Shown here: positions 1-64,000 of the stretch, one piece after another
How positions within the stretch are numbered: position 1 is the stretch's first letter
How the letters are laid out: every line of letters begins with the position of its first letter
Assembly: GCA_051884915.1 (NCBI GenBank)
Contig: JBJEWF010000028.1
Coordinates: 5,515-69,514 of the forward strand
Direction of reading: 5' to 3'
Source: Kiritimatiellia bacterium
GTDB taxonomy: Bacteria; Verrucomicrobiota; Kiritimatiellia; RFP12; UBA1067
DNA: 64,000 bases
Translations under genes and position numbers: made by a program
Notes under the pieces: model-generated
What the model was told of the DNA's origin: nothing
Seen by the model: only the letters and a program-made list of their open reading frames with translations
Databases searched by the model: none

Positions 1-465
1 CGCCCAGGCCGCCAGCTGGTTGTTGCCCATGCGATAAAGGGGCGCCAGACAGGCGGAAACCGCGCGCCCGTAGATCGCATACGGTTCCAGCCAGACGAAA
101 TGGAGGCCCAGGAAGCCGCCGCCCAGGAAGAGCGCCAGAAAGCCGAAGCGCGCGGCCTCCTTCACGGGGGAGGGGGCTGCCGGCCGGAACGGCGCGCGGC
201 ACAGGCGGCGCACGCCGATCAGGATGTCCTGGAAGACGCCCAGCGGGCAGAGGACGGAACAGTAGACCCGGCCGACGGTGAACGTCACTGCCAGAATGGC
301 GACGACCGTCGCCACGGACAGCGCCAGGACGGACGGCCCGAACTGCAGACGGGGCAGCCATCCGAACCAGGCCGCCGCCAGCCCCGTGAAATCGAGAAAG
401 CACGCCGTCAGGGCCAGCAGCGAGAACGCCGCCAGCAGCAGACGCAGAATTCGAAGTTTACGCAC
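1..465 (-). CDS. Polyferredoxin-type 4Fe-4S membrane protein (NapH/YccM-like), N-terminal part; gene runs off the window start
   Basis: Not in the ORF track because it is truncated by the window edge. My minus-strand translation from GTG 463-465 reads VRKLRILRLLLAAFSLLALTACFLDF...GRVYCSVLCPLGVFQD...FLALFLGGGFLGLHFVWLEPYAIYG. It shows TM helices plus the CxxxCP motif of NapH/MauN-type proteins. AGGAGGA lies 6 nt upstream. The start overlaps the upstream stop by 8 nt. Confidence 0.6.
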   Translation of the reverse strand, partial: MRKLRILRLLLAAFSLLALTACFLDFTGLAAAWFGWLPRLQFGPSVLALSVATVVAILAVTFTVGRVYCSVLCPLGVFQDILIGVRRLCRAPFRPAAPSPVKEAARFGFLALFLGGGFLGLHFVWLEPYAIYGRAVSACLAPLYRMGNNQLAAWA

Positions 466-1786
466 GGCCGTTCCTCCTGAGCTTTTCAACAAACGCGTCG
501 ATTTTGCGGATCCAGCCGGAAATCTCGATCGACTGCGGGCAGTGCGGCACGCAACGGCCGCATCCCGTGCAGCGTTCGGCACGGCGCAGCGGCGGAAGCG
601 CCCGTTCGTACGCGACCAGGAACCGGCGCCGGTTGGCGGCGTAGGCGCTATCCCCGGGATCGTCCGGAATCCATCCCTCGGCCTGCGCCGCGTTCCAGAG
701 CGCGAAGATCGCGGGGATGTCGAGCCCGTAGGGACACGGCATGCAGTAGGCACAGGCGGTGCAGGGCACGGAATCATCCGCCAGAAAGGCCTTGGCGGCG
801 CGTTCCAGCGCGGAAAGCTCCGCCGCGTCCAGCGGTTTCAGCGGCGAATAGATCGCGACGTTCTCCTTGAGGTGCTCGATATAGGTCATTCCGCTCAGGA
901 CGGTCAGGACCTTCGGGAACGAACCCGCGAAACGGAACGCCCACCGGGCGGGCGAAGCCGCCGGATCGAGCGGCGTCAACTTGCGCTGGACGGCCAGATT
1001 CGTCCTGGCCAGACGCCCGCCCAGCAGCGGTTCCATCACCACCACGGGAATGCCCTTTTCGGCCAGCAGACCGTAGAGCGTTTCGGCGTTCACGTTGCGC
1101 GCGTTGACTTCCTTCGCGTGCTTCCAGTCGATGTAGTTCATCTGAATCTGGACGAAGTCCCAGTGGACGCGCGCGTGCATCGCCAGCGCGTGGCGGAACA
1201 CCTCCTCGCTGCCGTGGAAGGAAAAGCCCAGGTTGCGAATCCGGCCGGCCGCGCGCTCCGCCAGCAGGAAGTCGAGCATGCCGTTGTCGATGAAGCGCGC
1301 GTTGAACACCTTCATCGCGTTCTTGCCGCCGCCCCCGATCGCATGGAGCAGATAGAAGTCGATCACGTCCGTCCGCAGCAGCCGGCGCGAGGTCTCGTAC
1401 ATTTTTCTGGACGCTTCCGCCGTCTGCGTCTGCGCCGCGAAATTGGAGAGCTTGGTGGCCACCAGCCATTTCCCGCGCGGGTGCTTCGCGAGGGCGTCGC
1501 CCAGCACCTTCTCGGACTCGCCGCGGCAATAGGCCGGCGACGTGTCGAAATAGTTCACGCCGTGTTCGATGCAGTAGTCGATGTGCTTCTGGACGGCCGC
1601 CACGTCGATGGGCGCGGTCGAGCCGCCGCTGAAGGAGTTCGCGTGGCCGCCATCGACCGTCGGATAGCGCATGGCGCCGTAGCCCAGCAAGCCGACCTTT
1701 TCGCCGTGGACGCCCGTCCGGACCGTCATCGCCGCCGAAGCCGGCGGCGGATTCACGAGCGTGGCGAAGAAACTTCGACGATTCAT
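458..1786 (-). CDS. Aldo/keto reductase with C-terminal 2x[4Fe-4S]-type Cys motifs and a Tat-like N-terminus
   Basis: Track ORF 458..2518 trimmed to the ATG at 1786 (MNRRSFFATLVNPPPASAAM...). AKR core: GYGAMRY, YFDTSPAYCRGESEKVLG, DFYLLHA. C-terminal CTACAYCMPCP and CTGCGRCVPHCP. ATGA overlap with the upstream gene at 1783-1786. Confidence 0.85.
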   Translation of the reverse strand: MNRRSFFATLVNPPPASAAMTVRTGVHGEKVGLLGYGAMRYPTVDGGHANSFSGGSTAPIDVAAVQKHIDYCIEHGVNYFDTSPAYCRGESEKVLGDALAKHPRGKWLVATKLSNFAAQTQTAEASRKMYETSRRLLRTDVIDFYLLHAIGGGGKNAMKVFNARFIDNGMLDFLLAERAAGRIRNLGFSFHGSEEVFRHALAMHARVHWDFVQIQMNYIDWKHAKEVNARNVNAETLYGLLAEKGIPVVVMEPLLGGRLARTNLAVQRKLTPLDPAASPARWAFRFAGSFPKVLTVLSGMTYIEHLKENVAIYSPLKPLDAAELSALERAAKAFLADDSVPCTACAYCMPCPYGLDIPAIFALWNAAQAEGWIPDDPGDSAYAANRRRFLVAYERALPPLRRAERCTGCGRCVPHCPQSIEISGWIRKIDAFVEKLRRNGRA

Positions 1787-3363
1787 TTCGCGGTCTCCAC
1801 TTCGGACGCCTCTTCCAGATCGCGTGGCAGATAACCCGGCGCGCAGGCCATCGACACGAAGAACGACGACAAGACGGCGGCGGAACGCATCGGACAGTCG
1901 CCGAAGGCGTGGACCAGCAGCGCCACGTTGCCCATCAGGATCCAGAACGCCCCCGCCGGCAGGCTGTAGAGCGTCCGCGGCTTGGGCGGCGCCTTGTCGG
2001 GCTTCATGAACTGCGCCGCGCGCGACAGTTTGCACCAGTCGCGGCAGAGCGGGAACAGCAGGCAGGCGAAGATGCCGACGAGGCATCCCAGGCCGACGAC
2101 GCCATGCTCGCAGAGGAACTGCATGTAGTCGTTGTGGACGTTCGCGCCGCCGACTTTCTGCAGCTGCTTCAACTCGTCCTTCGTCATGTACGCCATGCAG
2201 AAGTGCCGGTATCCCCAGCCGCCCACGCCGAACAGCGGATGGGCCTTGAAGATCTCCGTCGCCACGCGCGTGTGGTACTGGCCCTTTCCCGACACGCGGT
2301 CCAGCACGTCTAGCGAGGAGATCGTGCCGACCTCCTTCCCCAAATCCTTCGGCGCGAAAACGAACGCGAAAATCAGGAAGACGCCCGCGCCCACCGCCGC
2401 GACGGCAGCCCCCTTGATCCGGCGCGCGCGGTCGTGGCGCGAGAAGACCAGCGACACCTCGTAGTAGAGAAACGCCAGCACGGCCAGCACCGTCACGCAG
2501 ATGATGGCCGCACGGCACAGCGTCGCCAGCACGGCAAAGAAATTCAGGACCGCGGGAACCAGGGCGTAATGGGCGCGGATCCAGCGGATCAGCGTCCCTT
2601 CACGCTGCGACTTCTTGCCTTCGGTCGTCCGGCGCGTCCAGTCGACCACCTCCACCACCCGGTATTGCCAGAGGCCGATCGAGAAGGCGAACATCAGGAC
2701 GAAAAACGCGCCGCCCATGTTCACGTAGCCGAACACGGAGAAGAAGGCGTCGCCGGACTTCGCCGCCTCCCAGAAGACGGACTCCGCGCCGGTTGCCTGC
2801 TGGATGAACCCGAAAACGGCCAGCGCGGCCGAATTCCAGACCATCATCTCCATGAGCATCCGCTTGCCGGCGCGGGACAGGGCATGCCGCACCGCCAGCA
2901 TCGCCGTCAGCGACGGCACGAACCACTGGACGACGCCATAGTGCTCCAGGCGATTCACGCAGAACGGAAAGAACGGCACCGGGGGCCTGGGGTCCGCGCC
3001 GCCGAGGATGGCCGGATAGTCGCACGCCGGGCACAGGCCCGGGTTCACGAACGGAATCAGGATCACCACGAGAAAAGACAGCGTCAGATAGAACAGGGGA
3101 TCGCGCGCCAGCCCCCGCCAGACCCTCCGCCGCGCCGCAAACAGATGCTCGTACTGGCGGCACTGCGGGAAGAACAGCAACGCTTCGAGGAGAAACGCCC
3201 AGAGCCAGGGCATCGTCGCCACGAGCGCCTTCGCCTGGGCGCCTCCGTAGATCCACGAAAAAGCCGCCACCGTCAGGAAAACGAGCAGCACGGGCGCGCA
3301 CCGAATGAGGCCTTCTACCATGTTGTCCCTATCTTTCCGACGGGCCGTGCCGACCCGTGACAT
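1783..3363 (-). CDS. O-antigen ligase / Wzy-like polytopic membrane protein
   Basis: Many TM segments. Motif region GGWGYRHFC...VHNDYMQFLCEHGVVG is typical of the O-antigen ligase family. The start is ambiguous: in-frame ATGs at 3363 (MSRVGTARRK...) and 3321 (MVEGLIRC...). The track start at 3414 lies upstream of the predicted -10 box. Confidence 0.7.
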   Translation of the reverse strand: MSRVGTARRKDRDNMVEGLIRCAPVLLVFLTVAAFSWIYGGAQAKALVATMPWLWAFLLEALLFFPQCRQYEHLFAARRRVWRGLARDPLFYLTLSFLVVILIPFVNPGLCPACDYPAILGGADPRPPVPFFPFCVNRLEHYGVVQWFVPSLTAMLAVRHALSRAGKRMLMEMMVWNSAALAVFGFIQQATGAESVFWEAAKSGDAFFSVFGYVNMGGAFFVLMFAFSIGLWQYRVVEVVDWTRRTTEGKKSQREGTLIRWIRAHYALVPAVLNFFAVLATLCRAAIICVTVLAVLAFLYYEVSLVFSRHDRARRIKGAAVAAVGAGVFLIFAFVFAPKDLGKEVGTISSLDVLDRVSGKGQYHTRVATEIFKAHPLFGVGGWGYRHFCMAYMTKDELKQLQKVGGANVHNDYMQFLCEHGVVGLGCLVGIFACLLFPLCRDWCKLSRAAQFMKPDKAPPKPRTLYSLPAGAFWILMGNVALLVHAFGDCPMRSAAVLSSFFVSMACAPGYLPRDLEEASEVETAK

Positions 3364-3385
3364 TAAACTGCTGTCGCATGGGAGG

Positions 3386-3414
3386 ATTATACCAAAAGAA
3401 CGCCCCGGGGGCAA
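3386..3414 (-). promoter_or_regulatory. Sigma70-like promoter, TTGCCC-N17-TATAAT with TGG extended -10
   Basis: Minus strand reads TTGCCC CCGGGGCGTTCTTTTGG TATAAT. -35 at 3409-3414, -10 at 3386-3391. It lies in the gap after the U32-like gene stop. Confidence 0.4.
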
Positions 3415-3445
3415 ATCCGCCGTCCGCGCGCCGGCGGACGCGCCC

Positions 3446-4465
3446 CTAGACCAGGGACTTGACGATCCGGCGGAACGCCCGTTCGCAGAAGCCGCACCGG
3501 GTGCATTCCCGGGCGCAGCGGGACGTCCGCTCGAACCAGTCGGGCGGAAACGCCGTGTTGTCGAGGAACTGCGGGAAGAACGCGGGCGAGAAGCCCGGCT
3601 CGAAAAGATCCAGCAGATTGCCGTCGAACGAGCCGCGCGCGTAGGCGGAAATCACCATGCCGGGATTCGCGTGCTGGCGCGTGGCCAGCTTGACGACGTC
3701 CACCAGCCCCTCGTAGCGGTGCAGGTCTTCCGGACGAATCCACGTGGCCTTCAGGATCTCGGGGAAATTGACGGGCGACTTGTAGAGCGTCCAGCAGAGA
3801 TGCGGACTCCACCCCTTCACGTTCGTCTGCCGGAGCGCCGCAGACGAATGGGCGACGAGGTTGTCGTGGAACGTCTGCCACGGGCAATTCCGCAAACACC
3901 CCGAATTCGCCAGCAGGCAGAGTTTCTTGCCGCGGCCGTCGCACCAGGCGCGAACCGCCCGCACGGTCTCCAGATGGCGCTGGACGTCGCGGCCCAGGCA
4001 ATAGGAATCGAAGAGCGGCGCCAGATACTCCATCGCCTGGATCGTGGTCAGGCGCATGTTCACCGACGCGCGCACGTCGATGGACGGGAAGGCCCTCTTG
4101 ACCTCCGCCGCGACGAAGGGCGACGCCGTCGTGACGATTTCCGGCAGAAGTCCCGTCTCGTCCAGGCCGCCGAGAATCGCCCGGACGCGCCGCGCGAGCG
4201 CGACGCTCATCGCCTCGGCGCCGTAGCAGTTCGCGTTGAAGAGCAGATCGAGCTTCACGCCCGCGGCGCGCAACCGCCGCAGATCGAAGAGCAGACTGTC
4301 CATCAGCACCTCGGGGTCGTCCTCCTCCTCGTAGCCGAGAACCGGGCGTCCGCTCGGCTCGTCCGGCCACGGGAAGTAGACCTCCCCGACGGCGGGCTGC
4401 GCGAGAACGACGTCCCCGAACGGCGCGCCGTCGGCGAAATGCTGGTAGCCTGCCGCGAACGTCAT
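3446..4465 (-). CDS. Peptidase-U32-like (TIM-barrel, Cys-rich) protein, function unknown
   Basis: 339-aa ORF with ordinary composition. CLLANSGCLRNC resembles the U32 signature around ALCxxxSGxC (C-x6-C), with further Cys downstream. ATG at 4465 lies 1 nt after the upstream stop. Confidence 0.5.
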   Translation of the reverse strand: MTFAAGYQHFADGAPFGDVVLAQPAVGEVYFPWPDEPSGRPVLGYEEEDDPEVLMDSLLFDLRRLRAAGVKLDLLFNANCYGAEAMSVALARRVRAILGGLDETGLLPEIVTTASPFVAAEVKRAFPSIDVRASVNMRLTTIQAMEYLAPLFDSYCLGRDVQRHLETVRAVRAWCDGRGKKLCLLANSGCLRNCPWQTFHDNLVAHSSAALRQTNVKGWSPHLCWTLYKSPVNFPEILKATWIRPEDLHRYEGLVDVVKLATRQHANPGMVISAYARGSFDGNLLDLFEPGFSPAFFPQFLDNTAFPPDWFERTSRCARECTRCGFCERAFRRIVKSLV

Positions 4466-4466
4466 G

Positions 4467-5471
4467 CTAGATCCACGCCTCCTTCTTCTCCATCACGTCC
4501 GGGTCCTCCATCCGGCCCGCGTACTTCGCCGCCGTCTCGGCGTCGATCTCGTACGGTTTGGAGTGGTCGATTTCCCATTGCCGGCGGCCGGGCTGGCGGA
4601 ACGGATTGCGGAACGTGCAGAGCAGCTTCTTGCGCTGTTCGAGATGGACCATGCAGGCGCGCATGCACCCGCAGGCGCCTTCGATGGCGCGGCCGTAGCC
4701 GTATTGGCGCGGATAGTCCCGCTCAAACGGATTGAGTTCGCGCTTCTTGCCGCCGAAAAGGCCCTCTTCGCAGGCCATCTCGTCGAGTTTGCCCCATTCC
4801 TGGACGTGCCCGGCCAGCGTCACCCGGACGCTCTCCGTCATCGACAGCGCCCGGCCGTGGCAGTTTTTCACGCAGAGCTTGCAGCGGTCGCAGATGTGAC
4901 CCTCGAAAATCGGGTCCGGTTCCAGCGGCGCGTCCGTGAACATCACGGCGAAGCGCTGGCGCGGCCCGAACTGCGGGGTCAGAAACACCTTCGACCAGCC
5001 GAACTCGCCGAGACCGGCGAGATAGGCGGCGATGCGGAAATGGACGAACACGTCCGGATACGGCTTGCCCGGCGCGACGGGCCGGCTCCACCCCTTGCGG
5101 AACATGCCCGTCACGGGATTGATCGATTCGCCGCCGTTGCCGTTGAATTGCGGAATGGCCTCGTATCCATGGTCCTCCATCCAGCGCACGAGACGCCACA
5201 GGCACATCGTGCCCTGGACCTGGTTGAGCGACGCATAGCCCATCGACGGGTAGTCGATGAACCGCGTGCCCTCCTCGATTCCGCGCAGCGTGCCGCGCGG
5301 AATGCGGAACGCCAGCACCACCATGGCGCGGGCGCGCGGGAAGATGTAGCGCGGGTCGCACTGCTTCGGCGCGTTCTCCCAGCGGTCCATCGAGGAGATG
5401 CCCACGAGATCGGCGCCCAGTTCCTTCGCCTTGGCCTTGACGTCCGCGGCGGTCAGTTCTTCCAGCATCAT
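4467..5471 (-). CDS. Reductive-dehalogenase/QueG-superfamily-like Fe-S protein, copy 1
   Basis: N-terminus ADVKAKAKELGADLVGIS is typical of QueG/RdhA-like proteins. CDRCKLCVKNC (CxxCxxCxxxC) plus CGCMRAC. GGAGGGGAGGAAA precedes ATGATG at 5471. No signal peptide seen. Confidence 0.7.
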   Translation of the reverse strand: MMLEELTAADVKAKAKELGADLVGISSMDRWENAPKQCDPRYIFPRARAMVVLAFRIPRGTLRGIEEGTRFIDYPSMGYASLNQVQGTMCLWRLVRWMEDHGYEAIPQFNGNGGESINPVTGMFRKGWSRPVAPGKPYPDVFVHFRIAAYLAGLGEFGWSKVFLTPQFGPRQRFAVMFTDAPLEPDPIFEGHICDRCKLCVKNCHGRALSMTESVRVTLAGHVQEWGKLDEMACEEGLFGGKKRELNPFERDYPRQYGYGRAIEGACGCMRACMVHLEQRKKLLCTFRNPFRQPGRRQWEIDHSKPYEIDAETAAKYAGRMEDPDVMEKKEAWI

Positions 5472-5494
5472 GCTCGGTTTCCTCCCCTCCGCGG

Positions 5495-6622
5495 TCAGTC
5501 GATCAGCGGATTGTAGCCCGCCTCCTCCGGCCGGTCCCGCCCGGGGATGGCGCCCTCGGGCGGCTGCACGCCGTAGGCCTCCGTCAGGCCGGCCGCGCGG
5601 GCGCTACCGTAGTTGGACTTCTTGTTGTAGTTCGTGTAGGCGTCGTGGTCTTCGATCTTGCCCGGGAACGCCTCGGCCACCCACGGTTCGAGTTCCGGCT
5701 TCTTCGTGCGGTCGATCGTCCACTGCTTCCAGTCCGGACTGCGGAACGGCTCGCGGAATTCGCGCGCCAGCCTCTTCTTCGCCTCCAGATGGACCATGCA
5801 GGCGCGCACGCAGCCGCAGCTGCCTTCCGTCGCGCGGCCGTAGCCGAACGTGCGCGGATAGTCGCCGTCGAACGGATTGAGCTCTTCGCCGAGTCCGCCG
5901 TAGCGGAAGCTCCGCGCGCAGGCGACCTCGTCGTGCCGGCCCCACGTCTGCACATGGCCCGCCAGCGTGAACGACTCCGCTTCCGTCGGATGGATCGCGC
6001 CGCCATGGCAGTGCTTCACGCACTCCATGCAGCGGTCGCAGATGCGGCCCTCGAAAATCGGGTCCGGCTCAAGTTCGGCGTCCGTGAGCATGATGGCGAA
6101 GCGCTGGCGCGGGCCGAACTCCGGCGTGAGGAACACGCGCGACCAGCCGAATTCGCCGAGACCGGCGAGATAGGCCGCCACGCGGAAATCCGGCGAGACG
6201 TCCGGGTACGGCTTGCCGGGCGCCACCGGCCGGCTCCAGCCCTTGCGGAAGTTGCCCGTGACGGGGTTCACGGCGTCGCCGCCGTTGACGTTCGCCATCG
6301 GCACCGCCTCGTAGCCGTGGTCTTCCATGAACTGCGACATGCCCCAGAGGACCATCGGACCGTAGATCTGGTTGAGCGCCGCATAGCCCATCGACTGGTA
6401 GTTGAGGAAGTGCGTGCCCTCCTCCACGCCGCGCAGCGAACCGCGCGGAATGCGGAACGCGAAGACGATCATCGACTTCGCGCCGGGGAAGATGTAGCGC
6501 GGGTCTTTCTGCCTGTCCACGCCTTCCCAGCGGCTCATGGGCGCAATGCCCACCAGGTCCGCACCGAGTTCTTTCGCCTTGGCCTTGACGTCGGCCGCGG
6601 TCAGATCGCCTAGATATGCCAT
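5495..6622 (-). CDS. Reductive-dehalogenase/QueG-superfamily-like Fe-S protein, copy 2 (tandem paralogue)
   Basis: Track ORF 5495..6940 trimmed to the ATG at 6622 (MAYLGDLTAADVKAKAKELGADLVGIA...). Same Cys motifs as copy 1 (CDRCMECVKHC, CGCVRAC). About 45 extra C-terminal residues. AAAGGAA precedes the start. Confidence 0.7.
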   Translation of the reverse strand: MAYLGDLTAADVKAKAKELGADLVGIAPMSRWEGVDRQKDPRYIFPGAKSMIVFAFRIPRGSLRGVEEGTHFLNYQSMGYAALNQIYGPMVLWGMSQFMEDHGYEAVPMANVNGGDAVNPVTGNFRKGWSRPVAPGKPYPDVSPDFRVAAYLAGLGEFGWSRVFLTPEFGPRQRFAIMLTDAELEPDPIFEGRICDRCMECVKHCHGGAIHPTEAESFTLAGHVQTWGRHDEVACARSFRYGGLGEELNPFDGDYPRTFGYGRATEGSCGCVRACMVHLEAKKRLAREFREPFRSPDWKQWTIDRTKKPELEPWVAEAFPGKIEDHDAYTNYNKKSNYGSARAAGLTEAYGVQPPEGAIPGRDRPEEAGYNPLID

Positions 6623-6687
6623 GCCAGATTCCTTTGTCGTTTGCGAGTGGAGGTTGAAATGGAAATGCGCGCTCCGGAACGGGACGG

Positions 6688-8415
6688 TCAGTACCGTCTG
6701 AGGGCGAACACCAGAAGAACGCCCGAGCCGGCGGCGACGGCCGCCAGGACGAGACTGCGCAATCCGTCGCCGCGGATGCAGCTGCCCACGCTGAACATGA
6801 GCGCGTACACGCCGAGCGAGGCCAGCGCCATCGCGACCAGCCCCCAGCCGACGTCGCGCCCGCGCGCGCGGACCGCCTGGCGGAACGCCCGGACGACGGC
6901 CGCGTCCGTCGGCCGCGTCGCCAGCGTCACGCCCACCCACGCGGCCGTCGTCACGGCCATGCCGATCAGCAGCACGTGCCAGCTCTTCAGCGCCGGCCCG
7001 CCGAACAGCGGATAGACGAGGTTCAGGAACAGCGCCACCAGGAAGCTGACCGCCATCGCCGTGATTTCGCTCCAGGCGTTAATGCGCATCCAGAACCAGC
7101 GCAGGAGGAAGAGGAGGCCGGTTCCGGCGCCCACCTGCAGCACGAGGTTGAACGCCTTTCCCGCGCTCTGCAGACACGGCGCCAGCAGCGAGGAGGCGAG
7201 CATCAGAACGACGACCGAAACGCGGCCGACGCAAATCAGTTCCCGCTCGGAGGCCGCCGGACGCAGGAAGCGCTTCCAGAAATCGTTCGCCACGTAGCTC
7301 GCGCCCATCGTGAGATGGGCCGCGACCGTCGAAAACAGCGCGCCCATCATGGCCGCCACCGTCACGCCGTACCAGCCGTTTCGCGGCACGAAGGTCAACA
7401 TGGCCGGATAGGCCATGTCGCCCTTGACGAGCGCCGGGTCGACCTGGGGGAACGCCTTCTGGAGCGAGGCCAGGTCGGGGAAGACGATCAGCGAGGCGAA
7501 GGCCACCAGATACCAGGGCCAGGGGCGCAGCGCGTAGTTCACCACGTTGTAGAGCACGCTGCCCGCCACGCAATGGTTCTCGCTCCGGGCCGAGAGCATG
7601 CGCTGGACGATGTAGCCGCCGCCGCCCGGCTCGCTGCCGGGATACCACACGTTCCACCACTGGACGGCCACGGGAATCGCGAAGACGCTGATGAAGAGGT
7701 CCGCATTGTCGGGCGACGGGAAGAAGTCGAGCTTCGCCCTGACCGCCGGATGCGCCATCAGCGCCGCGAAGCCGCCCACTTCCGGCAGCGCGAGCGCGTA
7801 GTGAAGCGCCACGAAGGCGCCGACCATCACGATCGCGAAGAGGAAGAAGTCCGTGTAGACGGCGCCGCGCAGGCCGCCGATGGCGGAATAGACGATCGAC
7901 GCCGCCGCCGTGACGAGCAGGATGACCCAGGGTTCGAGCCCCAGCATCGTCTGCCCGATCTTGATGGCGCCCAGGAGCACCAGCCCCGTGGAGATCGTGT
8001 TGAAGACCACCCCGAGGTAGATGGACCGGAACCCGCGCAGAAACGCCGCCGCCCGGCCGCCGTAGCGCAGTTCGTAGAACTCGACGTCCGTCTTCGCGCC
8101 GCTGCGCACCCACAGCCGCGCGTAGACGAAGACGGTCATCAGCCCCGTCAGCAGGAACGCCCACCATTTCCAGTTCGCCGCCAGGCCGTCCTCGCGGATG
8201 AACTGCGTGAACATGTTCGCGCTGTTCGTGGACGTGGTCGCCGCGCTCATCGAAATGCCGATGAGCCACCAGGGCATGGATCGCCCCGACAGGAAGAAGT
8301 CCCTGGCGTCGGCCCCCGCCCGCCGCGAACACCGCAACGCGATGCCCACGACGATCCCGAAGAACGCGATGACGGCCACCCAGTCCAGGCGGCCAAACGT
8401 GGCCGAGAAGTTCAT
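6688..8415 (-). CDS. Sodium:solute symporter (SSS) family transporter
   Basis: About 13 TM segments. FFLSGRSMPWW and GGLRGAVYTDF are typical of the SSS family. The track start at 8421 is a GTG. I prefer the ATG at 8415 (MNFSATF...), which lies 6 nt after a TGCTAGAAT box. Confidence 0.85.
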   Translation of the reverse strand: MNFSATFGRLDWVAVIAFFGIVVGIALRCSRRAGADARDFFLSGRSMPWWLIGISMSAATTSTNSANMFTQFIREDGLAANWKWWAFLLTGLMTVFVYARLWVRSGAKTDVEFYELRYGGRAAAFLRGFRSIYLGVVFNTISTGLVLLGAIKIGQTMLGLEPWVILLVTAAASIVYSAIGGLRGAVYTDFFLFAIVMVGAFVALHYALALPEVGGFAALMAHPAVRAKLDFFPSPDNADLFISVFAIPVAVQWWNVWYPGSEPGGGGYIVQRMLSARSENHCVAGSVLYNVVNYALRPWPWYLVAFASLIVFPDLASLQKAFPQVDPALVKGDMAYPAMLTFVPRNGWYGVTVAAMMGALFSTVAAHLTMGASYVANDFWKRFLRPAASERELICVGRVSVVVLMLASSLLAPCLQSAGKAFNLVLQVGAGTGLLFLLRWFWMRINAWSEITAMAVSFLVALFLNLVYPLFGGPALKSWHVLLIGMAVTTAAWVGVTLATRPTDAAVVRAFRQAVRARGRDVGWGLVAMALASLGVYALMFSVGSCIRGDGLRSLVLAAVAAGSGVLLVFALRRY

Positions 8416-8421
8416 GGGCAC

Positions 8422-8450
8422 ATTCTAGCAAAAGCGGGCCGGCGCGTCAC
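8422..8450 (-). promoter_or_regulatory. Sigma70-like promoter GTGACG-N17-TAGAAT with TGC extended -10; only 6 nt to the ATG
   Basis: Minus strand reads GTGACG CGCCGGCCCGCTTTTGC TAGAAT GTGCCC ATG. The -35 overlaps the stop of the upstream gene. Confidence 0.4.
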
Positions 8451-10288
8451 TGCGGACGGAACGGCGGACCGTTCGGGTTGACAAGGAGGTAGGACAGCGG
8501 CTTGACGGTCTCGCCGTGGTAGTCGTAGGCGTCCGCGCCGTAGTTCGAGACGATCTTCGAGCCGTCGCCGAACGACGTCAGGAAGACCTGGTCGGCCAGC
8601 GCGTCGTGGCGCACCATCTGCTCCCTCTGGAGGTGGCGGACCGGCACGAACTCGTCCCACGCCCGCCTGATGCGCGGCACGTCGGCGAACTTGCAGGTGT
8701 AGAAGATCGGGCGGCCGCCGAATTCGACGATCTTGAGCGCCACGCGCGGATCTTCGACGCCATCGCCTTCCATCCACCGCGGATCGCCGCTCTTCTCCAG
8801 CTTGTACAGGCATTTGCCGCGCGTGTGGTTCTGGCACCAGCGATCGGACGTGTAGAGGATGATGCCGTGGTAGACGAGCTCCCACACCGGGAAGACGCCC
8901 GTCGCCAGCGGCGGCAGTTTCCCCTCGGCCAGCTCCTTGAGATCGCGCTCGACATAGTTGATGTAGTCGAGATTGCCGGCCACGTGGTCGTAGCCGCTTT
9001 CGCTCGCCGCGCCGCCCATCAGGCGCCGCCCCTCGGCCAGGATCCGGTTCTGGAATTCGGCCATCTGCTCCGGCGTGCAGGGATGCTTCGGGTCGCCGCA
9101 GCGCTGGGGATAGGTCGCGGAATAGACGTCGATGTAGTGCGGGCCGCGAATGCCGAGCGCCGCCATCTCCTTCATCTCCTGCGGCAGCCAGCGTTCCCAC
9201 GCGCATTTCTGGCACACCCAGTAGCACTGGCCGCCGGCCCAGAGGCCGCCCATGTCCAGCGCGCCGTCCGCCCGCTTGCAGACCCAATCCGCGTCCCACC
9301 GGCGCGAACACAGGTAGCCGTCCGTATTGGAGGCGTGGAGCGCGAACTGGTAGCCCAGCGCCTTCGCCTTTCCGATCAGCCGCCGGAACGCCGCCGCGCC
9401 GCCGGCCTCGGCGCCGACGGGGAAATGGCCGGGGACGCGCCCGTCGTAGCCGCCGTCCTGCCAGCCGGCCGAGCAGATGGACAGTTTGTCCACGCCCGCG
9501 TCCTTCAGCGCCTGGAGAAACTCCTCCGTCACGCCAAAGGGCATGTGGACGACCACGGGCGGCTCTTCGCCCTGCCGGAAGAAGAGCTTGGGGTCCTTGG
9601 CGTCGGGAATCGGCTTCGCGGCATGCGTCTGAATGCGCACGACGATCGCGTCGCACAGATAGTCGAGTTCCGGACTGTCCTTGACGCGGTCCTTGATCGT
9701 GCGCACCGCGCCGCGCGCCAGCTGGTACCGGCGATAGGCGTGCGCCAGGCCGTTGTAGTCGGCCGCCGCGCCCGTCAGCGGATGGTACTCCACGACGATG
9801 TCGTTGTAGAATCCGGGGAAGAACGCCTTGACCCGGTCGCACCGGAACCGCGGGAAGACCTCGTAGGCGCCCTTCTTCGCCGCGGCGGTGAAGTCGTAGT
9901 CGAACCGCCACGTCTTCACGTGTCCGTACCAGAGCCGGTCGCCCCGCTTCAGGCCGAAAATCGGCATCAGCTGCCGGCTTTTCGCGTAGACGCCGTCGTC
10001 CTTGTCCAGGCGGCCGTAGGTCCCGCGCGCCTGGATCCAATAGCCGTCGTCGCCCTTGCGGGCCTTCATGAACGCCGGCACGACGTCCACGGCCCAGGCG
10101 TCGGCCGGGATCTCGCCTTTGGGGAACGTCGCGCGCCAGCCGTTCGCGGGCAGCGGCTCCAGTTCGATCGTCCGGACGTCGCACGCCACGGTCTTTTTCG
10201 CGGTACCCCGGAAAATGCGGACCTCCGCCGTCTCCGAAAAGAGCGCGGCGGAGGACAACAGGCAGACGCCAAGAAGAAGGCTTCTCAT
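8447..10288 (-). CDS. Exported glycoside-hydrolase-like protein (resembles DUF5696-type proteins), paralogue 1
   Basis: Track ORF 8447..11278 trimmed to the ATG at 10288 (MRSLLLGVCLLSSAALFS, a signal peptide). Shares GW.DGG.DGR.P..FPV....GG, YIDVYS and LVYHGII blocks with the ORF at 51989..53785. The start overlaps the argG stop (TGATG). Confidence 0.7.
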   Translation of the reverse strand: MRSLLLGVCLLSSAALFSETAEVRIFRGTAKKTVACDVRTIELEPLPANGWRATFPKGEIPADAWAVDVVPAFMKARKGDDGYWIQARGTYGRLDKDDGVYAKSRQLMPIFGLKRGDRLWYGHVKTWRFDYDFTAAAKKGAYEVFPRFRCDRVKAFFPGFYNDIVVEYHPLTGAAADYNGLAHAYRRYQLARGAVRTIKDRVKDSPELDYLCDAIVVRIQTHAAKPIPDAKDPKLFFRQGEEPPVVVHMPFGVTEEFLQALKDAGVDKLSICSAGWQDGGYDGRVPGHFPVGAEAGGAAAFRRLIGKAKALGYQFALHASNTDGYLCSRRWDADWVCKRADGALDMGGLWAGGQCYWVCQKCAWERWLPQEMKEMAALGIRGPHYIDVYSATYPQRCGDPKHPCTPEQMAEFQNRILAEGRRLMGGAASESGYDHVAGNLDYINYVERDLKELAEGKLPPLATGVFPVWELVYHGIILYTSDRWCQNHTRGKCLYKLEKSGDPRWMEGDGVEDPRVALKIVEFGGRPIFYTCKFADVPRIRRAWDEFVPVRHLQREQMVRHDALADQVFLTSFGDGSKIVSNYGADAYDYHGETVKPLSYLLVNPNGPPFRPQ

Positions 10289-11523
10289 CACTTCACGCTG
10301 ATCTGGCCGGACTTCGCGAGCATCTTCGCCTCGACGGACTGGATTTCCGCGAATCCCTGCGAACTGTGCGGATTCAGGCCGTTGGAGGCTTCCATCGAAC
10401 TGTCGGCCTCGTTGTAGATCGTCGCCTTGAGGCCGGTGAGCGCCTCGAAGAAGATGTTGCCCTTGTAGAGGCCCAGCGTGACGTCCGCCGTCGCCTTGTC
10501 CGCCCACACCTGGATGGCCGCGCGGGCCGCCCGGGTGGCGGGGTCGAACCAGCGGCCATCGTAGATCTGGTCGCTCACGAGCTTGGAGAGCTGCTGGAAG
10601 AGGAGCGTCGAGCGACGGTCCATGATGCCCTCGTAGATGTACTTGAGACCCCAGCTGAGCACCTCCATGCCGGGCGCCTCGTAGACGCCGCGGCTCTTCG
10701 TTCCGATGATGCGGTTTTCGAGCGCGTGCTTCATGCCGATGCCGTTGCGGCCGCCGATCTTGTTCAGTTCGAGCATGATGTCGAACGGCGACAGCTTCCT
10801 GCCGTTGACGGCCGTGCAGCGGCCCTTCGCGAACGAGAGCGTCACCTTCTCGACCTTGTTCGGCGCCTTTTCCGGCCACACGCCCATCGTGGGCTTCACG
10901 ATGCGCATTGAGGTCTCCATCGATTCGAGATCCTCCGCCTCGTGGGAAAGCCCGGCGAGGTTCGCGTCCGTCGAATATTTCTTCTTCGTGCCGACGAACG
11001 CCGTGATGCCGCGCGCGGCGAGGAACGCGACCATCTCCGTGCGGCCCGGGAAGCGCTTCAGCAGTTCGCTGTCGCGCCACGGGGCGTACACGCCGAACTT
11101 CGGGTCGAGCACGTTCGTGTAGCGCTCGAAGCGCATCTGGTCGTTGCCGCGGCCCGTCGCGCCGTGGACGAGCACCGTGCAGCCGGCCTTCTTCATCGCG
11201 GGAAGCAGCGCCTGGACCGTCACCGCGCGGGCGATGCCCGTCGAGTTCCAGTAGCCGCCGTCGTACATGGCCTGGCACTTGACCGTCTCGAAGCAGATGT
11301 CGGCCATCGCCTTCGTCACGTCGACGATCGTCGTCTCGACGCCCGTGGGCGCCATCTTCTTCTTGATGTCGTTGATGTCCTTTTCGTCGGGCTGGCCGAC
11401 GTTCGCGCTGAACGCCTTCACCTTGACGCCCGCGTCAAGCAGCACGCAGCAGATCGTTTTCGAATCGAGACCGCCCGACACGCACACGCCGACGGTCTTG
11501 CCCTTCAGGTCTTCCAATTTCAT
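10288..11523 (-). CDS. argG: Argininosuccinate synthase
   Basis: GVCVSGGLDS (the N-type ATP pyrophosphatase motif), HGATGRGNDQMRFE, and full-length similarity to long-form ArgG. Confidence 0.95.
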   Translation of the reverse strand: MKLEDLKGKTVGVCVSGGLDSKTICCVLLDAGVKVKAFSANVGQPDEKDINDIKKKMAPTGVETTIVDVTKAMADICFETVKCQAMYDGGYWNSTGIARAVTVQALLPAMKKAGCTVLVHGATGRGNDQMRFERYTNVLDPKFGVYAPWRDSELLKRFPGRTEMVAFLAARGITAFVGTKKKYSTDANLAGLSHEAEDLESMETSMRIVKPTMGVWPEKAPNKVEKVTLSFAKGRCTAVNGRKLSPFDIMLELNKIGGRNGIGMKHALENRIIGTKSRGVYEAPGMEVLSWGLKYIYEGIMDRRSTLLFQQLSKLVSDQIYDGRWFDPATRAARAAIQVWADKATADVTLGLYKGNIFFEALTGLKATIYNEADSSMEASNGLNPHSSQGFAEIQSVEAKMLAKSGQISVK

Positions 11524-11556
11524 TTTGCACGTTCCTCGTTTGCAGATCAGGAAATT

Positions 11557-12759
11557 CTACTCGGCTTCGCCGGCCCAAAGTTCGTCGAGCGCCTCGGCCA
11601 TCATCTCGACGGCCTGCTCGATATTGGCCTCCTTCATCGACAGCGTCGGCAGGAAGCGCACCACGTTGTCGCCCGCCGTGAGGGCGAGGACGTTGTAGTC
11701 GCGGAACTTCCCGACGACGGCCTTGGGATCGCCGTCGACCACCATGCCCAGCATCAGGCCGATGCCGCGCACGTCGAGAACCTGGTCGTACTTCTCGGCG
11801 AACGCCTTCAGCGACTCCATCAGGAGCTCGCCTTTCCGGACGGCCGCGTCGAGCAGGTTCTCCTCCTCGATGATCCGGATCGTCGCGAGCGCCGCGGCGC
11901 AGGCGAGCGGATTGCCGCCGAACGTCGACGCGTGGCTGCCGGGCGTGAAGACGTCCGCGAATTTCGCGTTCGAGACGAGCGCGCCCATCGGCACGCCGTC
12001 CGCAATGGCCTTCGCGCAGGTGAAGAGGTCCGGCTTGACGCCGAAGTTCTGCCAGCCCCACCATTTGCCCGTGCGGCCCATGCCGCACTGGACTTCGTCG
12101 CAGATCATGACGAGGTTCTTCTCGTCGCAGAGCGCGCGCACGCCCGCCATGAACTCGGCCGTCGCCGGCATCACGCCGCCTTCGCCCTGCACGGCCTCAA
12201 GCATGATGGCCACCGTCTTGTCCGTCACGGCGGCCCGGACGCTCTCGATGTCGTTGAAATCGGCGTACGCAAAACCGACCGGCAGCGGCTCGTAGCCCTG
12301 CTGGCACCAGCTCTGGCCCGTCGCCGTCAGCGTGGCCAGCGTGCGGCCGTGGAAGCTGTTGCGCATCGTGACCACTTCGTAGCGCCCGCTCCCGGCGCCC
12401 CACTTGCGGACGAGCTTGAGCGCGGCCTCGTTCGCCTCGGCGCCCGAATTGCAGAAGAACACCTTGCCGTCAAGCCCGGAAATCTGGACGAGCTTCTTCG
12501 CGAGCTGGACCTGGGGCTCGCTGATGAAGAGATTGGAGCAGTGGCCGAGCCGGGCGGCCTGTTCCACGATGGCCTTCACCACGCCTTCCGTGCAGTGGCC
12601 CACGTTGTGGCAGCCGATGCCGCTCGTCAGATCGTAGTACTGGGTGTTCTCGGGCGTGTAGACGCGCGACCCCTTGGCCTTGGCGAGAACCAGCGCCGGC
12701 GAATAGGTCGGCATCAGGTACTTCTTGTAGTCTTCAGCGAGTTCAGTGCTCTTGCTCAT
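11557..12759 (-). CDS. argD: Acetylornithine aminotransferase (class III PLP aminotransferase)
   Basis: FFCNSGAEANEAALK, LICDEVQCGMGRTGK and TFGGNP motifs. Sits between argB and argG. Confidence 0.9.
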   Translation of the reverse strand: MSKSTELAEDYKKYLMPTYSPALVLAKAKGSRVYTPENTQYYDLTSGIGCHNVGHCTEGVVKAIVEQAARLGHCSNLFISEPQVQLAKKLVQISGLDGKVFFCNSGAEANEAALKLVRKWGAGSGRYEVVTMRNSFHGRTLATLTATGQSWCQQGYEPLPVGFAYADFNDIESVRAAVTDKTVAIMLEAVQGEGGVMPATAEFMAGVRALCDEKNLVMICDEVQCGMGRTGKWWGWQNFGVKPDLFTCAKAIADGVPMGALVSNAKFADVFTPGSHASTFGGNPLACAAALATIRIIEEENLLDAAVRKGELLMESLKAFAEKYDQVLDVRGIGLMLGMVVDGDPKAVVGKFRDYNVLALTAGDNVVRFLPTLSMKEANIEQAVEMMAEALDELWAGEAE

Positions 12760-13613
12760 TCCGTGATCTCCGTTCCAACACCCTCGCGGGTGAATATTTC
12801 CAACAAAAGCGAGTGGGGCATGCGTCCGTCGACCAGATGGACCTTGCTCACGCCGGCGCGGATGGCGTCCTCGCAGCCTTCGATCTTCGGCAGCATGCCG
12901 CCGGCGATGACGCCCTCCGCCTTCAGCCGGGCGACGCTGGAGAGGTGGAGCGTCGTCAGCAGCGTCTTCGGGTCGGACGGGTCCCGGAGCAGCCCGGGCA
13001 CGTCCGACACGACGGCGAACTTGCGGACCTTCAGCGCTTTCGCGAGGGCGGCGGCGGCGCTGTCGGCATTGATGTTGTAGAGGTGGCCGTCGCGCCCCGT
13101 TCCGAGCGGCGTCACCACGGGGATGATGCCGGCGTCGAGCATCTCGCGGACGGCGCGCGCGTCCACGCCGACCGGCTCGCCGACGTACCCGCGGTCGGGC
13201 GCCGTGATCTTTTCGGCCGTGAACATCCAGTTGCCGTGCAGCGGGCGCGCATTGGCCTTCATCTGCTGGAGCAGGCGCACCAGCGACGAATTCACCTCGT
13301 TGTTCAGCGTGCGGCGCACGATTTCCATTGTCGCCTCGTCGGTCACGCGCAGCCCGTCGACGAACCGGGGTTCGATCCCGCTTTCCTTCAGGGCGCGGGA
13401 AATGGCCTTGCCGCCACCGTGCACGACGACCACGTGCATGCCCACCGCGTCCATGAAAGCGACGTCCGCCAGAAGCGAAACGAGATTCGTTTCGCTCTCC
13501 ATCACGGAACCGCCCACCTTCACGAGCACGGTCGCGCCGCTGAAGTCCTGGATGTAGGGCAGAGCCTCCGTCAGGACCGCGGCTTTCTGCATTGCCAAAT
13601 CGATTTTTTCCAT
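12756..13613 (-). CDS. argB: Acetylglutamate kinase
   Basis: Track ORF trimmed to the ATG at 13613 (MEKIDLAMQKAAVLTEALPYIQ...). VKVGGS, VVVHGGG and NINAD motifs. ATGA overlap with argD. Confidence 0.92.
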   Translation of the reverse strand: MEKIDLAMQKAAVLTEALPYIQDFSGATVLVKVGGSVMESETNLVSLLADVAFMDAVGMHVVVVHGGGKAISRALKESGIEPRFVDGLRVTDEATMEIVRRTLNNEVNSSLVRLLQQMKANARPLHGNWMFTAEKITAPDRGYVGEPVGVDARAVREMLDAGIIPVVTPLGTGRDGHLYNINADSAAAALAKALKVRKFAVVSDVPGLLRDPSDPKTLLTTLHLSSVARLKAEGVIAGGMLPKIEGCEDAIRAGVSKVHLVDGRMPHSLLLEIFTREGVGTEITE

Positions 13614-13622
13614 GAAGCGGCC

Positions 13623-13651
13623 ATTATAGCACAAAATCGCCGCGGCGGCAA
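13623..13651 (-). promoter_or_regulatory. Sigma70-like promoter TTGCCG-N17-TATAAT with TGC extended -10; 9 nt to the argB ATG
   Basis: Minus strand reads TTGCCG CCGCGGCGATTTTGTGC TATAAT GGCCGCTTC ATG. Confidence 0.45.
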
Positions 13652-13731
13652 TCCGCCCGCCACGGCCGCGGGCGTGGCGATCCGTTCCGGCAGGGGCGGC
13701 ACGGGAACGGGCCGCCGCGACGGGCAACGGC

Positions 13732-14508
13732 TCAGAACGCGTACAGGGTGCTGGGTTCGTGCTGGCTCAAAGTGGCCAGAACGACGTCGGGACGGCCGAT
13801 TTCCGCCAGCGCCGCACGGGAGGCCGCCTCGGCCAGATGGGGCCGGTTGCAGTCTTCCGACAAATGCGCCAGAAGCAGGATCTTCAATCCGGAAGGGGCG
13901 ACCTCGCGGATGACGTCCGCCGCGTCCCGGTTCGACAGATGCCCGCTCCGTCCCAGAATCCGCCGGATCAGCGCGGGCGCGCGGCCCGAGCGCTGGAGCA
14001 GTTCGACGTCGTGGTTGGACTCCAGCACCGCGCAGGTTGCCCGGCACAGCGCCTCCTTGACGGGGTCGGTGGCGATCCCCATGTCCGTTCCCACGAACAG
14101 CCGCGACGTCCCGTCGTCGAACAGATAGCCGACGGGATCCGTCGCATCGTGGGAAAGCGAAAACGTCGTCACCGTCAAGGCGCCCAGCCCAAACGGTTCG
14201 GCCGTCTCGAACACGCACCAGCCGTCGTGGACGCCCGTGCGCGCCGCGATGGCGTCCGCCGTCAGGCCGTTGGCGAAGAGCGGAACGGCCGGATGGCGGC
14301 CGTGGAACGTCTCCAGTCCGGCATAGTGGTCGGAATGGTTGTGCGTGAAGAGGACGGCGGAGACGGCGCGGACGTCGATGCCGCAGACCGCCATCCGCCG
14401 TTCAAGTTCGCGGCAGCTCAAGCCGCAATCGAGCAGGGCGAGCGTCGTCCCGCTTTGCACGCAAAGGGCGTTCCCCCCCGAACCGCTTGCCAGCACCCGC
14501 AGCTTCAT
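13732..14508 (-). CDS. MBL-fold metallo-hydrolase
   Basis: Trimmed to the ATG at 14508 (MKLRVLASGSGGNA...). THNHSDH (HxHxDH) motif. Confidence 0.85.
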   Translation of the reverse strand: MKLRVLASGSGGNALCVQSGTTLALLDCGLSCRELERRMAVCGIDVRAVSAVLFTHNHSDHYAGLETFHGRHPAVPLFANGLTADAIAARTGVHDGWCVFETAEPFGLGALTVTTFSLSHDATDPVGYLFDDGTSRLFVGTDMGIATDPVKEALCRATCAVLESNHDVELLQRSGRAPALIRRILGRSGHLSNRDAADVIREVAPSGLKILLLAHLSEDCNRPHLAEAASRAALAEIGRPDVVLATLSQHEPSTLYAF

Positions 14509-14518
14509 CGGCCCGTTC

Positions 14519-15019
14519 TCAGGCGTGGATCCGGGCGTTGGCCTTGGCGACCTTGGCCCGAAGCTCGTCCTTGTGCGCCCGGTACTTCGCGCGCAGGCCG
14601 GCATCGGCCGTTCCCAGGATCTGGACGGCCAGCAACGCCGCGTTCGCCGGCCCCGCAGATCCCACGGCCACCGTCGCCACCGGCACGCCCGACGGCATCT
14701 GGACCGTCGCGTACAGCGCGTCCAGGCCGTTCAGCGCGCCGCCCGCCACCGGGATGCCGATGACCGGCAGAACCGTGCCGGCCGCCAGCACGCCGCCCAG
14801 ATGCGCCGCGCCGCCCGCCGCCGCGACGATCACCTTGAGGCCGCGCTCTTCCGCCGTCCTGGAATACGCAAGCGCCTCTTCCGGGGTGCGATGGGCGCTG
14901 ATCACCCGCGTTTCATACGGCACGCCAAACTTGTCCAGCGTCTCACAGGCCTTCTGGACGAGCGGCCAGTCGCTGTCGCTGCCCATCACGATGCCAACCA
15001 CGGGTCTGTCTGAATCCAT
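14519..15019 (-). CDS. purE: 5-(carboxyamino)imidazole ribonucleotide mutase
   Basis: Trimmed to the ATG at 15019. [18 protein letters not shown] and AAGGAAHL motifs. Confidence 0.93.
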
Positions 15020-15060
15020 TTGCTGCTCCTCTCGTAGAAAAAAAATGCGCGCGCCCTTCG

Positions 15061-15351
15061 TCAGCGGACCGCCTTGTTCCGGTAGTGGCAATAGAGCGCC
15101 AGGTCCGTCGACACGAGAACCATGTCGATGGCGTAGACGATGCACAGCCAGTCGTTGCCGGGAATCGCGTCCAGCAGCCGCGCGCAGATTCCGCCCACGT
15201 AGCCGAGCAGCACGACGAGCATGAACATCGGGCTCTTGCCGGCCACGCCCGCGCCGCCGTGTCCGGCCCGGTACGTGCGGACGATTGCAAACGGCCACGA
15301 AAAGCCGAATGCGAACAGCATGAAGAATTCACAGAACTGGGATATTTCCAT
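15061..15351 (-). CDS. Small three-helix membrane protein (PQ-loop/SemiSWEET-like at best), hypothetical
   Basis: 96 aa with three hydrophobic segments. GAGGTGA lies 7 nt upstream of the ATG. Composition is unlike the antisense shadow ORFs. Confidence 0.5.
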
Positions 15352-15388
15352 TTTCTTTCACCTCGATTTCCGCCGTGCGGCCTCCGGC

Positions 15389-16159
15389 CTACGCCTTCGT
15401 CCCATACACCTTTTCGTCGTGCCAGGCGGCGGCGCGCAGGTAGTGGCGGTTCATCTGCGCGATGTTGCGCACGGAAATGCCCTTCGGGCACGCCGCCTCG
15501 CAGGCGCGGACGTTGGTGCAGCCGCCGAAGCCTTCCGCGTCCATCTGCCTGACCATGGCCAGCACGCGGCGGTTCGCCTCGACGCGGCCCTGCGGCAGAT
15601 TCGCCAGGTGGCCGATCTTCGCCGCGGCGAACAGCATGGCCGACGCGTTCGGGCACGCCGCCACGCAGGCGCCGCAGCCGATGCAGGCCGCCGCGTCGAA
15701 CGCGCGGTCGGCCTCCTCCTTCGCGACCGGCGTCACGGCGGCATCCGGCGCCGCGCCCGTGTTCACGCTCACGTAGCCGCCCGCCTGGATGATGCGGTCG
15801 AAGGCGCTGCGGTCGATCACGCAGTCGCGCACGACCGGGAACGCGGCGGACCGGAACGGCTCGACCGTGATCGTGTCGCCGTCCTTGAACAGGCGCATGT
15901 GCAGCTGGCAGGTCGTCGTGCCGTAGTCGCGGCCGTGCGGCACGCCGTTGACGACGAGCGAGCACGTGCCGCAAATGCCCTCGCGGCAGTCGTGGTCGAA
16001 GGCGATCGGCTCGACGCCGCGCTTCATGCGCCGTTCGTTCATCACGTCCAGCATGTCCAGCAGGGACATGTCGGGCGAAACGTCCCCGACCTCTTCCGTC
16101 TCGAAGGCGCCCGGAGACGAAGCGTCCTTCTGGCGCCACATTCTAACGGTGACGTTCAT
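15389..16159 (-). CDS. sdhB: Succinate dehydrogenase/fumarate reductase iron-sulfur subunit
   Basis: 2Fe-2S motif CREGICGTC. 4Fe-4S/3Fe-4S motifs [12 protein letters not shown] and [17 protein letters not shown] overlap with sdhA. Confidence 0.93.
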
Positions 16160-18072
16160 TACTTGTAGCTCCTTGTGGCGAGGTGGACGTTTTCAAAGGA
16201 CAGCGGTTCCTTGGCGAGTTCGGGCTTCCGGCCCTCGCCCCTGTACGCCCATGCGCCCACGTAGCAGAAATTCTCGTCGTCGCGCTTCGCCTCGCCTTCG
16301 GGCGTCTGGCTCTCCTCGCGGAAATGGCCGCCGCACGACTCTTCGCGATGCAGCGCGTCGAGCGCCAGCACTTCCGCGAATTCGAGGAAGTCGGCCACGC
16401 GGCCCGCGTTCTCCAGGTTCTGGTTGAACGACTGCGCGTCGCCCAGGACGTTCACGTCGTGCCAGAACTCGTCGCGCAGCGCGGGAATCTGCGCCAGGGC
16501 CTTCTCCAGTCCGGCCCGGTTCCGCGCCATGCCCACGTGCTCCCAGAGGATGCCGCCCAGTTCGCGGTGGAATTCGCGGACGGTGCGGTGGCCTTTGACG
16601 GACAGCAGCCTGCGGATCCGTTCGTCGGCCTGCTTCAGCGCGTCCGTGAACGGCGCGGCGTCCGTCGAAACCCGCGGCAGCGCCGTCGAGGCCAGATAGC
16701 CGCCCAGCGTGTAGGGGATGACGAAATAGCCGTCCGACAGCCCCTGCATCAGCGCCGAAGCGCCCAGCCGGTTCGCGCCGTGGTCGGAGAAGTTCGCCTC
16801 GCCGAGCACGAAGCAGCCCGGAATCGTGCTCATCAGATCGTAGTCGACCCACAGCCCGCCCATCGTGTAGTGGATGGCCGGGAAAATGCGCATCGGCGTC
16901 CTGTACGGATTCTCGCCCGTGATCTTCTCGTACATCTGGAAGAGGTTGCCGTATCGGGCCGACACGCCGGACTCGCCCAGGCGCGCGATCGCCTCCGAGA
17001 AGTCGAGATAGACGGCCCGCTTCGTGTCGCCCACGCCCATGCCCGCATCGCAGACCTGCTTGGCGTTGCGGCTGGCCACGTCGCGCGGCACGAGATTGCC
17101 GAAGCTCGGATACTTCTCCTCAAGGTAGTAGTAGCGCTCGGCCTCCGGAATGTCCTGCGGCGCGCGCGCGTCGCCTTTCCGGCGCGGCACCCAGATGCGC
17201 CCGTCGTTGCGGAGCGATTCGCTCATCAGCGTCAGCTTGGACTGCAGGTCGCCGTGGCGCGGGATGCAGGTGGGATGGATCTGCGTGTAGCAGGGATTCG
17301 CGAACAGCGCGCCGCGCTTGTACGCGCGGAAGGCCGCCGACACGTTCGAGCTCTGCGCGTTCGTCGACAGGAAGTAGACGTTGCCGTAGCCGCCCGTGCA
17401 CAGGCACACGGCGTGAGCCGCATGGCTCTCAAGCGCGCCGGTCGTCAGGTTGCGGACGATGATGCCGCGCGCCTTGCCGTCGACGAGAACGAGGTCCAGC
17501 ATCTCGCGGCGCGCATAGACCGTCACCCGGCCGGCCGCCACCTGCCGCATCATCGCCTGGTAGGCGCCCAGCAGCAGCTGCTGGCCCGTTTGGCCGCGCG
17601 CGTAGAACGTGCGGGACACCTGCGCGCCGCCAAAGGAGCGGTTGTCCAGCTGCCCGCCGTATTCGCGGCCGAACGGAACGCCCTGCGCCACGCACTGGTC
17701 GATGATGCGGTTCGAGTTCTCCGCCAGCCGGTAGACGTTCGCCTCGCGCGCGCGGAAGTCGCCGCCCTTGATCGTGTCGTAGAACAGCCGGTAGACGCTG
17801 TCGCCGTCGTTCTTGTAGTTCTTCGCCGCATTGATGCCGCCCTGCGCCGCAATCGAGTGCGCGCGCCGGGGCGAATCCTGGATGCAGAAGCTCTTGACGT
17901 TGTAGCCGAGCTCGGCCAGCGTCGCCGCGGCGCTGCCGCCCGCCAGGCCCGTGCCGACGACGATCACGGTGAACTTGCGCCGGTTCGCGGGGTTGACGAG
18001 CTTGAGTTCGCGCTGGTACCGCGTCCACTTCTCCTCCAGCGGACCGGACGGAATCTTGGAATCGAGAGTCAT
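16159..18072 (-). CDS. sdhA: Succinate dehydrogenase/fumarate reductase flavoprotein subunit
   Basis: Trimmed to the ATG at 18072 ([10 protein letters not shown]...). [15 protein letters not shown] fold, [14 protein letters not shown] with the covalent-FAD His, HYTMGG. Confidence 0.93.
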
Positions 18073-18842
18073 GGTGTCGAGTTCTCCGCGTTCTTCAGTC
18101 GCGCCAGGCCCGGCTGGTCGCCCAGCGCCTTCCGGATCTGCGCCTGGCCGGCCGCCGTATGCGCGAGCGCGCACGTGCCGGCCGCCGTGCCGGCGAAACC
18201 GAGTCCCAGCGCAACCGCCAGCAGCCAGCCGCACAGGGCAAACGCCGGCGTCCATTTCGGATGATCGAGGCCAAACGTGCGGAAGAGCGAGGGAATCGCG
18301 TGGAACAGATGGGCACCGACGACCAGCAGCGCCAGGACGTAAAGCGCCGTGTAGACGGGATTGCCGAAGAACAGGACCGTCGTCAGCCACATGTCGCGGA
18401 CCAGTTCGCCGTCCGCGTCCCGGTACAGATAGCAGGTCCCGAACTTGAAGACGGCCAGATGCAGCACGACGAACAGGAGGATGACCAGGCCCGAGCCGTA
18501 CATCGTGTAGGACGCCGGCGTCGACGGCCCCACCGCGGCCGCGACCGCATAGCGGCGCGGGCCCGCGGCCTTGCGGTTCCGGAGCTTCAGCCCGGTCGCA
18601 AAGGCGACGTGCCACGCGAAGACGCCGGCGATGCCGGCTTCGACGAACCAGATGAGCGGCTTCAATCCCGTCAGGAACTTCGTGTAGGCGTTATAGGCCG
18701 CCTGCGCCGCCGCGGGATCCGGATTGAGCAGCTGCAGGTTGCCCAGCAGATGGCCGACCAGAAAGGCCACGAGCGCCGCGCCGGCCGCGCCCATCGACTG
18801 CTTGCCCCCGACCGAGGACTTCAGATAGCGGAGAAACCACAT
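18069..18842 (-). CDS. sdhC: Succinate dehydrogenase/fumarate reductase cytochrome b subunit (single-subunit, b558-type anchor)
   Basis: Five predicted TM helices with conserved His residues. C-A-B gene order as in Bacillus/Wolinella-type enzymes. ATGA overlap with sdhA. Confidence 0.8.
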
Positions 18843-18851
18843 CGCCCCACC

Positions 18852-20147
18852 CTAGCGTTCAAATGCCCGATGGGCGATGTCCTTCCGCGAAAACGCGCCG
18901 TCGAAGGCGATTTTCGCCACGCCCGCATAGGCCACGTCGACGGCCGTGCGCAAGTCGGCGCCCAGGCCCGTCACGCTCAGCACGCGGCCGCCCGCCGTCA
19001 CGACCCGTCCGTCGCGCACCGCCGTGCCGCAATGGAACACCGTCGCGCCCGCCGCCGCCGCGTCGTCCAGACCGGAGATGGCCTTGCCCTTGGCGTAGCC
19101 GCCCGGATAGCCGCCGGACGCGACGATCACGGTCGCCGCCGCCTCCGGCTTCACGACCACGTCGGCGTCCTTCAGGCAGCCCGTCGCCACGTGGAGAAGC
19201 GTTTCGGCGAAGTTGCCGCCCAGGCGGGGCAGCACCGCCTCCGTCTCCGGATCGCCAAAGCGCGCGTTGAATTCGACCACGTTGACCGGCGAGCCGCTCC
19301 GGGCCAGCCTGCCGCCCGCGGGCGTGACCATCAGCCCCGCATAGAGCACGCCGCGGTAGACGATGCCGCGCTTCTTCAGTTCGCGGACGACCGGCAGGAT
19401 GATCTTCTCCTTGATTTCGGGCAGCATGTCGGCGGATACGACCGGCGCCGGCGAGTAGGCGCCCATGCCGCCCGTGTTCGGCCCCCGGTCGCCGTCGAAC
19501 ACGCGCTTGTGGTCCTGCGAACTCGGCAGCAGCACGGCCGTCTCGCCGTCGACGAGCGCCAGGATCGAGCACTCCTCGCCTTCGAGAAACTCCTCGATCA
19601 GGACCTCGGCGCCCGCCGCGCCGAACTTGTTGCCCACGAGCATGTCGTCGATTGCCGCCTCGGCCTGTTCCGCCGTTTCCGCGACCACCACGCCCTTGCC
19701 CGCCGCCAGGCCATCGGCCTTGATGACGACGGGCAGGCCCCAGTCCGGCAGCGCGGCCTTGGCCGCCGCCGCGTCCGTAAACGTCCGGGCCCGCCCTGTC
19801 GGCACGCCGGCGGCCTCCATGACGGCCTTCGCGAACCGCTTCGAGCCTTCCATGCGCGCGCCGGCCCGGACCGGTCCGAACGCCGTCACGCCGGCCGCGT
19901 CCAGCGCGTCGACCAGCCCCTTGCAGAGCGGGGCTTCGGGACCGACGACCACGAGGTCGGGCCGGTTCGCCCGCGCCCACGCGACGAGGCCTTCCACGTC
20001 CTCGGCGTCCAGCGCCAGGTTCGTCGCCAACGCCGCCGTGCCCGCATTGCCCGGCGCGCAGAACAGCTCGTGCCGCTCCGCGTCCTGCGCCAGACGCCAC
20101 GTGATGGCGTGCTCGCGCCCGCCGCTTCCCACAACCAGAATCTTCAT
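18852..20147 (-). CDS. purD: Phosphoribosylamine-glycine ligase
   Basis: Trimmed to the ATG at 20147 (MKILVVGSGGREHA...). KADGLAAGKGV, EFNARFGDPE. GAGGAG lies 7 nt upstream. Confidence 0.93.
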   Translation of the reverse strand: MKILVVGSGGREHAITWRLAQDAERHELFCAPGNAGTAALATNLALDAEDVEGLVAWARANRPDLVVVGPEAPLCKGLVDALDAAGVTAFGPVRAGARMEGSKRFAKAVMEAAGVPTGRARTFTDAAAAKAALPDWGLPVVIKADGLAAGKGVVVAETAEQAEAAIDDMLVGNKFGAAGAEVLIEEFLEGEECSILALVDGETAVLLPSSQDHKRVFDGDRGPNTGGMGAYSPAPVVSADMLPEIKEKIILPVVRELKKRGIVYRGVLYAGLMVTPAGGRLARSGSPVNVVEFNARFGDPETEAVLPRLGGNFAETLLHVATGCLKDADVVVKPEAAATVIVASGGYPGGYAKGKAISGLDDAAAAGATVFHCGTAVRDGRVVTAGGRVLSVTGLGADLRTAVDVAYAGVAKIAFDGAFSRKDIAHRAFER

Positions 20148-20188
20148 GCGTCTTCTCCTCGATTTCCCATGCGTCCCGCGAGCCGCGC

Positions 20189-21625
20189 CTACAACGCGGC
20201 CAGTTTCCGGGCCACCAGCGGACCGACGATCTTCGGATCGGCCTTGCCGCCGGAAAGCTTCATGACCTGGCCGACGAAGAAACCCGCCGCCGCCTTCTTG
20301 CCGGCCTTGAAGTCCGCCACCGGTCCCGGATTGGCGGCAATCGCCCGGTCGACGTAGGCCTCCAGCGCCGCCGCGTCGGAGACGGCGCCCAGGCCGCGTT
20401 CCTTCACGATGGCTTCGGGATCGCCGCCGCGTTCGAAGAGCTCCGGCAGCAGCTCCTTGAGCGTCGGGCCGTTGATCGTGCCCCGGGCGGACAGCGAAAT
20501 CAGCGCGCGCAGCGCCTCGGGCGTCAGGGCGCATTCGCCGATTGCCTTGCCCGAGGCGTTCAGCAGCGCCAAAACGTCGCCCATGAACAGGTTGCAGAGC
20601 AGTTTCGCCGTCTTCTTGTCGAGGCCCTGCGCCGCCGCCTCGAAGTAGTCGGCGTTCGCCTTGTGCCGCGACAGGACGCCGGCGTCGTATTCGGCGATGC
20701 CGTACTGCTCGACCATGCGGGCGCGGCGGGCCTCCGGTTTCTCCGGCAGCAGGTTGCGCCAGCTCGCGACGAGATCCTCCGAAAGCTCCACGGGCACCAG
20801 ATCGGGCTCGGGGAAGTAGCGGTAGTCGTGGGCGTTCTCCTTCGAGCGCATCGCGACCGTCTCCAGGGACTCCGGGTCCCACCGGCGCGTTTCCTGGACA
20901 ATGGGAATCGAATGGGCCAGGCAGTCCCGCTGGCGGCGCGCCTCGTATTCGAGGGCCGCATGGATGTTGCCGAAGGAATTCATGTTCTTGATCTCGACCT
21001 TCGTGCCCAGCCGCTCCGCGCCGACGGGGCGGATCGAGATGTTCACGTCGGAGCGCATGTTGCCTTCTTCGAGATTGCAGTCCGAAACGCCCGCGTAGAC
21101 GAGCAGTTCCCTGAGCGCCGTCAGGTAGGCGATCGTCTCGTCCGCGTCGGAGAGGTCCGGCTCGCCGACAATCTCCATCAGCGGCGTGCCGCCGCGGTTG
21201 AAATCCACCCCCGACGTCGTCGCGTAGTGGTTGATTTTCGCCGCGTCCTCTTCCAGGTGGATGTGGTTGATGCGGATGAACTTCCTCGTGCCGTCCGCCT
21301 TCGTGATCTCCACGCCGCCGCCGAGGCACAGGGGGTTGCCGTTCTCGGAGATCTGGTAGTCCTTCGCCATGTCGGGATAGAAGTAGTTCTTGCGGTCGAA
21401 GGTGGCGTGCCGGTTGATCGTGCTGCCGAGCATCAGCCCGCTCATGACCGTCAGCCTGACGGCCTCCCTGTTCATGACCGGCAGGGCCCCCGGATAGCCC
21501 AGGCAGACGGGACACGTGTTCGTATTCGGCTCGCAGCCCGTCTGCAGCAGACAGCCGCAGAACATCTTCGTGCGCGTCTTCAGTTGGACGTGCGTCTCAA
21601 GTCCGATGTTGGTTTCGAATTCCAT
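20189..21625 (-). CDS. gatB: Asp-tRNA(Asn)/Glu-tRNA(Gln) amidotransferase subunit B
   Basis: Trimmed to the ATG at 21625 (MEFETNIGLETHVQLKTRTKMFCGC...). Full-length GatB similarity including the C-terminal YqeY-like tail. Confidence 0.93.
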   Translation of the reverse strand: MEFETNIGLETHVQLKTRTKMFCGCLLQTGCEPNTNTCPVCLGYPGALPVMNREAVRLTVMSGLMLGSTINRHATFDRKNYFYPDMAKDYQISENGNPLCLGGGVEITKADGTRKFIRINHIHLEEDAAKINHYATTSGVDFNRGGTPLMEIVGEPDLSDADETIAYLTALRELLVYAGVSDCNLEEGNMRSDVNISIRPVGAERLGTKVEIKNMNSFGNIHAALEYEARRQRDCLAHSIPIVQETRRWDPESLETVAMRSKENAHDYRYFPEPDLVPVELSEDLVASWRNLLPEKPEARRARMVEQYGIAEYDAGVLSRHKANADYFEAAAQGLDKKTAKLLCNLFMGDVLALLNASGKAIGECALTPEALRALISLSARGTINGPTLKELLPELFERGGDPEAIVKERGLGAVSDAAALEAYVDRAIAANPGPVADFKAGKKAAAGFFVGQVMKLSGGKADPKIVGPLVARKLAAL

Positions 21626-21630
21626 GGTCT

Positions 21631-23382
21631 TCACTCGTTCTCTTCGTGTTGGGGGTCGCCGGACCGGCCGGACGCGCCGTCGGCCGTCTCGGCCGCGCCG
21701 TCCAGCCGGCGCAGCCGCTCGTCGATCCGGCGCTTGAGGCGCTCGATCTCGCCGCGCACGACGACCGTGCGGTTCGTGCGGCGCGGATCGTGCGCCTGGT
21801 CCTCCAGGGAGCGCAGATCGAGCGAATCCATGCCGCGGATGCCCTGGCGGATGCGGTCGCCGGGTTCGTGGAGAATGCCCTCGGTGAACTGGCGGCCCAG
21901 CACGGCGTTCTTCGGCAGGCCGACATCCTCCTTGATCTCGCGCGCGTCGACCAGTCCGACCGTCACGAAGACGAGAATCTCCTTCTGCTCCTTGACGCGC
22001 ACCTTCGAGCCGAAGAGGCGCGGGCCGATCCACCACCAGTCGCGCAGCCAGGGGATGCCGTTGTCCATCTGCGTCTCGATGGTCCGCGAGAGGCCGCCGA
22101 TCACGGCGGTGGACCCGCTGGCCATGTTGAACTCAGTGACGAGACGCTGCACCTCGATGACGGGATAGCGGGCGGAGTAGGAGTCGGAATCGGCATCGCC
22201 GCTGCCGGCGGAGACCTCGTCGGTCTTCGCGCTCACGGTCGGCACGATCTCGACGTGGATCAGGCCATCGGCGCCGACGCGCGGCGTGACCTCCAGCGAA
22301 ATGCCCCAGCTGAAGAACGCCTCCTTGGCGAACATCATCTTGTCCTCGCCGGGGATGGCGGCCATCTTCATGTCGAGGTCGACCGACGTGGAGTTGTCGT
22401 TGATCGTCTTCTTGACGGCGATCGTCACGTTCGGATACTTCGTCGTCATGTCGACCGTCGCCTTCCGGCCGGACGCGACGATGATCTTGGGGTTGGAGAA
22501 GGTCCGCGCGTCCTCGCTCGCCTCCAGGGCGCGCAGGATGACGTAGAGGTCGCTCATGCCGATCGTGCCCTGCACGCGCGACAGGTTCGCGCGGCCGATG
22601 CCGCCGTCGCCGTAGGTGGTCTTCGTCGTGCTGCCGTCCTCGACGACGCTCTGCACGCCCACCATGCGCCGCTGGTCGAAGGACGTGTTCATGCTCACGA
22701 CGCCATGCATGCCGTCGAGCATCCGCCAGTCGATGCCGAGCTTGTGCGACGCGTTGTTGGAAAGCTCCACGAAGCGCGCCTCGACGTAGACCTGGCGCGT
22801 CTCGACGTCCACGTCGCGCACGACCCGCTCGCAGGCGTCCAGCACCACGCCCGGCGCGGTCACCATCACCACGTTGGCGTCGCTGAACGCCTGCGCCACC
22901 TTATCGAGCTTCCACCCGAGGCCGAAATCGCCGCTCCACATCGCGTTGATGCGTTCGGCCACCTCCGTCGCCGACGCGTGGCGGAGCGGGAAGGAGCGCG
23001 TGTCGACCCGCCGGGCGCGGAGCGCCGTTTCGCTCGCGGCGGCGGCGGCGGCCACGTCGGCCGCGGCCTTCTTCACGGCGGCGGCGACCGCCTTGTCGAG
23101 CCGGTTCGTGTCGATCAGGAGCAGAGAGGGGACGTTCGTCGACGTCCCCGTCTCCGTGACGGCGTTCGTCGTCGCCAGGGCGTTCGCCACCACGTTCGTG
23201 GCATACGGCGCCTGCACGGCGAAGGGGTCGTTCGTGAGCGGACTCACCGCGAGGAACATCTGGTTCGTCACCTGCACGGCGAAAGTCGCGACGTTCGTGA
23301 TGGCGGGCGCGGAAATCGCCCCCGCCGCGGCGAGGGGAACGGCGGCGGCCGCCCCGGCCAGACGCAGCAGGCGGGCGGTCAT
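21631..23382 (-). CDS. Secretin (GspD/PilQ family outer-membrane channel) with a charged ~90-aa C-terminal extension
   Basis: Trimmed to the ATG at 23382 (MTARLLRLAGAAAAVPLAAAG, a signal peptide). Secretin-N-like FPLRHASATEVAERI. Secretin core QVYVEARFVELS...GSTAVIGGL...IPWLRD...KEILVFVTVGLV. ATGA overlap with gatA and a 5-nt gap to gatB. Confidence 0.85.
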   Translation of the reverse strand: MTARLLRLAGAAAAVPLAAAGAISAPAITNVATFAVQVTNQMFLAVSPLTNDPFAVQAPYATNVVANALATTNAVTETGTSTNVPSLLLIDTNRLDKAVAAAVKKAAADVAAAAAASETALRARRVDTRSFPLRHASATEVAERINAMWSGDFGLGWKLDKVAQAFSDANVVMVTAPGVVLDACERVVRDVDVETRQVYVEARFVELSNNASHKLGIDWRMLDGMHGVVSMNTSFDQRRMVGVQSVVEDGSTTKTTYGDGGIGRANLSRVQGTIGMSDLYVILRALEASEDARTFSNPKIIVASGRKATVDMTTKYPNVTIAVKKTINDNSTSVDLDMKMAAIPGEDKMMFAKEAFFSWGISLEVTPRVGADGLIHVEIVPTVSAKTDEVSAGSGDADSDSYSARYPVIEVQRLVTEFNMASGSTAVIGGLSRTIETQMDNGIPWLRDWWWIGPRLFGSKVRVKEQKEILVFVTVGLVDAREIKEDVGLPKNAVLGRQFTEGILHEPGDRIRQGIRGMDSLDLRSLEDQAHDPRRTNRTVVVRGEIERLKRRIDERLRRLDGAAETADGASGRSGDPQHEENE

Positions 23383-24791
23383 TCCCGGACCTCCTCGAAC
23401 GCCCGGGCGATGGCAAGCAGCCGGTCCTCGCGGAAGGCGTCGCAGATGAACTGCACCCCCACGGGGAGGCGCGCGCCGTCCCGCGCCGCCCATCCCGCCG
23501 GCACGCTGGCCGCGCAGGTGCCCGCGAGCGCGCACGGGATCGTGAACAGGTCGTTCAGATACATCGTCAGCGGGTCCTGGACCTCGCCCAGCTTGAACGC
23601 CGGCGTCGGCGCCACCGGCGTCAGCAGCGCGTCGACCTGCCGGAACGCCGCCTCGAAATCGCGGCGGATCAGCGTGCGGACCTTCTGCGCCCGCCCGTAG
23701 TAGGCGTCGTAGTAGCCGCTCGACAGCACGTAGGTGCCCATGATGATGCGGCGCTTCACCTCGGGACCGAACCCCTCGGCGCGGCTGCGCGCGTAGAGGT
23801 CGAACACCGTGTCGCTCCTGTCCGACCGGTGGCCGTAGCGCACGCCGTCGAAACGGGCCAGGTTCGCGCTCGCCTCCGCCGGCGCCACGATGTAGTAGAC
23901 CGCCATCGCATAGTCGGTATGCGGCAGGGAGACGTCGACGATTTCCGCCCCCGCCGCCGCGCACTTTCCGATGGCCTCCTCCGTGATGCGCTTCACGTCG
24001 GCGTCCATGCCGTCGATGAAATACTCTTTCGGCAGTCCCAGCCTGACGCCCTTGAGCGAAGCCCCTTCCAGGGCCGCCAGATAGTCCGGCACGGGCGCGT
24101 CGGGCGTCGTGCCGTCCATCTCGTCATGCCCCGCGAGCGCCTGCAGCAGAATCGCCGCGTCCTCGACGCTCTTCGTCATCGGGCCCACCTGGTCGAGCGA
24201 AGAGGCGAACGCCGTCACGCCGAAGCGCGACACCCGGCCGTAGGACGGCTTCACGCCCACGCAGTTGCAGAAACTCGCGGGCTGGCGGATGGACCCGCCC
24301 GTGTCCGTACCCAACGCCGCCAGGCAGAGATCCCCGCCGACCGCCGCCGCGCTGCCGCCCGAACTGCCGCCCGGCACGCGCGTCGTGTCGTAGGGGTTGC
24401 GCGTCACGCCCAGCGCCGAGTTCTCCGTGGAGGACCCCATCGCGAACTCGTCCATGTTCACGCGCCCGGCGCAGATGAAATCCGCCTTCTTGACGTTCCT
24501 GACGACCGTCGCGTCGTACGGGCTCGTGTAGCCCCGGAGGATCTTCGACCCGCACGTGCAGGGCTGCCCCGCCACGTTGATCAGGTCCTTGATGGCAAGC
24601 GGCACGCCCCGCGGATTCGCCCGCGCGGCCGCCAGCGCCCCCTCCTCGTCGAACGAGACGTAGGCGCCGATGCGGGGATTCTCGGCCCGGACGCGGTCGA
24701 TGACCGCCTGCATCAGCTCGACACTCGTGAAATCGCCCCGGGCCAGCCCCGCGCGGGCCTCCCTGATGCCCAATCGGAAAAGTTCGCTCAC
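23379..24791 (-). CDS. gatA: Glu-tRNA(Gln)/Asp-tRNA(Asn) amidotransferase subunit A
   Basis: Amidase signature GGSSGGSAAAV. GTG start at 24791 overlapping the gatC stop (GTGA). Confidence 0.93.
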   Translation of the reverse strand: MSELFRLGIREARAGLARGDFTSVELMQAVIDRVRAENPRIGAYVSFDEEGALAAARANPRGVPLAIKDLINVAGQPCTCGSKILRGYTSPYDATVVRNVKKADFICAGRVNMDEFAMGSSTENSALGVTRNPYDTTRVPGGSSGGSAAAVGGDLCLAALGTDTGGSIRQPASFCNCVGVKPSYGRVSRFGVTAFASSLDQVGPMTKSVEDAAILLQALAGHDEMDGTTPDAPVPDYLAALEGASLKGVRLGLPKEYFIDGMDADVKRITEEAIGKCAAAGAEIVDVSLPHTDYAMAVYYIVAPAEASANLARFDGVRYGHRSDRSDTVFDLYARSRAEGFGPEVKRRIIMGTYVLSSGYYDAYYGRAQKVRTLIRRDFEAAFRQVDALLTPVAPTPAFKLGEVQDPLTMYLNDLFTIPCALAGTCAASVPAGWAARDGARLPVGVQFICDAFREDRLLAIARAFEEVRE

Positions 24792-25087
24792 GACTCCGCC
24801 CCTTCCACGATCTTCGGCAGCATGAATTCGTCGCCCGTGCGCGCCGGCGCGTTGGCCAGGGCGGTCTCACGGTCCAGAGAGGGACGGACCACGTCCTCGC
24901 GGAAGGCGTTCACCAATGCCCGGCCATGCATCATGGGCGGAACGTCGTCCACGTTGACGGACGAAATCTTCTCGACGTATTTGACGATAGTTTCGAGCTG
25001 GGGCTGGAAAACGGCCTTTTCGGCCTCGGTCAGTTCCAAACGCGCCAGCTCCGCCACATAGGCGACATCGATGGTGGGCTTGTTCAT
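24788..25087 (-). CDS. gatC: Amidotransferase subunit C
   Basis: Trimmed to the ATG at 25087 (MNKPTIDVAYVAELARLELTEAE...). 99 aa, sitting ahead of gatA. Confidence 0.88.
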   Translation of the reverse strand: MNKPTIDVAYVAELARLELTEAEKAVFQPQLETIVKYVEKISSVNVDDVPPMMHGRALVNAFREDVVRPSLDRETALANAPARTGDEFMLPKIVEGAES

Positions 25088-25096
25088 AGCGGGGGT

Positions 25097-25105
25097 ATTA
25101 TAGCA
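25097..25105 (-). promoter_or_regulatory. Extended -10 box TGCTATAAT, 9 nt upstream of the gatC ATG
   Basis: Minus strand reads GGGATTTTTTGC TATAAT ACCCCCGCT ATG. The -35 is weak (GTCCTC). Confidence 0.4.
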
Positions 25106-25232
25106 AAAAATCCCGCGCGGAGGACACGGGAAGACGGCCCCGGCCGGGGCGCGCGGACCGGCGGGCGAATGCCCGCGAAACACGGGCGTTCGCCGCGCCG
25201 CCGGCCCGATCGGATGCGGCGGCTCCGGCGGC

Positions 25233-25943
25233 CTAGTTCCCGGCGTAGTCGATCGCCTCGCGGAAATACTTGATCGGCTTGCCGCAGACGGGGCAGAACT
25301 TCGGCGCTTCGGCGCCCACGGCGACATAGCCGCACGCGATGCACTCCCATTCCGTCTCGTCGTCGTCGGACTTGAAGAAGCCCGCGTCGAGCTTTTTGAC
25401 GAACGCGCGATAGCGCTTCTCGTGGCCGACCTCGGCCTTGGCGATCAGGCGGAAGAGCGTGGCGATTTCCTTGAAGCCCTCCTTGTCGGCGATCTTCGCG
25501 AACTCGGGATACATGATCTCATGCTCGTGGTTCTCGCCCTTCGCCGCCGCCAGGAGGTTTTCCTTCGTCGTGCCGATCTTGCCCGCCGGATAGCCGGCGT
25601 CGCCGAGCGTCAGTTCGTCGCCCGAATCGAGGCATGCGAAAAGCCGCGTCGCGTGCGCTTTCTCCTGTTCGGCGGTCTCGATGAAGATATCGTGGATCTG
25701 CACATATCCCTCCGCCTCCGCGCGTTCCGCGAAGATCGTGTAGCGCATGCGCGCCTGGCTTTCGCCGGCGAAGGCCTTGAGGAGACACTTCTCGGTTTCG
25801 GTGCCGCGCACGGAGCGCCCCTTGTTGATGGGCGACTTGTCGTCGGTTGTCGCGGTGGTGGGGATGGTGTGCGCCTCGGCGGACAGCGCGAGGCCGGCTG
25901 CGGCCAGCACGCCCAGCGAGAGGGCTTCACGACGGTTGATCAT
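25233..25943 (-). CDS. rbr: Rubrerythrin (erythrin four-helix bundle plus C-terminal rubredoxin-like CxxC...CxxC) with a Tat-type signal peptide
   Basis: Start chosen at 25943 (MINRREALSLGVLAAAGLALSAEA). Di-iron ligand motifs EQEKAH and EVGHEKR. C-terminal CIACGY...CPVCG. Confidence 0.85.
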   Translation of the reverse strand: MINRREALSLGVLAAAGLALSAEAHTIPTTATTDDKSPINKGRSVRGTETEKCLLKAFAGESQARMRYTIFAERAEAEGYVQIHDIFIETAEQEKAHATRLFACLDSGDELTLGDAGYPAGKIGTTKENLLAAAKGENHEHEIMYPEFAKIADKEGFKEIATLFRLIAKAEVGHEKRYRAFVKKLDAGFFKSDDDETEWECIACGYVAVGAEAPKFCPVCGKPIKYFREAIDYAGN

Positions 25944-26001
25944 AGGGTATTCTTTCCTTTCTTGTCGGTTGGAGTGATGGTTGGATTCATTCAAGATGTC
26001 A

Positions 26002-27462
26002 TCAGCCGAGATCCTTGGCGCGCGAAGCGTAGGACGTATGGAGCATCCGTTCGGCCTTTTCGCTCAGGGGCTTGCCGTAGAATTCGCGGTAGAGCGTCTG
26101 CACTTCGGCGTTCTCGTGCGATAGGCGCAACGTCGCGCGCGCGTCGTCGGCGTAAAGCGCATCGATGCGCGCCTGGCGCATCGCCCGGCTAAGGTAGGGC
26201 GCGGACTTCGCGCGCGGCTGCCCGCCGCCGCCGATGCAGCCGCCCTCGCAGGCCATCACTTCGATGAAAGTGGCCTTGAGTTGGCCCGATTTGACGCGGG
26301 CGATGACATCGCGGACGTTTGCGAGCCCGTGGACGACCACGAGCGTGACCTCCAGCCCCGGCTTGAGGGTCACCGTCGCCTTTTTGACGAACGCGCGTTT
26401 TTTCTTCGACCCGATGCCGCGCACCGGCTTGAATTCAAAGAGATCGGCCGGCGGATTCGTGCCGTTCACCATCCAGTACGCCGTGCGCACCGCCGCCTCC
26501 ATCACGCCGCCGGTGTTGCCGAAGATGATGCCCGCGCCGCTGGCCTCGCCCATGAGCGAATCGTACTTCGCGGGCTTGAGCGAAGCATAGTCGACTCCCT
26601 CGGCGCGCATCCAGTCCGCCAGCTCGCGGGTGGTGATGACCGCGTCCATGTCGCGGAAGCCCGAGTCGTTCATCTCCGGACGGCGGATTTCGAATTTCTT
26701 GGCCGTGCACGGCGTGAGCGCCACGTTGAAGATCTTGGCGGGATCGAGCCCGCGCTTGGCGGCGAAATATGTCTTGATGGTCGGCCCCTGCATGCCGATG
26801 GGACTTTTCGCCGTCGAGACGTGCGGCAGCATTTCGGGGTACCAGGTCTCGCAGAATTTGACCCAGGCCGGGCAGCAGCTCGTGAACTGCGGCACGGGCC
26901 GGTCGCCCGTCGTCACGCGCCGCACCAGCTCCGCCGCCTCCTCCATAATCGTGAGATCGGCGGCAAAACAGGTGTCGAGCACATAGTCGGCTCCGAGCGC
27001 GCGCAGTGCCGCGACGACCTCGCCTTCGCAGAACGTGCCCGGCGCAGCCCCGAACTCTTCCGCAAGCGCCACGCGCACCGACGGCGAGGTGGAGACGACA
27101 ATCGTCTTGCCGGCGGCCTTGGCGGCCTTCACCGCCTGCCATTCGGGACGGTTCACGAGGGCCGTGCCCTCGCAGACGGTCGTGCACTGTCCGCAATTGA
27201 CGCAGACCGGCACGTTGTTCGTCTTGGCCAGATCGTAGAAGCCGGCGACCGAAATCATCCGCTTGCAGACCGAAAGGCACGCGCCGCACTGGACGCATTT
27301 CGCCGCATCGAACGCGACCGACGGATTGTCGGCCGCCATCGGCACGCGGACGCTTCCGGCGGGTTCCGCCCAGAGCCGATGCGGGCACACCGCGCCCAAC
27401 GCCAACGCCGCCCCCGCGGTGCGCATCATCTCGCGCCGCCCCATCGTGCATGTTTCCGCCAT
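26002..27462 (-). CDS. hydA: Monomeric [FeFe]-hydrogenase catalytic subunit (two accessory 4Fe-4S clusters) with a Tat-type N-terminus
   Basis: H-cluster motifs TSCCPAW, TPCTAKKFE and EVMACEGGCIGGGGQP. Ferredoxin motifs CVQCGACLSVC and CVNCGQCTTVC. N-terminus MAETCTMGRREMMRTAGAALALGAV. AAGGAGG lies 5 nt upstream of the ATG at 27462. Confidence 0.9.
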   Translation of the reverse strand: MAETCTMGRREMMRTAGAALALGAVCPHRLWAEPAGSVRVPMAADNPSVAFDAAKCVQCGACLSVCKRMISVAGFYDLAKTNNVPVCVNCGQCTTVCEGTALVNRPEWQAVKAAKAAGKTIVVSTSPSVRVALAEEFGAAPGTFCEGEVVAALRALGADYVLDTCFAADLTIMEEAAELVRRVTTGDRPVPQFTSCCPAWVKFCETWYPEMLPHVSTAKSPIGMQGPTIKTYFAAKRGLDPAKIFNVALTPCTAKKFEIRRPEMNDSGFRDMDAVITTRELADWMRAEGVDYASLKPAKYDSLMGEASGAGIIFGNTGGVMEAAVRTAYWMVNGTNPPADLFEFKPVRGIGSKKKRAFVKKATVTLKPGLEVTLVVVHGLANVRDVIARVKSGQLKATFIEVMACEGGCIGGGGQPRAKSAPYLSRAMRQARIDALYADDARATLRLSHENAEVQTLYREFYGKPLSEKAERMLHTSYASRAKDLG

Positions 27463-27506
27463 CGTGACCTCCTTGATGTCTCCGGTTTCCGTTGCCGCCA
27501 GTGGAC

Positions 27507-28343
27507 TCACTTGATCGTGTAGCGCGTGGCCTTGACGAGCGCCTTCCAGAGGTCGGCCGGCGTCGCCGCCGCCAGCAGCGCGTCACGGTTCTCCCGCTTC
27601 GAGAAGGCCTCGCCGAGGCCGGCCATCAGGCGCAGATAGAACGCGCTGACCGCCACGGGAATCACGCTGAAGAAGATGAAATTGACCTTCGAGCCGCTGT
27701 CGTCGTAGACGATGCCCTCCCGCGACACGCCGAGCGCCAGCGTCAGGCCGCCGCCCTCGACGCCGCGGACGTGCGGGAACGCGATGCCCTTGCCCACGGC
27801 CGTCGACAGCACGCTCTCGCGCTCCATTGCCGCCGCCACGAGCGCGGCCGGATTCGAGACGAACCGGTTGGCCGCCATCGCGCCGGCCAGTTCGCGGATC
27901 GCCGCCTCCGTCGTCGTCGCCGCAAGGCGGCAGACCATCAGCTCTTCCGCCGAGAACCGGCTGATGCCCGTCTTGCGCGCCTCGCCGCGGGCCGGCTTCT
28001 CCGCCACGGAACGCGGCGCGTCCTCGTCCTCGTTGAACAGCATGCGCCCGCAGGAGGAGCACATCTGCATCGTCTTGGCCATGCGGACCTGCTGCACCTG
28101 CGAAATCGGCAGGCGCATGCCGCAGACGGCGCAGCAGCCGTTGACCATCGGCGACATCACGACATGGTCCTTCTTGTACAGGCGCTGGTAGAGCATCTTG
28201 CACCGCGCGTCGAGCTGCGCCGTCAGGGCGTCGATCGAATCGTTCAGGGAATCCAGATGCGAGCCGTCGCCCGTGGCGTGGTGCTCGTCGCGCGTCAGGA
28301 CGAGTTCCTGGAGCTGGTTGAGGAGATTGAGCTGGTTTTTCAT
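27507..28343 (-). CDS. Fusion protein: coiled-coil plus C4 zinc-ribbon (COG1579/HP0958-like) N-domain and PTS EIIA(Ntr)-type C-domain
   Basis: Trimmed to the ATG at 28343 (MKNQLNLLNQLQEL...). CAVCGMRLP...CSSCGRMLF zinc ribbon, then GKGIAFPHVRG, which is the EIIA-2 family phospho-His motif. Confidence 0.75.
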   Translation of the reverse strand: MKNQLNLLNQLQELVLTRDEHHATGDGSHLDSLNDSIDALTAQLDARCKMLYQRLYKKDHVVMSPMVNGCCAVCGMRLPISQVQQVRMAKTMQMCSSCGRMLFNEDEDAPRSVAEKPARGEARKTGISRFSAEELMVCRLAATTTEAAIRELAGAMAANRFVSNPAALVAAAMERESVLSTAVGKGIAFPHVRGVEGGGLTLALGVSREGIVYDDSGSKVNFIFFSVIPVAVSAFYLRLMAGLGEAFSKRENRDALLAAATPADLWKALVKATRYTIK

Positions 28344-28357
28344 GCCGTACCCCGGTT

Positions 28358-29038
28358 TCACCGCTGCGTATAGGTCCCGTCGACCTCTTCCCACGTCCGC
28401 GTGGCGAAGAACTCCGCGATGGCCGCGTCGTACTGGGCCGTGTGGGCGAACGCCTTCTTCATCAGCCGGAAGCGCGTGTCCAGCCCCAGCGTGCCGCCGC
28501 GGGCGTCCAGTTCGCTGGCGATGCTGCCGTAGTCGAGCGGGTCCGTGACCGAAGCCACGCGCAGATAGTTCTTCGCCGAGGCGCGCACCATGCAGGGGCC
28601 GCCGATGTCGATGTTCGTGCGCGCCATTTCCGGCGTCACGCCCGCCTGCGCCACCGTCTGCCGGAACGGATAGAGGTTGACGACGACCATGTCGATCGGC
28701 TGCGCGGCCAGGCGTTTCAGGTCCGCCTGGTGCGCCGCGTTGTAGGTCTCGCTCAGCAGCCCGAGATAGATCTTGAAGTCGAGCGTCTTCACGAGACCGC
28801 CCTGCATCTCCGGCTGCCCCGTGTAGTCGCTCACCGCGACGAGCGTCCCCGCGGCCGCGGCGCCGAGAATCTCCTTCACCTTCGCGTAGGTCCCGCCCGT
28901 CGAATAGATCCGCACGCCCGGACACGCCTTCACCAGCGCGGGCACGAACGCGTCCAGTCCCGTCTTGTCGGACACGCTCATCAGCACGTTTCTGACGGCA
29001 ACCCGGGAATCGATGTCCTTCACGATGTTCAACGCCAT
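28358..29038 (-). CDS. Stand-alone IMP cyclohydrolase (MGS-like N-domain of PurH); no AICAR formyltransferase domain
   Basis: LMSVSDKTG, STGGT, VKTL, VVVNLYPF, NIDIGGPCMVRASAKN and KKAFAHTAQYD all track the first ~200 residues of PurH. The ORF stops at 226 aa. Confidence 0.8.
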   Translation of the reverse strand: MALNIVKDIDSRVAVRNVLMSVSDKTGLDAFVPALVKACPGVRIYSTGGTYAKVKEILGAAAAGTLVAVSDYTGQPEMQGGLVKTLDFKIYLGLLSETYNAAHQADLKRLAAQPIDMVVVNLYPFRQTVAQAGVTPEMARTNIDIGGPCMVRASAKNYLRVASVTDPLDYGSIASELDARGGTLGLDTRFRLMKKAFAHTAQYDAAIAEFFATRTWEEVDGTYTQR

Positions 29039-29068
29039 GGCAAAACTCCTTCGGTAAAATATAGGACC

Positions 29069-29097
29069 ATTTTATCACATGCGGCAGACAAGGTAAA
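29069..29097 (-). promoter_or_regulatory. Sigma70-like promoter TTTACC-N17-TAAAAT with TGA extended -10
   Basis: Minus strand reads TTTACC TTGTCTGCCGCATGTGA TAAAAT followed by about 30 nt containing GAAGGAG, then the ATG at 29038. Confidence 0.5.
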
Positions 29098-29241
29098 GGA
29101 CGGAGAATGGGAAACGACCGGATGCGCCGACCGGGACTTCGCCTCCCGATTCGGCGTCCCGCTCCGGCGCCGGTCCGCGCGGAGACCATCCAGCCTTGCG
29201 TCCCGCTTCGGCGCCGGGCCCGCGCGCGGCGGGTCCCCGGC

Positions 29242-32200
29242 CTAGCCGAAGAGGCGGTCGGGAATGAAGCAGCTCGCCACCACGTGCCCCTTCACCACGA
29301 CGGTGGCGACGGGAACGGTCCGTCCCGTGAACATCTTGAAGTTCTGGAGCCATTGCCCGCGCAGTTCGATTTCCAGCGCCCCGGTCTCCGCCTTGAAGGA
29401 GACGACCACCAGTTCGCGCGGGGAATAGCGGATGCCCGTGCCCAGGGCCTTCGACACGGCCTCCTTCGCGCACCAGAACCGGATGATCGCGCTGGGGGAG
29501 TCCACGGCGTTGACGGCCAGCTCCTGCTCTTCCGGCAGGAAGACGCCGTGCGTGAATTCGTCCGAGAGGCACCGGTCGGAGGCTTCCACGTCGACGCCGA
29601 CGCGCGCGTTCATCGCCGCCACGGCCAGGACGAAACGCGACGTGTGGGCAATGGAGACGTCCAGCCGCATGTTCTGCCACAGGTGTCCCTGCCAGGGGCC
29701 TTCCGTCAGCGGCTTGCCGCAGGGGTCCGTGTAGACCTGGACGTCGGCGTCGCTCCAGCGGGCCTGGTAGAACCGCTCCAGGAAGCGGCGGACGGCTTCC
29801 TTGGCCGCAATGCGCCCGAAAAGCCATTCCGTCCGCCGCGCCACGCCGCCCTTGGCCGCCATTTCGGAGAACTCGCGGCGCTCGTTGCGCCCCAGCACGA
29901 TGTGCGAAAGCGCCTTGAGCCACAGTTCCTCGTTCCGCTCGAACAGCGGGTAGTCGACGTCCGTCAGCATGGCCGACGCGATGGACGTGCCGGGCGAGCC
30001 CAGCCGGTCGTCCGGCAGATCCCGCGACAGATAGGTCCGCGCGGGCTCCAGGAGCAGACGGCGGTATTCGTCCGGCACCCGGACCGTCAGCTCCTCGTAG
30101 CCGTGCAGCTCCATCAGCAGGTTGCCGTTGCCGTCCGAAACGAAGATGTCCGCCACCAGCGAGGTCGGCGTCACCCCCGTATTGCGCAGGTAGCACTGCA
30201 GATGCGCGTTGTCGGGAATCGCGAGCTTGTGCAGCGTCAGCACGCGCAGGCGGAAGGCGTAGGACACCGCGCCCGCGAACCGTTCGTGGCTCCGCCACAG
30301 CTGGAAGCCGTCCGTCACCGCGGCCAGCAGTTGCGGATTCAGGACCCAGCAGGGCACGGTCGTGTGCCGGACCGCCTCGTCGGACGCGGGCACCACGACC
30401 TCGTAGTCCAGGCCCTCTTCGCTCCAGCGGTCCGCCTTGGCGATGCCCTGGAGCTGGCGGCCGGCGAACAGACGGTCCGGATAGATGTCGCATTGCGCCC
30501 AGTGGACATCGCGCGCTTTTTCGTGGGGCGGCGGCGTGAAGGCCACCGGCGCCACGTCGGCCTTCGTCAGCAGGAACGTGCCCTCCATCGCGGGCCACGT
30601 CCAGACGGAGTCCGGCGCGTCCTCGCGGATCTGGACGCGAACGGCGGTCCGCTTCGGATCGGACGACGCCACGTGTTCGGCCCGCACGAAGAGCTTCAGC
30701 CTGCCGTTCTGGAACGGCACCGTTCGCCGGCGCTGCAGATCGTCAATCGCCACCACGTGCAGGCCGGGCGTCAGCGTCTGGGCCAGTTCGGCCATGATTT
30801 CCGCCCCCATGACCAGCGTCAGGACGGTGAATCCGCGCAGCGGCGGCGCCGAACCGTCTCCATGCTCGGGGTGGGACAGCTGCGAGGTGCCCATGGCGAA
30901 ATCGGCCAGCAGCGGTTCCGAATCGAAGGAGAACACCTTCGAGATCTCGATCGACATGCTCGGCTGATAGGACTCGACGTTCATGTCGGAAATCAGCGGA
31001 TACGCGGCGCCGTAGCCGAACTGCTGCTGCCGCTGCCGGAGCCGCACGGCGGCGGCGCGGCGGCGCGCCGCCGCCCGGTCGCGCCGGTCCGGCGCGCTCT
31101 CCATCGTCGCCACCATGGCCGATCCCTCCAGCGAGGGCTTTTCCGTCAGCAGAAGAAGCCGCGGGAATTCGCGGGAGAGGCGCAGTTCCGTTTCGTTGCG
31201 GATGCTCAGCGCGAGCGGGGCGTCGAAGGGCAGCAGCCGGCACCGGCGCTGGCGGAAGAGCAGCGACGGGTCGACCGGCGCCCCCAGGGCCGCCAGCATG
31301 CCGACCACGTGCATCAGCTGCAGCAGACCCGCGCGGTGGATGGAGTCGGCGGCCAGCGCGACGTGCTCTTCGCCGTGAAGGACCTCGTCGACAAAGCCGC
31401 TGCACGTCCCCCGCGGACCGACCTCCAGAAAGACGCGAACGCCATCCGCGTGCATCCGGCGGATCGTCTCCTCGAACCGCACGGGCTCGACCCACTGCTC
31501 GGCCACGCCGTCGCGGACCTTGCGGACTTTCATCGGCAGGCGCTCCGCCGTCCCGCAGGAATAGACCGGGATGCGCGGCTTCTCGTCCACCCAGTTCGAC
31601 GCGAACTTCCGGAAGAGCGGCAGCACCGACCGGCACCACGGCGTGTTGAACGGGCGGTCGACCGAGAGGCGGTGGCTGCGGATGCCCAGGCCGGCCAGAC
31701 GGTGCAGGATGCCTTCGGCGTGTTCCGGATCGAACGCGACCGTCAGGTGCCGCGGCGAAAACCGGTAGGCGACGCTGGCCTGGTCCGCCGGCAGGTCCGC
31801 CAGCGCCGCGGCCGCCTGTTCCGGATGGGGCGAGACGAGCGAAACGAACAGGCATTTGGGCAGCCCGGCGTGGGAGACCGCCGTATTGACGACCTTGTAG
31901 ACCTCCTGGAGGAACTTCAGCCGGTCCTTGCGCTCGAATTTGCCCAGCAGCCCGCCCACGGCCAGCGCGCTCAGGTCGCCGCCCGAGAAACCCGTCGCGG
32001 CGTCCGGGACGATGCCCAGCGCCTGGAACATCCGCGTCAGCGCCAGGTTGGCGGAATAGGTCGACACCAGGGCCTCCGCATAGCCGCCGGCCGTGAACAC
32101 GTCCGCGTCCTGGCGATAGTGCGGCGCGGGGGGGAAGATGAACGAAGAGGGCTGAAACGGACCCTTGCCCTTCAGCGCCGACTCCAGCTCGTCGAAGGGC

Positions 32201-32619
32201 AGACGGCACTCGCGGAAGCGGACCGCCACCTCGCGCAGCATGTCGGGATAGAACGACATGGCCCCCGAATAGACGAACGCGAGCTTGCCGGTTCCGCCTT
32301 CGCCCAGAACGTGGCGGCGGAAGAAATAGGTCCCCGACCTGTCGCGAATCCGTTCCGTCCTTTCGTCCGCCAGACGCGCGGCGGCCGAAGCCAGACGGCC
32401 GCGCAGTTCGGCCGTGTCCGACGCCACGATCGCCAGCACGGCCGCCTGGCCGGGACCGAACTTCCGGGCGCACGTGTACGCGACGTCCCGCAGCTCGACG
32501 CTGGACACCTGGTCCAGAAACGCGATCAGGCCCTTGGCGTCCTGCGCCAGCTGGGCGACGCTGTCGGCGCCGAGGAGCACGAGTTCGCTGCCGAAGGACT
32601 CGCTGAAATCCGCGCTCAC
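29242..32619 (-). CDS. PKS-like multidomain protein: KS-AT linker, acyltransferase-like, polyketide-dehydratase-like, then Sfp-type 4'-phosphopantetheinyl transferase
   Basis: Track ORF 29242..33414 trimmed to the GTG at 32619 (VSADFSESFGSELVLLGADS...), with GGGGAGGAG 6 nt upstream. AT-like LAFVYSGAMSFYPDM and GFSGGD. DH-like YPLIS...LADFAMG. PPTase motifs VSIAHTS, VGVDVE and WCAKEAVSKALG. Confidence 0.85.
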   Translation of the reverse strand: MSADFSESFGSELVLLGADSVAQLAQDAKGLIAFLDQVSSVELRDVAYTCARKFGPGQAAVLAIVASDTAELRGRLASAAARLADERTERIRDRSGTYFFRRHVLGEGGTGKLAFVYSGAMSFYPDMLREVAVRFRECRLPFDELESALKGKGPFQPSSFIFPPAPHYRQDADVFTAGGYAEALVSTYSANLALTRMFQALGIVPDAATGFSGGDLSALAVGGLLGKFERKDRLKFLQEVYKVVNTAVSHAGLPKCLFVSLVSPHPEQAAAALADLPADQASVAYRFSPRHLTVAFDPEHAEGILHRLAGLGIRSHRLSVDRPFNTPWCRSVLPLFRKFASNWVDEKPRIPVYSCGTAERLPMKVRKVRDGVAEQWVEPVRFEETIRRMHADGVRVFLEVGPRGTCSGFVDEVLHGEEHVALAADSIHRAGLLQLMHVVGMLAALGAPVDPSLLFRQRRCRLLPFDAPLALSIRNETELRLSREFPRLLLLTEKPSLEGSAMVATMESAPDRRDRAAARRRAAAVRLRQRQQQFGYGAAYPLISDMNVESYQPSMSIEISKVFSFDSEPLLADFAMGTSQLSHPEHGDGSAPPLRGFTVLTLVMGAEIMAELAQTLTPGLHVVAIDDLQRRRTVPFQNGRLKLFVRAEHVASSDPKRTAVRVQIREDAPDSVWTWPAMEGTFLLTKADVAPVAFTPPPHEKARDVHWAQCDIYPDRLFAGRQLQGIAKADRWSEEGLDYEVVVPASDEAVRHTTVPCWVLNPQLLAAVTDGFQLWRSHERFAGAVSYAFRLRVLTLHKLAIPDNAHLQCYLRNTGVTPTSLVADIFVSDGNGNLLMELHGYEELTVRVPDEYRRLLLEPARTYLSRDLPDDRLGSPGTSIASAMLTDVDYPLFERNEELWLKALSHIVLGRNERREFSEMAAKGGVARRTEWLFGRIAAKEAVRRFLERFYQARWSDADVQVYTDPCGKPLTEGPWQGHLWQNMRLDVSIAHTSRFVLAVAAMNARVGVDVEASDRCLSDEFTHGVFLPEEQELAVNAVDSPSAIIRFWCAKEAVSKALGTGIRYSPRELVVVSFKAETGALEIELRGQWLQNFKMFTGRTVPVATVVVKGHVVASCFIPDRLFG

Positions 32620-33986
32620 TGCCGCTCCTCCCCTTCGGGCTCCTCTTCCATGACCACCGCCGCCTTCCGTCCGCCCGGCTCGCCCGCCAGCACCATGGCG
32701 CGCCGCGGGGAGGAGGGGTCGCCCGTGATCCACGGCCGCGCCTCGTTCAGCAGGTAGACGGACGACCCGCGGCTGGACAGCACGGCGAGAGGATTCGCGA
32801 CGGGCATCTGCGGCGGCAGAATCCGGCGCCAGAGGGCGATGGCGATCTTCAGCAGGCTGGCCGCCGCCTCCGCCCGGAAGCAGTGCCCCACGTTGCCCTT
32901 CACCGAACCGATTCCCACCAGGGCGCCGCCCGGGAGATGGTCGCCCCACGCCCGCTGCAGGGCGACGACCTCCTCCTCGTCGGCCGCGGGCGTTCCGTAG
33001 CCTTCGGCCTCGACCAGCCCGATCGAGTGGAAATCGACCTGGGCGCGGTCGACGGCCGCCGCCAGCGCCTCGTCGATCGAGACCGCGCCGCAGGAGACGC
33101 CGCGGATCAGCGCATAGATCCGGTCGTTCGCCGCCAGCGCGTCCGCCTCGCGCTTGAGGACGAAGAACGCGCCGCCCTCGCCGGGCAGCGTCCCGGCGGC
33201 ATGCCGGTCGAACGGCAGCAGGTCCGGCTCCTCCGAAAAGTCCATTTCGCCCGAAACGCCTTCGAGCAGCGACCGGCTCAGCGGCGGCGTGAGCGCGCCC
33301 GCCAGGGCCACGTCGGCGCGGCCGCTCCGCAAATCGTCCATCGCCGCGCGCAGGGAGGCCACGCCGCTGAGCACGCCGCCGTCCAGCGTCGTCGCGCCGC
33401 CGGAAAACGAGCACTCGCGCGCGATCCAGTCGGCAATGCGGTGTCCGCTTCCGGCAAGGAAGCTCGCCGCGTTCGGCGCCGGCAGCGATTCGACCAGTTT
33501 CACGCGAATCTGCTCCATCGCCTCGCTCGGGGCCGTGCGGAAGAACTTCGCGATGATGTCCATGGTCTGGTCGATGAAATGCGTGTGCAGCAGCCAGTTG
33601 ACCGTCGACGCGTTGAAGGGCGGCGCGTAGCCGAAGCGCACCGTTCCCCGCTGGCGCTCCCGGCCATGGGGCCGCAGACCGGCGTCCAGCAGCGCGTCAA
33701 AGGCCAACTGCACGGCAAAATACAGGTCCTGGTTCTCGCCGGCGTTGATCTGGCGGGGGAAGTTCTGCTCGCCGGGCTCGCAGGCGTAGAGTTCGCCCAG
33801 CAGACCGCCGTGGCGGGGATAGGGGCGGGCGAACAGCGTGGCCGCCTCGGGCAGCAAACCGCTCTCCACGGGAAAGGGGGCGATGCCGCTCTTCTGGTGC
33901 ATGACCATGCGCCAGAAAGCCCCGGGATCCGGCGCCTTGGCAAAACGGCAGGAAACGCCAATGATCGCTATTGGTGTGTTTTGCAC
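32616..33986 (-). CDS. Ketosynthase-like protein lacking the active-site Cys (KS0)
   Basis: Track ORF 32616..34619 trimmed to the GTG at 33986 so that the conserved KS N-terminus IAIIGVSCRFA is kept. TLDGGVLSGVASL replaces [20 protein letters not shown] replaces EAHGTGT. GSVKGNVGH is retained. Confidence 0.8.
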   Translation of the reverse strand: MQNTPIAIIGVSCRFAKAPDPGAFWRMVMHQKSGIAPFPVESGLLPEAATLFARPYPRHGGLLGELYACEPGEQNFPRQINAGENQDLYFAVQLAFDALLDAGLRPHGRERQRGTVRFGYAPPFNASTVNWLLHTHFIDQTMDIIAKFFRTAPSEAMEQIRVKLVESLPAPNAASFLAGSGHRIADWIARECSFSGGATTLDGGVLSGVASLRAAMDDLRSGRADVALAGALTPPLSRSLLEGVSGEMDFSEEPDLLPFDRHAAGTLPGEGGAFFVLKREADALAANDRIYALIRGVSCGAVSIDEALAAAVDRAQVDFHSIGLVEAEGYGTPAADEEEVVALQRAWGDHLPGGALVGIGSVKGNVGHCFRAEAAASLLKIAIALWRRILPPQMPVANPLAVLSSRGSSVYLLNEARPWITGDPSSPRRAMVLAGEPGGRKAAVVMEEEPEGEERQ

Positions 33987-33990
33987 CCGC

Positions 33991-34836
33991 CTAGTATAGC
34001 ATACCCAGCACGCGCCGAAGAAATTTTTCGGGGGTCGACGCGCCCGCCGTGACGCCCAGCCGGCACACGGACGAGAAGTCGCACGCGGCCACGTCCTCGA
34101 CCCTCCCGGCCTGCCAGGCCCGGGCCCCCTCCGCCCGCGCGATCTCGGCCAGCCGCCGCGTGTTGGAGGAATGCGCGCTTCCCAGCACCAGAACGCCGTC
34201 GCCGCCCGCCCGCACGAACCGGCGAACGGCCTCCTGCCGGTCCTTCGTGGCCGTGCAGACGTCGGCGGCGGCCGGCGTCTCCACCGCCACTCCGCGGGCG
34301 CGCAGGGCCGCCACGACGGCCTGGATGGTCTCGCCGGCCAGCGTCGTCTGGCTGACGATCCCCGCCGCCGCCACCGGAGGCAGTTCCGCCACGTCCGCCG
34401 CCGCGCCGACAATCGCCCCCCGTCCGCCCGCGGCCACGACCTCTCCCCACACGCCGCCGACCTCCACGTGGTCGGCGTGGCCGACCACGACGACGAACAG
34501 CCCCCGCGCCACGTAGTCGTGGACCTGGCGGTGGGCCCGCCAGACGAACGGACACGTCGCATCGACGACCCGGAGCGCGCGGGACGCGGCGATCGCCCGC
34601 GTGGCCGGGGACACGCCATGGGCGGAGAACATCACCTGCGCGCCGCAGGGAACCGCGCGGATGTCGTCGACGAACCGCATCCCCTGCGCCTTCAGCCCGG
34701 CGATGACGGCCTCGTTGTGCACGAGTTCATGCAGACAGTAGACCGGTCCCGGCATGGAAAGGGCGTGAAGCGCCCGTTCCACGGCGGCCTTCACGCCCGA
34801 GCAGAAGCCATGCGGCTCAAGGACCTCGACGGTCAC
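33991..34836 (-). CDS. ispH: 4-hydroxy-3-methylbut-2-enyl diphosphate reductase
   Basis: GFCSGV, HELVHN, SAHGV, DATCPFV, SQTT and SSNT motifs. GTG start overlapping the mazG stop (GTGA). Confidence 0.92.
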   Translation of the reverse strand: MTVEVLEPHGFCSGVKAAVERALHALSMPGPVYCLHELVHNEAVIAGLKAQGMRFVDDIRAVPCGAQVMFSAHGVSPATRAIAASRALRVVDATCPFVWRAHRQVHDYVARGLFVVVVGHADHVEVGGVWGEVVAAGGRGAIVGAAADVAELPPVAAAGIVSQTTLAGETIQAVVAALRARGVAVETPAAADVCTATKDRQEAVRRFVRAGGDGVLVLGSAHSSNTRRLAEIARAEGARAWQAGRVEDVAACDFSSVCRLGVTAGASTPEKFLRRVLGMLY

Positions 34837-35627
34837 GCGCCCCTCTGCTTCGCCTGGTCCCAGAGTTCGTCCATCTCCGCCAGCGTCATGTCCTTGAGAT
34901 TCCGCCCCGCCGCCTGCGCGCCGGCCTCCACGGCCCGGAAACGCCGGGCGAACTTCGCCGTCGTCCCCTCCAGGGCGGATTCGGAATCCGCCTTCAGGTG
35001 GCGCGCCAGGTTCGTCACGGAAAAAAGCAGATCGCCCAGCTCCTCCTTGACGTGCGGATCGAGCGACGTGTCGGACGAGGCGGCGACGGCCTCCTCAAGT
35101 TCCGCCAGCTCCTCCCTGATCTTCGCCAGCGGACCCCGGGCGTCCTTCCAGTCGAACCCCACGCGCGCGGCCTTCTCCTGCGTCCGCTGCGCCTTGAGCA
35201 GCGCGGGAAGCGAAGGCGGCACGCCGTCCAGCGCGCTGTGGCGCGCCTCCTTCCGGTGCTCCTGCTGCTTGATCCGCTCCCAGTTGCGCAGAACGGTGGC
35301 GGAATCTTTGGCGTCGACATCGCCGAAGACGTGCGGATGGCGCCGGACGAGCTTGTCCGAGACGGCATTCGCCACGTCGTCGAAGGAGAAGCGCTTCTCC
35401 TGTTCCGCCATCACGCACTGGAACATGACCTGAAGCAGAACGTCGCCGAGTTCCTCGACGTAGTTCGCCCGGTCTTCGGGCCTGTCCATGGCCGCCAGCA
35501 GCTCGTAGGTCTCCTCCAGCACGCACGGCTTCAGCGTCGACAGCGTCTGGGCGCGGTCCCACGGGCACCCCGTCTCCGGATGCCGGAGACGGACCATGAT
35601 TTCATGGAGACGTTCGATTCCCGTCAT
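34833..35627 (-). CDS. mazG: Nucleoside triphosphate pyrophosphohydrolase MazG
   Basis: Tandem MazG domains: EETYEL...ELGDVLLQV and EELAELEEA...EELGDLLFSV. Confidence 0.9.
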   Translation of the reverse strand: MTGIERLHEIMVRLRHPETGCPWDRAQTLSTLKPCVLEETYELLAAMDRPEDRANYVEELGDVLLQVMFQCVMAEQEKRFSFDDVANAVSDKLVRRHPHVFGDVDAKDSATVLRNWERIKQQEHRKEARHSALDGVPPSLPALLKAQRTQEKAARVGFDWKDARGPLAKIREELAELEEAVAASSDTSLDPHVKEELGDLLFSVTNLARHLKADSESALEGTTAKFARRFRAVEAGAQAAGRNLKDMTLAEMDELWDQAKQRGA

Positions 35628-35639
35628 CTCCGCGACCCG

Positions 35640-36326
35640 TCACTTCAGGTGAAGCATGCGCAGCACGTCGTTCGCGAGCGCCGCGCTGAAGCCCTCGGCC
35701 GTCACGTCCGCGCCGCCGAAGTCCTGGTAGGCGGCATGCGGATGGATGATCGCCAATGCGCTCAGGCCGGCCCAGAGGACGGCCTTCACGCCCTTGCCCG
35801 ACCCCGTCACGCCGACAGTCAGCAGGTTCACGAGGCCATTCGCGTTGCAGGCGCGGCGCCAGGCGTCCCACTTCCCGTTGCCGTAGGTCGGCGACGGTTC
35901 GGAATACGGGATGACGAGCTCGGGATCCAGGCCCTCCAGCGCCGGCGCCAGCGCGTCCGCGCCGGCGCGCGAAGCCACGACGACCTTCAGCCCCTGATCC
36001 GTCAGCGCCTTCACGAAGGCCTTGAACCCCGGCGTCGCCGCCGCCGCGATGTTCTCCACCAGCGCCGCGTTGAACGCGGCCGCCAGCTCGCGCGCGGCCG
36101 CCGCGGCGTCGAGGTCGACGCCCAGCTTCTGCGCGAGTTCGTTCAAGCCGCCCTGATAGTTGTTGCCCGCCAGATGCAGCGCTTCAAGCTTGATCGTCAA
36201 GTCGATTCCCGCCGCCGCAAGCTGCCGCTTGGCGACGTCGAAAAGCAGCTGCGCGCCATCGAGCGCCGTGAAATCGAAATCAACGATCACGCCACGCGGC
36301 AAAGATTTCTTTTCCTCAGACATCAT
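35640..36326 (-). CDS. HAD-superfamily hydrolase-like protein
   Basis: Trimmed to ATGATG at 36326. VDFDFT fits the DxDxT motif I. About 228 aa. Confidence 0.6.
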   Translation of the reverse strand: MMSEEKKSLPRGVIVDFDFTALDGAQLLFDVAKRQLAAAGIDLTIKLEALHLAGNNYQGGLNELAQKLGVDLDAAAAARELAAAFNAALVENIAAAATPGFKAFVKALTDQGLKVVVASRAGADALAPALEGLDPELVIPYSEPSPTYGNGKWDAWRRACNANGLVNLLTVGVTGSGKGVKAVLWAGLSALAIIHPHAAYQDFGGADVTAEGFSAALANDVLRMLHLK

Positions 36327-36349
36327 ACGCCCTTTCTGGGAGGTGGCAT

Positions 36350-37600
36350 TCATTCCGGCTTCGTTTTCACCACGACGCGCGTCTTGCGCGGCTTGGGCTG
36401 GCCGATCTCGTCCAGCAGCTTGCGGAACCGGCTGTTGCGCACGTTGAAGGGCTTGCCGCCCCTGATCCGGTTGAATTCGCACGCGCGGATCTCGTTCTTC
36501 CGGTCCTCGTCCTTGCCGATCACGCCGCCGACGCGCGCCAGCGCGCATTCGACGGCCTTCACCGCGCACTGGCGGATCAGGCGCAGGTCCTTCTTGTTCG
36601 GCGCGGCCGCACGGGCGAAATAGCCGCTCTTGAACACGCTGGCCTTCTCGGCGCCCAGACGCTTCGCGAACTGGTTCTTGAACCACTCGCCCACGTTGAC
36701 GCTGTCCAGCCGGGGATGGCCGAAGGCGTCCAGCGGGACGTCCTCGCCGGCTTTCCGCTTCTCCTCGATGATCTGCTTCACGCAGGCGCCTTCGGAAACG
36801 AAGATGTTCACGCAGTCGACCGCGTCCATGACCTTGCGCAGACGCTCGGCCTCCTTGTCGAAATCGATTTTCGACTCCGGCACGTACACGGCATGCACGT
36901 CCTGGCGCTCGCGCGTCAGGCCGAATTCCGGCAGGAAGCGGATGCGCCGCTTCAGCATCTTGTGGTAGGCGATGGCCGTGAACGCCGTCAGCCAGCCGCA
37001 GTTGCGGCCCATGACTTCGTGGATGATCAGCGCGCGCGGATTGGCGCTGTTTTCCTTGACGACGTTCGCGAAGAACTTCGCGCCCTCTTCGGCGGCCGTG
37101 TAGGCGCCCAGCGACTGCTTGATCGGATAGACGTCGTTGTCGATCGTCTTGGGAAGGCCGACCACCGTCAGCGGATAGTCGTTCTCCGCCAGATACTTCG
37201 CGAGATCGGCGGCCGTCGTGTTCGTATCGTCGCCGCCGATCGTGTGGAGAACGTCGACGCCGTCCTTCACGAGCTGCTCGGCCGCCACCTTCAACGGGTC
37301 CTCGCCGTCCTTCACCAGACCGCGCTTCACGCAGTCCTTGACGTTCGTCAGCTTCACGCGGCTGTTGCCGATCGGGCTGCCGCCATGGCGCGTCAGCTCC
37401 AGCGCGTTCGCGCGCACGGCGGGCGTCACGGGAATCGAATCGCCCTTGAGAAGCCCCATGTAGCCGTTGACATAGCCGATCATCTCGACCTCGGGAGCCT
37501 GCTTCGTGTACTCGTCGATCAGAAATCCGATCGAGGAACTCAAGCAGGGAGCCAGGCCGCCCGCCGTCAGAAACGCAACTTTCTTAACTTTCTTGTCCAT
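36350..37600 (-). CDS. pfp: Pyrophosphate-dependent 6-phosphofructokinase
   Basis: Trimmed to the ATG at 37600. TIGGDDTNT and PKTIDND carry the Asp and Lys that replace the two Gly of ATP-PFKs, which is the PPi-type signature. Confidence 0.85.
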   Translation of the reverse strand: MDKKVKKVAFLTAGGLAPCLSSSIGFLIDEYTKQAPEVEMIGYVNGYMGLLKGDSIPVTPAVRANALELTRHGGSPIGNSRVKLTNVKDCVKRGLVKDGEDPLKVAAEQLVKDGVDVLHTIGGDDTNTTAADLAKYLAENDYPLTVVGLPKTIDNDVYPIKQSLGAYTAAEEGAKFFANVVKENSANPRALIIHEVMGRNCGWLTAFTAIAYHKMLKRRIRFLPEFGLTRERQDVHAVYVPESKIDFDKEAERLRKVMDAVDCVNIFVSEGACVKQIIEEKRKAGEDVPLDAFGHPRLDSVNVGEWFKNQFAKRLGAEKASVFKSGYFARAAAPNKKDLRLIRQCAVKAVECALARVGGVIGKDEDRKNEIRACEFNRIRGGKPFNVRNSRFRKLLDEIGQPKPRKTRVVVKTKPE

Positions 37601-37650
37601 TTTCTTTGTCCTTTTCCTAAGTCTTCGGCTGGCTTGCGCCAACCGCACAA

Positions 37651-38112
37651 TCAGATCTGCTTCAGCGCGTTCACGAGTTCGATGGCGGCCTGCGTGGCCG
37701 CGGCCCCCTTGTTGCCCTGTTTCGTGCCGCAGCGCTCGACCGCCTGCTCCAGATTCTCGGCGCTGACCACGCCATCCGTCACCGGAACCCCCGTCTCCAG
37801 GGAAATCTGGCTGAACGCGCGCGCCGTCGTCTCGCAGATGAGGCCCGCATGCGCCGTGGCGCCCTGCACCACGGCACCAAGACCGACCACGGCGTCGAAC
37901 GTCCCCGACACCGCCAATTTCTTCGCCGCCACGGGAATCTCGTAGGCGCCCGGCACGCGGACAAGAAGCAGATTCTTCTCGTCGCCGCCCAGACGCGTGA
38001 ACGCGTCGACTGCGCCTTTCACGAGCTGCTCGACCAGAAACGAGTTGAAACGGCTCGCCACCAGGGCGATTTTCAGTCCCTGCGCCGTCAGATTGCCATT
38101 GATTTCTTTCAT
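37651..38112 (-). CDS. ribH: 6,7-dimethyl-8-ribityllumazine synthase
   Basis: 153 aa. VASRFN, VPGAYEIP and GAVVQGATAH motifs. Confidence 0.92.
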   Translation of the reverse strand: MKEINGNLTAQGLKIALVASRFNSFLVEQLVKGAVDAFTRLGGDEKNLLLVRVPGAYEIPVAAKKLAVSGTFDAVVGLGAVVQGATAHAGLICETTARAFSQISLETGVPVTDGVVSAENLEQAVERCGTKQGNKGAAATQAAIELVNALKQI

Positions 38113-38145
38113 GATGCCTCTCGCTAGCGTTGAACGTGTTCTTCC

Positions 38146-38174
38146 ATTATCGCACAGGAAGCGCGAACTGACAA
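38146..38174 (-). promoter_or_regulatory. Sigma70-like promoter TTGTCA-N17-GATAAT with TGC extended -10, upstream of ribH
   Basis: Minus strand reads TTGTCA GTTCGCGCTTCCTGTGC GATAAT, then about 33 nt containing GAGAGG, then the ATG at 38112. Confidence 0.5.
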
Positions 38175-38294
38175 GGTCAAATGCGGCCGGAACTTACAAA
38201 AATGTAAGGCGGGCGCGCAAGCCGCATTTCGCCGCGGCGGGCGCGCCCGTTTCCCCGCCGCCCGCGAACGGCGCGCCCCGCCGCCCCGCCGGCG

Positions 38295-39827
38295 CTAGGC
38301 CCTTTCGGGCATCCGGCCCGTCTTGAAGTACTGTTCGACCTCTTCCAGCGTGCGGCCCTTGGTTTCCGGCAGGAAGAACGCCGCCGTGATGAAGTAGACG
38401 ACGGTGAAGCCGGCGAGCACGAAGAAGACCGACCCGTTGTTGCCCGTCCACGCGCACCATTTCGGGAACACCGTGGCGATGACCGCGGAGATGCCCTGGT
38501 TGACGATCATCGCGATGGCCATGCCGTTGGCGCGGATGCGCGTGGGCATCAGTTCCGAAAGCGCCAGCCACACGCAGACGCCCGGACCGACCGCGAAGAA
38601 CGCGATGAACATGAAGAAGAACGCCGTCGCGCAGACGCCCGTCGCCAGCGACGCCGCGCACCAGCCCTTCGAGATCGCGAAGAAGATCGAGCCGACGCCG
38701 CAGAGGCCCACGATGATGCCCGACGTGCCGAGTTTCAGGAGGAACTTGCGGCCCTTCTTGTCGACCAGCGCGCACGCGACGACGGTCATGAAGACGTTCA
38801 CGAGCTTGATCGCGAGATCGGAGTAGTTCGCGAGGATGCCCTCCATGCCCGTGGTCTTGAAGATGTCGACCGTGTAGTTGAGGACCGAGTTGATGCCCGT
38901 CGTCTGGTTGCAGGCGAGAATGACGACCGCCAGGCAAAACGGATAGACATACTTGCGCTGGAAGAGCGTATCGCCCCGCGCGGCCGCCGCGATCGCCGCC
39001 TTCTCGGCCGCCGCCGCCTCGTCGGCCGCGATCATCTCCGCGAGGATCTTCTCCGCCCGTTCCGCGCCGTTGTTCGCCGCGAGCGACGCCAGGGCCTCGT
39101 CCCGGCGGCCCTTCCGGTAAAGCCAGCGCGGCGACTCCTTCAGCCCGAACGCGCCGAGGAAGAGGACCAGCCCCGGCACCGCCGAGCAAATGAAAATCGT
39201 CTGCCAGGCCATCGTCCAGCTCCTGAACCGCTCCGGCGCGACCCATTCCCGGATCTGGGCCAGCGTCACCTTGGCGACTTCAACGCCATTCGCCTCGGCC
39301 GCCGCCTTGACCACTTTGTCCGAATCGCCCGTCCAGCCGGTGACCACCAGCCCGATCACGGCCGCAAACGCCAGGCCGATCGTCAGCAAGAGCTGGAACA
39401 TGCCCGTCCCCCAGCCGCGCGAATCGGAATCGAGGCACTCCGCCAGATACATCGGCACCACCACGCCCACGAGGCCGGCGGACGCGCCCTGCAGGGTGCG
39501 GCCAACCGTCAGCAGGAGGAAATTGCCGCCGTCGAAGATTCCCGACACGCAAATGACGGGAATCGAGATGAAAAAGCAGAACGCGGAGGCGATGATGATT
39601 TTCTTGCGGCCGAAAAGCTCGGCCAGCAAACCCGCGAAGAGGGAGGAGAGCACGGACCCCCAGAGCACCGCGCCGACGACGAAGCCCAGCTGCCCCACCG
39701 AATAGTCCGAGGTGTTGCGCACGTACGGCAGCGCCGCGGCGATGACGCCGACGTCAATGCCGAAGATGAGTCCCCCCAGTCCGGCCATCGCCAGCAGGTA
39801 GCGCGCATATCGCTTGACGCTGTCCAT
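38295..39827 (-). CDS. MFS sugar-porter family transporter
   Basis: GRKK loop, KESPRWLYRKGR and PETKGRTLEE signatures. 12 TM pattern with an enlarged central loop. Confidence 0.88.
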   Translation of the reverse strand: MDSVKRYARYLLAMAGLGGLIFGIDVGVIAAALPYVRNTSDYSVGQLGFVVGAVLWGSVLSSLFAGLLAELFGRKKIIIASAFCFFISIPVICVSGIFDGGNFLLLTVGRTLQGASAGLVGVVVPMYLAECLDSDSRGWGTGMFQLLLTIGLAFAAVIGLVVTGWTGDSDKVVKAAAEANGVEVAKVTLAQIREWVAPERFRSWTMAWQTIFICSAVPGLVLFLGAFGLKESPRWLYRKGRRDEALASLAANNGAERAEKILAEMIAADEAAAAEKAAIAAAARGDTLFQRKYVYPFCLAVVILACNQTTGINSVLNYTVDIFKTTGMEGILANYSDLAIKLVNVFMTVVACALVDKKGRKFLLKLGTSGIIVGLCGVGSIFFAISKGWCAASLATGVCATAFFFMFIAFFAVGPGVCVWLALSELMPTRIRANGMAIAMIVNQGISAVIATVFPKWCAWTGNNGSVFFVLAGFTVVYFITAAFFLPETKGRTLEEVEQYFKTGRMPERA

Positions 39828-39841
39828 CCCGACCGTCCTTC

Positions 39842-42526
39842 CTATTCGGCGGCTTCAAGTTCGACGTCCGGGAAGAGGCGCGCGGCCGTCTTGCGGCATT
39901 CCTCGAAGTCCTTCACGGCCTTCTTGACGAGCACCGGCGCGTATTCGGCGGCGCCTTCGACTTCCGCATAAAGCAGCCGGAGCGTCAGCGCGGCGCCGAA
40001 CATGTGGTTCGACCACTGCATCTTGCTCGTCACGTAGCGGGCCTCCAGCCCCTTCTGGACAAGATCGTTGATGAGCTGGTTCATGCAGGCGACGTATTCC
40101 TTCTTGCCGTAGAAGCGCCGCCATTCGACCGTCACCGCCCGGTCGACCGGCTCCATCTTGCCCGTCTTCTTGTTGGACCGGAGCCGCTGGAGGCTGATGT
40201 CCTTCGCCGTCACGGCCGTCACGACCGTCCCGTTCCTGAACTTGAACCCCTTGGCCTTGCTGATGAAGTACTGGTGGAGGCCCTGCATCCGCTCGACCTT
40301 CATCCGCGCCGTGCGCAATTCGTCCTTGCCCTCGGCCGTCGTCAAATCGTCCTGCAGCAGCCGCAGCTGCTTCAGCGCCGGCTCCCAGTCCAGGGACTTC
40401 AGGCGGGACGAGACGAGGCTGTCGAACCGCGCCCTGACCTTCGCCGTCTCTTCCTCGACCTTGGCCTTGTGCTCTTCCGCCGCCCGGGCGGCGGCCTGTT
40501 CCTTCGCCAGCTTCTCCGCCTGTTCCTTCGCCAGCCGTTCGGCCTTGGCCTTGGCGCGCTGGATCTGGGCCAGGGCCTGCTTGACCAGTTCGGCCGACTT
40601 CTTGCGGATGACCGAGGTCTTGCGCTGCGTCTGCTCCACGCACTTCATGCCCTTGATGGACTCGAACTCCTCCACGAGGGTCTGCGAAAGCTTGGCCAGC
40701 TTTTCGGTCGTCTCGATGTCCTCCGCCGTCAGCTCGTTGACTTTCCTGCCCTTTTCGAGCAGCAGCCGCACGCGCCCCTGCACGCGGATGTCGGCCGCAC
40801 GGCAGAAGTAGAGGTCGTTCCACAGTTCCATGAACTGCTTCACCGCCCCCGGAATTTCGACGGCGGGCTCCTGCGGCTTCTCCTCTTCCGCAGGCGGCGC
40901 CTCTTCCGCCGCCGGCTTGTCGGCGGGTTTCGGCGCTTCCGCCTTCGCGCCGCCCGGCTGGGCGATTGTGGCGTTCGCGGCCGCCGCCGTCGCGTTCGTG
41001 GCCACCGCCGCATTCGCGGCCGCCGCTGGCGCCGCATTCGTGGTCGCCGCCGGCGCCGCATTCGTGGTCGCCGCCGCCGGCGCGTTCGTGGCCGTCTGGC
41101 TGGCTTCGGCTGTCGCTTTGGCGTCGGCCGCCGCCTGGTTGGCTTCGGCCGCGGCCGTCGCGACGGCCGCCAGATGGAGTTCGTTCGTGTAGGCGATGGC
41201 CTCGGCGATGTCCTTCGTGGGCGGAGGCTCGATCATGTCGGCCACGGCGTCGCGCAACTCGTCCGGAATGGCCCTCTTCAATTCCCGGACCGCCGTCTCC
41301 ATGTCCTTGTCGTTTTTCGCGACCAGCTCGTGGAAGTTGTTCCCGAAATCGCCCACGGCCTTCAGCGTATTCTGGATGGCCGTGCGCGCCAGCGTCTGCT
41401 TGGCGACGATCTCCTGCATGTGCTCGCGTTCCTCGCGCGCCTTTTCGGCATGCACGTACCACATCAGGCCGCCGACCACGAGAAGAATCAGCAGCACGAC
41501 GCCGCCCACGACCATGCCGACGACCGCTCCGACGTTCAGCGGCTTCTTCGCGTCCTCGTCCTCGACGGGCGTCAGCTCCGCCACGTCGTCGCCCAAGACC
41601 GCCGGCGTCACGCCGGTTTCCGCGGACAGATGCGTCCGCGTGGTCCGGCCCCTGATCTTGATTTTGGTGCCGATCGACGTGCTCTGCCGCTTCTCCGGGC
41701 CCGCCTTGGCCAGGAACCGCTTGAAATCGCCGAGCAGCGACGTATAGGTCGGGTAGCGCATGGATGGTTCGAGTTCGAGCATGCGCATGATGATCGAGTC
41801 GACTTCCTTCGGCAGATCCGGACGGATCTCGCTCGGCTTCGGCGGAGGCGCCTCGAAGCGCGCCTTCACCACGGCCGTCGAATCGGCGCCGTCCCACGGC
41901 GGCACGCCCGTCAGCGCGTGGTAGAGCGTGCCGCCCAGCGAATAGATGTCCGCCCGGTAGTCGATTTTCTGGCGGCGGACCTTCTCGGGCGAGATGTAGT
42001 AGGGCGTGCCCCAGATCTCGTTGGAATCCCCCTGCATGGCCGCCAGGCCGAAGTCCACGAGTTTCGCGCTGCCGTCCGTGTCGAACAGGATGTTCTCCGG
42101 CTTCACGTCGCCGTGCACGAGTCCCTGTTCGGCGGCCAGCGCCAGCGCGTCCGCCATCTGCTGGCCGATGCGCATGACGCGCACGACGTCCATCGTGCCG
42201 GGATTGGCCTCCATCTCCCTGTCGAGCGAACCGCCGGAGACAAGCTCCATCGCGATGTAGGGCATGCCGTTTTCCTGGCCGAACGAATAGACCTGGGCGA
42301 TGTTGGGATGATTCAGCCGGGCCACCGCCTGCGCTTCGCGCTGGAACCGCTCGACGAACTTCGGGTCCTCGCCCAGGGACTTGAGCAGCACCTTGATGCC
42401 GACCTTGCGGTCCAGCATCTTGTCGCGCGCCAGATAGACGCCTCCCATGCCCCCATGCCCCAGTTCCTTCTCAAGAAGGAAGTGTCCGAAATCGGACGGC
42501 GTTGGAATCATCTGTTCTTCCTGCAT
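39842..42526 (-). CDS. Hanks-type Ser/Thr protein kinase, single TM, long extracytoplasmic tail with an Ala/Thr/Asn-rich repeat region
   Basis: GHGGMGGVY, VGIKVL, HGDVKPENIL, DFG and GTPYYISPE. TM segment VGAVVGMVVGGVVLLILLVVGGLMWYV. Start set at the ATG at 42526 (MQEEQM...) because AGGAGGG lies 6 nt upstream. The track start is 42547. Confidence 0.88.
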   Translation of the reverse strand: MQEEQMIPTPSDFGHFLLEKELGHGGMGGVYLARDKMLDRKVGIKVLLKSLGEDPKFVERFQREAQAVARLNHPNIAQVYSFGQENGMPYIAMELVSGGSLDREMEANPGTMDVVRVMRIGQQMADALALAAEQGLVHGDVKPENILFDTDGSAKLVDFGLAAMQGDSNEIWGTPYYISPEKVRRQKIDYRADIYSLGGTLYHALTGVPPWDGADSTAVVKARFEAPPPKPSEIRPDLPKEVDSIIMRMLELEPSMRYPTYTSLLGDFKRFLAKAGPEKRQSTSIGTKIKIRGRTTRTHLSAETGVTPAVLGDDVAELTPVEDEDAKKPLNVGAVVGMVVGGVVLLILLVVGGLMWYVHAEKAREEREHMQEIVAKQTLARTAIQNTLKAVGDFGNNFHELVAKNDKDMETAVRELKRAIPDELRDAVADMIEPPPTKDIAEAIAYTNELHLAAVATAAAEANQAAADAKATAEASQTATNAPAAATTNAAPAATTNAAPAAAANAAVATNATAAAANATIAQPGGAKAEAPKPADKPAAEEAPPAEEEKPQEPAVEIPGAVKQFMELWNDLYFCRAADIRVQGRVRLLLEKGRKVNELTAEDIETTEKLAKLSQTLVEEFESIKGMKCVEQTQRKTSVIRKKSAELVKQALAQIQRAKAKAERLAKEQAEKLAKEQAAARAAEEHKAKVEEETAKVRARFDSLVSSRLKSLDWEPALKQLRLLQDDLTTAEGKDELRTARMKVERMQGLHQYFISKAKGFKFRNGTVVTAVTAKDISLQRLRSNKKTGKMEPVDRAVTVEWRRFYGKKEYVACMNQLINDLVQKGLEARYVTSKMQWSNHMFGAALTLRLLYAEVEGAAEYAPVLVKKAVKDFEECRKTAARLFPDVELEAAE
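41028..41075 (-). repeat. Perfect 2 x 24-nt tandem repeat inside the kinase gene, within a degenerate ~5-copy array (~40960-41100)
   Basis: ggcgccgcattcgtggtcgccgcc occurs at 41028-41051 and again at 41052-41075. It encodes the AAPAATTN units. Confidence 0.85.
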
Positions 42527-42582
42527 GTCAGCCCTCCTGAAGTCCATCTCTCGACATCTTGCCCAAAATCTCCGCCGCCACC

Positions 42583-43758
42583 CTACTCGATCGGTCCCCA
42601 GCGGTGGTTCACGATCGGCCAGAAGACGCCGCCGGCGATGCCGCGCAGGTTCCGCGCGGGGACAGGCCCCCAGTAGCGGCTGTCATAGCTGGAGGGCGAA
42701 TTGTCGCCGCAGGCGTAGTACTCGTCGGCGCCGAGTTTCACTTCGTCGCCCTCCGCGACGATCGTCTTGCCGGGGATCGCGTACGAAGGCTGGCCCGACG
42801 GCAGATACCCCGCGTAGGGATAGGCCTTCCCGTGGAATTTCTCGCGCTTCTGGATCTGGGCGATCCGGCGGGGCGCCATCGGTGCCTTGCCGTCGACCAG
42901 CAGCCGGCCGTCCCGGATCGTCAGCGTCTCGTTCGGCGTCCCCGTCATGCGCTTGATGTAGTGCGTGCCCTGCTGGAGTTTCTCGATGCCCGTCGTGGAG
43001 AAGATCATCACGTCGCCCCGCCGCGGATGGCGGAAGTTCCAGAGCCAGCGGTTCACGAACAGGAAATCGCCGGTCACCACGTAGCCGCTCCACAGGATCT
43101 GCCCCGCGCGGACCGGTTCCCCGGGACGCAGCCCGTTGGGCAGCCGGTAGTCCATGCGCCGGTAGGGGCCGTCGCCCGTCTCCTCGGGATGGAGGACGTC
43201 GGTCGGCACCAGCATCCGGGAACTCGTCTGCCCCGTCCCGTTGACGACGCGCATGTCGTAATGTCCCGTATTCGTCGGACGGAACTGCAGGGACCCGTTG
43301 AACGGCGCCGTGAAGCATTCGTACATTTCGCCCGTCAGCGCCCATTTGAGCCACTTCTGCGGTCCCCGGTCCCAGAACGTCGCCTGCGCCGGGCTGCAGG
43401 CCACCGAATGGTTGCCGTAGAGCGTGGGCTGCATCGAGCCGGTCGGGATGTTGAACGGCTCGTAGAAATAGGCGCGGAACGCCATGGCGACGGAAATGGA
43501 AACGACCAGGATGTCCAGCCACTCGCGGCCGATGGCGCAGCTCTTCGGCGGATCGAGGAATTCGAGCAGCGACTTGCATGTCCCGACGTCCCGCGCGCGC
43601 CAGGCGGTCCGCAGATCCTGCATCCGCTTCCCGAACTCCCCTTCCGGCCCGTAGGCCGGCAGGTCTTCGTACGACAGGACAAACGTCTCGGCCGCAGTCA
43701 ACACGGCTTTCGCTTCTTTTTTGGCCTTGGCGGCCCTGGTGAATGGCAATGCAAACAT
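42583..43758 (-). CDS. lepB: Signal peptidase I
   Basis: GSMQPTL (catalytic Ser), KR box YIKRMTG, GDNSPSSYDSRYWG. Confidence 0.9.
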   Translation of the reverse strand: MFALPFTRAAKAKKEAKAVLTAAETFVLSYEDLPAYGPEGEFGKRMQDLRTAWRARDVGTCKSLLEFLDPPKSCAIGREWLDILVVSISVAMAFRAYFYEPFNIPTGSMQPTLYGNHSVACSPAQATFWDRGPQKWLKWALTGEMYECFTAPFNGSLQFRPTNTGHYDMRVVNGTGQTSSRMLVPTDVLHPEETGDGPYRRMDYRLPNGLRPGEPVRAGQILWSGYVVTGDFLFVNRWLWNFRHPRRGDVMIFSTTGIEKLQQGTHYIKRMTGTPNETLTIRDGRLLVDGKAPMAPRRIAQIQKREKFHGKAYPYAGYLPSGQPSYAIPGKTIVAEGDEVKLGADEYYACGDNSPSSYDSRYWGPVPARNLRGIAGGVFWPIVNHRWGPIE

Positions 43759-43766
43759 TTTCCAGT

Positions 43767-43794
43767 ATTATAGCGAATCACGGGAAAATGACAA
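43767..43794 (-). promoter_or_regulatory. Sigma70-like promoter TTGTCA-N16-TATAAT, 8 nt upstream of the lepB ATG
   Basis: Minus strand reads TTGTCA TTTTCCCGTGATTCGC TATAAT ACTGGAAA ATG. Confidence 0.5.
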
Positions 43795-43811
43795 GCGCGA
43801 AAAGGAACGCG

Positions 43812-43850
43812 AAAAAAGAAAGGGCGATCCCCGCGAGGAGACCGCCCTTT
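43812..43850 (-). terminator. Rho-independent terminator after rpmB
   Basis: Minus-strand RNA forms AAAGGGCGGTC / GATCGCCCTTT, an 11-bp stem with one G-U, a 10-nt loop, then CTTTTTT. The stem is better paired on the minus-strand RNA than on the plus strand. Confidence 0.7.
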
Positions 43851-43871
43851 CCCGTTGGCCGGAGGACCCGA

Positions 43872-44102
43872 TCAGCCCTTCACGATCTTGCCCATCTTGA
43901 TGCAGTGCGTGCAGACCCTCTTGCGGCAGGTGTTGCCCTTGCCGTCGGAGACGCGCACCGTCTGGAGATTGGGAAGGAAGCGGCGCTTCGAGATGCCGGT
44001 CGTGTGGAGACCGATGCCGCCCTTGTACTTCGGCGAACCCTTGCGCACGATCGAACGACCGGCCGAGGGGCGCTTGCCACAGATTTCACAGACTCTGGAC
44101 AT
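43872..44102 (-). CDS. rpmB: 50S ribosomal protein L28
   Basis: 76 aa. MSRVCEICGKRPSAG...RRFLPNLQ is typical of L28. Confidence 0.92.
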   Translation of the reverse strand: MSRVCEICGKRPSAGRSIVRKGSPKYKGGIGLHTTGISKRRFLPNLQTVRVSDGKGNTCRKRVCTHCIKMGKIVKG

Positions 44103-44126
44103 GATATCATCCTTTCTTTACATCGG

Positions 44127-45887
44127 TTACTTGTCTTCGCCCGGCTGCCATTCGACAGACTGGAAGGCGTCCGCAAACGCGGAGCCGAAGGAACCCAGCG
44201 ACTCGCCGCCCTTCGGCGCGCTCGTCATCGAGCCGGCGGAGTCGGCCGAATCCGCCTCAAGGGCCCGGATTTCGTCCTCGGTCATGTTCATCGCGCGAAT
44301 CGACAGACCGATGCGGCGCTCGCCGCGATCGACCTTGACCACGCGGGCCTCGACCTCGTCGCCGACGCTGAGCACGTCCTTGACCTTCTCGACGCGCTGG
44401 TCGGAGATCTGGGAGATGTGGACGAGACCGTCGACGCCATCCTCCAGCTCGATGAACGCGCCGAAGGACGCCGTCTTGGAAACCTTGCCCTTGACGACGG
44501 AGCCGATCGCGTACTTCGAGGAGATTTCGGACCACGGATCGGGCTGGGCCTGCTTGAGGCCGAGGGAAATCCGCTGCTCCTTGGGTTCGACCGCGAGAAC
44601 GACCGCTTCGACCTCCTGGCCCTTCTTGAGGCAGTCGGCCGGATTCTGCGGACGCCGCGTCCAGGAGATGTCCGTCACGTGGATCATGCCGTCGATGCCC
44701 TCTTCAAGCTCGACGAACGCGCCATACTGCGTGAAGTTGCGGACCTTGCCCTTGACCCGGCTGCCGACCGGATAGCGGTCCTGGACCGTGTCCCACGGAT
44801 TGTCCTGCGTCTGGCGGATGCCGAGCGCGATCTTCTGGTTCTCGGCGTCGACGGACAGGACGGCGACCTGGATCTCGTCGCCGACGCTGAGCATGTCGCT
44901 CGCCCGCGCCACGCGCTTCGTCCAGCTGAATTCGCTGATGTGCACGAGGCCTTCGATGCCGGGGGCGATTTCGACGAACGCGCCGTAGGCGGCCAGGTTC
45001 ACGACCTTGCCCGTCACGCGGCTGCCGACCGGGAACTGCTCGGAAATCGAGTTCCAGGGGTTCTCCGTCGTCTGCTTGAGGCCGAGGGAGATGCGCTCCT
45101 TTTCGCGGTCCACGTCGAGCACCATCACGTCGAGCTCCTGGCCGACCTTGAGCATTTCGCTCGGGTGCTTGATGCGGCCCCAGCTCATGTCCGTGATGTG
45201 GAGGAGGCCGTCGATGCCGTCGAGGTCGATGAACGCGCCGAAATCGGTGATGTTCTTCACGCGGCCCTTGCGCACTTCGCCCTTCTGGAGGGAGGCCAGC
45301 AGATTGGCCTTCTTCTCGGCCATCGTGCCCTCGATGAGTTCGCGGCGGCTGACGATGATGTTCTTGCGCTCGGGCGAGATCTTGATGACCTTGAAGTCGT
45401 AGGTCTGGCCGATGTACGGCGCGAGGTCGCGGACCGGCGTGACGTCGACCTGCGAACCGGGAAGGAACGCCTCGACGCCGTCGATGTTGACGATGAGGCC
45501 GCCGCGCACGACGCTGCCGACCGTGCCGGTGACCACGTCGTCCTGATGATAGCGCTCCAGCACCTTCTGCCAGCGGATCTGGTCGTCGGCCGCCTTCTTC
45601 GACAGGCGGGGAAGATTGGTCTTGTCGTTCTCGAGTTCCAGCAGCATCACGGAAATCTTGGCGCCGACCTGCGCCTCGGCGGGATCCGCGAACTCGTCGA
45701 TCTTGACGATGCCCTCGGCCTTGGCGTTGATGTCGACGAACACGTCGTCGCCATTGACCTGGGAGATGGTTCCTTCGATGATGGAACCCGGCTTGAAGGA
45801 AACGTCCTGCATCTGCTCCTGGGCAGCGAGGAATTCCGCAAAAGCGGCTGACTTCTCAGCCTTCGGCATCGGTTTACGAATAGCCAT
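44127..45887 (-). CDS. rpsA: 30S ribosomal protein S1 (six S1 domains)
   Basis: Trimmed to the ATG at 45887 (MAIRKPMPKAEKS...). Repeated S1 motifs of the G.V..I...GAFV....GL.H.S type. Confidence 0.93.
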   Translation of the reverse strand: MAIRKPMPKAEKSAAFAEFLAAQEQMQDVSFKPGSIIEGTISQVNGDDVFVDINAKAEGIVKIDEFADPAEAQVGAKISVMLLELENDKTNLPRLSKKAADDQIRWQKVLERYHQDDVVTGTVGSVVRGGLIVNIDGVEAFLPGSQVDVTPVRDLAPYIGQTYDFKVIKISPERKNIIVSRRELIEGTMAEKKANLLASLQKGEVRKGRVKNITDFGAFIDLDGIDGLLHITDMSWGRIKHPSEMLKVGQELDVMVLDVDREKERISLGLKQTTENPWNSISEQFPVGSRVTGKVVNLAAYGAFVEIAPGIEGLVHISEFSWTKRVARASDMLSVGDEIQVAVLSVDAENQKIALGIRQTQDNPWDTVQDRYPVGSRVKGKVRNFTQYGAFVELEEGIDGMIHVTDISWTRRPQNPADCLKKGQEVEAVVLAVEPKEQRISLGLKQAQPDPWSEISSKYAIGSVVKGKVSKTASFGAFIELEDGVDGLVHISQISDQRVEKVKDVLSVGDEVEARVVKVDRGERRIGLSIRAMNMTEDEIRALEADSADSAGSMTSAPKGGESLGSFGSAFADAFQSVEWQPGEDK

Positions 45888-45967
45888 GAATCTGAATCTT
45901 TGTTTTGGTTTGTTTCTGGGCGCGGTTTTCTGCCGCGACTTCCCCGTTAGTGGGCGAAGATTTTGAC

Positions 45968-45976
45968 AGTATATCA
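45968..45976 (-). promoter_or_regulatory. Extended -10 box TGATATACT upstream of rpsA
   Basis: Minus strand reads CCATTTTTTTGA TATACT. No good -35. The predicted leader is about 80 nt. Confidence 0.35.
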
Positions 45977-46037
45977 AAAAAATGGCGACGCGTGGAACCG
46001 AAACCGGAAAAAATGCGTTTTCGGTTTTCCCGTCGCC
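45976..46037 (-). terminator. Compound hairpin plus U7 tract downstream of the giant PATR gene
   Basis: Minus strand reads GGCGACG ... CGTCGCC (7-bp outer stem), an inner GGAA(AA)CCGAAA / TTTCGGTTCC stem, then ATTTTTTT. Confidence 0.45.
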
Positions 46038-46128
46038 GGCGCGGCCGGCGGCCGGCCGCCCGTTTCGCGCGCGGCCCCGGCCGGCGCGCGGCGGCTTCAT
46101 GCGGGGACGGATGACGCCCGTCCGGGCG

Positions 46129-49100
46129 TCACCGCAGATAGAGCATCGTGCCGGAGAGGCCTTTGAGGACCAGGGCGTTCGCCGCCGCGTCGACGGCAAT
46201 CGCCGCGCCGGCGGAGGACTCGGCCGCGCGCGTCCAGGCGGGCGCGCCCGTCAGCGTCGCCGCGCGCAGGATCTCCGTGCGGCGCACCGTCACCTCCTCG
46301 GGGCGCGCGACCGAATAGAGGAGCGCGGACGGCAGCGACAGCGAGCCCAGCACCGTCAGCGTGTCCGCATGGCCCGATTCGTCAACCGTCGCGCCGACGA
46401 CCGCGTTCTCCGCGAACACGAGATTCGTCACCGTCACGCCCCGGAAGTTCGCGGCGTTCCATTCGCCGCCCGCCGCCACGGCGACGTCGCCGAGAACGAC
46501 GTCGTCCGCCGCCGCCGTCGCCACGCCGCGCACCGTCACGCCCCGGCCCTCGACGACGACGTGCGCCGCGTAGGCGGGAATGCCCGCATCGACCGTGAAC
46601 GACGTGTCCGCGCCCCGCATCGTGAGCGTGCCGAGCAAAATCCGGTTCGCGGCGTTCGTCGGCATCCACTTGTCCGCCAGGTAGCGCTGCGTCGCGCGCA
46701 CCTCGGCGTCCGTCAGGCGGTTCGTGTAGATCAGGATCTCCGCCAGGTCCTGCCCGCCGTTGAGCCGTCCGTCGGTGGCGTTGTAGCACGAGGCCAGCCA
46801 GAGGGCGCACGGCGTGAGATTGGCGGCGTCGTCGGCTTCGGAAAGCCGCCACGAGACGAGATCCCAGGCGCCGCCCAGACCCGTCTTCGTGCCATCCACC
46901 TCCATGCCGTTGATCCAGGTGGTGCCGCCCTTCACCAGTCCGTCGCGATCCCTCGCCTCGTCCCAGAGGGGGTCGGACGCGACGGCGCCAAAGGTGGTGT
47001 CCGCCCCTTGTCCGCGATGGAAGCAGCGTTTGCCGTTGGACTGCTGCGAGTCGCCCAGCAGAAAGCCGCCGCCGTTGCGACTGCCGACCATCCAGAACAC
47101 GGTGCGGATGTTGGTCTGCAGCGCGTTGAACTGCAGCATGCGGTCGTCGCCCGCCCGCTGCTTGTTCGAATCCGCCATCACGCCGAAATCGACGAACGGC
47201 CGCCCGTCGAAACCCGTCGCGTTGTAGAGGGGGTATTTCCGGACGTAATCCGCGTAGACCGGAGCGCCGCTCCGGCGGTCGGACCATCGGGAGATGGACG
47301 TGCCGCTCTTCGTGAAGGAGGACTCCACCGACGCGTCCAGCCACACCGCCGGCACGCCCGCGGGCTGCAGTTTTCCGCCCGGCGCCACCTGCACGCCACC
47401 CGCCGCCACCGTGAGATCGAACGCCGAACCCGCAATGGACGAGACGACGAGCGTGCCGTCCCCCGTCTTCTTCGCCGCCGCGCCCCCGAGAGACGGGAAC
47501 GACGCCGTGCCGGCAACCACCCCGATCGACCCCGTCTCGACCGTCACGGACTCGTTGGCGAGCGCGACGCCGCCGGCCAGTTCGAGATTGGCGCCGGCGA
47601 GCGCGAGCGTCCCCGTCCAGTCCGGCATGGACGCCGTGGCGCGGAGCGTGCCGTCCTTCCCCGTCACCGCAAGCGAACCCGCGCCCGTCCACACAGGGCC
47701 CAGCGTCACGCCATACGCCCCGATCTCAAGCGTGTTCGTGCCGCGCAGTTCGCACGAAATCCCCTCGCCGACCAGCGTGAGATCCGCCGCCGCCGTCACG
47801 GCGGCGTCCTCGAACCGGACGGAGGAGAACGTAGTGCCGTTGTTGCTGGTCAGGCCCTTCGAGGTCACGAACACCCCGCCCACGACTTCGACGGACGCGG
47901 TCGCCGTCGGAGCGTAGGCGACGTAGAACGGCTGGCGGCTCCCGTATTTGAAGACGCCGCCCGCGGCGACCCGAAGGCGTCCCACGGCGCAGTTTCCCTG
48001 CCCCAGCGAGATGTGGAATCCCTCTTCGAACTCCACCTCGCCGCCCGGCCCCACCTCGAAAACGCTCTCGACGCCCGAAGCGGTCCCCACGTGCAGACCG
48101 CGGCCGGTGGTCGTGCGCTTCGCCAGCACTTTCGCCCCGTCGCGCACGATGAGCTGCCGGCCGTTGCCCTCCACGCCGAAATAGGCGCTGAACGTGAAAT
48201 CGTTCTTCTCGATCGCCGCGCTGCCGCCCTGGACGAAGAGCTCGGAACTGTCGACCGGAAATTCGCCGCCGCCCGCGAACACGAGCAGTCCCGGACCGGA
48301 CGGACGGCATTTGCCGTTGTTGTTCGTGTACTTCCCGGCCAGCGTCGCCGTCTTGCCGGCCGCCACCGCGAGTATGGTCGCCGCCGTCTGGGTGATGGGG
48401 ACCTGCAGCGTCGTGTCCGCATCGAAGCGCAACGTGCCGCCGGCCAGCGTGAGCGGCGTCGCCAAACCGCCGCCGTCCGAAATGACGAGCGTGCCCGCGC
48501 TCTCCGTCTTCAGGGCCGTCGTCACGATGCCGCCGGCCGCAATCCGCATCGTTCCCGCGCCCAGCGCCAGTTCGCTCCAGCCGAAGGTGCCGCCGTTCGT
48601 CACGCAGATCGTGCCCGCCGCGGCGAGCGTCAGCTCGCCCGCGCCCAGCGACGCCCCGTTCTCCGCCTGCAGCGTGCCGCCCCACACCTCGAACGAGTTC
48701 CGCAGCACCGTGCCCGATCCCGTCGCGGTGAACAGTCCGTTCGACACCACCACCGTGTTCGCGCCCGCGGCGCCCGTCACGCGCAGCGTGCCGCCCAGCA
48801 CGAAGATGCGTCCCGCAAAGTCCTCCGCGCCGGCGAGTTCAAGCGTGCCGTCGCCCTCCTTGTAGAAGTCGCCCTCGCCCGTCAGCGCCGTCACGGAGAA
48901 CGTCCGCCCCTCCGCCACCGCCAGACACGGCGGCAGACCGGACGAAGCGGACGTGTCGACGGCCGCGGAGGAGCCGTCCGCAAAGGCGACGCACCGCGTG
49001 CCGCCGACCTTCGACGCGTCGTAGTTCTCCGTCGTGTCGAACTGGACGATGCCGGAGCCGGACGTTTCGACCACGCACCCCTCGGGAATCGCGGCCGGCG

Positions 49101-50625
49101 AAGCCAGCAGCAGCACGCCGTTCGTGACCGCGATCGTCGAACCGGAATAGTCCCCGAGCGAATCGATCCGCACGTCGCCGGGCGAGGCCCAGGCCCATTC
49201 CGTCCCCTTCAGCGAAGAAAGGCGGAGCAGTCCGCCCTTCTCCGCGCCCAGGGACAGGGCGGACGAAGACGCGTCCAACGTCTGGACCGTGAGCGCCGTC
49301 CCCGCGCCCGCCCAGACGCTTCCGGCGGCCTCGGACCCCAGCCGTGACACGACATCCGTCTCGAAGCTGGCGTCGTCCAGCACCGTCCAGACCGCGTCCG
49401 CCAGCGGAACGACCTCGCCGCCGGCCGTCGCGTCGAGTCCCGCCCGCAGCGAACCCGCCGAGACGACCACCTGCCCGCTGAATTCCGTCGCCGAGCCGGC
49501 GAGCGTCAGCTCGCCCGCCGTCCGCTTCTCGAAGGTTCCCGCACCCGCGAACGCATTCGGCAGCGTGCCGGACGCCGGCAGCACGACCGTCGTCCCGTCC
49601 GCCGCCGTCACCGGGCCCGTGCCCGCCGCGCTTGCGCCTGCAATCTCCAGCGTGCCCGCCTTCACGTCCACGCCACCCGTGAACGTCCGCTGCCCGGAGA
49701 CCAGCGTCATCTTCCCGGGGCCGGTCTTCACGAACGCCGCGGACACGTCGCTCCCCTCCACGCCGCCCGCGGAGAACTGGAGTTCGCACCCCTCCGCGAC
49801 CTCGAAGGTCATGCTGGAGATGGTCAGTTCCGGGCTTGCCGAACCGGCAATCTGGGACGGGCTGCCCTCCGTCTGCGTGCCGTCCACGACGATGCGCGGA
49901 ATGCCGAGATACTGCTTGAACCCGTAGTCGGAGAGGGTGATGCTCGCGCCGTTCCGCAAATAGAGCGTCGAGGCCAGCATGCCGTCGGTGCAGTTCTTCC
50001 CGTCATGCATCCCGCCGAAACTCGCGCGCGAACCGGTGCCATCCAGAATCAGAGCGGGACTGCCGAGTTTCGCCGACGAGTCGCTCGCCATGGAGAGGAT
50101 GGCCGGCGCGGTGACGCGGATGGTCGTCGTGTCGGGCAGTTCCGCCTTCGCATTCCAGCGCAGAACCGTGCGTCCCGTGACCGTGAGCGTCACGCCCTCT
50201 TCCGTCGTGAGGGAACGATTCCCGTCCAGACAGATGAGCGGCGACAACTCAGTCGTCACGGTGTGCCAGGTCTGATCCACCGCGAGGTGGATTCCGCCGC
50301 TGTTGCTGAAGTTGATTTCGCCCTTGCCGCAGTTGACGATGCCGCCCTTGCCCAGAGTGAGCGCACCCGCGCCGGTCAGCGTCCGTTTGGTGGTTGTGGT
50401 CCACTCGATGCCCTCCGCGCTCACGTCGCCGGGCAGGGTGATGCGCACGTCGCCCAGCACGGCGGTCGCGCCATCGCTCCACGTCACGGTGGCGCCGCTC
50501 TCGTCCTGCCACACGTCCGCGTCGAGCCAACTGCCGCCATCGACCCCGATGTAGGTCAACTGCGCGGCATCCAAGGGCATCGCGGCCAGCATCATGGCGC
50601 CCAGCAACAGATTCCCCAACTTCAT
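46129..50625 (-). CDS. Giant exported protein with autotransporter-associated beta-strand (PATR) repeats and a LamG/concanavalin-like domain
   Basis: Trimmed to the ATG at 50625 (MKLGNLLLGAMMLAAMPLDAAQ, a signal peptide). PATR-like units such as KTGPGKMTLVSGQRTFTGGVDVKAGTLEIAG and KEGDGTLELAGAEDFAGRIFVLGGTLRV. LamG-like block ...VFWMVGSRNGGGFLLGD...AEILIYTNRLTDAE. No C-terminal autotransporter barrel recognised. Confidence 0.85.
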   Translation of the reverse strand: MKLGNLLLGAMMLAAMPLDAAQLTYIGVDGGSWLDADVWQDESGATVTWSDGATAVLGDVRITLPGDVSAEGIEWTTTTKRTLTGAGALTLGKGGIVNCGKGEINFSNSGGIHLAVDQTWHTVTTELSPLICLDGNRSLTTEEGVTLTVTGRTVLRWNAKAELPDTTTIRVTAPAILSMASDSSAKLGSPALILDGTGSRASFGGMHDGKNCTDGMLASTLYLRNGASITLSDYGFKQYLGIPRIVVDGTQTEGSPSQIAGSASPELTISSMTFEVAEGCELQFSAGGVEGSDVSAAFVKTGPGKMTLVSGQRTFTGGVDVKAGTLEIAGASAAGTGPVTAADGTTVVLPASGTLPNAFAGAGTFEKRTAGELTLAGSATEFSGQVVVSAGSLRAGLDATAGGEVVPLADAVWTVLDDASFETDVVSRLGSEAAGSVWAGAGTALTVQTLDASSSALSLGAEKGGLLRLSSLKGTEWAWASPGDVRIDSLGDYSGSTIAVTNGVLLLASPAAIPEGCVVETSGSGIVQFDTTENYDASKVGGTRCVAFADGSSAAVDTSASSGLPPCLAVAEGRTFSVTALTGEGDFYKEGDGTLELAGAEDFAGRIFVLGGTLRVTGAAGANTVVVSNGLFTATGSGTVLRNSFEVWGGTLQAENGASLGAGELTLAAAGTICVTNGGTFGWSELALGAGTMRIAAGGIVTTALKTESAGTLVISDGGGLATPLTLAGGTLRFDADTTLQVPITQTAATILAVAAGKTATLAGKYTNNNGKCRPSGPGLLVFAGGGEFPVDSSELFVQGGSAAIEKNDFTFSAYFGVEGNGRQLIVRDGAKVLAKRTTTGRGLHVGTASGVESVFEVGPGGEVEFEEGFHISLGQGNCAVGRLRVAAGGVFKYGSRQPFYVAYAPTATASVEVVGGVFVTSKGLTSNNGTTFSSVRFEDAAVTAAADLTLVGEGISCELRGTNTLEIGAYGVTLGPVWTGAGSLAVTGKDGTLRATASMPDWTGTLALAGANLELAGGVALANESVTVETGSIGVVAGTASFPSLGGAAAKKTGDGTLVVSSIAGSAFDLTVAAGGVQVAPGGKLQPAGVPAVWLDASVESSFTKSGTSISRWSDRRSGAPVYADYVRKYPLYNATGFDGRPFVDFGVMADSNKQRAGDDRMLQFNALQTNIRTVFWMVGSRNGGGFLLGDSQQSNGKRCFHRGQGADTTFGAVASDPLWDEARDRDGLVKGGTTWINGMEVDGTKTGLGGAWDLVSWRLSEADDAANLTPCALWLASCYNATDGRLNGGQDLAEILIYTNRLTDAEVRATQRYLADKWMPTNAANRILLGTLTMRGADTSFTVDAGIPAYAAHVVVEGRGVTVRGVATAAADDVVLGDVAVAAGGEWNAANFRGVTVTNLVFAENAVVGATVDESGHADTLTVLGSLSLPSALLYSVARPEEVTVRRTEILRAATLTGAPAWTRAAESSAGAAIAVDAAANALVLKGLSGTMLYLR

Positions 50626-50710
50626 GTTCGTCTGCTCCACCTTCTGCCTCCTACCTTTTGCCGTCGGGAAGTCTGCCCGCCGTTCGCGCACAAAACCCCC
50701 AGCGATTCAA

Positions 50711-50739
50711 ATTTTGCCACATATCGGACGCCGAATCAA
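50711..50739 (-). promoter_or_regulatory. Candidate promoter TTGATT-N17-CAAAAT with TGG extended -10, upstream of the giant gene
   Basis: Minus strand reads TTGATT CGGCGTCCGATATGTGG CAAAAT. The predicted leader is about 80 nt. Confidence 0.35.
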
Positions 50740-50775
50740 GAAAAACACGAAAAATATCCTGTAAATCAAGATCAT

Positions 50776-50788
50776 CCCCCCCCCCCCC
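50776..50788. repeat. Homopolymer: 13 consecutive C (poly-G on the coding strand) in an AT-rich intergenic region
   Basis: Read directly: atcat ccccc cccccccc ga. It lies 37 nt upstream of the candidate -35 and about 150 nt upstream of the giant gene's ATG. Confidence 0.95.
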
Positions 50789-50863
50789 GACAGATAAAAT
50801 CTAGAATTAAAATCGAGAATCCGCCGGGACCGAAGGCGTCCGCGCATCATGATCCGCCCCCGT

Positions 50864-51967
50864 TCAGATCCGTTCCAGCCGATAGGCGCGCGTGCCGAGT
50901 TTCATGCGCGCGCCTTCGGCGACGGCATCCTGCCAGCGGGTGGCGGGATGCATCGTGGTGAACAGATCGCCCTTCGTGTCCCTGCCGGCCAGACAGCAGT
51001 TCGGCAGAAGGGGCGCGGCATTGCAGAGGTCGGCGCACGCCTGGTCGATGGCGACCGGATCGAACGACGCCGCGATGCCGATGTCGCCGATCAGCGGAAC
51101 GTCGTTCATGGGATGGCAGTCGCAGTGCGGCGAGACGTCGCAGATGAACGACACGTGGAACGAGGGCTTGCCGCGGACGACGGCGGCCGCATACTCGGCG
51201 ATCTTGCCGTGCATGACCGTGCAGGGCTCGCCGAAATCGCTCTGGATGGCGTCGCGGTTGCAGGCGCCGATGCAGCGCCCGCATCCCACGCATCTGCCGG
51301 GGTCGATGGCGGCCTTGCGGTTCTTGACCGTGCAGGCGCCGTGCGCGCATTCGCGCGTGCACGCGCCGCAGCCGATGCAGAGTTCCGCGTTGACCTGGGG
51401 ATGGACGGACGAGTGCATGGCCTTCTTGCCCGCGCGGGACCCGCCGCCCATGCCGAGGTTCTTGAGCGCCCCGCCGATTCCCGTCATTTCATGGCACTTG
51501 ACGTGGGTGAGCGAGATCACGGCGTCGGCGTCCACCAGCGCGCGGCCGATGTAGGCCTCCTTCACGTACTTGCCGTCCGGCACCGGCACGGCCACGTCGT
51601 CCGTTCCCTTCAGGCCATCCGCAATCAGAATGTGGCAGCCCGTCTGGAACGGCGAAAACCCGTTTTCATACGCCGCCGCCAGATGGTCGAGCGCGTTCTT
51701 CCGCCGCCCCACGTAGAGCGTGTTGGCGTCGGTCAGGAACGGGAGACCGCCGCGGGACCTGACGAAATCGACCAGCGTCTTCGCCCAGTTCGGCCGCAGA
51801 TAGGCCAGACACCCCGGTTCGCCGAAGTGCGTTTTGACGGCCACGTACTTGTCCGCCAGATCCAGGTCGCCCAGTCCCGCCGTTTTCAGCAGGCGCGTGA
51901 ACTTCTGCTGGAGATTCTCGGCGTCCGAACAGCGGAAGTCGGCGAAGTAGACAGTCGATTTTTCCAT
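50864..51967 (-). CDS. DUF362-type protein with inserted 2x[4Fe-4S] ferredoxin domain
   Basis: MEKSTVYFADFR...VAVKTHFGE is a DUF362-like N-terminus. CIGCGACTREC and CVGCGRCIGAC motifs. Confidence 0.75.
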   Translation of the reverse strand: MEKSTVYFADFRCSDAENLQQKFTRLLKTAGLGDLDLADKYVAVKTHFGEPGCLAYLRPNWAKTLVDFVRSRGGLPFLTDANTLYVGRRKNALDHLAAAYENGFSPFQTGCHILIADGLKGTDDVAVPVPDGKYVKEAYIGRALVDADAVISLTHVKCHEMTGIGGALKNLGMGGGSRAGKKAMHSSVHPQVNAELCIGCGACTRECAHGACTVKNRKAAIDPGRCVGCGRCIGACNRDAIQSDFGEPCTVMHGKIAEYAAAVVRGKPSFHVSFICDVSPHCDCHPMNDVPLIGDIGIAASFDPVAIDQACADLCNAAPLLPNCCLAGRDTKGDLFTTMHPATRWQDAVAEGARMKLGTRAYRLERI

Positions 51968-51988
51968 CTCGGCGTTCCTGTCGGGTGT

Positions 51989-53785
51989 TCAGTCCCGCAC
52001 GAGCCAGTCCTCGGCGGAGACGGTGACGCCGTCGACGGCGACGGGCGTCCGGTTGTAGTTGACGTAGATCCGCGTCCGGTTCGAGTAGGTCGTCCGGAAG
52101 ACGCCCGGAGCCAGCTCGTCATGCCCGTCCATGTAGACGTACTGCAGCTTCCACACCTTCTGGTAGGCGTCCACGCCGCGCTTGACGTGGGCGACGGACC
52201 GGACGAGCTGTTCGTCGGTCCCGCATTCCAGATCGACGTCGCCCATCCAGTTCGCGCCCTTGCCCGGCGTGAGGAAGTTCGCGTAGAAATAGAAACTCGG
52301 CCGCCCTCCGAACTCGATCGTCTTCAGTTCGCTCGGCCGCCCCTTGATCTGGGCGTTGACCGTCGTCGTGTAGGGGTTGGAGAGGATGATGCCGTTGTAG
52401 ACGAGCTGGAACATCGGCACCAGACGGTCGACCAGACCGGCGTACGTGGACTCCTCGAACGGCCGCGCGAACGAGACGTAGAGCACGTAGTCGAGCTGGC
52501 CCGCGTTCTGGTCGAAGGACCCTTCGCTCGAAATGCCGCCAAACGTGTCGCGCCCCAGCTGCAGGATGTGGCTGACATACGCGGCGCTCTCGCGCTCGTT
52601 CAACGGGTGGCGCGGATCCGGACAGGCCTCCGCGCCCACGCAGCTGTAGACGTCCAGATAGTGGAGGCCCCTGAAACCCAGCGCCCGGACCATCGGCATC
52701 TGCTGGAGGGCGAAGCGCTCGTAGGCGCGCTTGGGGCAGATCGTGTACATGCGGCCGCCGCCCCAGGTCGTCTTGCCGCGCCGAAGCGTTCCGTCGGCGT
52801 TCTTCTCGCGGATGTATTCGGCATCCCAGGCGTCGGCGATCAGATAGGCGTCGCGGTGGTTGCAGTGCGCCACCACCTGATAGCCCAGATCCTGCGCGTG
52901 GCGGATGGCCGCCTTCAGCTTGTCCTCGCCGCCCAGCGCCGGCTCCACGGGAAAGATCTGCGGCCAGCGGCCGTCATGCCCGCCCACGTTCCAGCCCACA
53001 AGGCAGAACTCGGCGCCGCCGATGCCCTGGCGCTTGAATTCGTCCGCGATCTGCCGGAACCGGTCGAACGTGACGACCGGCTTCACGGGCGGCTCGTTCT
53101 TGACCGTCTGCTCGGGTTCCGGACTCGGAACGGGCTTCCACGCATGGCGCACGCGGATCTCCGGCCATTGCGCGGCATACTCCAGCAGCGGCTGCGCCTT
53201 GATCCGTTCGGCCAGCGGCACGACCGCCTTGCGCGCCAGCTGGTACGCCCGGTAGGCGCGCGCCATGCCCGCATACGTGGCGTCCGCTTCCGCCAGCCGG
53301 ATGAAATCGACGGCGGGATCCTCGTAGACGTTGCCGTCCATGTTGAAATCCCAGGCCATCGAAAGCACGTATTCGCCCTTCTTCAATTCGGCCGTGACGG
53401 AAAAGTTGTAGGGCATCCCCTTCACGATGGCCACCCAGGACTCCTGCGGCGTCTTGAGCCCGAAAAACGCCATCTGCGAACGCCCGATGCGGCGCACGCC
53501 GTCCTTCGCCCGCGGCCGGAACGTGCCCAGCTCGCCATTGCCGTTGACCCAATAGCCGTCCGTGCCGGCCGGGATGGGCGAACCCGGACAGACGATCCGG
53601 ATCGACTTGACGCGCGCCGGAAGCGCACGCCGGTCCATCCGGAACGACCGGCGGCCGTCCGCCTCGCGCAAGGCAACCGCCCGGGACGTCCCGGCGCCGT
53701 CCACCGTTGCGATGTCGACCATCACCTCGGCCGCAGCGCCTGTCCAGCATACGGCCGCCATCAACACGTTCGCCCAGATTCTCAT
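51989..53785 (-). CDS. Exported glycoside-hydrolase-like protein (resembles DUF5696-type proteins), paralogue 2
   Basis: Trimmed to the ATG at 53785 (MRIWANVLMAAVCWTGAAAEV, a signal peptide). Shares blocks with 8447..10288: GWNVGGHDGRWPQIFPV, YLDVYS and LVYNGII. Confidence 0.7.
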   Translation of the reverse strand: MRIWANVLMAAVCWTGAAAEVMVDIATVDGAGTSRAVALREADGRRSFRMDRRALPARVKSIRIVCPGSPIPAGTDGYWVNGNGELGTFRPRAKDGVRRIGRSQMAFFGLKTPQESWVAIVKGMPYNFSVTAELKKGEYVLSMAWDFNMDGNVYEDPAVDFIRLAEADATYAGMARAYRAYQLARKAVVPLAERIKAQPLLEYAAQWPEIRVRHAWKPVPSPEPEQTVKNEPPVKPVVTFDRFRQIADEFKRQGIGGAEFCLVGWNVGGHDGRWPQIFPVEPALGGEDKLKAAIRHAQDLGYQVVAHCNHRDAYLIADAWDAEYIREKNADGTLRRGKTTWGGGRMYTICPKRAYERFALQQMPMVRALGFRGLHYLDVYSCVGAEACPDPRHPLNERESAAYVSHILQLGRDTFGGISSEGSFDQNAGQLDYVLYVSFARPFEESTYAGLVDRLVPMFQLVYNGIILSNPYTTTVNAQIKGRPSELKTIEFGGRPSFYFYANFLTPGKGANWMGDVDLECGTDEQLVRSVAHVKRGVDAYQKVWKLQYVYMDGHDELAPGVFRTTYSNRTRIYVNYNRTPVAVDGVTVSAEDWLVRD

Positions 53786-53791
53786 GGACCC

Positions 53792-53800
53792 ATTATAGCA
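53792..53800 (-). promoter_or_regulatory. Extended -10 box TGCTATAAT, 6 nt upstream of the ATG at 53785
   Basis: Minus strand reads TTTTTTTGC TATAAT GGGTCC ATG. The T-tract belongs to the preceding terminator. Confidence 0.4.
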
Positions 53801-53829
53801 AAAAAAGACTCGACGCGTCCGCATCGAGT
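53800..53829 (-). terminator. Rho-independent terminator after the tRNA pair
   Basis: Minus-strand RNA forms ACUCGAUGC-GGAC-GCGUCGAGU, a 9-bp stem with one G-U and a 4-nt loop, then C and U7. It starts 7 nt after the tRNA-Met 3' end. Confidence 0.7.
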
Positions 53830-53836
53830 TTGAAAT

Positions 53837-53913
<77 letters not shown>

Positions 53914-53931
53914 ATCTGGTGCTTCCCGAAA

Positions 53932-54008
53932 TGGCGGGCCTGACAGGAGTCGAACCTACAACCCTCAGATTCGTAGTCTGATGCTCTATCCAGTTGAGCT
54001 ACAGGCCC
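53932..54008 (-). tRNA. tRNA-Arg (ACG)
   Basis: Minus strand reads GGGCCTGTAGCTCAACTGGATAGAGCATCAGACTACGAATCTGAGGGTTGTAGGTTCGACTCCTGTCAGGCCCGCCA. Cloverleaf folds by hand, anticodon loop CTACGAA, encoded CCA. The T-stem has two G-U pairs. Confidence 0.88.
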
Positions 54009-54026
54009 TTACGGAAAACGGCACTT

Positions 54027-54055
54027 ATTCTACCACACCTTCCGGACCTGCGCAA
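54027..54055 (-). promoter_or_regulatory. Sigma70-like promoter TTGCGC-N17-TAGAAT with TGG extended -10, driving the tRNA pair
   Basis: Minus strand reads TTGCGC AGGTCCGGAAGGTGTGG TAGAAT. The -10 ends 18 nt before the tRNA-Arg 5' end. Confidence 0.5.
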
Positions 54056-54180
54056 GGGGGGATTTCGAGATTTTTCACTTTAGGCGGAAAGGGCAAAACA
54101 GCGGCAGCCGTTCCGCGAAAGAGGGACCGCATTGCCCTTCCCGCCGCCGGCAGAGCCGGCCCTTCCGGCGCGCGGCCGTT

Positions 54181-56511
54181 TCATTCCTGGACGCGGGAGA
54201 TTTCGATCTTGTCGATCCAGATTCCGCGATGGGCCGCCGTGCCGTCCCGGTTGAATCGGCCGGGACCGATCCAGAAATAGTCGTCCGCGCCGGGCGTCCA
54301 GGTGCAGACGTCGTACCAGGCGTAGTCGTCGGACACCTGGGAGGTCTTCGGCTGGATGCCGCCGCGCCCCCTCTTCGCCACGGGGTCGTACACGCCGGCC
54401 CAGAAGGCCTCGCCCTCTGTCGCCTTCTCGCCCCGAAGCCGGACGCGGATCTTGAGCGTGGCCCCCGGATCGAAGCCGACCCGGCGGAGCGGGAACGTCG
54501 TGCACCACTCGTAATGCGTGTTCGACAGCTTGAGCGCCTTGCCGTCGGAAGCCTTGGGGTCGTCCACGAAGGTTCCCCACTCGCCGAGACGGGAGCAGTT
54601 CAGGAACGATTCCTGGAGTTCGCCCGCCAGCCGGTTCGTCAGCGCCGGCGGCAGTTCCTGCGCGGCGATCCGCTCCCACGCGTCCACCAGTTCCCCGTGG
54701 CGCTGGAGATTCTCGGCCAGGCGGATGTCCTTCGCCTCGGCCATACGCGCCAGCAGCGACCGGGCCAGCTGCCTGCGCAGGGCGAACGCGGCATCGCCGG
54801 CCGGGCGTTCGGACAGCCAGAGGTCCTTGACCTGCCGGCGCAGGCGTTCCAGCCGGACGTAATCCACGCCGAACGCGCCCATGCGCACGTTGTAGGCGCA
54901 CACGGGATCGTCGCCCGCCGCCTGCGCGGCCTTCGCCCAGAGTTCCGCCGCGCGCGCCAGGAACGCATCCGGCAGGGCCGGGTTGTCCACGCCGTCGAAG
55001 ATCCGCAGGGGGCGGTCCGTCGACGCGGACGAATACGTCCGCTGCCGTTCGTGCAATTCGTCGAAATAGGCCCTGACGTGCGGCGCGCCCTTGCCGTAGT
55101 AGCCGCTGAAGAAATCCCGCAGCAGGTCCTCGGCCGGCAGTTCGGGATTCCACATCCACTTGGCGAGCAGCCAGGCTTTCAGTTCGGCGAAATCGCCGTG
55201 CCGTCCCTGGTAGGCCCCCTGCTCGAACAGCTCCTTCACGTTGTTGTCGCGGAAATACCGGATGTTGCCCTGCAGCGTCAGGACATTCGCGAACGGCATC
55301 GTGTAGTTGGCGAAGTCCGTCACGTAGTCCCAAACGTAGAGCTGGTCCGTCTGCGTCTTCCAGCCCTGGATGTCGGAGCAGAACTTCACGTTCTGCGGAT
55401 AGCCGCTGTCCGGCAGCGGCCGCGAGAAATCGCACTCGATCGTGCACAGGCACGGAACGACGTTGTGGCGCAGTTTCGTCTTCTTCGGCGGCTTGCGCGT
55501 GTACTGGTAGGCCAGCGTCTCGATGACCGCGTGGGGGAACTCCTTCTCCACGCGCGCGGCGACGGCGTTGACAAAACGGATCATCGTCCCCGCGTGGCTT
55601 TCCTCCTCGTCGTCGACGGCCTTGCACGCCGCGCATTCGCAGTAGTTGTACCAGTCGTTCTGGCTGACGCCGTAGAACTTCGCGCCGGGGTCCTTGCGGA
55701 TGCGCGCCAGGACGTTGGAGGTGACGATCTCCAGCACGTCCGGATTCGTCAGGCAGAGCTGCGAGCGGACCTTGAGCCGCTTGCCCCCGACTTCGCTGAA
55801 ATACTCGGGATGCGCGTCAAAATACCGTCCGGGCGGCAGCAGCGTCTCGAACGTGTGGCAGCTGCCGAGCCCCCCGCCAAAGCGGAACGAGTCGCCGCCG
55901 AACTTCTCCGGCACGGGCGCGCAGTGGTTGTATCCGTTGACGCGCAGGCGGGCGGAGAACTCCCGATGGACGTTCATGTCGTACCAGAACGGCTCGCGCA
56001 TCCGGAAGGCGGGAATCTGGACGTCGGCGTAGTCCGCCGGGACGACGAGCGACTTCCGCGCGGGGATCCGGGAGCACCACGACGCATACCAGCCGCAGCC
56101 GCCAAAGCGTTCCAGAATCTCGTAGACGCCGTAGAGAACGCCCCGTTTCCGCGATCCCAGCACCACGAGATGGCGGCCTTTCGCCGTGAGGCAGAACCCG
56201 TCCTCGCCCAGCTTGGCCAGCGCCCCCGCGCAGTCCTTCACGCCCAGGACCTTCGCCGTGTGGGCCGTCGCCCCCAGGAGAATCGCCCGCGGCGGCATGG
56301 GCGCGCCGTCCGGAACGATGGGGAGCTTCACGCCCGTCAGCCGCTCCGTGAAATCGCGGAGTTCCTCCGCCGCGTAGCGCTCGGACGCCGAGGCCTTCGC
56401 GGGAACGACGATCGTGTAGGCGGGGGCTTGTCCCCGCACCGCCAGCTTGAGATCCGCCGCCGCGGATCCGGACAGGCCAAGCGCCAGCGCGATGACGAAC
56501 AGGTTTCTCAT
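54181..56511 (-). CDS. Exported DUF4838-like protein (GH20-like/glycan-enzyme-like fold family)
   Basis: Signal peptide MRNLFVIALALGLSGSAAA. Blocks GVLYGVYEILERFGGCGWY, FRMREPFWYD, CLTNPDV and YGVSQNDWYNYCEC are as I remember for DUF4838 proteins. Confidence 0.65.
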   Translation of the reverse strand: MRNLFVIALALGLSGSAAADLKLAVRGQAPAYTIVVPAKASASERYAAEELRDFTERLTGVKLPIVPDGAPMPPRAILLGATAHTAKVLGVKDCAGALAKLGEDGFCLTAKGRHLVVLGSRKRGVLYGVYEILERFGGCGWYASWCSRIPARKSLVVPADYADVQIPAFRMREPFWYDMNVHREFSARLRVNGYNHCAPVPEKFGGDSFRFGGGLGSCHTFETLLPPGRYFDAHPEYFSEVGGKRLKVRSQLCLTNPDVLEIVTSNVLARIRKDPGAKFYGVSQNDWYNYCECAACKAVDDEEESHAGTMIRFVNAVAARVEKEFPHAVIETLAYQYTRKPPKKTKLRHNVVPCLCTIECDFSRPLPDSGYPQNVKFCSDIQGWKTQTDQLYVWDYVTDFANYTMPFANVLTLQGNIRYFRDNNVKELFEQGAYQGRHGDFAELKAWLLAKWMWNPELPAEDLLRDFFSGYYGKGAPHVRAYFDELHERQRTYSSASTDRPLRIFDGVDNPALPDAFLARAAELWAKAAQAAGDDPVCAYNVRMGAFGVDYVRLERLRRQVKDLWLSERPAGDAAFALRRQLARSLLARMAEAKDIRLAENLQRHGELVDAWERIAAQELPPALTNRLAGELQESFLNCSRLGEWGTFVDDPKASDGKALKLSNTHYEWCTTFPLRRVGFDPGATLKIRVRLRGEKATEGEAFWAGVYDPVAKRGRGGIQPKTSQVSDDYAWYDVCTWTPGADDYFWIGPGRFNRDGTAAHRGIWIDKIEISRVQE

Positions 56512-56532
56512 GGTCGGATTCCGGCATGACGC

Positions 56533-56571
56533 GACGTCCGGCTAAACGGGAGATCCGCCCGGCCGGACGTC
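56533..56571 (-). other. Perfect 10-bp inverted repeat (GACGTCCGGC ... GCCGGACGTC) with a 19-nt spacer, between the porin stop and the next gene's start
   Basis: Read directly. No U-tract follows, so its terminator status is unclear. Confidence 0.5.
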
Positions 56572-56595
56572 CAACGCCGATTCATCCGCGTGCGC

Positions 56596-57567
56596 TCAGA
56601 AGCTGAGCGTCGCGTTCACGCCGCCCCAGACGAGCTGGTTGCGGTTGTCGTGGCCGCCCGTCATCCAACGCTCGTGGCGGAGCGAATGGGAGGGGATCCA
56701 GGTGTAGTTGATCTTCGCGCCCAGCGAGAAGTAGTCCGTCACCGCCCAGGAGAGGGCCAGCGTCTGCGTCCAGTCCGTCATCTCGACGCCGTAGTTGTCG
56801 CGCGAGCTGTCGCGGTAGCCGGCAATCTGGCTGCGGGTGAATTCGTGGTCGCCCACGCCCAGCGCCGACTTCGGCGTCAGCGTGACCGTGTCCGTGATCT
56901 CGAAGCCGTGCTTGACCGAGAAGCGGAAATACGCGCGCGACGGGTCCTTGCCGTGCGCCGTGGAGTAGTTCCAGAAGACTTCCGCGCCCGGGGTGAGGTA
57001 CTTGTTGTTGTAGAACACGCCGGCCGTGAGATCGCTGCTGAGCGAACCGGCGTTGTGGCTTCCCGCGCCGTTCACGCCTTTCGTGCCGTTCTTGCCGTTG
57101 TACGGATAGTCGTACCAGTAGTGCCCGATCTCGAAATCGAAATCGCCGAACGACTTGGTGTAGCCGAGGTAGAAATCCTGTTCCTGGATCGAACCGCACT
57201 GGCGGCTGTTGTTGCCGTACGGCATGCGGTTGCGGCGGTCCGTCAGATCGAAGGACGCCCAGTAGTTGAAGTAGATGCCGCCGAACTCCTCGGTGTTGTA
57301 GCCGATCGAGACGGACGGCTGCCACACGGGATTGTCGTCCAGGATGATGCCGCGCCACACGTAGTCGCTGAGGATGTCCACGCCGGCCTCGGCCCAGAGG
57401 CCCGCGCCGGAGTCGTCCACTTCCTCGATGGCCTCGCCATCGGCCTTGGCCGTGTCGGCCGCAGCCGCGTCGGTCTTTGCCGTGCCGGCCGGAGCCGATG
57501 CCGTCTTCTCTTCCGCGAACACGCAGAATGCCGTCGCGGCGAATGCTGTAATGAGCAGTTTTTTCAT
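56596..57567 (-). CDS. Outer-membrane beta-barrel protein, TorF/Gcw_chp-like putative porin
   Basis: Signal peptide MKKLLITAFAATAFCVFA. LSDYVWRGIILDDNPVWQPSVSIGY resembles the family N-terminal block. Alternating beta pattern. C-terminal ...VNATLSF. Confidence 0.7.
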   Translation of the reverse strand: MKKLLITAFAATAFCVFAEEKTASAPAGTAKTDAAAADTAKADGEAIEEVDDSGAGLWAEAGVDILSDYVWRGIILDDNPVWQPSVSIGYNTEEFGGIYFNYWASFDLTDRRNRMPYGNNSRQCGSIQEQDFYLGYTKSFGDFDFEIGHYWYDYPYNGKNGTKGVNGAGSHNAGSLSSDLTAGVFYNNKYLTPGAEVFWNYSTAHGKDPSRAYFRFSVKHGFEITDTVTLTPKSALGVGDHEFTRSQIAGYRDSSRDNYGVEMTDWTQTLALSWAVTDYFSLGAKINYTWIPSHSLRHERWMTGGHDNRNQLVWGGVNATLSF

Positions 57568-57624
57568 CTGATTTTATCCACTTTCCTTTTTTTGACCCGA
57601 CCAATGCCGGAAATCGTCGACCGT

Positions 57625-58275
57625 TCAACCGTCGTACGCAAACCTCTTTTCCGCAAGTCCCATGGCCTTTGCGACCAGCGCGTTGAACACGTAATAGAAC
57701 ACGCCGGCGGCGATCAGCGGCGTCATGGTGGTGTTCGCGCTCGACAGCTGCTTGGCGATCGTGAACATCTCCGTCACCGCAATGGTGAACGCCAGCGAGG
57801 TGTCCTTGACCAGGGTGATGACCTCGTTGCCCATGGCCGGCAGAACGCGCTTCACCGTCTGCGGGAAGACGACGCGCCAGAACGTCTCGCCGCGTCCCAG
57901 GCCCAGCGCCTTGGCGGCCTCCCACTGCCCCTTGTCGACCGAGAGGATGCCCCCGCGGTAGATCTCCGCGAAATAGGCCGCGTAGTTCAGGCCGAAGGCC
58001 AGGACCGTGGCCAGCAGACGCGGATACTTCGACAGCGGCAGTCCGAAGAAGATATAGGGCGCGAAATAGACGAAGATGATCTGCAGCATCAGCGGCGTGC
58101 CGCGGACAATCGAGATGTAGACGCCCGCGCCGGCCGACAGCAGGCGGTTCTTCGACATCCGGCCCAGCGCCAGCGGAATCCCCAACGGCAACGCCAGGCA
58201 CAGCGTCAGGGCGAAGATCTCCACCGAGACCAGCAGCCCCGGCAGCAGTTCCTTGACGATTTCGACCCCCGACAT
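57625..58275 (-). CDS. Amino-acid ABC transporter permease (His/Glu/Gln/Arg/opine family), copy 2
   Basis: EAAKALGLGRGETFWRVVFPQ is an EAA-loop motif. 216 aa with about 5 TM segments. Confidence 0.9.
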   Translation of the reverse strand: MSGVEIVKELLPGLLVSVEIFALTLCLALPLGIPLALGRMSKNRLLSAGAGVYISIVRGTPLMLQIIFVYFAPYIFFGLPLSKYPRLLATVLAFGLNYAAYFAEIYRGGILSVDKGQWEAAKALGLGRGETFWRVVFPQTVKRVLPAMGNEVITLVKDTSLAFTIAVTEMFTIAKQLSSANTTMTPLIAAGVFYYVFNALVAKAMGLAEKRFAYDG

Positions 58276-58291
58276 GCGCCCGCCCCGACTG

Positions 58292-59080
58292 TCACTTCCC
58301 CAGCAGCAGCGCGCCCGGCTCGATGCCGTACCGCCGGGCGATCCGCGCCATCGTGCCGTCGGCGGCCAGCGCCTTCACGCACGCTTCGACCTCGTCCTTC
58401 AGCGCGACGTTGCCCTTCTTGAAACCGATGCCGTAGGTTTCGGTCATCACGATCTCCGCCAGCAGCTCGAACTTGCCCGGCAGATCGGCCATTTTCCGCC
58501 TGGCCACGCCCACGTCGAGCGCCACGGCGTCCACCGCGCCCATTTCGAGATCCATCACGGCCTGGTTGTAGTTCGGCATCACGACGAGCGACTTGAACGT
58601 CTTGCCGAGCGCGGCGACCGCCGGCTTGCCCCCGTCCTTGCCCGCCAGCGCCTTCTGGACCGGCGTATCGGTCTGCACGCCCACCAGTTTGCCCGCCAGG
58701 TCGGACAGTTTCCGGATCGGCGAGCCGCGCTTGACCAGGACGACCTGCGAGTTGTCCACGTACAGAACCGACCAGGTGTAGCCGTTCTCGCGCCCCTGCA
58801 TCGTGAATCCGTTCCAGATGCAGTCGATGGCGCCGGAGTTCAGCTCCATGTCCTTCGTGTCCCAATTGATGGGATTGGCGACGAACGTCCAGCCCTTGCG
58901 CGCGCAGACCTCGCGGGCGAGATCGAGGTCGAAGCCCTTGTATTCGCCGCCCTGCTTGAACCCGTAGGGCGGGAAATCGGCGTCGAAGCCGACCGTCAGG
59001 GTCTTCCCGCCCGCAGAGCCGTCCGAACATCCGGCCAGCATCGCCAGCGCGGCCGCCAGCACCAGCAGCGATCTAGTCAT
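58292..59080 (-). CDS. Amino-acid ABC transporter substrate-binding lipoprotein, copy 2
   Basis: Track ORF trimmed to MTRSLLVLAAALAMLAGC (lipobox). Family-3 SBP blocks GFDADFPPY and GFDLDLA. ATGA overlap with the upstream NhaC-type gene. Confidence 0.88.
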   Translation of the reverse strand: MTRSLLVLAAALAMLAGCSDGSAGGKTLTVGFDADFPPYGFKQGGEYKGFDLDLAREVCARKGWTFVANPINWDTKDMELNSGAIDCIWNGFTMQGRENGYTWSVLYVDNSQVVLVKRGSPIRKLSDLAGKLVGVQTDTPVQKALAGKDGGKPAVAALGKTFKSLVVMPNYNQAVMDLEMGAVDAVALDVGVARRKMADLPGKFELLAEIVMTETYGIGFKKGNVALKDEVEACVKALAADGTMARIARRYGIEPGALLLGK

Positions 59081-60861
59081 TTCGAAGTCCTTCCGCTCAG
59101 GATGAACCGCAGCGCGAACAGCGCCGCCAGCATCAGCGCGACGGCCGCCGGCAGCGCAATCCACGCCGTTCCGGCGTACGGCGCCACGAGATAGCCCACG
59201 AAGGAGACGCCCGCCACGAGAAGCGCATAGGGCAGCTGGGTGTTGACGTGGACGACGTGGTTGCACTGGGCGCCCGCGCTTGCCATGATCGTGGTGTCGG
59301 AAATGGGCGAGCAGTGGTCGCCGCACACGGCGCCGGCCATGCAGGCCGAAACGGCGATGATCGTCATGTCCGAACCGGGAATCGCCGCCAGCACAATCGG
59401 AATCAGGATGCCGAACGTGCCCCAGCTCGTCCCCGTCGAGAACGCCAGGACGACGGCGATCACGAAAATGATCGCCGGAAGGAACATGCGGAGCGAGGCC
59501 GCCGGCCCGTTGATCAGATCGCTGACGAACACCTTCGCGCCCAGGGAGTCCGTCATCGTCTTCAGCGTCCAGGCGCAGCAGAGAATCATGATCGCCGGCA
59601 CCATCGCCTTGAAGCCTTCGGGGAAGGACTCCATGCAGTCCTTGAAGGAAATCACCCGGCGGCAGAGATAGAACGCCACGGCGAAAACGAGGGCGGCAAT
59701 CGACCCCATCACGAGGCCGACCGAGGCGTCCGAGTCGGAGAAGGCCTTGACGAAACCGGGCTTGTCCGCGCCGAAGTAGCCGCCGGAATAGATCATGCCC
59801 ACGATGCAGGCGAACACGAGGACGACCACGGGGATCAGGAGGTCGCAGACCTTGCCCCGCGCGTTGTGCGTCAACGGCTCGATCACGCCCGTCAGGGCGC
59901 TCAGATCCGGTTCGCCCCGGAGAGCCGCCGTCTCGTACCCCCTCATCGGGCCGAAGTCCAGCTTCGTCAGGGCGACGAAGAACATCGTCACGATTGTCAG
60001 AATCGCGTAGAAATTGTAGGGGATGGCGCTGATGAAGAGCGAGAAGCCGCTTTCGGCGCCGGCGCCCTTGGCGAAGCCGGCCACGGCGGCGGCCCAGGAC
60101 GAGATGGGCGCGACGATGCAGATCGGCGCCGCCGTCGCGTCGATCAGGTAGGCGAGTTTCGCCCGGGAGACGCCCTTCGCGTTCGTCACCGGGCGCATCA
60201 CGCCGCCCACCGTCAGGCAGTTGAAGTAGTCGTCCACGAAGATGAGCATGCCCAGGACGATTGTCGCGATCTGCGCGCCGACGCGGCTCTTGATGTGCGT
60301 CTGCGCCCACCGGCCGAACGCCGCCGACGCGCCCGTCTTGTTCATCATCGCCACCAGCGAACCCAGCAGGACGAGGAAGAGGACGATGCCGACGTTGTAG
60401 GCGCTGGCAATCGATTTCACGAAACCGTCCGTCATCACGTGGACCATCGTGCCCTCGAACGAAAAGCCGCTGTACAGCAGACCTCCCGCCACGATGCCCA
60501 CGAAAAGCGACGAATAGACCTCCTTCGTGATCAAGGCGAGGAAGATGGCGAGAATCGGCGGAAAGACGGCCCACCACGAACCGAAGAACCGGTTCGAGGT
60601 CGCCCGGATCGTCGCCAGAGCCCGCGCCTCGTGCTCCAGAAAGGCCGGGTCGTGCTGCACGTTGTCCGCATAGGCGTCGATGTAGGCCTTCGCGCCCCCG
60701 ACCTCGCCCTGCGCCTCGGCCGACGCCAGATCGTAGCGATTGGTCGAACCGTCAACGACCACCGCCACGGCAACCGGCGCCGGCGTCGCGGCCGCCGGCG
60801 CGCCGGCGGCCGCAGCGGACAGCGCGCCGCCAAGCGCAAGAACTGCCAGAAATCGTCTCAT
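59077..60861 (-). CDS. NhaC-family Na+/H+ antiporter-like carrier with signal peptide and ~80-aa N-terminal extracytoplasmic extension
   Basis: Trimmed to the ATG at 60861 (MRRFLAVLALGGALSAAAA...), with GGAGGG upstream. Polytopic. YFNCLTVGGVMRP and GDHCSPISDTTI blocks are typical of NhaC-type carriers. Confidence 0.75.
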   Translation of the reverse strand: MRRFLAVLALGGALSAAAAGAPAAATPAPVAVAVVVDGSTNRYDLASAEAQGEVGGAKAYIDAYADNVQHDPAFLEHEARALATIRATSNRFFGSWWAVFPPILAIFLALITKEVYSSLFVGIVAGGLLYSGFSFEGTMVHVMTDGFVKSIASAYNVGIVLFLVLLGSLVAMMNKTGASAAFGRWAQTHIKSRVGAQIATIVLGMLIFVDDYFNCLTVGGVMRPVTNAKGVSRAKLAYLIDATAAPICIVAPISSWAAAVAGFAKGAGAESGFSLFISAIPYNFYAILTIVTMFFVALTKLDFGPMRGYETAALRGEPDLSALTGVIEPLTHNARGKVCDLLIPVVVLVFACIVGMIYSGGYFGADKPGFVKAFSDSDASVGLVMGSIAALVFAVAFYLCRRVISFKDCMESFPEGFKAMVPAIMILCCAWTLKTMTDSLGAKVFVSDLINGPAASLRMFLPAIIFVIAVVLAFSTGTSWGTFGILIPIVLAAIPGSDMTIIAVSACMAGAVCGDHCSPISDTTIMASAGAQCNHVVHVNTQLPYALLVAGVSFVGYLVAPYAGTAWIALPAAVALMLAALFALRFILSGRTSK

Positions 60862-60874
60862 CTTCCCTCCCCCG

Positions 60875-61624
60875 TCAGTTCGACTCGCCGCGGACTTTCC
60901 CCAGGAACTCGGCCAGCCGGCCCTCGTGGGGGCGGCCGAAGATCTCCTCCGGCGCGCCCTCGGCGGTGATCCGGCCGCCGTCGAGAAACAGGACGCGCGT
61001 GGCGACGTCGCGCGCGAAGCGCATTTCATGCGTCACCACCACCATCGTCATGCCCCGCTTCGCCAGATCCTTCATCACGTCGAGCACTTCGCCCACCATT
61101 TCGGGGTCCAGCGCCGACGTCGGCTCGTCGAACAGCATCACCTGCGGCTCCATCGCCAGCGAGCGGACAATGGCGACGCGCTGCTTCTGCCCGCAGGAGA
61201 GCTGCTGCGGATAGGCCCTCGCCTTGTCGACGAGGCCGACCCGCGCCAGTAGCTCCATCGCCTTCTTTTCCGCCGCCTCCCTCGTCCGGCCCCGCACCAG
61301 CCGCTGCGCCAGCGTGATGTTGTCGAGAATCGTCAGATGCGGAAACAGGTTGAAGTGCTGGAACACCATGCCCATCTCGCTGCGGACCTTGTTCTTCGTC
61401 CGCTCGTCCGCCGCGACGATGTCGATTCCGTTGAAGACGATGGAACCTTCGGTCGGCTCCTCAAGCAGGTTCATGCAGCGCAGAAAGGTCGACTTTCCCC
61501 CGCCCGACGGACCGATCATGACGACGACCTCGCCCTCGCGGATGTCGGTCGTCAGCCCCTTCAGAACCTCCAGTTTCCCGAAGGTCTTTCGCAAGTTCGC
61601 GATTCTCAGCAGCGTTTCGGCCAT
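60875..61624 (-). CDS. Amino-acid ABC transporter ATP-binding protein
   Basis: Walker [10 protein letters not shown], signature LSCGQKQRV, Walker [12 protein letters not shown]. Confidence 0.93.
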
Positions 61625-61634
61625 ACCATCACGA

Positions 61635-61979
61635 TCATTTGTTGAAAGTCACGGGGACTCCGGTCACGCTGATCGTCTTCCGGGAAAAGAAAATCACATT
61701 GACATTGTGCTCCTCGATGGACATTGAGACAAGGGCGTCGGCTTTCTGCGATTTCGCCATGGCATCGCGGAAGGCACGCGTTTGCTGCAGTCCGGTCGAC
61801 CCGCCGATGCCGAAGACCCAGATCTGATCGCTCGTACCCGTCACTTCGGAACCGGCGACCGTATAGCCGCTCGGCGGAATGGGCGCGGACGACGCCAGGA
61901 ACCGAATGGGGCCTGACACGCATCCGGTCAAGGCAACCGCCAACATGCCAATCGCCGCAACGCTCATGATCTTCTTCAT
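61635..61979 (-). CDS. Small lipoprotein, unknown function
   Basis: Trimmed to [20 protein letters not shown] (lipobox LTGC). 114 aa. Looks less GC-rich than its neighbours by eye. Confidence 0.6.
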
Positions 61980-62048
61980 TGTCAACTTCTCACTTGAGTT
62001 CTGACGGCTGTTGAAGGCCAGCCGAATCGCCTGTATGCCCAAAACACT

Positions 62049-62756
62049 TCACGAATCGTTGTGGACCGGATCCGCCCCGGTGTTCCGCAAATGGCGCTCC
62101 AGCTTGCCCAACAGCCAGGTGAACGTCATCACCAGCGCCAGGTAGACGGCCGCCACGGTCAGATACGGCGTGTAGACCGAATAGGTCTGCGACCGGATGA
62201 TGTCGCCGCCCTTGGCCAGGTCGCGCAGCGCGATGTAGCCCACAATCGACGTGTCCTTCATCAGCACGATGAACTCGTTGCCCAGCGCCGGCAGGACGTT
62301 GCGGATCGCCTGCGGCAGCACGACGCGGAACATCGTCTGCCAATACCCCAGCCCCAGCGCGCGGCCGGCTTCCATCTGCCCGGCGTCGATCGACATGATG
62401 CCCGCGCGCATGATTTCGGCCTGGTAGGCGCCCGAATTGACACCGAAGGCCAGAATCGCCACCGTCACCTTGTCCAGCGACTTGAGGATGATGAAATAGC
62501 AGATCAGGAGCTGGACGACCATCGGCGTGCCGCGGATGATCGTCAGATAGACCCGGCAGAGAAAATCCAGGACCGGGAAACGGCCGTATTTGTCGTGCGT
62601 CGAACGGACGACCGCCACGAGAAAGCCGATGGCCAGCCCCAGCACGATTGCGGCGAGCGCGACTTCCAGCGTCACGCCAAGACCGTCCCACAGGTATCTC
62701 CAGCGGGCGTTCTTGACAAAACAGAGCGAAAAATCGTCTACCAGGGACTGCAGCAT
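62049..62756 (-). CDS. Amino-acid ABC transporter permease, copy 1
   Basis: EAGRALGLGYWQTMFRVVLPQ EAA loop. 235 aa. Confidence 0.9.
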   Translation of the reverse strand: MLQSLVDDFSLCFVKNARWRYLWDGLGVTLEVALAAIVLGLAIGFLVAVVRSTHDKYGRFPVLDFLCRVYLTIIRGTPMVVQLLICYFIILKSLDKVTVAILAFGVNSGAYQAEIMRAGIMSIDAGQMEAGRALGLGYWQTMFRVVLPQAIRNVLPALGNEFIVLMKDTSIVGYIALRDLAKGGDIIRSQTYSVYTPYLTVAAVYLALVMTFTWLLGKLERHLRNTGADPVHNDS

Positions 62757-62797
62757 CCGGACCGTTTCCTACCTTCCAGCCTCTCCGGCGCCCCGCT

Positions 62798-63544
62798 TCA
62801 CTTGTCCTTCAGCCTGTCGGCCTCGTCCGTATACTGCTTCGTCCAGGCGGCCAGCTTGCCGTTCGCCTTCAGTTCGGCGATTGTCTCGTCAATCGCCTTC
62901 AGCAGGTCCGGCCGGCCCTTGCGGATGGCCACGGCGTACTCTTCCGTCGTGATGAAATCGGAAATCGCCAGATCGGCCTCGCCCTTCACGCAGTTCCGGG
63001 CCGGTTCGATGTCCGCGAGCACCGCGTCCACGCGCCCCGCCTTCAGCGCCGCCACCGCCGCCGCCGGCGAATCGAAGCGCTCGGGCTGCTGCTTGAGCAC
63101 GTCCACGACGTAGTTTTCGGACGTCGTGCCGCCCTGCACGCCCACCTTCTTGCCCTTGGCGTCCGTCCCCTTCGCGTAGGGGGACGCCTTCTTGAAGACG
63201 AACACGATGCCCGTCTTGACGTACGGAATCGAGAAATCGACGTTCTTCTTGCGGTCCTCCGTCACCGTGATGCCCGCCGCCGCGAGATCGGCCTTGCCCG
63301 AAATGACCGCCGGAATCACGGAATCGAAGTTGACCGACTCGACCGAGAACGTGCGTCCCAGCCGCTGGGCGACGGCGCGGCAGATCTCGACGTCGAGGCC
63401 CACGATCTCCTGCCCGCGCAGGAATTCATAGGGCGGGAACGTCGCCTCCGTGACCATCTTGAGCGAATCGTCCTTGGAATCCGTGCATCCCGCCAGAAAA
63501 CCGGCGACGAGCAGGGCGGCAACAAACTTTCTTGTGCATTTCAT
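62798..63544 (-). CDS. Amino-acid ABC transporter substrate-binding lipoprotein, copy 1
   Basis: Trimmed to MKCTRKFVAALLVAGFLAGC (lipobox). Family-3 SBP blocks. AAGGAGGAG upstream. Confidence 0.88.
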   Translation of the reverse strand: MKCTRKFVAALLVAGFLAGCTDSKDDSLKMVTEATFPPYEFLRGQEIVGLDVEICRAVAQRLGRTFSVESVNFDSVIPAVISGKADLAAAGITVTEDRKKNVDFSIPYVKTGIVFVFKKASPYAKGTDAKGKKVGVQGGTTSENYVVDVLKQQPERFDSPAAAVAALKAGRVDAVLADIEPARNCVKGEADLAISDFITTEEYAVAIRKGRPDLLKAIDETIAELKANGKLAAWTKQYTDEADRLKDK

Positions 63545-63573
63545 TGGCAACACTCCTCCTTCAGTTGGGCTGT

Positions 63574-63602
63574 ATGATACCACAATCTGGTCATTCTGTC
63601 AC
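63574..63602 (-). promoter_or_regulatory. Sigma70-like promoter GTGACA-N17-TATCAT with TGG extended -10, upstream of the ABC locus
   Basis: Minus strand reads GTGACA GAATGACCAGATTGTGG TATCAT. The -35 lies in the last codons of the Mrp-like gene. Confidence 0.45.
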
Positions 63603-64000
63603 TTCGCCGCGCGACAGCACGGCATCGGCCACGGCCGCGAGTCCGGGCACGTCGAGCGACTCGATCCGCCCCGCGTCGACCGCCGCCGCGAAGGCGGGGT
63701 CGATCGGCAGACGGGCCGCCACCGCGATGCCGTGCCTCTTCGCCAGTTCCTCGACGCGGCTCCGGCCGAAGATCTCGTGCCGTTTCCCGCAATCGGGGCA
63801 CTGGAAATAGCTCATGTTCTCGACGAGCGCCGCGACCTTCTTGTCCAGCATGCCCGCCATGCGCACGCTCTTTTCGACGATCATGCCGACCAGTTCCTGC
63901 GGCGAACACGCCACCACCACCGAATCGACGGGCAGCGACTGGAAGACCGTCAGCGGGACGTCGCCCGTGCCCGGCGGCATGTCGACGAACATGACGTCGA
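63591..64000 (-). CDS. Mrp/NBP35 (ApbC) family Fe-S cluster carrier ATPase, C-terminal part; gene continues past the window end
   Basis: DMPPGTGDV, VENMSYFQCPDCGKRHEIFG and ...LPIDP blocks are typical of Mrp/ApbC. Confidence 0.85.
   Translation of the reverse strand, partial: DVMFVDMPPGTGDVPLTVFQSLPVDSVVVACSPQELVGMIVEKSVRMAGMLDKKVAALVENMSYFQCPDCGKRHEIFGRSRVEELAKRHGIAVAARLPIDPAFAAAVDAGRIESLDVPGLAAVADAVLSRGEVTE

Follow-up and report, generated by a model that had tools for sequence, protein, structure and literature searches.

Anaerobes from six or more phyla carry, next to genes for sugar degradation, a recurring gene set that encodes a sodium/solute symporter (SSS), RDH-like proteins and a U32-like protein. 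In the window (the whole 64-kb stretch of DNA that was analysed), we consider it likely that the genes at 3446–8415 are a conserved cassette for the catabolism of a sugar from glycan breakdown, built around a two-component, oxygen-independent metalloenzyme system. Because it recurs beside sugar genes, the cassette probably performs an oxygen-free step in sugar breakdown, and one without a published description: a literature search returned no paper describing it.

Organization of the locus

The window comes from a gut Kiritimatiellia bacterium. The five minus-strand open reading frames that the first-pass annotation had grouped into one block were confirmed (table 1), as were the intergenic gaps of 25, 65, 23 and 1 nt and the overlap of the argG stop with the start of the first gene (TGATG, 10286–10290). 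This overlap had suggested read-through from the arg genes. A promoter-like site with a TG-extended −10 element lies between the DUF5696 gene and the transporter, ending 6 nt ahead of the transporter ATG, and arg read-through would therefore be unnecessary for the SSS-RDH-RDH-U32 core. Hairpins downstream of the U32-like gene mark the probable end of the transcription unit; terminator-like sites found by pattern match are no more frequent than in shuffles. The gene beyond has its own promoter-like site at 3414–3386. A regulator, isomerase or kinase gene that might serve as an accessory was not found in the window.

Table 1. Features of the cassette and its surroundings in the window.
Feature	Coordinates	Strand	Remarks
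DUF5696 protein, exported, 613 aa	8447..10288	-	Start overlaps argG stop
Promoter-like site	8422..8450	-	GTGACG-N17-TAGAAT with TG extension; consensus match only
Na+/solute symporter, sugar (SGLT) type, 575 aa	6688..8415	-	PF00474
RDH-like copy 1, 375 aa	5495..6622	-	RdhA/QueG-superfamily Fe-S protein
RDH-like copy 2, 334 aa	4467..5471	-	Paralogue, 66% identity to copy 1
U32-superfamily TIM-barrel protein, 339 aa	3446..4465	-	Relatives, profile, confident model
G+C-rich hairpins after U32-like stop	3401..3440	-	Pattern match only

Recurrence in other genomes

The gene-neighbourhood survey proposed in the first-pass annotation was run, and RDH-like, U32-like and SSS genes do co-occur elsewhere. 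One-genome-per-species contigs yielded 459 RDH-like loci, in Kiritimatiellota, Lentisphaerota, Bacteroidota, Bacillota, Planctomycetota and Spirochaetota. Among the 43 well-flanked loci, a U32-like gene lies within 3 kb in 24 and an SSS gene in 25, and in 37 one or more of U32-like, SSS and DUF5696 is present; the U32-like gene is missing nearby in about 44%. Symporter orthologues with 50–88% identity adjoin RDH-like genes in 25/43 loci. Approached from the other side, the 52 metagenome loci of the U32-like gene include 28 in which an RDH-like gene lies immediately upstream and 39 with one anywhere in the locus. Gene order varies while content is kept (SSS-RDH-RDH-U32, RDH-U32-SSS, SSS-RDH-DUF5696-U32), and the identities of adjacent RDH-like and U32-like proteins co-vary (rho 0.83, n=60, phylogeny uncorrected). 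Across phyla the same genes turn up in order, and the grouping is not due to chance. Oligosphaera ethanolica DSM 24202 (L046) is a cultured carrier.

The block as first drawn held in part: SSS-RDH-RDH-U32 is conserved, whereas DUF5696 is optional and lineage-dependent, and the nearest relatives (L007, L009) have other genes upstream of the transporter. The conserved unit is thus SSS, one or two RDH-like copies and U32-like, with a looser link to DUF5696. Genomes of the host type are dense in glycosidases (two DUF5696 genes in the 64-kb window), so some glycoside hydrolase adjacency would be expected by chance. The U32-like gene is also found far from RDH-like genes, for example beside housekeeping genes (L001) or after GH123 (L008), and on one contig (L005/L038) the two are 22 kb apart.

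The encoded proteins

Both RDH-like proteins have the N-terminus TAADVKAKAKELGADLVGI and the CxxCxxCxxxC motif and lack a twin-arginine leader, as first described. Both also have the second motif reported for them, C-x-C-x3-C, but its first Cys is not conserved across the family; only C-x3-C and one upstream Cys are invariant there, leaving only seven invariant Cys for two Fe-S clusters. Many Arg residues are also invariant. The RdhA/QueG call stands at superfamily level, by fold, whereas the family models give scores far from membership (TIGR02486, 44–45 bits, 44.6 for copy 1, against a cut-off of 160; TIGR00276, 20–24 against 200). Copy 2 matches PceA (8q4h, E 9e-9) and QueG (5d08, E 6e-4), and the family profile matches PceA at E 5e-14, with the N-terminal, middle and pre-cluster motifs in collinear order. 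The top 46 Foldseek matches of the copy 2 AF2 model, of medium confidence (pLDDT 69, TM about 0.43), are all RdhA or QueG, and the predicted fold is confirmed as that of the superfamily. The tandem pair reflects a single old duplication, with mirrored sister clades. At the NQ[IV]Y site copy 1 has Tyr and copy 2 has Gln, and only copy 1 has a C-terminal tail (...YNPLID); the Tyr is found in 24/24 members of the copy-1 clade, and His or Gln in 22/24 of the copy-2 clade. Exactly one member is tailed in 18 of 21 tandem pairs, and both in none.

The window U32-like protein had no match in a Pfam search, and PF01136 is matched by 18 of its 39 relatives. Its profile matches 5d88 at E 4.5e-6, and its AF2 model (pLDDT 93.8) has 5d88 as the best Foldseek match (E 6e-9, TM 0.69 on target). 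Relatives, profile and fold thus uphold the U32 assignment at superfamily level, but the canonical U32 Cys motif is missing. The conserved Cys are C80, C190, C194 and C224, and an extra C-terminal motif, C317-x3-C321-x2-C324-x2-C327, is also conserved. The cobalamin binding and hydroxylase activity that the first-pass annotation took from these families are presumptive here.

The glycoside-hydrolase-like and SSS calls were both borne out. The DUF5696 gene product matches PF18952 (E 6.5e-29) and, over aa 166–503, GH129 NagBb (5wzn/5wzq; phmmer E 1.5e-21); D387 and E430 align to NagBb chain positions 435 and 478, which we take to be the catalytic pair. It is a putative GH129-like retaining alpha-glycosidase, and its N-terminus, MRSLLLGVCLLSSAALFSE, is signal-peptide-like by eye. 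The symporter matches PF00474 at E 5e-32 and is SGLT-like, its nearest solved relatives being the Na+/galactose transporter vSGLT (2xq2, E 6e-33) and SGLT1/2.

Sugar context and proposed function

Divergent AraC regulators that include a sugar-binding domain accompany the cassette in 19 loci, and other loci have IclR regulators. In Bacteroidales the cassette lies within a SusC/SusD PUL with GH43, and in Firmicutes-type loci downstream of ABC sugar transporters; clostridial loci add mutarotase-like DUF4432, Amidohydro_2, an AraA-like isomerase, an FGGY kinase and an SIS isomerase. Transporters, regulators and catabolic neighbours support the earlier interpretation, in which an imported sugar derivative is processed anaerobically.

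A sugar would be freed outside the cell by exported glycosidases (in this locus, the GH129-like DUF5696 enzyme), and the SGLT-type Na+ symporter would bring in the free monosaccharide. Once in the cytoplasm, the sugar would be altered by an oxygen-independent metalloenzyme system of two components so that it could enter ordinary isomerase, kinase and aldolase steps. The RDH-like pair, of the class III corrinoid/[4Fe-4S] superfamily, would probably be a heteromer of one catalytic and one modified subunit that carries out two-electron reductive cleavage of a carbon–heteroatom bond. The U32-like protein, with two predicted Fe-S sites, would be its obligate partner, providing an oxidative or activating half-reaction or serving as an electron conduit. 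We infer the corrinoid binding, complex formation, reaction type and substrate of the cassette. The nearest chemical precedent is QueG, which reduces a C–O bond on a sugar-like carbocycle.

Alternative explanations

Some RDH-like relatives carry the JGI label 'epoxyqueuosine reductase', and there is local RdhA and QueG similarity around the first Fe-S motif, yet it is extremely unlikely that the RDH-like proteins are true QueG (tRNA modification) or organohalide RdhA with incidental sugar-gene adjacency. Besides the scores far under both cut-offs, the QueG match ends at residue ~210, so the tRNA-binding C-terminal domain is absent; neither a Tat signal nor an RdhB-like anchor gene is present, and across phyla the genes are consistently linked to sugar transporters, sugar regulators and the U32-like gene. 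We judge it very unlikely that the U32-like protein is a housekeeping RNA or quinone hydroxylase, unrelated to the RDH-like proteins and adjacent through inherited gene order. Its high conservation (about 70% identity, >100 clusters, >4000 relatives) and the housekeeping neighbours, with no RDH-like gene nearby, in some loci (L001, L008) would fit. However, the frequent pairing with RDH-like genes spans several phyla, includes pairs diverged to 41–53% identity and survives reshuffling of the surrounding gene order; the two genes are 1–20 nt apart or overlap, and the Cys pattern is unlike that of characterised U32 hydroxylases (PMC6747719).

Two other readings keep the cassette catabolic and change its substrate. 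Release of sulfite, without oxygen, from an imported sulfo-sugar (sulfoquinovose or a sulfated hexose) is unlikely; the RDH-like and U32-like proteins would then cleave a C–S (or S–O) bond and form the anaerobic equivalent to the O2-dependent sulfoquinovose monooxygenase and dioxygenase routes. We know of no RdhA/QueG or U32 superfamily member with such chemistry. Hints come from a few relatives whose operons include cysteate synthase or a transporter of the YeiH type. Cysteate synthase, which uses sulfite (TIGR03844, 480 bits; equivalog cut-off 325), belongs to the SSS-RDH-U32 operon of L123 (gaps of 39, 62, 18 and −8 nt) and is also found in L051, L057 and L063, but these represent one lineage (Prolixibacteraceae-like) and therefore a single evolutionary event. 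Genes for membrane proteins of the PF03601/YeiH family, labelled putative sulfate exporters in public annotation, occur in two loci: in L116 one overlaps SSS by 1 nt, and in L071 one is close to the cassette. In L059, an isomerase whose sole NCBIfam match is the sulfoquinovose isomerase SftI precedes the RDH gene together with an FGGY kinase and a class II aldolase, with an AXE1 esterase and DUF5696 after it, and L079 has a sulfolactate-dehydrogenase-like Ldh_2 protein; both matches fall far short of their cut-offs (122 against 700; 251 against 500). The numerous invariant Arg residues would suit a sulfo-sugar, and a 2026 review does not list an anaerobic sulfolytic sulfoquinovose route (PMC13436972). 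Against this, GH31 or GH188 sulfoquinovosidases and sulfite reductase were not seen, the window has none of these accessory genes, and adjoining GH28, GH39, GH43, GH78 and GH97 point to pectin and hemicellulose. Pectin-type neighbours (GH28, GH78, GH43, GH39, rhaA/rhaB) favour the quite improbable reading that the pair strips O-methyl ethers from methylated sugars, for example 2-O-methyl-fucose or -xylose, 4-O-methyl-glucuronate or 6-O-methyl-galactose. The methyl acceptor would be Co(I), or the U32-like protein would carry out an O2-independent hydroxylation of the methyl group. Anaerobic cleavage of methyl ethers usually relies on cob(I)alamin, and the galacto-type transporter and glycoside hydrolase relatives would fit as well. 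To our knowledge, however, RdhA/QueG enzymes do not transfer methyl groups; methyltransferase, corrinoid-protein and folate-linked genes are absent from all loci, none of the observations points specifically to methyl sugars, and cysteate synthase and YeiH would go unexplained. The sole sugar demethylation found in the literature, for which the pair would be an anaerobic counterpart, is P450- and O2-dependent (PMC6292453).

Comparison with known systems

RdhA enzymes (PceA, 4uqu and 8q4h; catabolic NpRdhA, 4ras and 6zxu) share the predicted fold of the RDH-like proteins (Foldseek E 8e-8 to 3e-5), and the GADLVGI N-terminal motif, AGLGxxG...TPxxGPR...TD...PD and the first CxxCxxCxxxC align collinearly. 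Unlike RdhA (about 460–700 aa), the RDH-like proteins have 334–375 aa, lack a Tat leader, RdhB or an NpRdhA-type reductase module, and have a degenerate second cluster motif and a ~30-residue insertion ahead of the AGLG motif; their genes lie in sugar operons, always with sugar transporters or regulators and usually a U32-like partner. QueG (5d08, 5d6s; TIGR00276) is likewise cytoplasmic, without a Tat signal, of similar size and of the same superfamily fold (Foldseek E 2e-6), but the RDH-like proteins do not match its C-terminal tRNA-binding region and are encoded as a tandem pair, alongside a sugar importer and not queuosine genes. The DUF5696 protein resembles the catalytic domain of the GH129 alpha-N-acetylgalactosaminidase NagBb (5wzn, E 1.5e-21), but with similarity of only ~80 bits; it belongs to another Pfam family, one that is multi-copy in the host genome. 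The U32-like protein has the TIM-barrel fold of UbiU/UbiV, TrhP, RlhA and Mk0906 (5d88), the last being clearly the best structural match. It shares four conserved barrel Cys with U32 proteins that bind a [4Fe-4S] cluster (PMC6747719). The spacing of these Cys in the window protein is C...C-x3-C-x29-C, in contrast to the canonical CX6CX15CX3/4C, and the C-terminal CX3CX2CX2C is an addition to the known U32 pattern. Its partner also differs, being an RdhA/QueG-like protein rather than a second U32 protein or UbiT.

Organization of the gene block

The set comprising a Na+/solute symporter (SSS), one or two distant RdhA/QueG-superfamily Fe-S proteins (RDH-like) and a U32-like protein, here termed the cassette, occurs widely but has not been studied, and it varies on known kinds of metalloenzyme. 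Public records annotate its proteins as hypothetical proteins, and a literature search found no paper on the RDH-like/U32-like pair or on the cassette. The genes, coordinates and overlaps described in the first-pass annotation are confirmed in the window sequence: five minus-strand open reading frames (ORFs) are present, separated by gaps of 25, 65, 23 and 1 nt (see table), and the argG stop overlaps the start of the DUF5696 gene as TGATG. The interpretation offered with them is supported in part, in its ideas on family and route but not in strict family membership; the RDH-like and U32-like proteins fail as RdhA, QueG or canonical U32 enzymes and are members of these superfamilies by fold.

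The G+C content of the window is approximately 66%, and ORFs in high-G+C loci were called with a codon-position composition filter. Upstream of the block are argG, argD (a class III aminotransferase) and argB; in close relatives, the place of the DUF5696 and arg genes is taken by a divergent AraC/sugar-binding regulator (L009) or a GH97 gene (L007). Pattern matching places a TG-extended −10-like site 6 nt 5′ of the SSS ATG, and hairpins rich in G+C follow the U32-like stop. A five-gene block, perhaps with read-through from the arg genes, had been proposed; we retain the arg-DUF5696 run but read the sequence as two putative transcription units, argB-argD-argG-DUF5696 and SSS-RDH-RDH-U32, the latter with its own promoter-like site. 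No RNA run matched the stretch, and DNA runs contained just 6-8% of the words sampled from it, so this reading is drawn from sequence patterns. Directly 3′ of the block are a Wzy_C-type membrane protein gene, also with its own promoter-like site, and then a gene that joins an aldo/keto-reductase to a 2x[4Fe-4S] ferredoxin domain, an arrangement not seen 3′ of the cassette in the nearest relatives.

Coordinates of features in the window and in loci from other genomes or metagenomes with RDH-like or U32-like relatives (L-numbers)
Feature	Sequence	Coordinates	Strand	Remark
DUF5696 gene	window	8447-10288	-	
argG stop/DUF5696 start	window	10286-10290		TGATG
SSS gene	window	6688-8415	-	
RDH-like copy 1	window	5495-6622	-	
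C-terminus of RDH-like copy 1	window	5495-5560	-	N-P-L-I-D-like tail after low-complexity linker, also in relatives
RDH-like copy 2	window	4467-5471	-	
U32-like gene	window	3446-4465	-	
Wzy_C-type gene and aldo/keto-reductase-ferredoxin fusion	window	458-3414	-	
Second DUF5696 paralogue	window	51989-53863	-	
DUF362 gene	window	50864-51967	-	
DUF4838/GH67N-like gene	window	54181-56511		
Cysteate synthase	L123	593-1897		
Cysteate synthase	L051	2131-3438		
Cysteate synthase	L057	6619-7905		
Cysteate synthase	L063	3818-5107		
PF03601/YeiH-family transporter	L116	6683-7666		
Second PF03601 protein	L071	77-1660		
84-aa ORF	L059	11031-11285		
Distant paralogous module	L034	2435-6144		
Distant paralogous module	L057	2239-5199		
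Distant paralogous module	L074/L075	about 3060-5240		
Glycyl-radical enzyme	L014	6857-9692		adjoins RDH-U32 pair
Glycyl-radical enzyme	L013			adjoins RDH-U32 pair
Glycyl-radical enzyme	L171	12340-15414		adjoins RDH-U32 pair
Glycyl-radical enzyme	L052	3393-5231		adjoins RDH-U32 pair

The putatively exported glycosidase-like protein and the symporter

The description of the DUF5696 product as a glycan-enzyme-like protein is borne out. It matches PF18952 (DUF5696; E 6.5e-29, 101.3 bits against a gathering score of 25.6), with a weak match to GH101 as well, and its N-terminus is signal-peptide-like. Compared with solved structures, the catalytic domain is closest to the GH129 alpha-N-acetylgalactosaminidase NagBb (E 1.5e-21); matches to GH101 and to a GH129-like 3,6-anhydro-D-galactosidase are much weaker. 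Residues D387 and E430 fall on positions 435 and 478 of NagBb, reported to be the catalytic Asp and Glu of this GH129 enzyme. The protein is likely to be exported and to act as a retaining alpha-glycosidase. A second DUF5696 paralogue, 31% identical to the first, is encoded elsewhere in the window. It is preceded by a gene for a DUF4838/GH67N-like protein and followed directly by one for a DUF362 protein that carries two 4Fe-4S motifs, so that DUF5696 again adjoins an uncharacterized cytoplasmic Fe-S protein.

The SSS assignment likewise holds, at 111.7 bits against PF00474 (gathering score 22.8). The nearest solved relatives of this transporter are the Vibrio Na+/galactose transporter vSGLT and SGLT1/2 of humans rather than the carriers for proline or sialate.

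RDH-like and U32-like proteins

The two RDH-like copies are 66% identical. Against TIGR02486 (RdhA), they score 44.6 and 44.9 bits, below the cut-off of 160.35 and with the match confined to residues 148-225; against TIGR00276 (QueG), they score 20.1 and 23.8 bits (cut-off 200). A profile of 22 RDH-like sequences matches the reductive dehalogenase PceA (E 5e-14) and is collinear with it at three points: an N-terminal GADLVGI, a middle helix and the stretch AGLG...TPEFGPR...TD..PD..CxxCxxCxxxC. In an AlphaFold (AF2) model with a pLDDT of 69, the 46 best structure matches are all RdhA or QueG, with E between 8e-8 and 3e-5, after which E jumps to 1. The model predicts the corrinoid-binding core fold of the RdhA/QueG superfamily, a likeness of fold only. 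The original RDH/QueG-like call is thus upheld at superfamily level and fails at both family cut-offs.

In the family alignment, the first cluster motif, CxxCxxCxxxC, is invariant (C194, C197, C200 and C204). An atypical second motif, C-x-C-x3-C, had been noted in the window proteins; its C-x3-C part is invariant, but its first Cys is not conserved in the family. The invariant Cys of the second site are C234, C269 and C273 only, giving 7 for the two sites together.

In a tree of 104 RDH-like proteins, the gut Kiritimatiellia clade begins with a single duplication, yielding two sister clades of 24 members each with mirrored topology. At a site with the sequence NQ[IV]Y, Tyr is present in 24/24 first copies and is replaced by His or Gln in 22/24 second copies (Gln in the window). 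A collinear but weak HMM alignment (4.9 bits, 2-residue indel) puts the Tyr on PceA chain position 246, that of the catalytic Tyr246, and its possible equivalence to that residue is taken as a lead only. Most single-copy RDH-like proteins end with a variable linker and a conserved N-P-L-I-D-like tail, which may be a docking peptide; of 21 tandem pairs, 18 have it on exactly one copy and none has it on both. Together, the split at the Tyr site and the single tail per pair suggest that the tandem copies assemble as a heteromer in which one subunit is catalytic and the other modified.

The window U32-like protein has no sequence match in Pfam, NCBIfam or the PDB, and PF01136 (Peptidase_U32) is silent even at E <= 1. 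PF01136 is matched, however, by 18 of 39 diverse relatives (best E 6.5e-14), and the family profile matches the U32 structure 5d88 (E 4.5e-6). An AF2 model of the protein (pLDDT 93.8) also has 5d88 as its top Foldseek match (E 6e-9, the next being 9e-5), and a U32 TIM-barrel fold is predicted accordingly from the model. The earlier U32-like call stands for the superfamily, by relatives, profile and fold; the canonical U32 Cys motif is lacking. The family numbers more than 4000 proteins in a word-indexed search (1372 representatives at 50% clustering).

Conservation of the cassette

When genomes were scanned at one per species, 459 loci encoding RDH-like relatives were found, of which 79 were kept (identity 61% to 95%). 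Carriers belong to the Kiritimatiellota, Lentisphaerota, Bacteroidota (Alistipes, Prolixibacteraceae), Bacillota, Planctomycetota and Spirochaetota, and are anaerobes of herbivore gut, human gut, digesters and sediment. Among the Lentisphaerota, the cultured Oligosphaera ethanolica DSM 24202 has the RDH-U32 pair (L046), and Victivallis vadensis may have it as well, since the contig of a MAG assigned to that species breaks off at the RDH-like gene (L065).

The neighbourhood survey that had been suggested, run from both the RDH-like and the U32-like side, is positive: RDH-like, U32-like and SSS genes co-occur across phyla. Where RDH-like loci are flanked on each side by 3 kb or more (n = 43), a U32-like gene lies within 3 kb in 24, SSS in 25 and DUF5696 in 10; 37/43 contain one or more of these genes, and 14/43 have a tandem RDH-like pair. 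Among 52 U32-like metagenome loci with enough upstream DNA, an RDH-like gene is directly upstream in 28 and present anywhere in 39, including pairs diverged to 41-53% identity. The identities of adjacent RDH-like and U32-like proteins rise and fall together (rho 0.83, n = 60, with no correction for phylogeny). No RDH-like/U32-like fusion was found among the long family members.

Content is kept while gene order differs by lineage: SSS-RDH-RDH-U32 in gut Kiritimatiellia, SSS-RDH-DUF5696-U32 in other Kiritimatiellia, RDH-U32-SSS as part of a SusC/SusD locus in Bacteroidales and ABC transporter-RDH-U32 in Firmicutes-type loci. Some U32-like genes stand apart from any RDH-like gene. On contig JAPXSY010000011.1 (L005/L038), SSS-RDH-RDH lies ~22 kb from a U32-like gene that is beside the housekeeping genes rsmD, coaD, rpmF, plsX and fab. 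In the Victivallales locus L059, the RDH-like gene is followed by an ORF of 84 aa that groups with the U32-like family and may be a truncated or degraded member. Distant paralogous modules (25-41% identity) with two or three RDH-like genes also occur; those of L034 and L057 hold a U32-like gene as well and share a contig with a high-identity cassette.

Proposed substrate and possible reaction

Regulators recurring near RDH-like loci are AraC proteins with a periplasmic-binding-type sugar domain and IclR. Recurrent neighbours include a cytoplasmic CBM9_2-like protein, an exported, weakly GH42-like lipoprotein of ~670 aa, Abhydrolase_7/AXE1 esterases, Gfo/Idh/MocA and SDR oxidoreductases, FGGY kinases and glycosidases of families GH28, GH39, GH43, GH78 and GH97. 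Clostridial loci have the order DUF4432 (mutarotase-like), RDH, U32, Amidohydro_2, AraA-like isomerase, FGGY kinase and SIS isomerase, and in one locus from Alistipes AraC-RDH-U32 has rhaA and rhaB as neighbours. These gene sets point to a free aldose that needs modification before an isomerase-kinase-aldolase route; on gene content, the substrate is probably of galacto- or deoxy-type. The imported aldose would be modified first and then taken by that route. The anaerobic route for an imported sugar derivative originally envisaged gains partial support, in the linkage to sugar import and regulators. Glycyl-radical enzymes that adjoin the pair in some loci were rejected as core members, the enzymes of the three lineages being only ~26% identical to one another. 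They are accompanied by activases in L013/L014 and L171, and no named glycyl-radical equivalog matched the enzymes of L013/L014, L171 or L052.

A more specific proposal, which we consider unlikely, is that the RDH-like/U32-like pair is an O2-independent sulfolytic system freeing sulfite from an imported sulfo-sugar, which would be sulfoquinovose (from plant or algal sulfolipid) or a sulfated hexose. Cysteate synthase consumes sulfite, and its gene directly precedes SSS-RDH-U32 in one operon in a Prolixibacteraceae-like lineage (480 bits; TIGR03844 cut-off 325); sulfur-linked neighbours of this kind fit if the pair releases sulfite. In L116, of operon order RDH-U32-SSS-YeiH-CBM9_2, a PF03601/YeiH-family transporter gene overlaps SSS by 1 nt, and a second PF03601 protein is encoded near the cassette in L071. 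Ahead of RDH in the Victivallales locus L059 are a class II aldolase, a kinase and an isomerase whose sole NCBIfam match, below threshold, is sulfoquinovose isomerase; an AXE1 esterase and DUF5696 follow RDH. However, such associations come from few lineages and include sub-threshold matches, no sulfoquinovosidase was seen in the loci and the window has no sulfur-linked accessory gene. Among the small multi-pass membrane proteins of the loci there is no TauE-type sulfite exporter, only the two PF03601 proteins.

The sulfolytic sulfoquinovose routes listed in a 2026 review are all O2-dependent (PMC13436972). If the pair were sulfolytic, it would supply the anaerobic equivalent, so far missing, of the sulfoquinovose monooxygenase and dioxygenase routes that depend on O2, and a third reaction class for RdhA/QueG-type enzymes; one anaerobe could then exploit the entire carbon skeleton of a sulfo-sugar. 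Sulfite as the product would bear on anoxic sulfo-sugar mineralisation and on how hydrogen sulfide arises in the gut.

Comparison with known metalloenzymes

To our knowledge, RdhA/QueG-type enzymes carry out two reactions only, dehalogenation and epoxyqueuosine reduction, and U32 Fe-S enzymes are known solely for RNA and quinone hydroxylation. The cassette joins one branch of each, tied to sugar import and regulation in at least six phyla, and the RDH-like proteins are a possible third branch of the small RdhA/QueG class. Solving the cassette would expose an O2-free carbohydrate-breakdown reaction missing from pathway maps and give function to thousands of 'hypothetical proteins'.

Respiratory RdhA enzymes have a Tat signal and an adjacent RdhB, whereas the window RDH-like proteins have neither: their N-termini, MAYLGDLTAADVK and MMLEELTAADVK, lead directly into the conserved domain with no twin-arginine signal, and the five-gene block has no small membrane-protein gene for an RdhB-type anchor. 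QueG carries a C-terminal tRNA-binding domain, where the RDH-like proteins have no match, the QueG matches ending near residue 210. The U32-like family has eight conserved Cys, four in the barrel (C80, C190-x3-C194 and C224) and four at the C-terminus (C317-x3-C321-x2-C324-x2-C327). Characterized U32 enzymes bind [4Fe-4S] via CX6CX15CX3/4C, and UbiV via CXnCX12CX3C (PMC6747719). The number of barrel Cys equals that of the common motif, but their spacing differs and the C-terminal four-Cys motif is additional; UbiV, like the window protein, departs from the common U32 spacing.

Follow-up and report, generated by a model that had tools for sequence, protein, structure and literature searches.

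A secretin gene lies between gatA and gatB of a Kiritimatiellae gatCAB operon, within a window of 64,000 nucleotides (the whole stretch of DNA that was analyzed). A secretin gene is usually taken to signal that a type II, type III or type IV pilus system is encoded close by, and gatCAB, which encodes an essential enzyme for tRNA amidation, is usually seen as a compact housekeeping unit. Our main reading, to which we give a probability of roughly 0.55, is that the gene is a shortened paralogue of a type IV pilus (T4P) secretin, inserted in gatCAB and supplying the pore of a type IV filament machine whose genes are elsewhere. As judged from sequence comparison, the protein is a clade-restricted lineage present in a few Kiritimatiellae genera from gut and rumen, and its residence in gatCAB is an old, stable gene-order oddity. 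A literature search found no description of a secretin in gatCAB; most matches concerned the hormone secretin, and the search is not proof that the arrangement is unpublished.

Locus structure and predicted expression

The minus strand of the window carries, in order, gatC, gatA, a 583-aa secretin, gatB and purD. The gatC gene (24788..25087, minus; 99 aa; Pfam GatC 70.9 bits; TIGR00135 78.5 against a cut-off of 47.1) starts with an ATG at 25087, and its stop overlaps the start region of gatA (23379..24791, minus; 470 aa; Pfam Amidase 489.9 bits; TIGR00132 564.4 against 481.1). The secretin gene follows (P0001; 21631..23382, minus; 1752 nt), and then gatB (20189..21625, minus; 478 aa; GatB_N 368 bits; GatB_Yqey 144 bits; NF004012 601 against 338). 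All three gat genes lie on one strand and exceed their NCBIfam equivalog cut-offs, and they are not contiguous, the interval between gatA and gatB being occupied by the secretin gene. Moreover, purD (18852..20147, minus; 431 aa; GARS_A, GARS_N and GARS_C domains) lies 41 nt 3' of gatB and may be in the same transcription unit as the gat genes. The secretin resembles its neighbors in composition (GC3 of 0.95, compared with 0.93 for gatA and 0.90 for gatB).

The junctions around the secretin gene are tight. An ATGA at 23379..23382 (minus) joins the secretin ATG (23382-23380) to the gatA TGA (23381-23379), and a Shine-Dalgarno-like GAGGAGG lies 7 nt upstream of the secretin start, within the 3' end of gatA. 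At the other end, a 5-nt spacer (AGACC; 21626..21630, minus) separates the secretin TGA (21633-21631) from the gatB ATG at 21625, so that the gatB ribosome-binding region falls within the secretin gene. The original prediction had described this arrangement with exact coordinates, including both junctions. Upstream of gatC, a terminator-like hairpin with a T-run (25111..25131, minus; 8-pair stem, TTTTTTGC tail) lies 3' of a rubrerythrin gene and, from its sequence and position, is likely the upstream boundary of the gat transcription unit. Downstream of the hairpin, a TATAAT at 25102-25097, separated from the gatC ATG by 9 nt, is a consensus match alone. No terminator-like site was found on the minus strand from 25111 to 18388. 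Because of the start/stop overlaps, the Shine-Dalgarno-like GAGGAGG in gatA and the lack of internal terminator-like sites, the secretin gene would be co-transcribed with gatCAB and its translation coupled to gatA, and it is reasonable to regard its expression as "locked" to the gat operon. Such coupling would in turn make secretin synthesis constitutive, tracking that of the housekeeping operon.

Genes for a secretion or pilus machine had been predicted to be missing from the window, and this proved correct. Specifically, Pfam searches of 41 further window ORFs returned neither T2SSE, T2SSF or pilin nor any other component of type II/IV systems at E<=1e-5, and the prepilin motif occurs 0 times in the window's six frames, compared with 31 times genome-wide.

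Recurrence and age of the arrangement

Examination of gatCAB synteny in relatives reveals the same order repeatedly: of 48 related public loci, 13 have gat genes on the flanks of the secretin, and in a 151-genome sample of the taxonomic order, 36 genomes carry the lineage and 9 of these have the secretin next to gatB. By GTDB genus, the adjacency is found in 6/8 carriers of g1, 2/2 of g4, 1/1 of g14 and 0/25 of g8. The secretin starts -4 to +13 nt from the gatA stop in all 17 gat-linked loci in which the gatA end was seen (with ATG or GTG at -4 in 13 of the 17), 18 related loci have secretin-gatB gaps of -4 to +51 nt, and the gat-linked order is kept down to 55-60% secretin identity. In relatives' contigs from four further sequencing runs, gatB adjoins the secretin, the secretin adjoins gatA, or gatA and gatB lie ~1.6 kb apart; these contigs were aligned at 80% likeness, with the best run reaching at most 8% of sampled words and the uncovered parts being uninformative. 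One close relative (L007) keeps secretin-gatB and has a 929-aa ORF where gatA is expected.

Across loci, the lineage occurs in three contexts (gat in 15 loci, DUF481/radical SAM in 29 and TPR+VWA in 5), none of which has type II/IV neighbors. In a sister genus, a DUF481 gene and a B12 radical-SAM gene lie downstream of the lineage secretin, and gatA and gatB are apart. The same separation of gatB from gatA holds in 7 of 7 carriers checked whose secretin is elsewhere (G137, G097, G103, G146, G154, G074 and G141, the last two judged by gene positions). Within g8, 25 of 27 sampled genomes carry the lineage, and in the non-carrier G085 gatB likewise does not adjoin gatA.

In G010 and G049, the closest outgroups examined, gatA directly adjoins gatB and the lineage has no orthologue, and for this reason the wording of the original prediction, that the secretin was "spliced into" the operon, is a fair one. 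The secretin gene would have entered the gatA-gatB interval of an ancestral, contiguous gatCAB operon, and three sampled genera retain it at that place. The gatB tree shows the gat-linked genomes as a grade; 8 of 9 DUF481-linked genomes group together in one clade (96/90), and the sister of this clade (85/83) is the one to which the window belongs. In the secretin tree, whose outgroup branch is very long, a single gat-linked clade was rejected (p-AU 0.030) and a single DUF481-linked clade was not (p-AU 0.117), with both groups having been named after the tree was seen. Overall, the trees favor the gat-linked order as older than the DUF481-linked order, a polarity that comes from single-gene trees with open forks and long branches.

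Domain architecture of the secretin

The protein opens with a hydrophobic, signal-peptide-like N-terminus followed by a Thr/Asn/Ala/Val-rich stretch (residues 1-90; 23113..23382, minus), which has no Pfam domain at E<=0.01 and is modeled as disordered by AF2 (pLDDT 21-33). Hydrophobic N-termini are present in 17 of 17 gat-linked orthologues, pointing to a putative signal peptide. A single N3-type Secretin_N domain (residues 128-197; 22792..23001, minus) scores 30.9 bits in Pfam, barely above the cut-off of 28.2; among five other lineage members scanned, one lies above the cut-off (L097, 29.5 bits) and four lie below. This domain is the best-modeled part of the protein, with block pLDDT mostly at 74-83 and one block at 58, in an AF2 monomer whose mean pLDDT is 51.6 and whose alignment has few rows over residues 1-120. 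The secretin pore domain (residues 285-478; 21949..22530, minus) matches Pfam Secretin (PF00263) at 91.3 bits against 27.5, over model positions 1-168 of 169. The passing scores of both Pfam models dispose of the concern that the ORF would fail secretin HMMs.

Downstream of the pore, a C-terminal extension (residues 484-535; 21778..21933, minus) is conserved both among lineage members and in the T4P-linked paralogue described below, with G488, P490, N492, A493, G496, R497, E506, P507, G508, D522, R524 and Q529 invariant in 44 sequences. These 44 lineage sequences share 105 invariant columns in all, and the ORF is intact in every one. The remainder (residues 536-583 plus stop; 21631..21777, minus) is a variable Arg/Glu/Asp-rich tail, modeled mostly as one helix (534-570), and the alignments of relatives end at about residue 538-544. 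With 16 R, 11 E and 10 D in the last 100 residues, the charged C-terminal tail that had been predicted is borne out.

The N0/STN region normally docks a secretin to its inner-membrane platform. Pfam gave no STN/N0 match in any of the 6 lineage members scanned, the window's secretin (E<=0.01) being one of them, and in the shortest orthologues Secretin_N begins at residue 83. Absence of N0 from the lineage is a tentative reading, based on Pfam, the lack of room in the short orthologues and a low-confidence model. The other secretins of this genome likewise give no Pfam STN match, and a divergent N0 could therefore go undetected. The protein had been called full-length; in the GspD/PilQ sense it is not, having one N3-type domain and no detectable N0.

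Relationship to known secretins

A profile of 44 orthologues searched against the PDB matched GspD best among solved structures (5wq7, 5wq8, 9k8v; 7e-20 to 1e-19), followed by PilQ (2e-18), with RcpA (2e-8) and type III secretins much weaker. Foldseek, queried with the model of mean pLDDT 51.6, returned secretins for all of its top 40 matches (E 1e-15 to 3e-10; TM-scores 0.2-0.6) without separating type II, T4P and type III classes; the top match was the PilQ of the Vibrio cholerae competence pilus (1e-15). Public sources label lineage members "GspD", and by curated criteria this annotation is wrong. The GspD equivalog TIGR02517 scores 128.1 bits against 351.35, matching only model positions 300-591 of 600 (N3 and pore, with N0-N2 absent). 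Unlike GspD, the window's secretin has no nearby gspC, gspE, gspF or pseudopilin genes, and no gspC-M gene is present among the 41 neighboring ORFs. For PilQ (solved structures 6w6m and 6ve2), the model TIGR02515 scores 110.5 bits against 284.35; PilQ architecture includes AMIN domains, and neither AMIN/N0 domains nor adjacent pilMNOP were detected for the window's secretin. The MshL model TIGR02519 is covered nearly end to end (9-288 of 290) at 96.4 bits against 250.2. A Tad (RcpA/CpaC) assignment was also considered, prompted by a secretin-less Tad-like set in the genome and by the shortness of the protein, and was rejected as a leading idea because RcpA (8odn) matches at 1.9e-8 compared with 7e-20 for GspD.

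The closest paralogues are PilQ-like secretins of T4P clusters in related Kiritimatiellae (L044 and L047), with 41-43% identity over residues 128-542, compared with 22-26% identity to the genome's three other secretins. The region in common comprises Secretin_N, the pore domain and the C-terminal extension. The paralogues differ in length (693-706 aa, with about 70 extra N-terminal residues, compared with 583 aa for the gatCAB-resident protein) and have a weak STN match immediately before Secretin_N (24 bits against a cut-off of 28.4). In L044 the secretin is directly followed by PilB-, PilT- and PilB-type ATPases, and in L047 a 1442-aa LRR gene lies between the secretin and the first ATPase. 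These comparisons suggest that the lineage arose as a shortened paralogue of a T4P-cluster secretin, keeping the N3-type domain, the pore domain and the C-terminal extension and losing the N0/STN region, and that it most likely forms the usual multimeric gated pore.

Weighing alternative explanations

That a chimeric join or binning error put a foreign secretin between gatA and gatB deserves a thought in a 107-contig MAG. The same order, however, is present in many independent assemblies from different projects and three sampled genera, contigs from four further runs bridge the junctions, the composition is like that of the neighbors, and the junctions are in-frame start/stop overlaps. The recurrence in independent assemblies therefore excludes the artifact that the original prediction had named as its possible undoing, and we attach practically no probability to it. 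A genuine arrangement might in turn reflect a functional tie to GatCAB, in which secretin output tracks Gln/Asn-tRNA amidation or the secretin gene sets the GatA:GatB ratio. This would fit the placement of the gatB ribosome-binding region in the secretin 3' end and the persistence of order and tight junctions over deep divergence (secretin identity down to 55-60%), but the inertia of a tightly packed operon accounts for that conservation. Moreover, the lineage is in other contexts in 25 of 25 g8 carriers, G146 and G154, where gatB too is in other contexts, and the outgroups have insert-free gatA-gatB. GatCAB is a cytoplasmic enzyme and a secretin is an outer-membrane pore, and to our knowledge the two share no pathway. 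We consider a functional tie highly improbable; in our preferred reading, what links the secretin to GatCAB would be gene order and expression rather than biochemistry.

A more serious contender is a free-standing pore, that is, an N0-less secretin that would form, on its own, a gated channel in the outer membrane through which some substrate is taken up or released. Such autonomy would explain residence in unrelated housekeeping operons (gatCAB, and DUF481 with radical SAM), and it agrees with the lack of type II/IV neighbors in all three contexts, with the absence of any machine whose phyletic profile matches that of the lineage, and with the STN/N0 match in 0 of 6 lineage members, compared with a weak one in the T4P-linked paralogue. 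Against this, we know of no secretin that functions independently of a machine for filament or phage assembly, N0 is not firmly absent, and the gate, pore and C-terminal extension are conserved with the T4P-linked paralogue. According to PMC8134430, N0 is the GspC-binding domain, and the truncated mitochondrial GspD of some protists lacks it in a system without GspC, which by analogy may favor autonomy; that protein, however, also lacks N1-N3 as well as a portion of its C-domain, and is eukaryotic and of unrelated origin. Conversely, secretins encoded away from their machines are documented: the review PMC6567927 describes XphA/XqhA of Pseudomonas aeruginosa as a GspC/GspD pair whose genes lie outside the xcp locus and which functions with Xcp. 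XqhA, however, brings its own GspC-type partner, whereas the window's secretin has no adjacent GspC-like gene, and XqhA is not reported to lie within a housekeeping operon. Overall, we regard a free-standing pore as possible but unlikely. The stronger proposal, that N0 loss freed the lineage from any inner-membrane platform, that the protein is an autonomous constitutive outer-membrane gate and that core-operon residence was selected for platform-independent, growth-coupled expression, we hold to be a long shot.

These readings differ in what they would imply. An autonomous gate, if true, would be the first stand-alone bacterial secretin, and a pore merely relocated from a pilus or type II system elsewhere would be a gene-order curiosity. 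A seemingly N0-less secretin in gatCAB, probably coupled to gatA, in three sampled genera of abundant, uncultured gut and rumen Kiritimatiellae offers a natural case for asking what a secretin does without a platform-docking domain, and what constitutive, operon-driven secretin synthesis costs or gains. It also cautions that secretin counts are a poor guide to secretion systems in PVC-group genomes.

Candidate machines elsewhere in the genome

The secretin had been described as an orphan, which is accurate for the locus but not for the genome. A genome-wide search located potential type II and T4P partner sets on other contigs of this 95%-complete, 107-contig MAG: at least six loci for type II/IV ATPases or platform proteins (8 T2SSE and 10 T2SSF matches, on C87, C4, C25, C2, C26, C63 and C103), together with three other secretins. 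Phyletic profiles singled out no partner, as none of the tested machine genes matches the lineage's 36/151. The C4-type GspF is present in 141/151 genomes, RcpC is present in 5/5 genomes probed (3 of them without the lineage), and for the GspF-like gene on C2, not even the 4 same-genus genomes sampled contain an orthologue. DUF481 was separately considered as a dedicated partner, prompted by 4-nt overlaps in the sister genus; the idea was weakened because the DUF481-radical SAM pair occurs without the secretin in gat-linked genomes and DUF481 is present in 143/151.

Under the main reading, the pore would serve either the PilB-PilT-PilB operon on C87 or, on C4, a core type II secretion set without its own secretin. 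ATPases of the C87 operon share 90-92% identity with their L044 counterparts, which directly follow the longer paralogue. On C87 itself the gene upstream of the operon is not a secretin, and no L044-type secretin gene was found in the 95%-complete assembly. C26 carries an RcpC-CpaF-TadB (Tad-like) set, also with no secretin. Two long secretins on C22 and C89 have PilM-like neighbors, and these, in place of the window's secretin, could serve the pilus ATPases.

A secretin gene packed inside the gatCAB operon

On the minus strand of the window, gatC (25087..24788) and gatA (24791..23379) are followed by a secretin ORF of 583 aa (23382..21631), gatB (21625..20189), purD (20147..18852) and, next in gene order, the succinate dehydrogenase/fumarate reductase genes. 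The secretin gene is intact and conserved, lies tightly packed between gatA and gatB, and has coupled junctions: its ATG shares bases with the gatA stop as ATGA, a GAGGAGG sits inside gatA 7 nt upstream of that ATG, and the gatB ATG begins 5 nt past its TGA. The GatC, GatA and GatB of the window pass their NCBIfam equivalogs, and the GC content of the secretin gene (0.69; GC3 0.95) is in line with neighbouring genes. When the sequence was re-read, the coordinates of the original prediction, a secretin within gatCAB, proved exact throughout; its observation is confirmed, and its interpretation, that secretin synthesis is locked to a housekeeping operon, is partly supported. The predicted absence of type II/IV partner genes from the window also held, with no type II/IV secretion or pilus domain among the 41 other window ORFs (Pfam, E<=1e-5) and no prepilin motif in any frame.

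By consensus match, a terminator-like hairpin lies between the upstream rubrerythrin gene and gatC, and a consensus scan of the minus strand from this hairpin down to 18388 found no terminator-like site. Directly after the hairpin, a TATAAT (consensus match) stands 9 nt before the gatC ATG (window 25085-25131, minus strand), so the mRNA of the gat operon may have little or no leader.

The assignment of the ORF as a secretin stands, since it exceeds the Pfam cut-offs for Secretin (91.3 bits vs 27.5, residues 285-478) and, narrowly, Secretin_N (30.9 vs 28.2, residues 128-197). It falls below the cut-offs of the curated GspD (128 bits vs 351), PilQ (110 vs 284), MshL (96 vs 250) and SctC (64 vs 238) models. 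A profile of 44 orthologues found its best solved-structure matches in GspD (7e-20) and PilQ (2e-18), with RcpA (2e-8) and the injectisome secretins matched far more weakly. The AlphaFold monomer model was poor (mean pLDDT 51.6), showing a disordered segment (residues 1-90), a helix (92-124), a confident N3-like domain (126-208), barrel strands and a long C-terminal helix (534-570), and secretins made up all top 40 Foldseek matches, their classes not being separated. Residues from about 125 to 535 are conserved in the lineage, among them a 50-residue extension past the pore domain, while the first ~120 residues and the Arg/Glu/Asp-rich last ~45 vary between relatives. Many gat-linked orthologues share a (V/I)TN(V/F)xT motif (VVTNVATF, VVTNFVTT, ITNVSTF) directly after the signal-like segment, as at window 23283-23310, the rest of the N-terminal region not being alignable. 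Public labels on lineage members read "GspD" or "hypothetical"; 1887 public proteins matched at E<=1e-30, and those listed (120) have no domain other than Secretin and, in some cases, Secretin_N.

Recurrence of the gene order in independent assemblies

A search of species-representative genomes yielded 48 loci with relatives of the protein, most of them bearing Kiritimatiellae or Kiritimatiellaeota titles and coming from animal and human gut or rumen. Using tblastn with the window's GatA, GatB and GatC, gat genes adjoin the secretin in 13 of the 48, comprising 10 with both gatA and gatB, two with gatB only where the locus ends at a contig end, and one (L007:1188-5770) in which a secretin 86% identical to the window's is followed 4 nt further on by gatB and preceded by a 929-aa ORF in the place of gatA, a third locus state. 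Among 151 sampled genomes of the order, 72 gave a match at E<=1e-40, and half of these (36) have the lineage proper; judged by the positions of both matches, secretin and gatB are adjacent in nine of these 36 (six of eight in genus g1, 2/2 in g4, 1/1 in g14 and 0/25 in g8). The gene order described in the original prediction thus recurs in relatives.

At all 17 loci showing the gatA end, an in-frame start codon with a hydrophobic N-terminus lies -4 to +13 nt from the gatA stop; the start at -4 is ATG in seven loci and GTG in six, where for some the true start may be a nearby ATG. The secretin-gatB gap ranges from -4 to +51 nt over 18 loci. Not all of these junction loci are independent, as some stem from one genome or from near relatives. 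The junctions are bridged as well by contigs from four more public runs, which belong to relatives (80-95% alike), and one 597-nt contig, from a library recorded as metatranscriptomic, takes in the 5' end of gatB and the 3' part of the secretin gene as a record of gene order, not of a transcript. The secretin-gatB order therefore exists in other samples, and an assembly artefact was rejected given the same order in multiple assemblies, three genera and the contigs of the four runs. Eight contigs with Kiritimatiellae-type secretin, gat or DUF481 genes (L007, L011, L036, L040, L046, L049, L051 and L052) are titled Clostridiales, Lachnospiraceae, Muribaculaceae, Lachnospira, Gemmiger, Faecalibacterium or Alistipes, and the taxonomic labels of their bins look wrong.

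Other contexts and proposed history of the insertion

We classified 52 related loci, the 48 above and four fetched from sampled genomes, as gat-linked (15), directly upstream of a DUF481 gene and/or a B12-binding radical-SAM (rSAM) gene (29), followed by TPR and VWA genes (5), or holding a longer paralogue linked to type IV pilus (T4P) genes (3). A 4-nt overlap between the secretin stop and the DUF481 start is common, and in one genus a GtrA-family gene often precedes the secretin-DUF481-rSAM set. The DUF481 gene (a predicted outer-membrane barrel) and the rSAM gene form a conserved pair (L014, L019, L020, L022-L025, L027, L031, L033, L037, L039, L043 and L045; for example L014:3594-8816 and, in the window's own genome, C52:14145-16815). 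Because DUF481 is present in 143 of 151 sampled genomes and the pair lacks an upstream secretin in the three gat-linked relatives examined, its role as a dedicated secretin partner was rejected, and the pair appears to be an old unit that the secretin joined in one genus. In the own genome no secretin stands upstream of the pair, which lies at a contig end with the upstream side cut off.

In all seven checked lineage-carrying genomes with the secretin elsewhere (G137, G097, G103, G146 and G154 directly; G074 and G141 from match places), gatB is not beside gatA, as is also the case in G085, a g8 genome lacking the lineage; gatC and gatA are still paired, with other genes next, in the five split-gat genomes where gatA was located. 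Of the outgroups examined, the two nearest without the lineage, G010 and G049, have contiguous gatA-gatB, and two others, G138 and G014, have gatB alone. In the gatB tree, gat-linked genomes form a grade, and the DUF481-linked genomes, with one exception among nine, group together (96/90) in the sister clade (85/83) of the window's own. The secretin tree rejects the gat-linked rows as one clade (p-AU 0.030) and does not reject the DUF481-linked rows as one (p-AU 0.117). The best reading is that the secretin would have been inserted into a contiguous gatCAB and retained in g1, g4 and g14, the operon being broken at the insert by at least two later rearrangements; we infer this history from trees built on one gene each, with long branches, and from groups that were defined once the tree had been seen.

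Probable loss of N0, candidate partners and alternative readings

The nearest paralogue is the longer secretin of L044 and L047 (693-706 aa; 41-43% identity over residues 128-542), whereas identity to the three other secretins of the own genome (999, 748 and 904 aa) is only 22-26%. Directly before Secretin_N the paralogue has a weak STN (N0-type) match, below the cut-off (24 bits vs 28.4), which none of six lineage members scanned shows. An N0 domain needs ~80 residues, and in the shortest orthologues, with Secretin_N from residue 83, ~60 remain after the signal sequence. N0 makes the platform contact with GspC and N3 is required for pore assembly (PMC8134430). We therefore read the lineage as a probable N0-less derivative of a pilus-cluster secretin; the long secretins of the own genome also lack a Pfam STN match, so divergent N0 domains can escape detection. 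In L044 the paralogue is directly followed by PilB-, PilT- and PilB-type ATPase genes, and in L047 (6527-10855) the pilus-cluster secretin and PilB genes are separated by an inserted gene for a 1442-aa BspA-type leucine-rich-repeat protein.

Overall, sequence comparison points to a secretin that is confined to one clade, shows no detectable N0 domain and has become fixed within a housekeeping operon. It would be co-transcribed and translationally coupled with the gat genes, and hence synthesized constitutively in step with them, exported by Sec, and assembled as a multimeric outer-membrane pore serving a type IV filament machine encoded elsewhere in the genome. XphA/XqhA of P. aeruginosa offers a precedent for a secretin encoded apart from its machine (PMC6567927). 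Searching the own genome (a 2.8-Mb MAG, 107 contigs, 95% complete) for type II secretion (T2SS) and T4P partners, as the original prediction proposed, located sets outside the window: a complete T2SS that includes a secretin (C25), two sets lacking a secretin, one core T2SS-like (C4; GspE, GspF, GspG, GspK and pseudopilins) and one Tad-like (C26), a PilC-plus-pilins locus (C63) and a PilB-PilT-PilB operon (C87); two PilM-linked long secretins lie on C22 and C89. The C87 operon, preceded by an unrelated gene, is 90-92% identical to that following the paralogue in L044, and no L044-type secretin was found in the 95% complete assembly, which makes the pilus ATPase set the first candidate partner and the C4 set the second, a tentative ranking, as the tests made do not separate the two sets.

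A bolder, less likely alternative to service of such a machine would be a self-sufficient pore that loss of N0 released from any platform. A biochemical tie to tRNA amidation is unlikely, given that the lineage lies elsewhere in all 25 g8 carriers and that outgroups lack the insert.

Additional observations

Contig C2 of the own genome (7988 bases; L083:435-4599) encodes a 644-aa GspE-like ATPase and a 524-aa GspF-like protein; the latter has no orthologue in four same-genus genomes sampled and its best matches (42%) are in two other genera, and the element is either accessory and possibly mobile, or mis-binned. In the window, three tandem minus-strand genes (3446-6622; 339, 334 and 375 aa) match no Pfam family at E<=1e-5, and the N-termini of the last two are nearly identical. 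A 1390-aa protein (29242-33414, minus strand) shows an unusual fusion of an acyltransferase domain with a 4'-phosphopantetheinyl transferase domain at its C-terminus.

Follow-up and report, generated by a model that had tools for sequence, protein, structure and literature searches.

A Sfp-type phosphopantetheinyl transferase with intact motifs on a decayed polyketide synthase-like scaffold in Kiritimatiellia

PcpS of Pseudomonas aeruginosa is a Sfp-type 4'-phosphopantetheinyl transferase (PPTase) that, as the sole such enzyme, serves primary metabolism, and the enediyne PKSE (KS-AT-ACP-KR-DH-PPTase) is an iterative type-I synthase in which the PPTase directly follows the DH domain. The PKSE has been described elsewhere (PMC3107222, PMC9682884), and fusions of a PPTase to PfaC or PfaBC occur in Pseudoalteromonas sp. 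DS-12, Aquimarina, Flavobacterium and Renibacterium (PMC3098273; bioRxiv 10.1101/2025.10.24.682833). The published PfaC-PPTase fusions are of the type KS-CLF-DH2 (FabA-type), whereas the family considered here is KS-AT-DH (PS-type). Here we analyse two minus-strand open reading frames, a KS-like gene and an AT-DH-PPTase gene, in a 64-kb stretch of DNA (the window) from a gut-type Kiritimatiellia bacterium. The first-pass annotation had read the pair as a split type-I PKS/PUFA-synthase-like module with dead KS, AT and DH domains, a live PPTase and no carrier protein, and profiles, structure prediction and family comparison agree with this core reading. Judged from its motifs, the pair is best described as a non-catalytic KS and linker-AT-DH scaffold carrying a Sfp-type PPTase with intact motifs, an arrangement for which we found no description in the literature searched.

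The KS-like gene (KS0; 32616..33986, minus strand, GTG start) encodes a PfaA-type ketosynthase-like protein of 456 aa, matched by Pfam ketoacyl-synt N (84 bits) and C (69 bits). A PfaA-type KS-AT is common to the pair and its intact relatives, with TIGR02813 as the top NCBIfam match, and the PfaB model is unmatched here (15 bits versus a cut-off of 144). The second open reading frame (29242-32619, minus strand) encodes a linker-AT-DH-PPTase protein of 1125 aa. The two genes share the GTGA stop/start overlap (32616..32619, minus strand) that had been claimed for them, with a Shine-Dalgarno-like GGGGAGGAG (32625..32633, minus strand) lying 5 nt, not 6 nt as first counted, 5' of the second gene's GTG start. 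This overlap probably couples the translation of KS0 to that of the AT0-DH0-PPTase protein, and it recurs identically, at 4 nt, in loci L001, L003, L015, L016, L019, L022, L023 and L025. In the clade of homologues with dead active sites (the dead clade), KS0 is dispensable in cis: 8 of the 57 loci with enough upstream sequence have no adjoining KS0 gene; these comprise one sub-lineage at 62-64% identity, L045 and possibly L058.

HMMER alignment to PKS KS domains in the PDB and to intact relatives places Val205 (codon 33372-33374) at the nucleophilic Cys of KS0 and Glu328 (codon 33003-33005) at the first His, with the second, His368 (codon 32883-32885), retained and GGxNAH reading GGRKAA. The dead KS called on these same grounds is thus borne out by the HMMER and family alignments. 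Across the dead clade the Cys position is occupied by V, P, F, I, M, T, A, G, S or N, and by Cys in the intact relatives; deep members of the clade keep X-His-His, and L019 has Cys-His-His.

The second protein begins with a KS-AT linker domain (residues 1-100; 32320..32619, minus strand), recognised by Pfam CurL-like_PKS_C at residues 13-74, by an AlphaFold2 pLDDT of ~90 and by Foldseek, which aligns these residues to KS-AT didomains; this linker fold normally packs against the KS. It is followed by an acyltransferase fold, AT0 (residues 101-460; 31240..32319, minus strand), identified by Pfam Acyl_transf_1 (36 bits, residues 191-415), PDB alignments and Foldseek (TM ~0.8 to AT domains). In AT0, Asn325 replaces the catalytic His (YHTP/AFHS reads PFNT), the oxyanion Gln is lost (GEGSQ reads GAMSF), and GHSxG reads GFSGG, with Ser212. 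The first-pass annotation was right about the His-to-Asn change and the dead AT, but the Ser that it listed as kept is accidental to one sequence: the dead-family consensus is GFAGG and the position takes A, G, V, S, M or R across the clade. Both the AT Ser and His are retained in deep members (the 'SHY' loci and P0126). A low-complexity, mostly disordered linker (residues 461-540; 31000..31239, minus strand; pLDDT 28-57) comes next, its only modelled helix spanning residues 515-534. At the equivalent site an ACP with LGIDSIKRIEILG is found in some intact relatives; in the AlphaFold model of the window protein, residues 461-540 are predicted to be disorder plus that one helix, with no ACP, so that the carrier-less reading stands here too. 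The double-hot-dog dehydratase fold, DH0 (residues 541-880; 29980..30999, minus strand), matches PS-DH weakly (18 bits, under the Pfam cut-off) and is assigned together with AlphaFold2, Foldseek and motif tables. Alignment and motif tables agree with the annotated His-to-Phe change (LxDHTLG reads LADFAMG, with Phe574), and the catalytic Asp is lost as well (Ala766; FHGP reads FAGR); the His position is F, Y, S, A, C or G in the dead clade. Structure prediction, which had been suggested as a check, yields a model with pLDDT 84 that, with Foldseek matches to KS-AT-DH PKS modules, supports the AT and double-hot-dog folds.

The C-terminal domain (residues 881-1125; 29245..29979, minus strand) is a two-half, Sfp-type PPTase by Pfam ACPS (50.5 bits versus a cut-off of 25) and by alignment. 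Each half can be aligned with AcpS as well as with the fungal FAS PPT domain, which in 4v58 provides the best PDB sequence match to the PPTase half (E 1.4e-4). None of the motifs GKP, IAHT, VGVDVE and FWCAKEAVSKALG is missing or varies within the family, and the catalytic set is intact (GKP 968-970, His992, Asp1010, Glu1012, Lys1052, Glu1053, Lys1057), its residues being unchanged across 63 family members. Asp1010, Glu1012 and Glu1053 are D, E and E in 81 of 81 dead-clade loci whose match covers those residues. With every Sfp-type motif intact on profile and family check, the fused PPTase does look live, as had been claimed. ACP, KR and ER are absent from both genes and from the window, by Pfam on the called ORFs and by a six-frame motif scan, in line with the annotation of a carrier-less pair. 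A discrete ACP gene (Pfam PP-binding) lies within 600 nt downstream of intact relatives in 18 of 21 loci and in none of 73 dead-clade loci. The intact relatives also adjoin a PfaD-PfaA-like ER-KS-AT-ACP2-KR-DH gene and tailoring genes, and no PfaD/PfaA-like partner was found within 6-10 kb of the 13 gene-listed dead-clade places or in the window.

The combination, which the first-pass annotation did not recognise, is not an orphan. The dead proteins form one monophyletic, decayed branch within a family of intact KS-AT-(ACP)-DH-PPTase proteins that is large and uncharacterised: 13 dead representatives make up one clade among 116, and AT Ser, AT His and DH His are all retained in the other 103 of 103. 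The intact proteins are full-length homologues of the window protein (27-33% identity, E ~1e-80 to 1e-130) and share with the window pair its domain order, including the C-terminal DH-PPTase fusion, and the optional split into KS and AT-DH-PPTase. They differ from the window clade in retaining a full KS Cys-His-His triad, the AT Ser/His dyad and the DH His (103 of 103 representatives), and in lying in Pfa-like (PUFA-synthase-like) secondary-lipid clusters, whereas the window clade has no PfaD/PfaA-like partner, tailoring genes or ACP gene. The likeness drawn to PfaB plus PfaE and to PKSE was a good lead, the nearest intact relatives being PfaA-like subunits of Pfa-like clusters. What survives in the scaffold is a fossil PfaA-like subunit of a polyketide/secondary-lipid synthase.

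Homologues labelled Kiritimatiellia number 546 for the AT-DH-PPTase protein and 659 for KS0 (named 'polyketide synthase [Kiritimatiellia]'); the best 120 of the 546 and the best 120 of the 659 are near full length, the closest KS0 matches being 427-480 aa long. All 17 of the 17 ORFs compared are uninterrupted, without internal stops or the frameshifts expected of decay, and dN/dS is 0.01-0.24 in every domain, indicating purifying selection; omega in AT0 and DH0 (0.04-0.15) is close to that of the PPTase. Because the residues that replace the KS Cys, AT Ser and DH His differ between lineages, selection on the chemistry appears to have been relaxed. The deep members keep partial KS and AT sites, and residual chemistry may therefore persist in those lineages. 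Conservation has shifted onto the PPTase in the dead clade, where mean pairwise identity is 0.47 for PPT, 0.35 for AT and 0.34 for DH, compared with 0.44 for AT, 0.36 for PPT and 0.35 for DH in the intact family; among 12 residues conserved in the dead clade alone, 8 lie in the PPTase domain. Clade-specific motifs with invariant residues are also found in AT0 (FPPAPYYRHDAD and RPFNT), DH0 (WRSHERF) and KS0 (NFPRQxNAGENQDLYF and RFGYAPPFNxSTVNWLxHT). Some 1300 residues of dead-domain scaffold are held at omega ~0.05-0.15 across the whole class. This constraint exceeds the obvious need of a passive scaffold and suggests that the domains may do something more, be it binding, regulation or new chemistry.

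Upstream of the pair lies ispH (33991..34836, minus strand; Pfam LYTB 238 bits), co-oriented and with its stop 4 nt before the KS start. The spacing is as annotated, but the position is not a conserved one, ispH being absent beside the pair in every other locus examined. The recurrent upstream gene is panB or coaC: panB is the gene immediately upstream of KS0 in 14 of the 51 dead-clade loci whose sequence extends far enough (35-46% identity to the window protein), L016 has a stand-alone coaC ~19 nt upstream of KS0, and neither link occurs in 9 intact-family loci. The ispH adjacency is therefore specific to one genome and incidental, carrying no functional signal. The panB link is limited to the deeper sub-clade and absent from the window's own, and the panB/coaC association perhaps represents only two independent events, one for each gene. 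The remaining dead-clade neighbours are variable housekeeping genes (ispH, hisC, phoU, rluA-like, aroQ, pfk).

All together, these observations lead us to propose, with about an even chance of being right, that the pair is a predicted housekeeping holo-ACP synthase built on a pseudo-enzyme scaffold. The ancestral PPTase would have served the ACPs of its own synthase; once the synthase partner and the adjoining ACP gene were lost, selection would have moved to the PPTase, while the KS, AT and DH active sites decayed stepwise. In the present-day bacterium, the two proteins would be co-translated through the GTGA overlap and assemble much like a KS-AT didomain, with the linker domain of the second protein and its post-AT linker packing on the KS-like protein. 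The PPTase would then take 4'-phosphopantetheine from CoA and load it onto apo-carrier proteins whose genes lie elsewhere in the genome; AcpP of fatty-acid synthesis is the likeliest client, and the pair would act as the lineage's housekeeping holo-ACP synthase. Purifying selection would keep the folds, presumably because the PPTase needs them as a platform, whether for structure, oligomerisation or ACP docking.

Two other readings grant the pair a maintained function. It might be a non-catalytic but essential subunit, CLF- or PfaB-like, of an active polyketide/PUFA-like synthase encoded elsewhere, the dead KS/AT/DH pairing with live partners and the PPTase activating the ACPs of that synthase. 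Its ancestors were indeed subunits of two-protein Pfa-like synthases, dead KS partners have precedents (CLF, KS0), purifying selection on the dead domains is strong, and both KS histidines as well as the AT Ser and His persist in deep members. We nevertheless consider this reading unlikely: the gene-listed dead-clade places, over 6-10 kb, and the window hold no PKS, ACP, KR or ER gene, the neighbours are housekeeping genes and panB/coaC instead of lipid or polyketide tailoring genes, the substitutes at the dead sites are not conserved as the CLF Gln is, and KS0 is unlinked or absent in one sub-lineage. Equally doubtful is that KS, AT and DH have been selected for a new, non-PKS role beyond mere support of the PPTase, for instance as an acyl-ACP-, malonyl-CoA- or lipid-binding sensor gating the PPTase, as an ACP chaperone, or through a new site formed by clade-specific residues. 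The PPTase-like omega of AT0 and DH0 would fit such a role, as would the large number of invariant positions away from the former active sites, found in the clade-specific motifs of all three domains. KSQ-AT loading didomains act as malonyl decarboxylases, and by analogy deep members that combine KS Ala/Gly/Thr-His-His with an intact AT resemble them. The sequence, however, offers no identifiable new catalytic constellation, AT0 and DH0 together hold only 4 of the 12 dead-clade-specific residues, the conserved motifs may be no more than interfaces, and the neighbourhoods point to no ligand or pathway except pantothenate/CoA.

The two remaining explanations would deny the pair its function or its decay. 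Destruction of three PKS-type active sites and absence of the pathway partners might suggest a decaying pseudogene, the remnant of a lost polyketide pathway in an accidentally open frame. We give this virtually no chance and reject it: the unbroken homologues and the purifying selection seen among the 17 compared genes refute it, over 500 clusters (28-90% identity) share the uninterrupted frame of ~4.7 kb, and the coupling is conserved. That the domains are in fact active, with catalytic residues at shifted positions, is conceivable for proteins so divergent (Pfam AT at 36 bits, DH under its cut-off), but highly improbable, as the motifs are placed gap-free in independent HMMER alignments to solved structures, and GHSxG, YHTP, LxDHTLG, FHGP, LLDAAGQ and DAACASS of the 103 intact relatives line up with the degenerate motifs in the full-length alignment. 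The family has no conserved Cys, His or Ser close to these sites, and no alternative positions were found for the KS Cys/His/His, the AT His or the DH His.

Individual features of the pair have counterparts in described systems. Thiolase-fold KS domains without the Cys are kept as structural or auxiliary partners, as here, in CLF/KSbeta, KSQ, the KS0 of trans-AT PKS and the KS-like domain of PfaB, and deep clade members keep His-His as do KSQ and CLF; the first KS His is, however, also lost in the window's sub-clade, the replacing residue, usually a conserved Gln in KSQ/CLF, is here hypervariable, and the dead KS of those systems has live domains and an ACP alongside it, whereas the window pair has no live PKS domain. 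The PKSE, by description, resembles the pair in its integrated PPTase right after DH. It differs in carrying both ACP and KR and in keeping every domain active, with the PPTase self-activating the ACP of its own synthase; the window pair lacks ACP and KR, and its KS, AT and DH are dead. The alpha subunit of fungal type-I FAS also bears a PPTase domain at a megasynthase C-terminus; the fungal PPT is an AcpS-like single unit that comes after an active KS and acts on the ACP in its own chain, in contrast to the two-half Sfp type seen here behind a dead DH, with no ACP in the chain. The PcpS-type enzymes share with the window PPTase the two-half Sfp type with GxDxE and WxxKEAxxK, and a fatty-acid ACP client is proposed here; they are free-standing proteins of ~240 aa, whereas a dead AT-DH stretch of ~880 residues precedes the window PPTase in the same chain, and a dead KS is coupled to it.

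All of the genes called with confidence in the window, whose G+C content is about 66%, lie on the minus strand. The first gene of the coupled pair runs on this strand from 33986 to 32616, with a GTG start 4 nt past the ispH stop, and encodes a KS-like protein of 456 amino acids (KS0); the second, from 32619 to 29242 on the minus strand, encodes an AT0-DH0-PPTase protein of 1125 amino acids and is joined to the KS0 gene by a GTGA stop/start overlap, with GGGGAGGAG sitting 5 nt 5′ of its start. The 4-nt overlap is found in many of the loci carrying homologues. KS0 contains both the N- and C-terminal thiolase-fold domains (Pfam PF00109, 84 bits; PF02801, 69 bits) and matches PDB ketosynthases down to 1e-38. 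In the second protein, Pfam recognizes a KS-AT linker domain flanking an acyltransferase fold (PF00698, 36 bits, cut-off 32.7), a weak PS-DH match (18 bits, under the cut-off, with precomputed PS-DH matches in many homologues) and, well over its cut-off, an ACPS (PPTase) domain. The best NCBIfam match of the pair is PfaA (TIGR02813, a PfaA-type KS-AT); the PfaB model TIGR02816 scores 15.1 bits, far under its cut-off of 144.3, and no curated NCBIfam model spans the whole architecture, which is matched partially by PfaA, PKS and FabD models. The second protein was modelled with AlphaFold2 from 63 homologues (mean pLDDT 84); the model is confident for the linker-AT, double-hot-dog and PPTase regions, with short poor loops at 163–172 and 580–593. 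DH0 is predicted as a double hot-dog at 541–880, except for the disordered loop 580–593, with hot-dog strand/helix topology. In Foldseek comparisons of the predicted model, AT0 resembles isolated PKS AT domains (TM about 0.8), and the model aligns to KS-AT-DH modules over 890–976 columns (CalA3, E 5e-30).

The catalytic residues of the synthase domains are missing from these folds, as the first-pass annotation had claimed, and both alignments to solved domains and comparison with intact relatives show it. In KS0, aligned by HMMER with solved PKS ketosynthases, the Cys-His-His triad is reduced to its second His (His368), Val205 standing for the Cys and Glu328 for the first His; the Cys position varies across the dead clade, that is, the window protein and the homologues that, like it, lack the DH His. 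AT0 lacks the full catalytic set of the GHSxG Ser, the His of xxHS/YHTP and the GQGSQ-type oxyanion motif: against solved ATs, GFSGG aligns with GHSxG and PFNT with AFHS, so that the His has become Asn325, and GEGSQ reads GAMSF. In DH0, the His of HxxxGxxxxP is Phe574, the Asp of DxxxQ/H is Ala766, and FHGP reads FAGR. A 148-sequence alignment includes the intact relatives, related KS-AT-(ACP)-DH-PPTase proteins with active sites, and here the degenerate motifs are exactly in register with the intact ones. The intact AT motifs GHSxGE, R(P/A)YHTP and PGEGSQY thus face GFSGG, RPFNTP and SGAMSFY in the window protein, whereas the DH motifs LxDHTLG, FHGPxFQ and LLDAAGQ face LADFAMG, FAGRQLQ and LLAAVTD. 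The AT serine had been described as kept; Ser212 is present in the window protein, but the close-family consensus is GFAGG, with Ala, and the serine is unconserved.

The decay is graded. The DH His is missing in all dead-clade members. In the deep members (28–46% identity to the window protein), the AT His is often kept, as is the AT Ser in some, and their KS partners read Ala/Gly/Thr/Ser-His-His, that of locus L019 alone being still Cys-His-His. In the gut/rumen crown group, to which the window belongs, neither the AT His nor the KS Cys nor the first KS His survives, and the AT Ser is mostly gone too. The replacing residues differ between dead-clade lineages, as expected if the chemistry is no longer selected. 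Two clade-specific, nearly invariant motifs have no counterpart in the intact relatives: FPPAPYYRHDAD, at residues 160–175 of the second protein (about 32095–32142, minus strand), in a low-confidence AT0 loop, and NFPRQxNAGENQDLYF, at KS0 residues 74–91. They may mark interfaces or a site with a new function.

The fused PPTase looks intact, in agreement with the earlier reading: its Pfam score is over the cut-off (PF01648, 50.5 bits, cut-off 25, with a weak 4PPT_N match in addition) and its catalytic motifs are invariant across the family. In keeping with an Sfp-type enzyme, the domain has two pseudo-symmetric halves, each of which aligns on its own with AcpS and with the PPT domain of fungal FAS. 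The Mg/CoA-binding and catalytic residues (GxDxE, WxxKEAxxK, (S/A)H and GKP) are all present, kept as VGVDVE, FWCAKEAVSKALG, (I)AHT and GKP. Across 63 sequences there is no variation at Asp1010, Glu1012, Lys1052, Glu1053, Lys1057, His992 or Gly968-Lys969-Pro970, and positions 1010, 1012 and 1053 read D, E and E in 81 of the 81 dead-clade loci covering them. By mean pairwise identity, the best conserved domain is the AT in the intact family (0.44; PPTase 0.36) and the PPTase in the dead clade (0.47; AT 0.35, DH 0.34). Twelve residues are conserved only in the dead clade, eight of them within the PPTase domain, a pattern compatible with a change of client protein. A tblastn search with E. coli AcpS over the window and the homologue loci matched only the PPTase domain itself, in a sample far too small to speak for the absence of acpS.

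No carrier protein accompanies this PPTase, another point on which the first-pass annotation holds. Neither Pfam nor a six-frame scan found an ACP, KR or ER in the pair or anywhere in the 64-kb window. An ACP hidden in the 461–540 linker is opposed by Pfam and by the AlphaFold2 model, in which residues 469–514 and 531–536 fall below a pLDDT of 50 and enclose a single helix (515–534, pLDDT about 50–57); the two matches of the six-frame scan for DSL motifs in the window were both due to chance. A tblastn search of 108 loci with E. coli AcpP and the discrete ACP of the intact family found no hidden ACP in the dead clade. A discrete ACP gene lies 3′ of the second gene in none of the 73 dead-clade loci (of 81) that extend past the stop codon, and 3′ of the intact relatives in 18 of 21 loci and in all five probable fragments.

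The second protein has 546 database relatives, of which the best 120 are all 1084–1139 amino acids long and 49–90% identical; those named are labelled Kiritimatiellia or Kiritimatiellae (phylum Kiritimatiellota, PVC group). KS0 has 659 relatives, named ‘polyketide synthase [Kiritimatiellia]’. Further out, an exhaustive, profile-free phmmer search with E ≤ 1e-30 gave 820 representatives, which align co-linearly from residue 5 to residue 1120. Relatives at 24–34% identity, among them proteins from Poribacteria, Deltaproteobacteria, Caldilineae and Acidobacteria, have intact AT and DH sites, and also an intact KS where this is fused. Their architectures are AT-DH-PPT (about 1100 amino acids), AT-ACP-DH-PPT (about 1300), KS-AT-DH-PPT (about 1600) and KS-AT-ACP-DH-PPT (1800–2000). 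A neighbour-joining tree built from 116 representatives nests the window protein within the family and unites the 13 that lack the DH His in one clean clade; all of the other 103 retain the Ser and His of the AT as well as the DH His.

The intact genes directly follow a PfaD-PfaA-like gene (ER/NMO-KS-AT-ACP2-KR-DH) and are followed by the discrete ACP, of about 100 amino acids (PP-binding 24.0 and 20.8 bits, cut-off 20.8). Beyond it lie a phosphodiesterase-family gene, an alpha/beta hydrolase, two to four SDRs, a methyltransferase, glycosyltransferases and sometimes a sulfotransferase. These loci represent a very large, apparently uncharacterised Pfa-like cluster type (L017, 967–25508; L018, 798–25028; also L027, L028 and L076–L108). 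Their identification with the sponge-symbiont swf cluster proved wrong, SwfA being KS-AT-DH-ER-KR-ACP and SwfB a reductase-sulfotransferase, with no PPTase fusion (PMC3908369). The window protein has neither the active KS, AT and DH sites, nor the adjacent ACP, nor the PfaD/PfaA-like partner that define the intact family.

KS0 lies directly 5′ of the second gene in 49 of 57 dead-clade loci and is absent from that position in one sub-lineage at 62–64% identity, in L045 and possibly in L058. In L004–L007, L030, L032 and also L045, the AT0-DH0-PPTase gene stands alone, preceded by an upstream region of its own, and KS0 is not found over distances of up to 10 kb. Among the loci examined, ispH adjoins the pair only in the window, and the proposed link to it falls, while the observation itself and most of the earlier reading stand. 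A functional tie to isoprenoid synthesis was likewise rejected: L015 has dxs and ispF no more than 10 kb away, and nothing recurs. The sole recurrent outside neighbour is pantothenate/CoA biosynthesis, which fits a PPTase, the substrate of this enzyme being CoA. In 14 of 51 loci, all in a deeper sub-clade at 35–46% identity, panB is immediately 5′ of KS0, at a distance of 1–11 nt in L019, L020 and L022, the three for which genes were called, and a stand-alone coaC lies about 19 nt 5′ of the pair in L016. The three-gene unit panB - KS0 - AT0-DH0-PPTase is seen in L052, L053, L055–L057, L059, L065, L070, L075, L081, L083, L019, L020 and L022. The remaining neighbours are assorted housekeeping genes.

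Elsewhere in the window, a 226-residue ORF at 28358–29038 (minus strand) comprises only the IMP-cyclohydrolase (MGS-like) part of PurH and the first ~64 AICARFT positions; as the gene after it is unrelated, purH seems to be cut short or divided here. At 29097–29069 there is a promoter-like site of the extended −10 type. A gene at 27507–28343 (minus), masked by a longer spurious ORF, encodes a C4 zinc-ribbon fused to a PTS EIIA-2 (PtsN-like) domain. Rubrerythrin adjoins an [FeFe]-hydrogenase with large-subunit, small-subunit and ferredoxin domains (25233–27510, minus), and together with a pfp-type phosphofructokinase at 36350–37648 they point to a fermentative anaerobe. The longest ORFs of two genes begin with lengthy N-terminal extensions without domain matches, purD (18852–21515, minus; GARS domains only at residues 457–883 of 887) and a fumarate-reductase/succinate-dehydrogenase flavoprotein (16159–18615, minus; FAD domain from residue 217 of 818), probably owing to over-extended starts in high-GC DNA or to unrecognised upstream genes. 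A 1520-residue protein at 46129–50691 (minus) has the PATR autotransporter-associated repeat as its sole domain match, and similar giant PATR proteins occur near the pair in L016 and L022. Across 1–64000, the ~37 confidently called genes all share the minus strand, and nearly all 2-kb bins have negative GC skew, giving a steadily falling cumulative curve; the window thus seems to belong to a single replichore with co-oriented genes.

All together, these data allow us to propose, with roughly even confidence and on comparative sequence grounds, that a subunit of a Pfa-like synthase, carrying an integrated PPTase, would have lost its partner synthase and its ACP, that the PPTase would have been retained, most plausibly since it became the housekeeping holo-ACP synthase of the cell, and that the KS, AT and DH folds would persist as a non-catalytic scaffold. 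That the dead sites are an artefact of alignment is very improbable, misaligned active sites being ruled out by the alignments to solved PKS domains and to the intact relatives. A decaying pseudogene is more remote still: the pair is not riddled with frameshifts, the frame being unbroken in 17 genomic copies of the second gene, and pairwise dN/dS among these copies is 0.01–0.24 whether the linker, the AT, the DH or the PPTase region is taken, as under purifying selection.

We also consider it rather unlikely that the pair acts in trans as a non-catalytic subunit of a synthase encoded elsewhere; a PfaD/PfaA-like partner gene is absent from the listed dead-clade neighbourhoods. The constraint on the dead folds exceeds the obvious needs of a passive scaffold, which counts against our main proposal and hints at an additional function; a neofunctionalised binding or regulatory module is another rather unlikely alternative. 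A further, speculative version of our proposal, to which we give little credence, makes the dead KS, AT and DH an exapted carrier-recognition or regulatory platform, obligatory for an essential PPTase. This would be a new PPTase class, a pseudo-synthase-embedded holo-ACP synthase, which in Kiritimatiellota would stand in for AcpS as the only PPTase. In such an enzyme, the activation of ACP might be tied to the supply of pantothenate/CoA, through the panB operon, or to acyl-ACP/malonyl-CoA status sensed in the fossil pockets.

If the retained-PPTase proposal is true, a whole multi-domain megasynthase module has turned pseudo-enzyme, in a clean natural example in which one embedded auxiliary enzyme survived and took over a core job of the cell, with intermediates of the decay visible in living lineages. 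Judged from sequence, the pair is a probable hidden essential gene in Kiritimatiellota, a little-studied PVC phylum abundant in guts and rumens, where an essential holo-ACP synthase may hide in genes called ‘polyketide synthase’ or ‘PPTase superfamily protein’. Caution is needed with genome-mining tools, which would rate the dead-clade loci as PKS-like clusters, as these loci almost certainly make no polyketide. Uses of non-catalytic KS, AT and DH folds, such as carrier-protein docking, would also become accessible to study. The comparison also flags a second family, the very large, uncharacterised intact KS-AT-(ACP)-DH-PPTase lipid synthases of Acidobacteria, Chloroflexi, Poribacteria and Deltaproteobacteria.

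In several loci with the panB unit, the triad positions of the KS partner hold Ala/Gly/Thr-His-His, and Ser and His remain in the AT, a combination resembling a KSQ-AT loading didomain. Such didomains are malonyl decarboxylases. In the papers searched on integrated PPTases, PPTase/PKS pseudoenzymes and Kiritimatiellota, the protein and its exact architecture are not described. There are published cases of pfaC or pfaBC homologues with a fused PPTase domain (PMC3098273; bioRxiv 10.1101/2025.10.24.682833), and the integrated PPTase of PKSE is already in the literature. The enediyne PKSE is a single active chain, KS-AT-ACP-KR-DH-PPTase, whereas the window ORFs have no PP-binding or KR domain and their KS, AT and DH are inactive. 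The pair combines known parts, the integrated PPTase and the non-condensing KS, in a new and well-conserved form.
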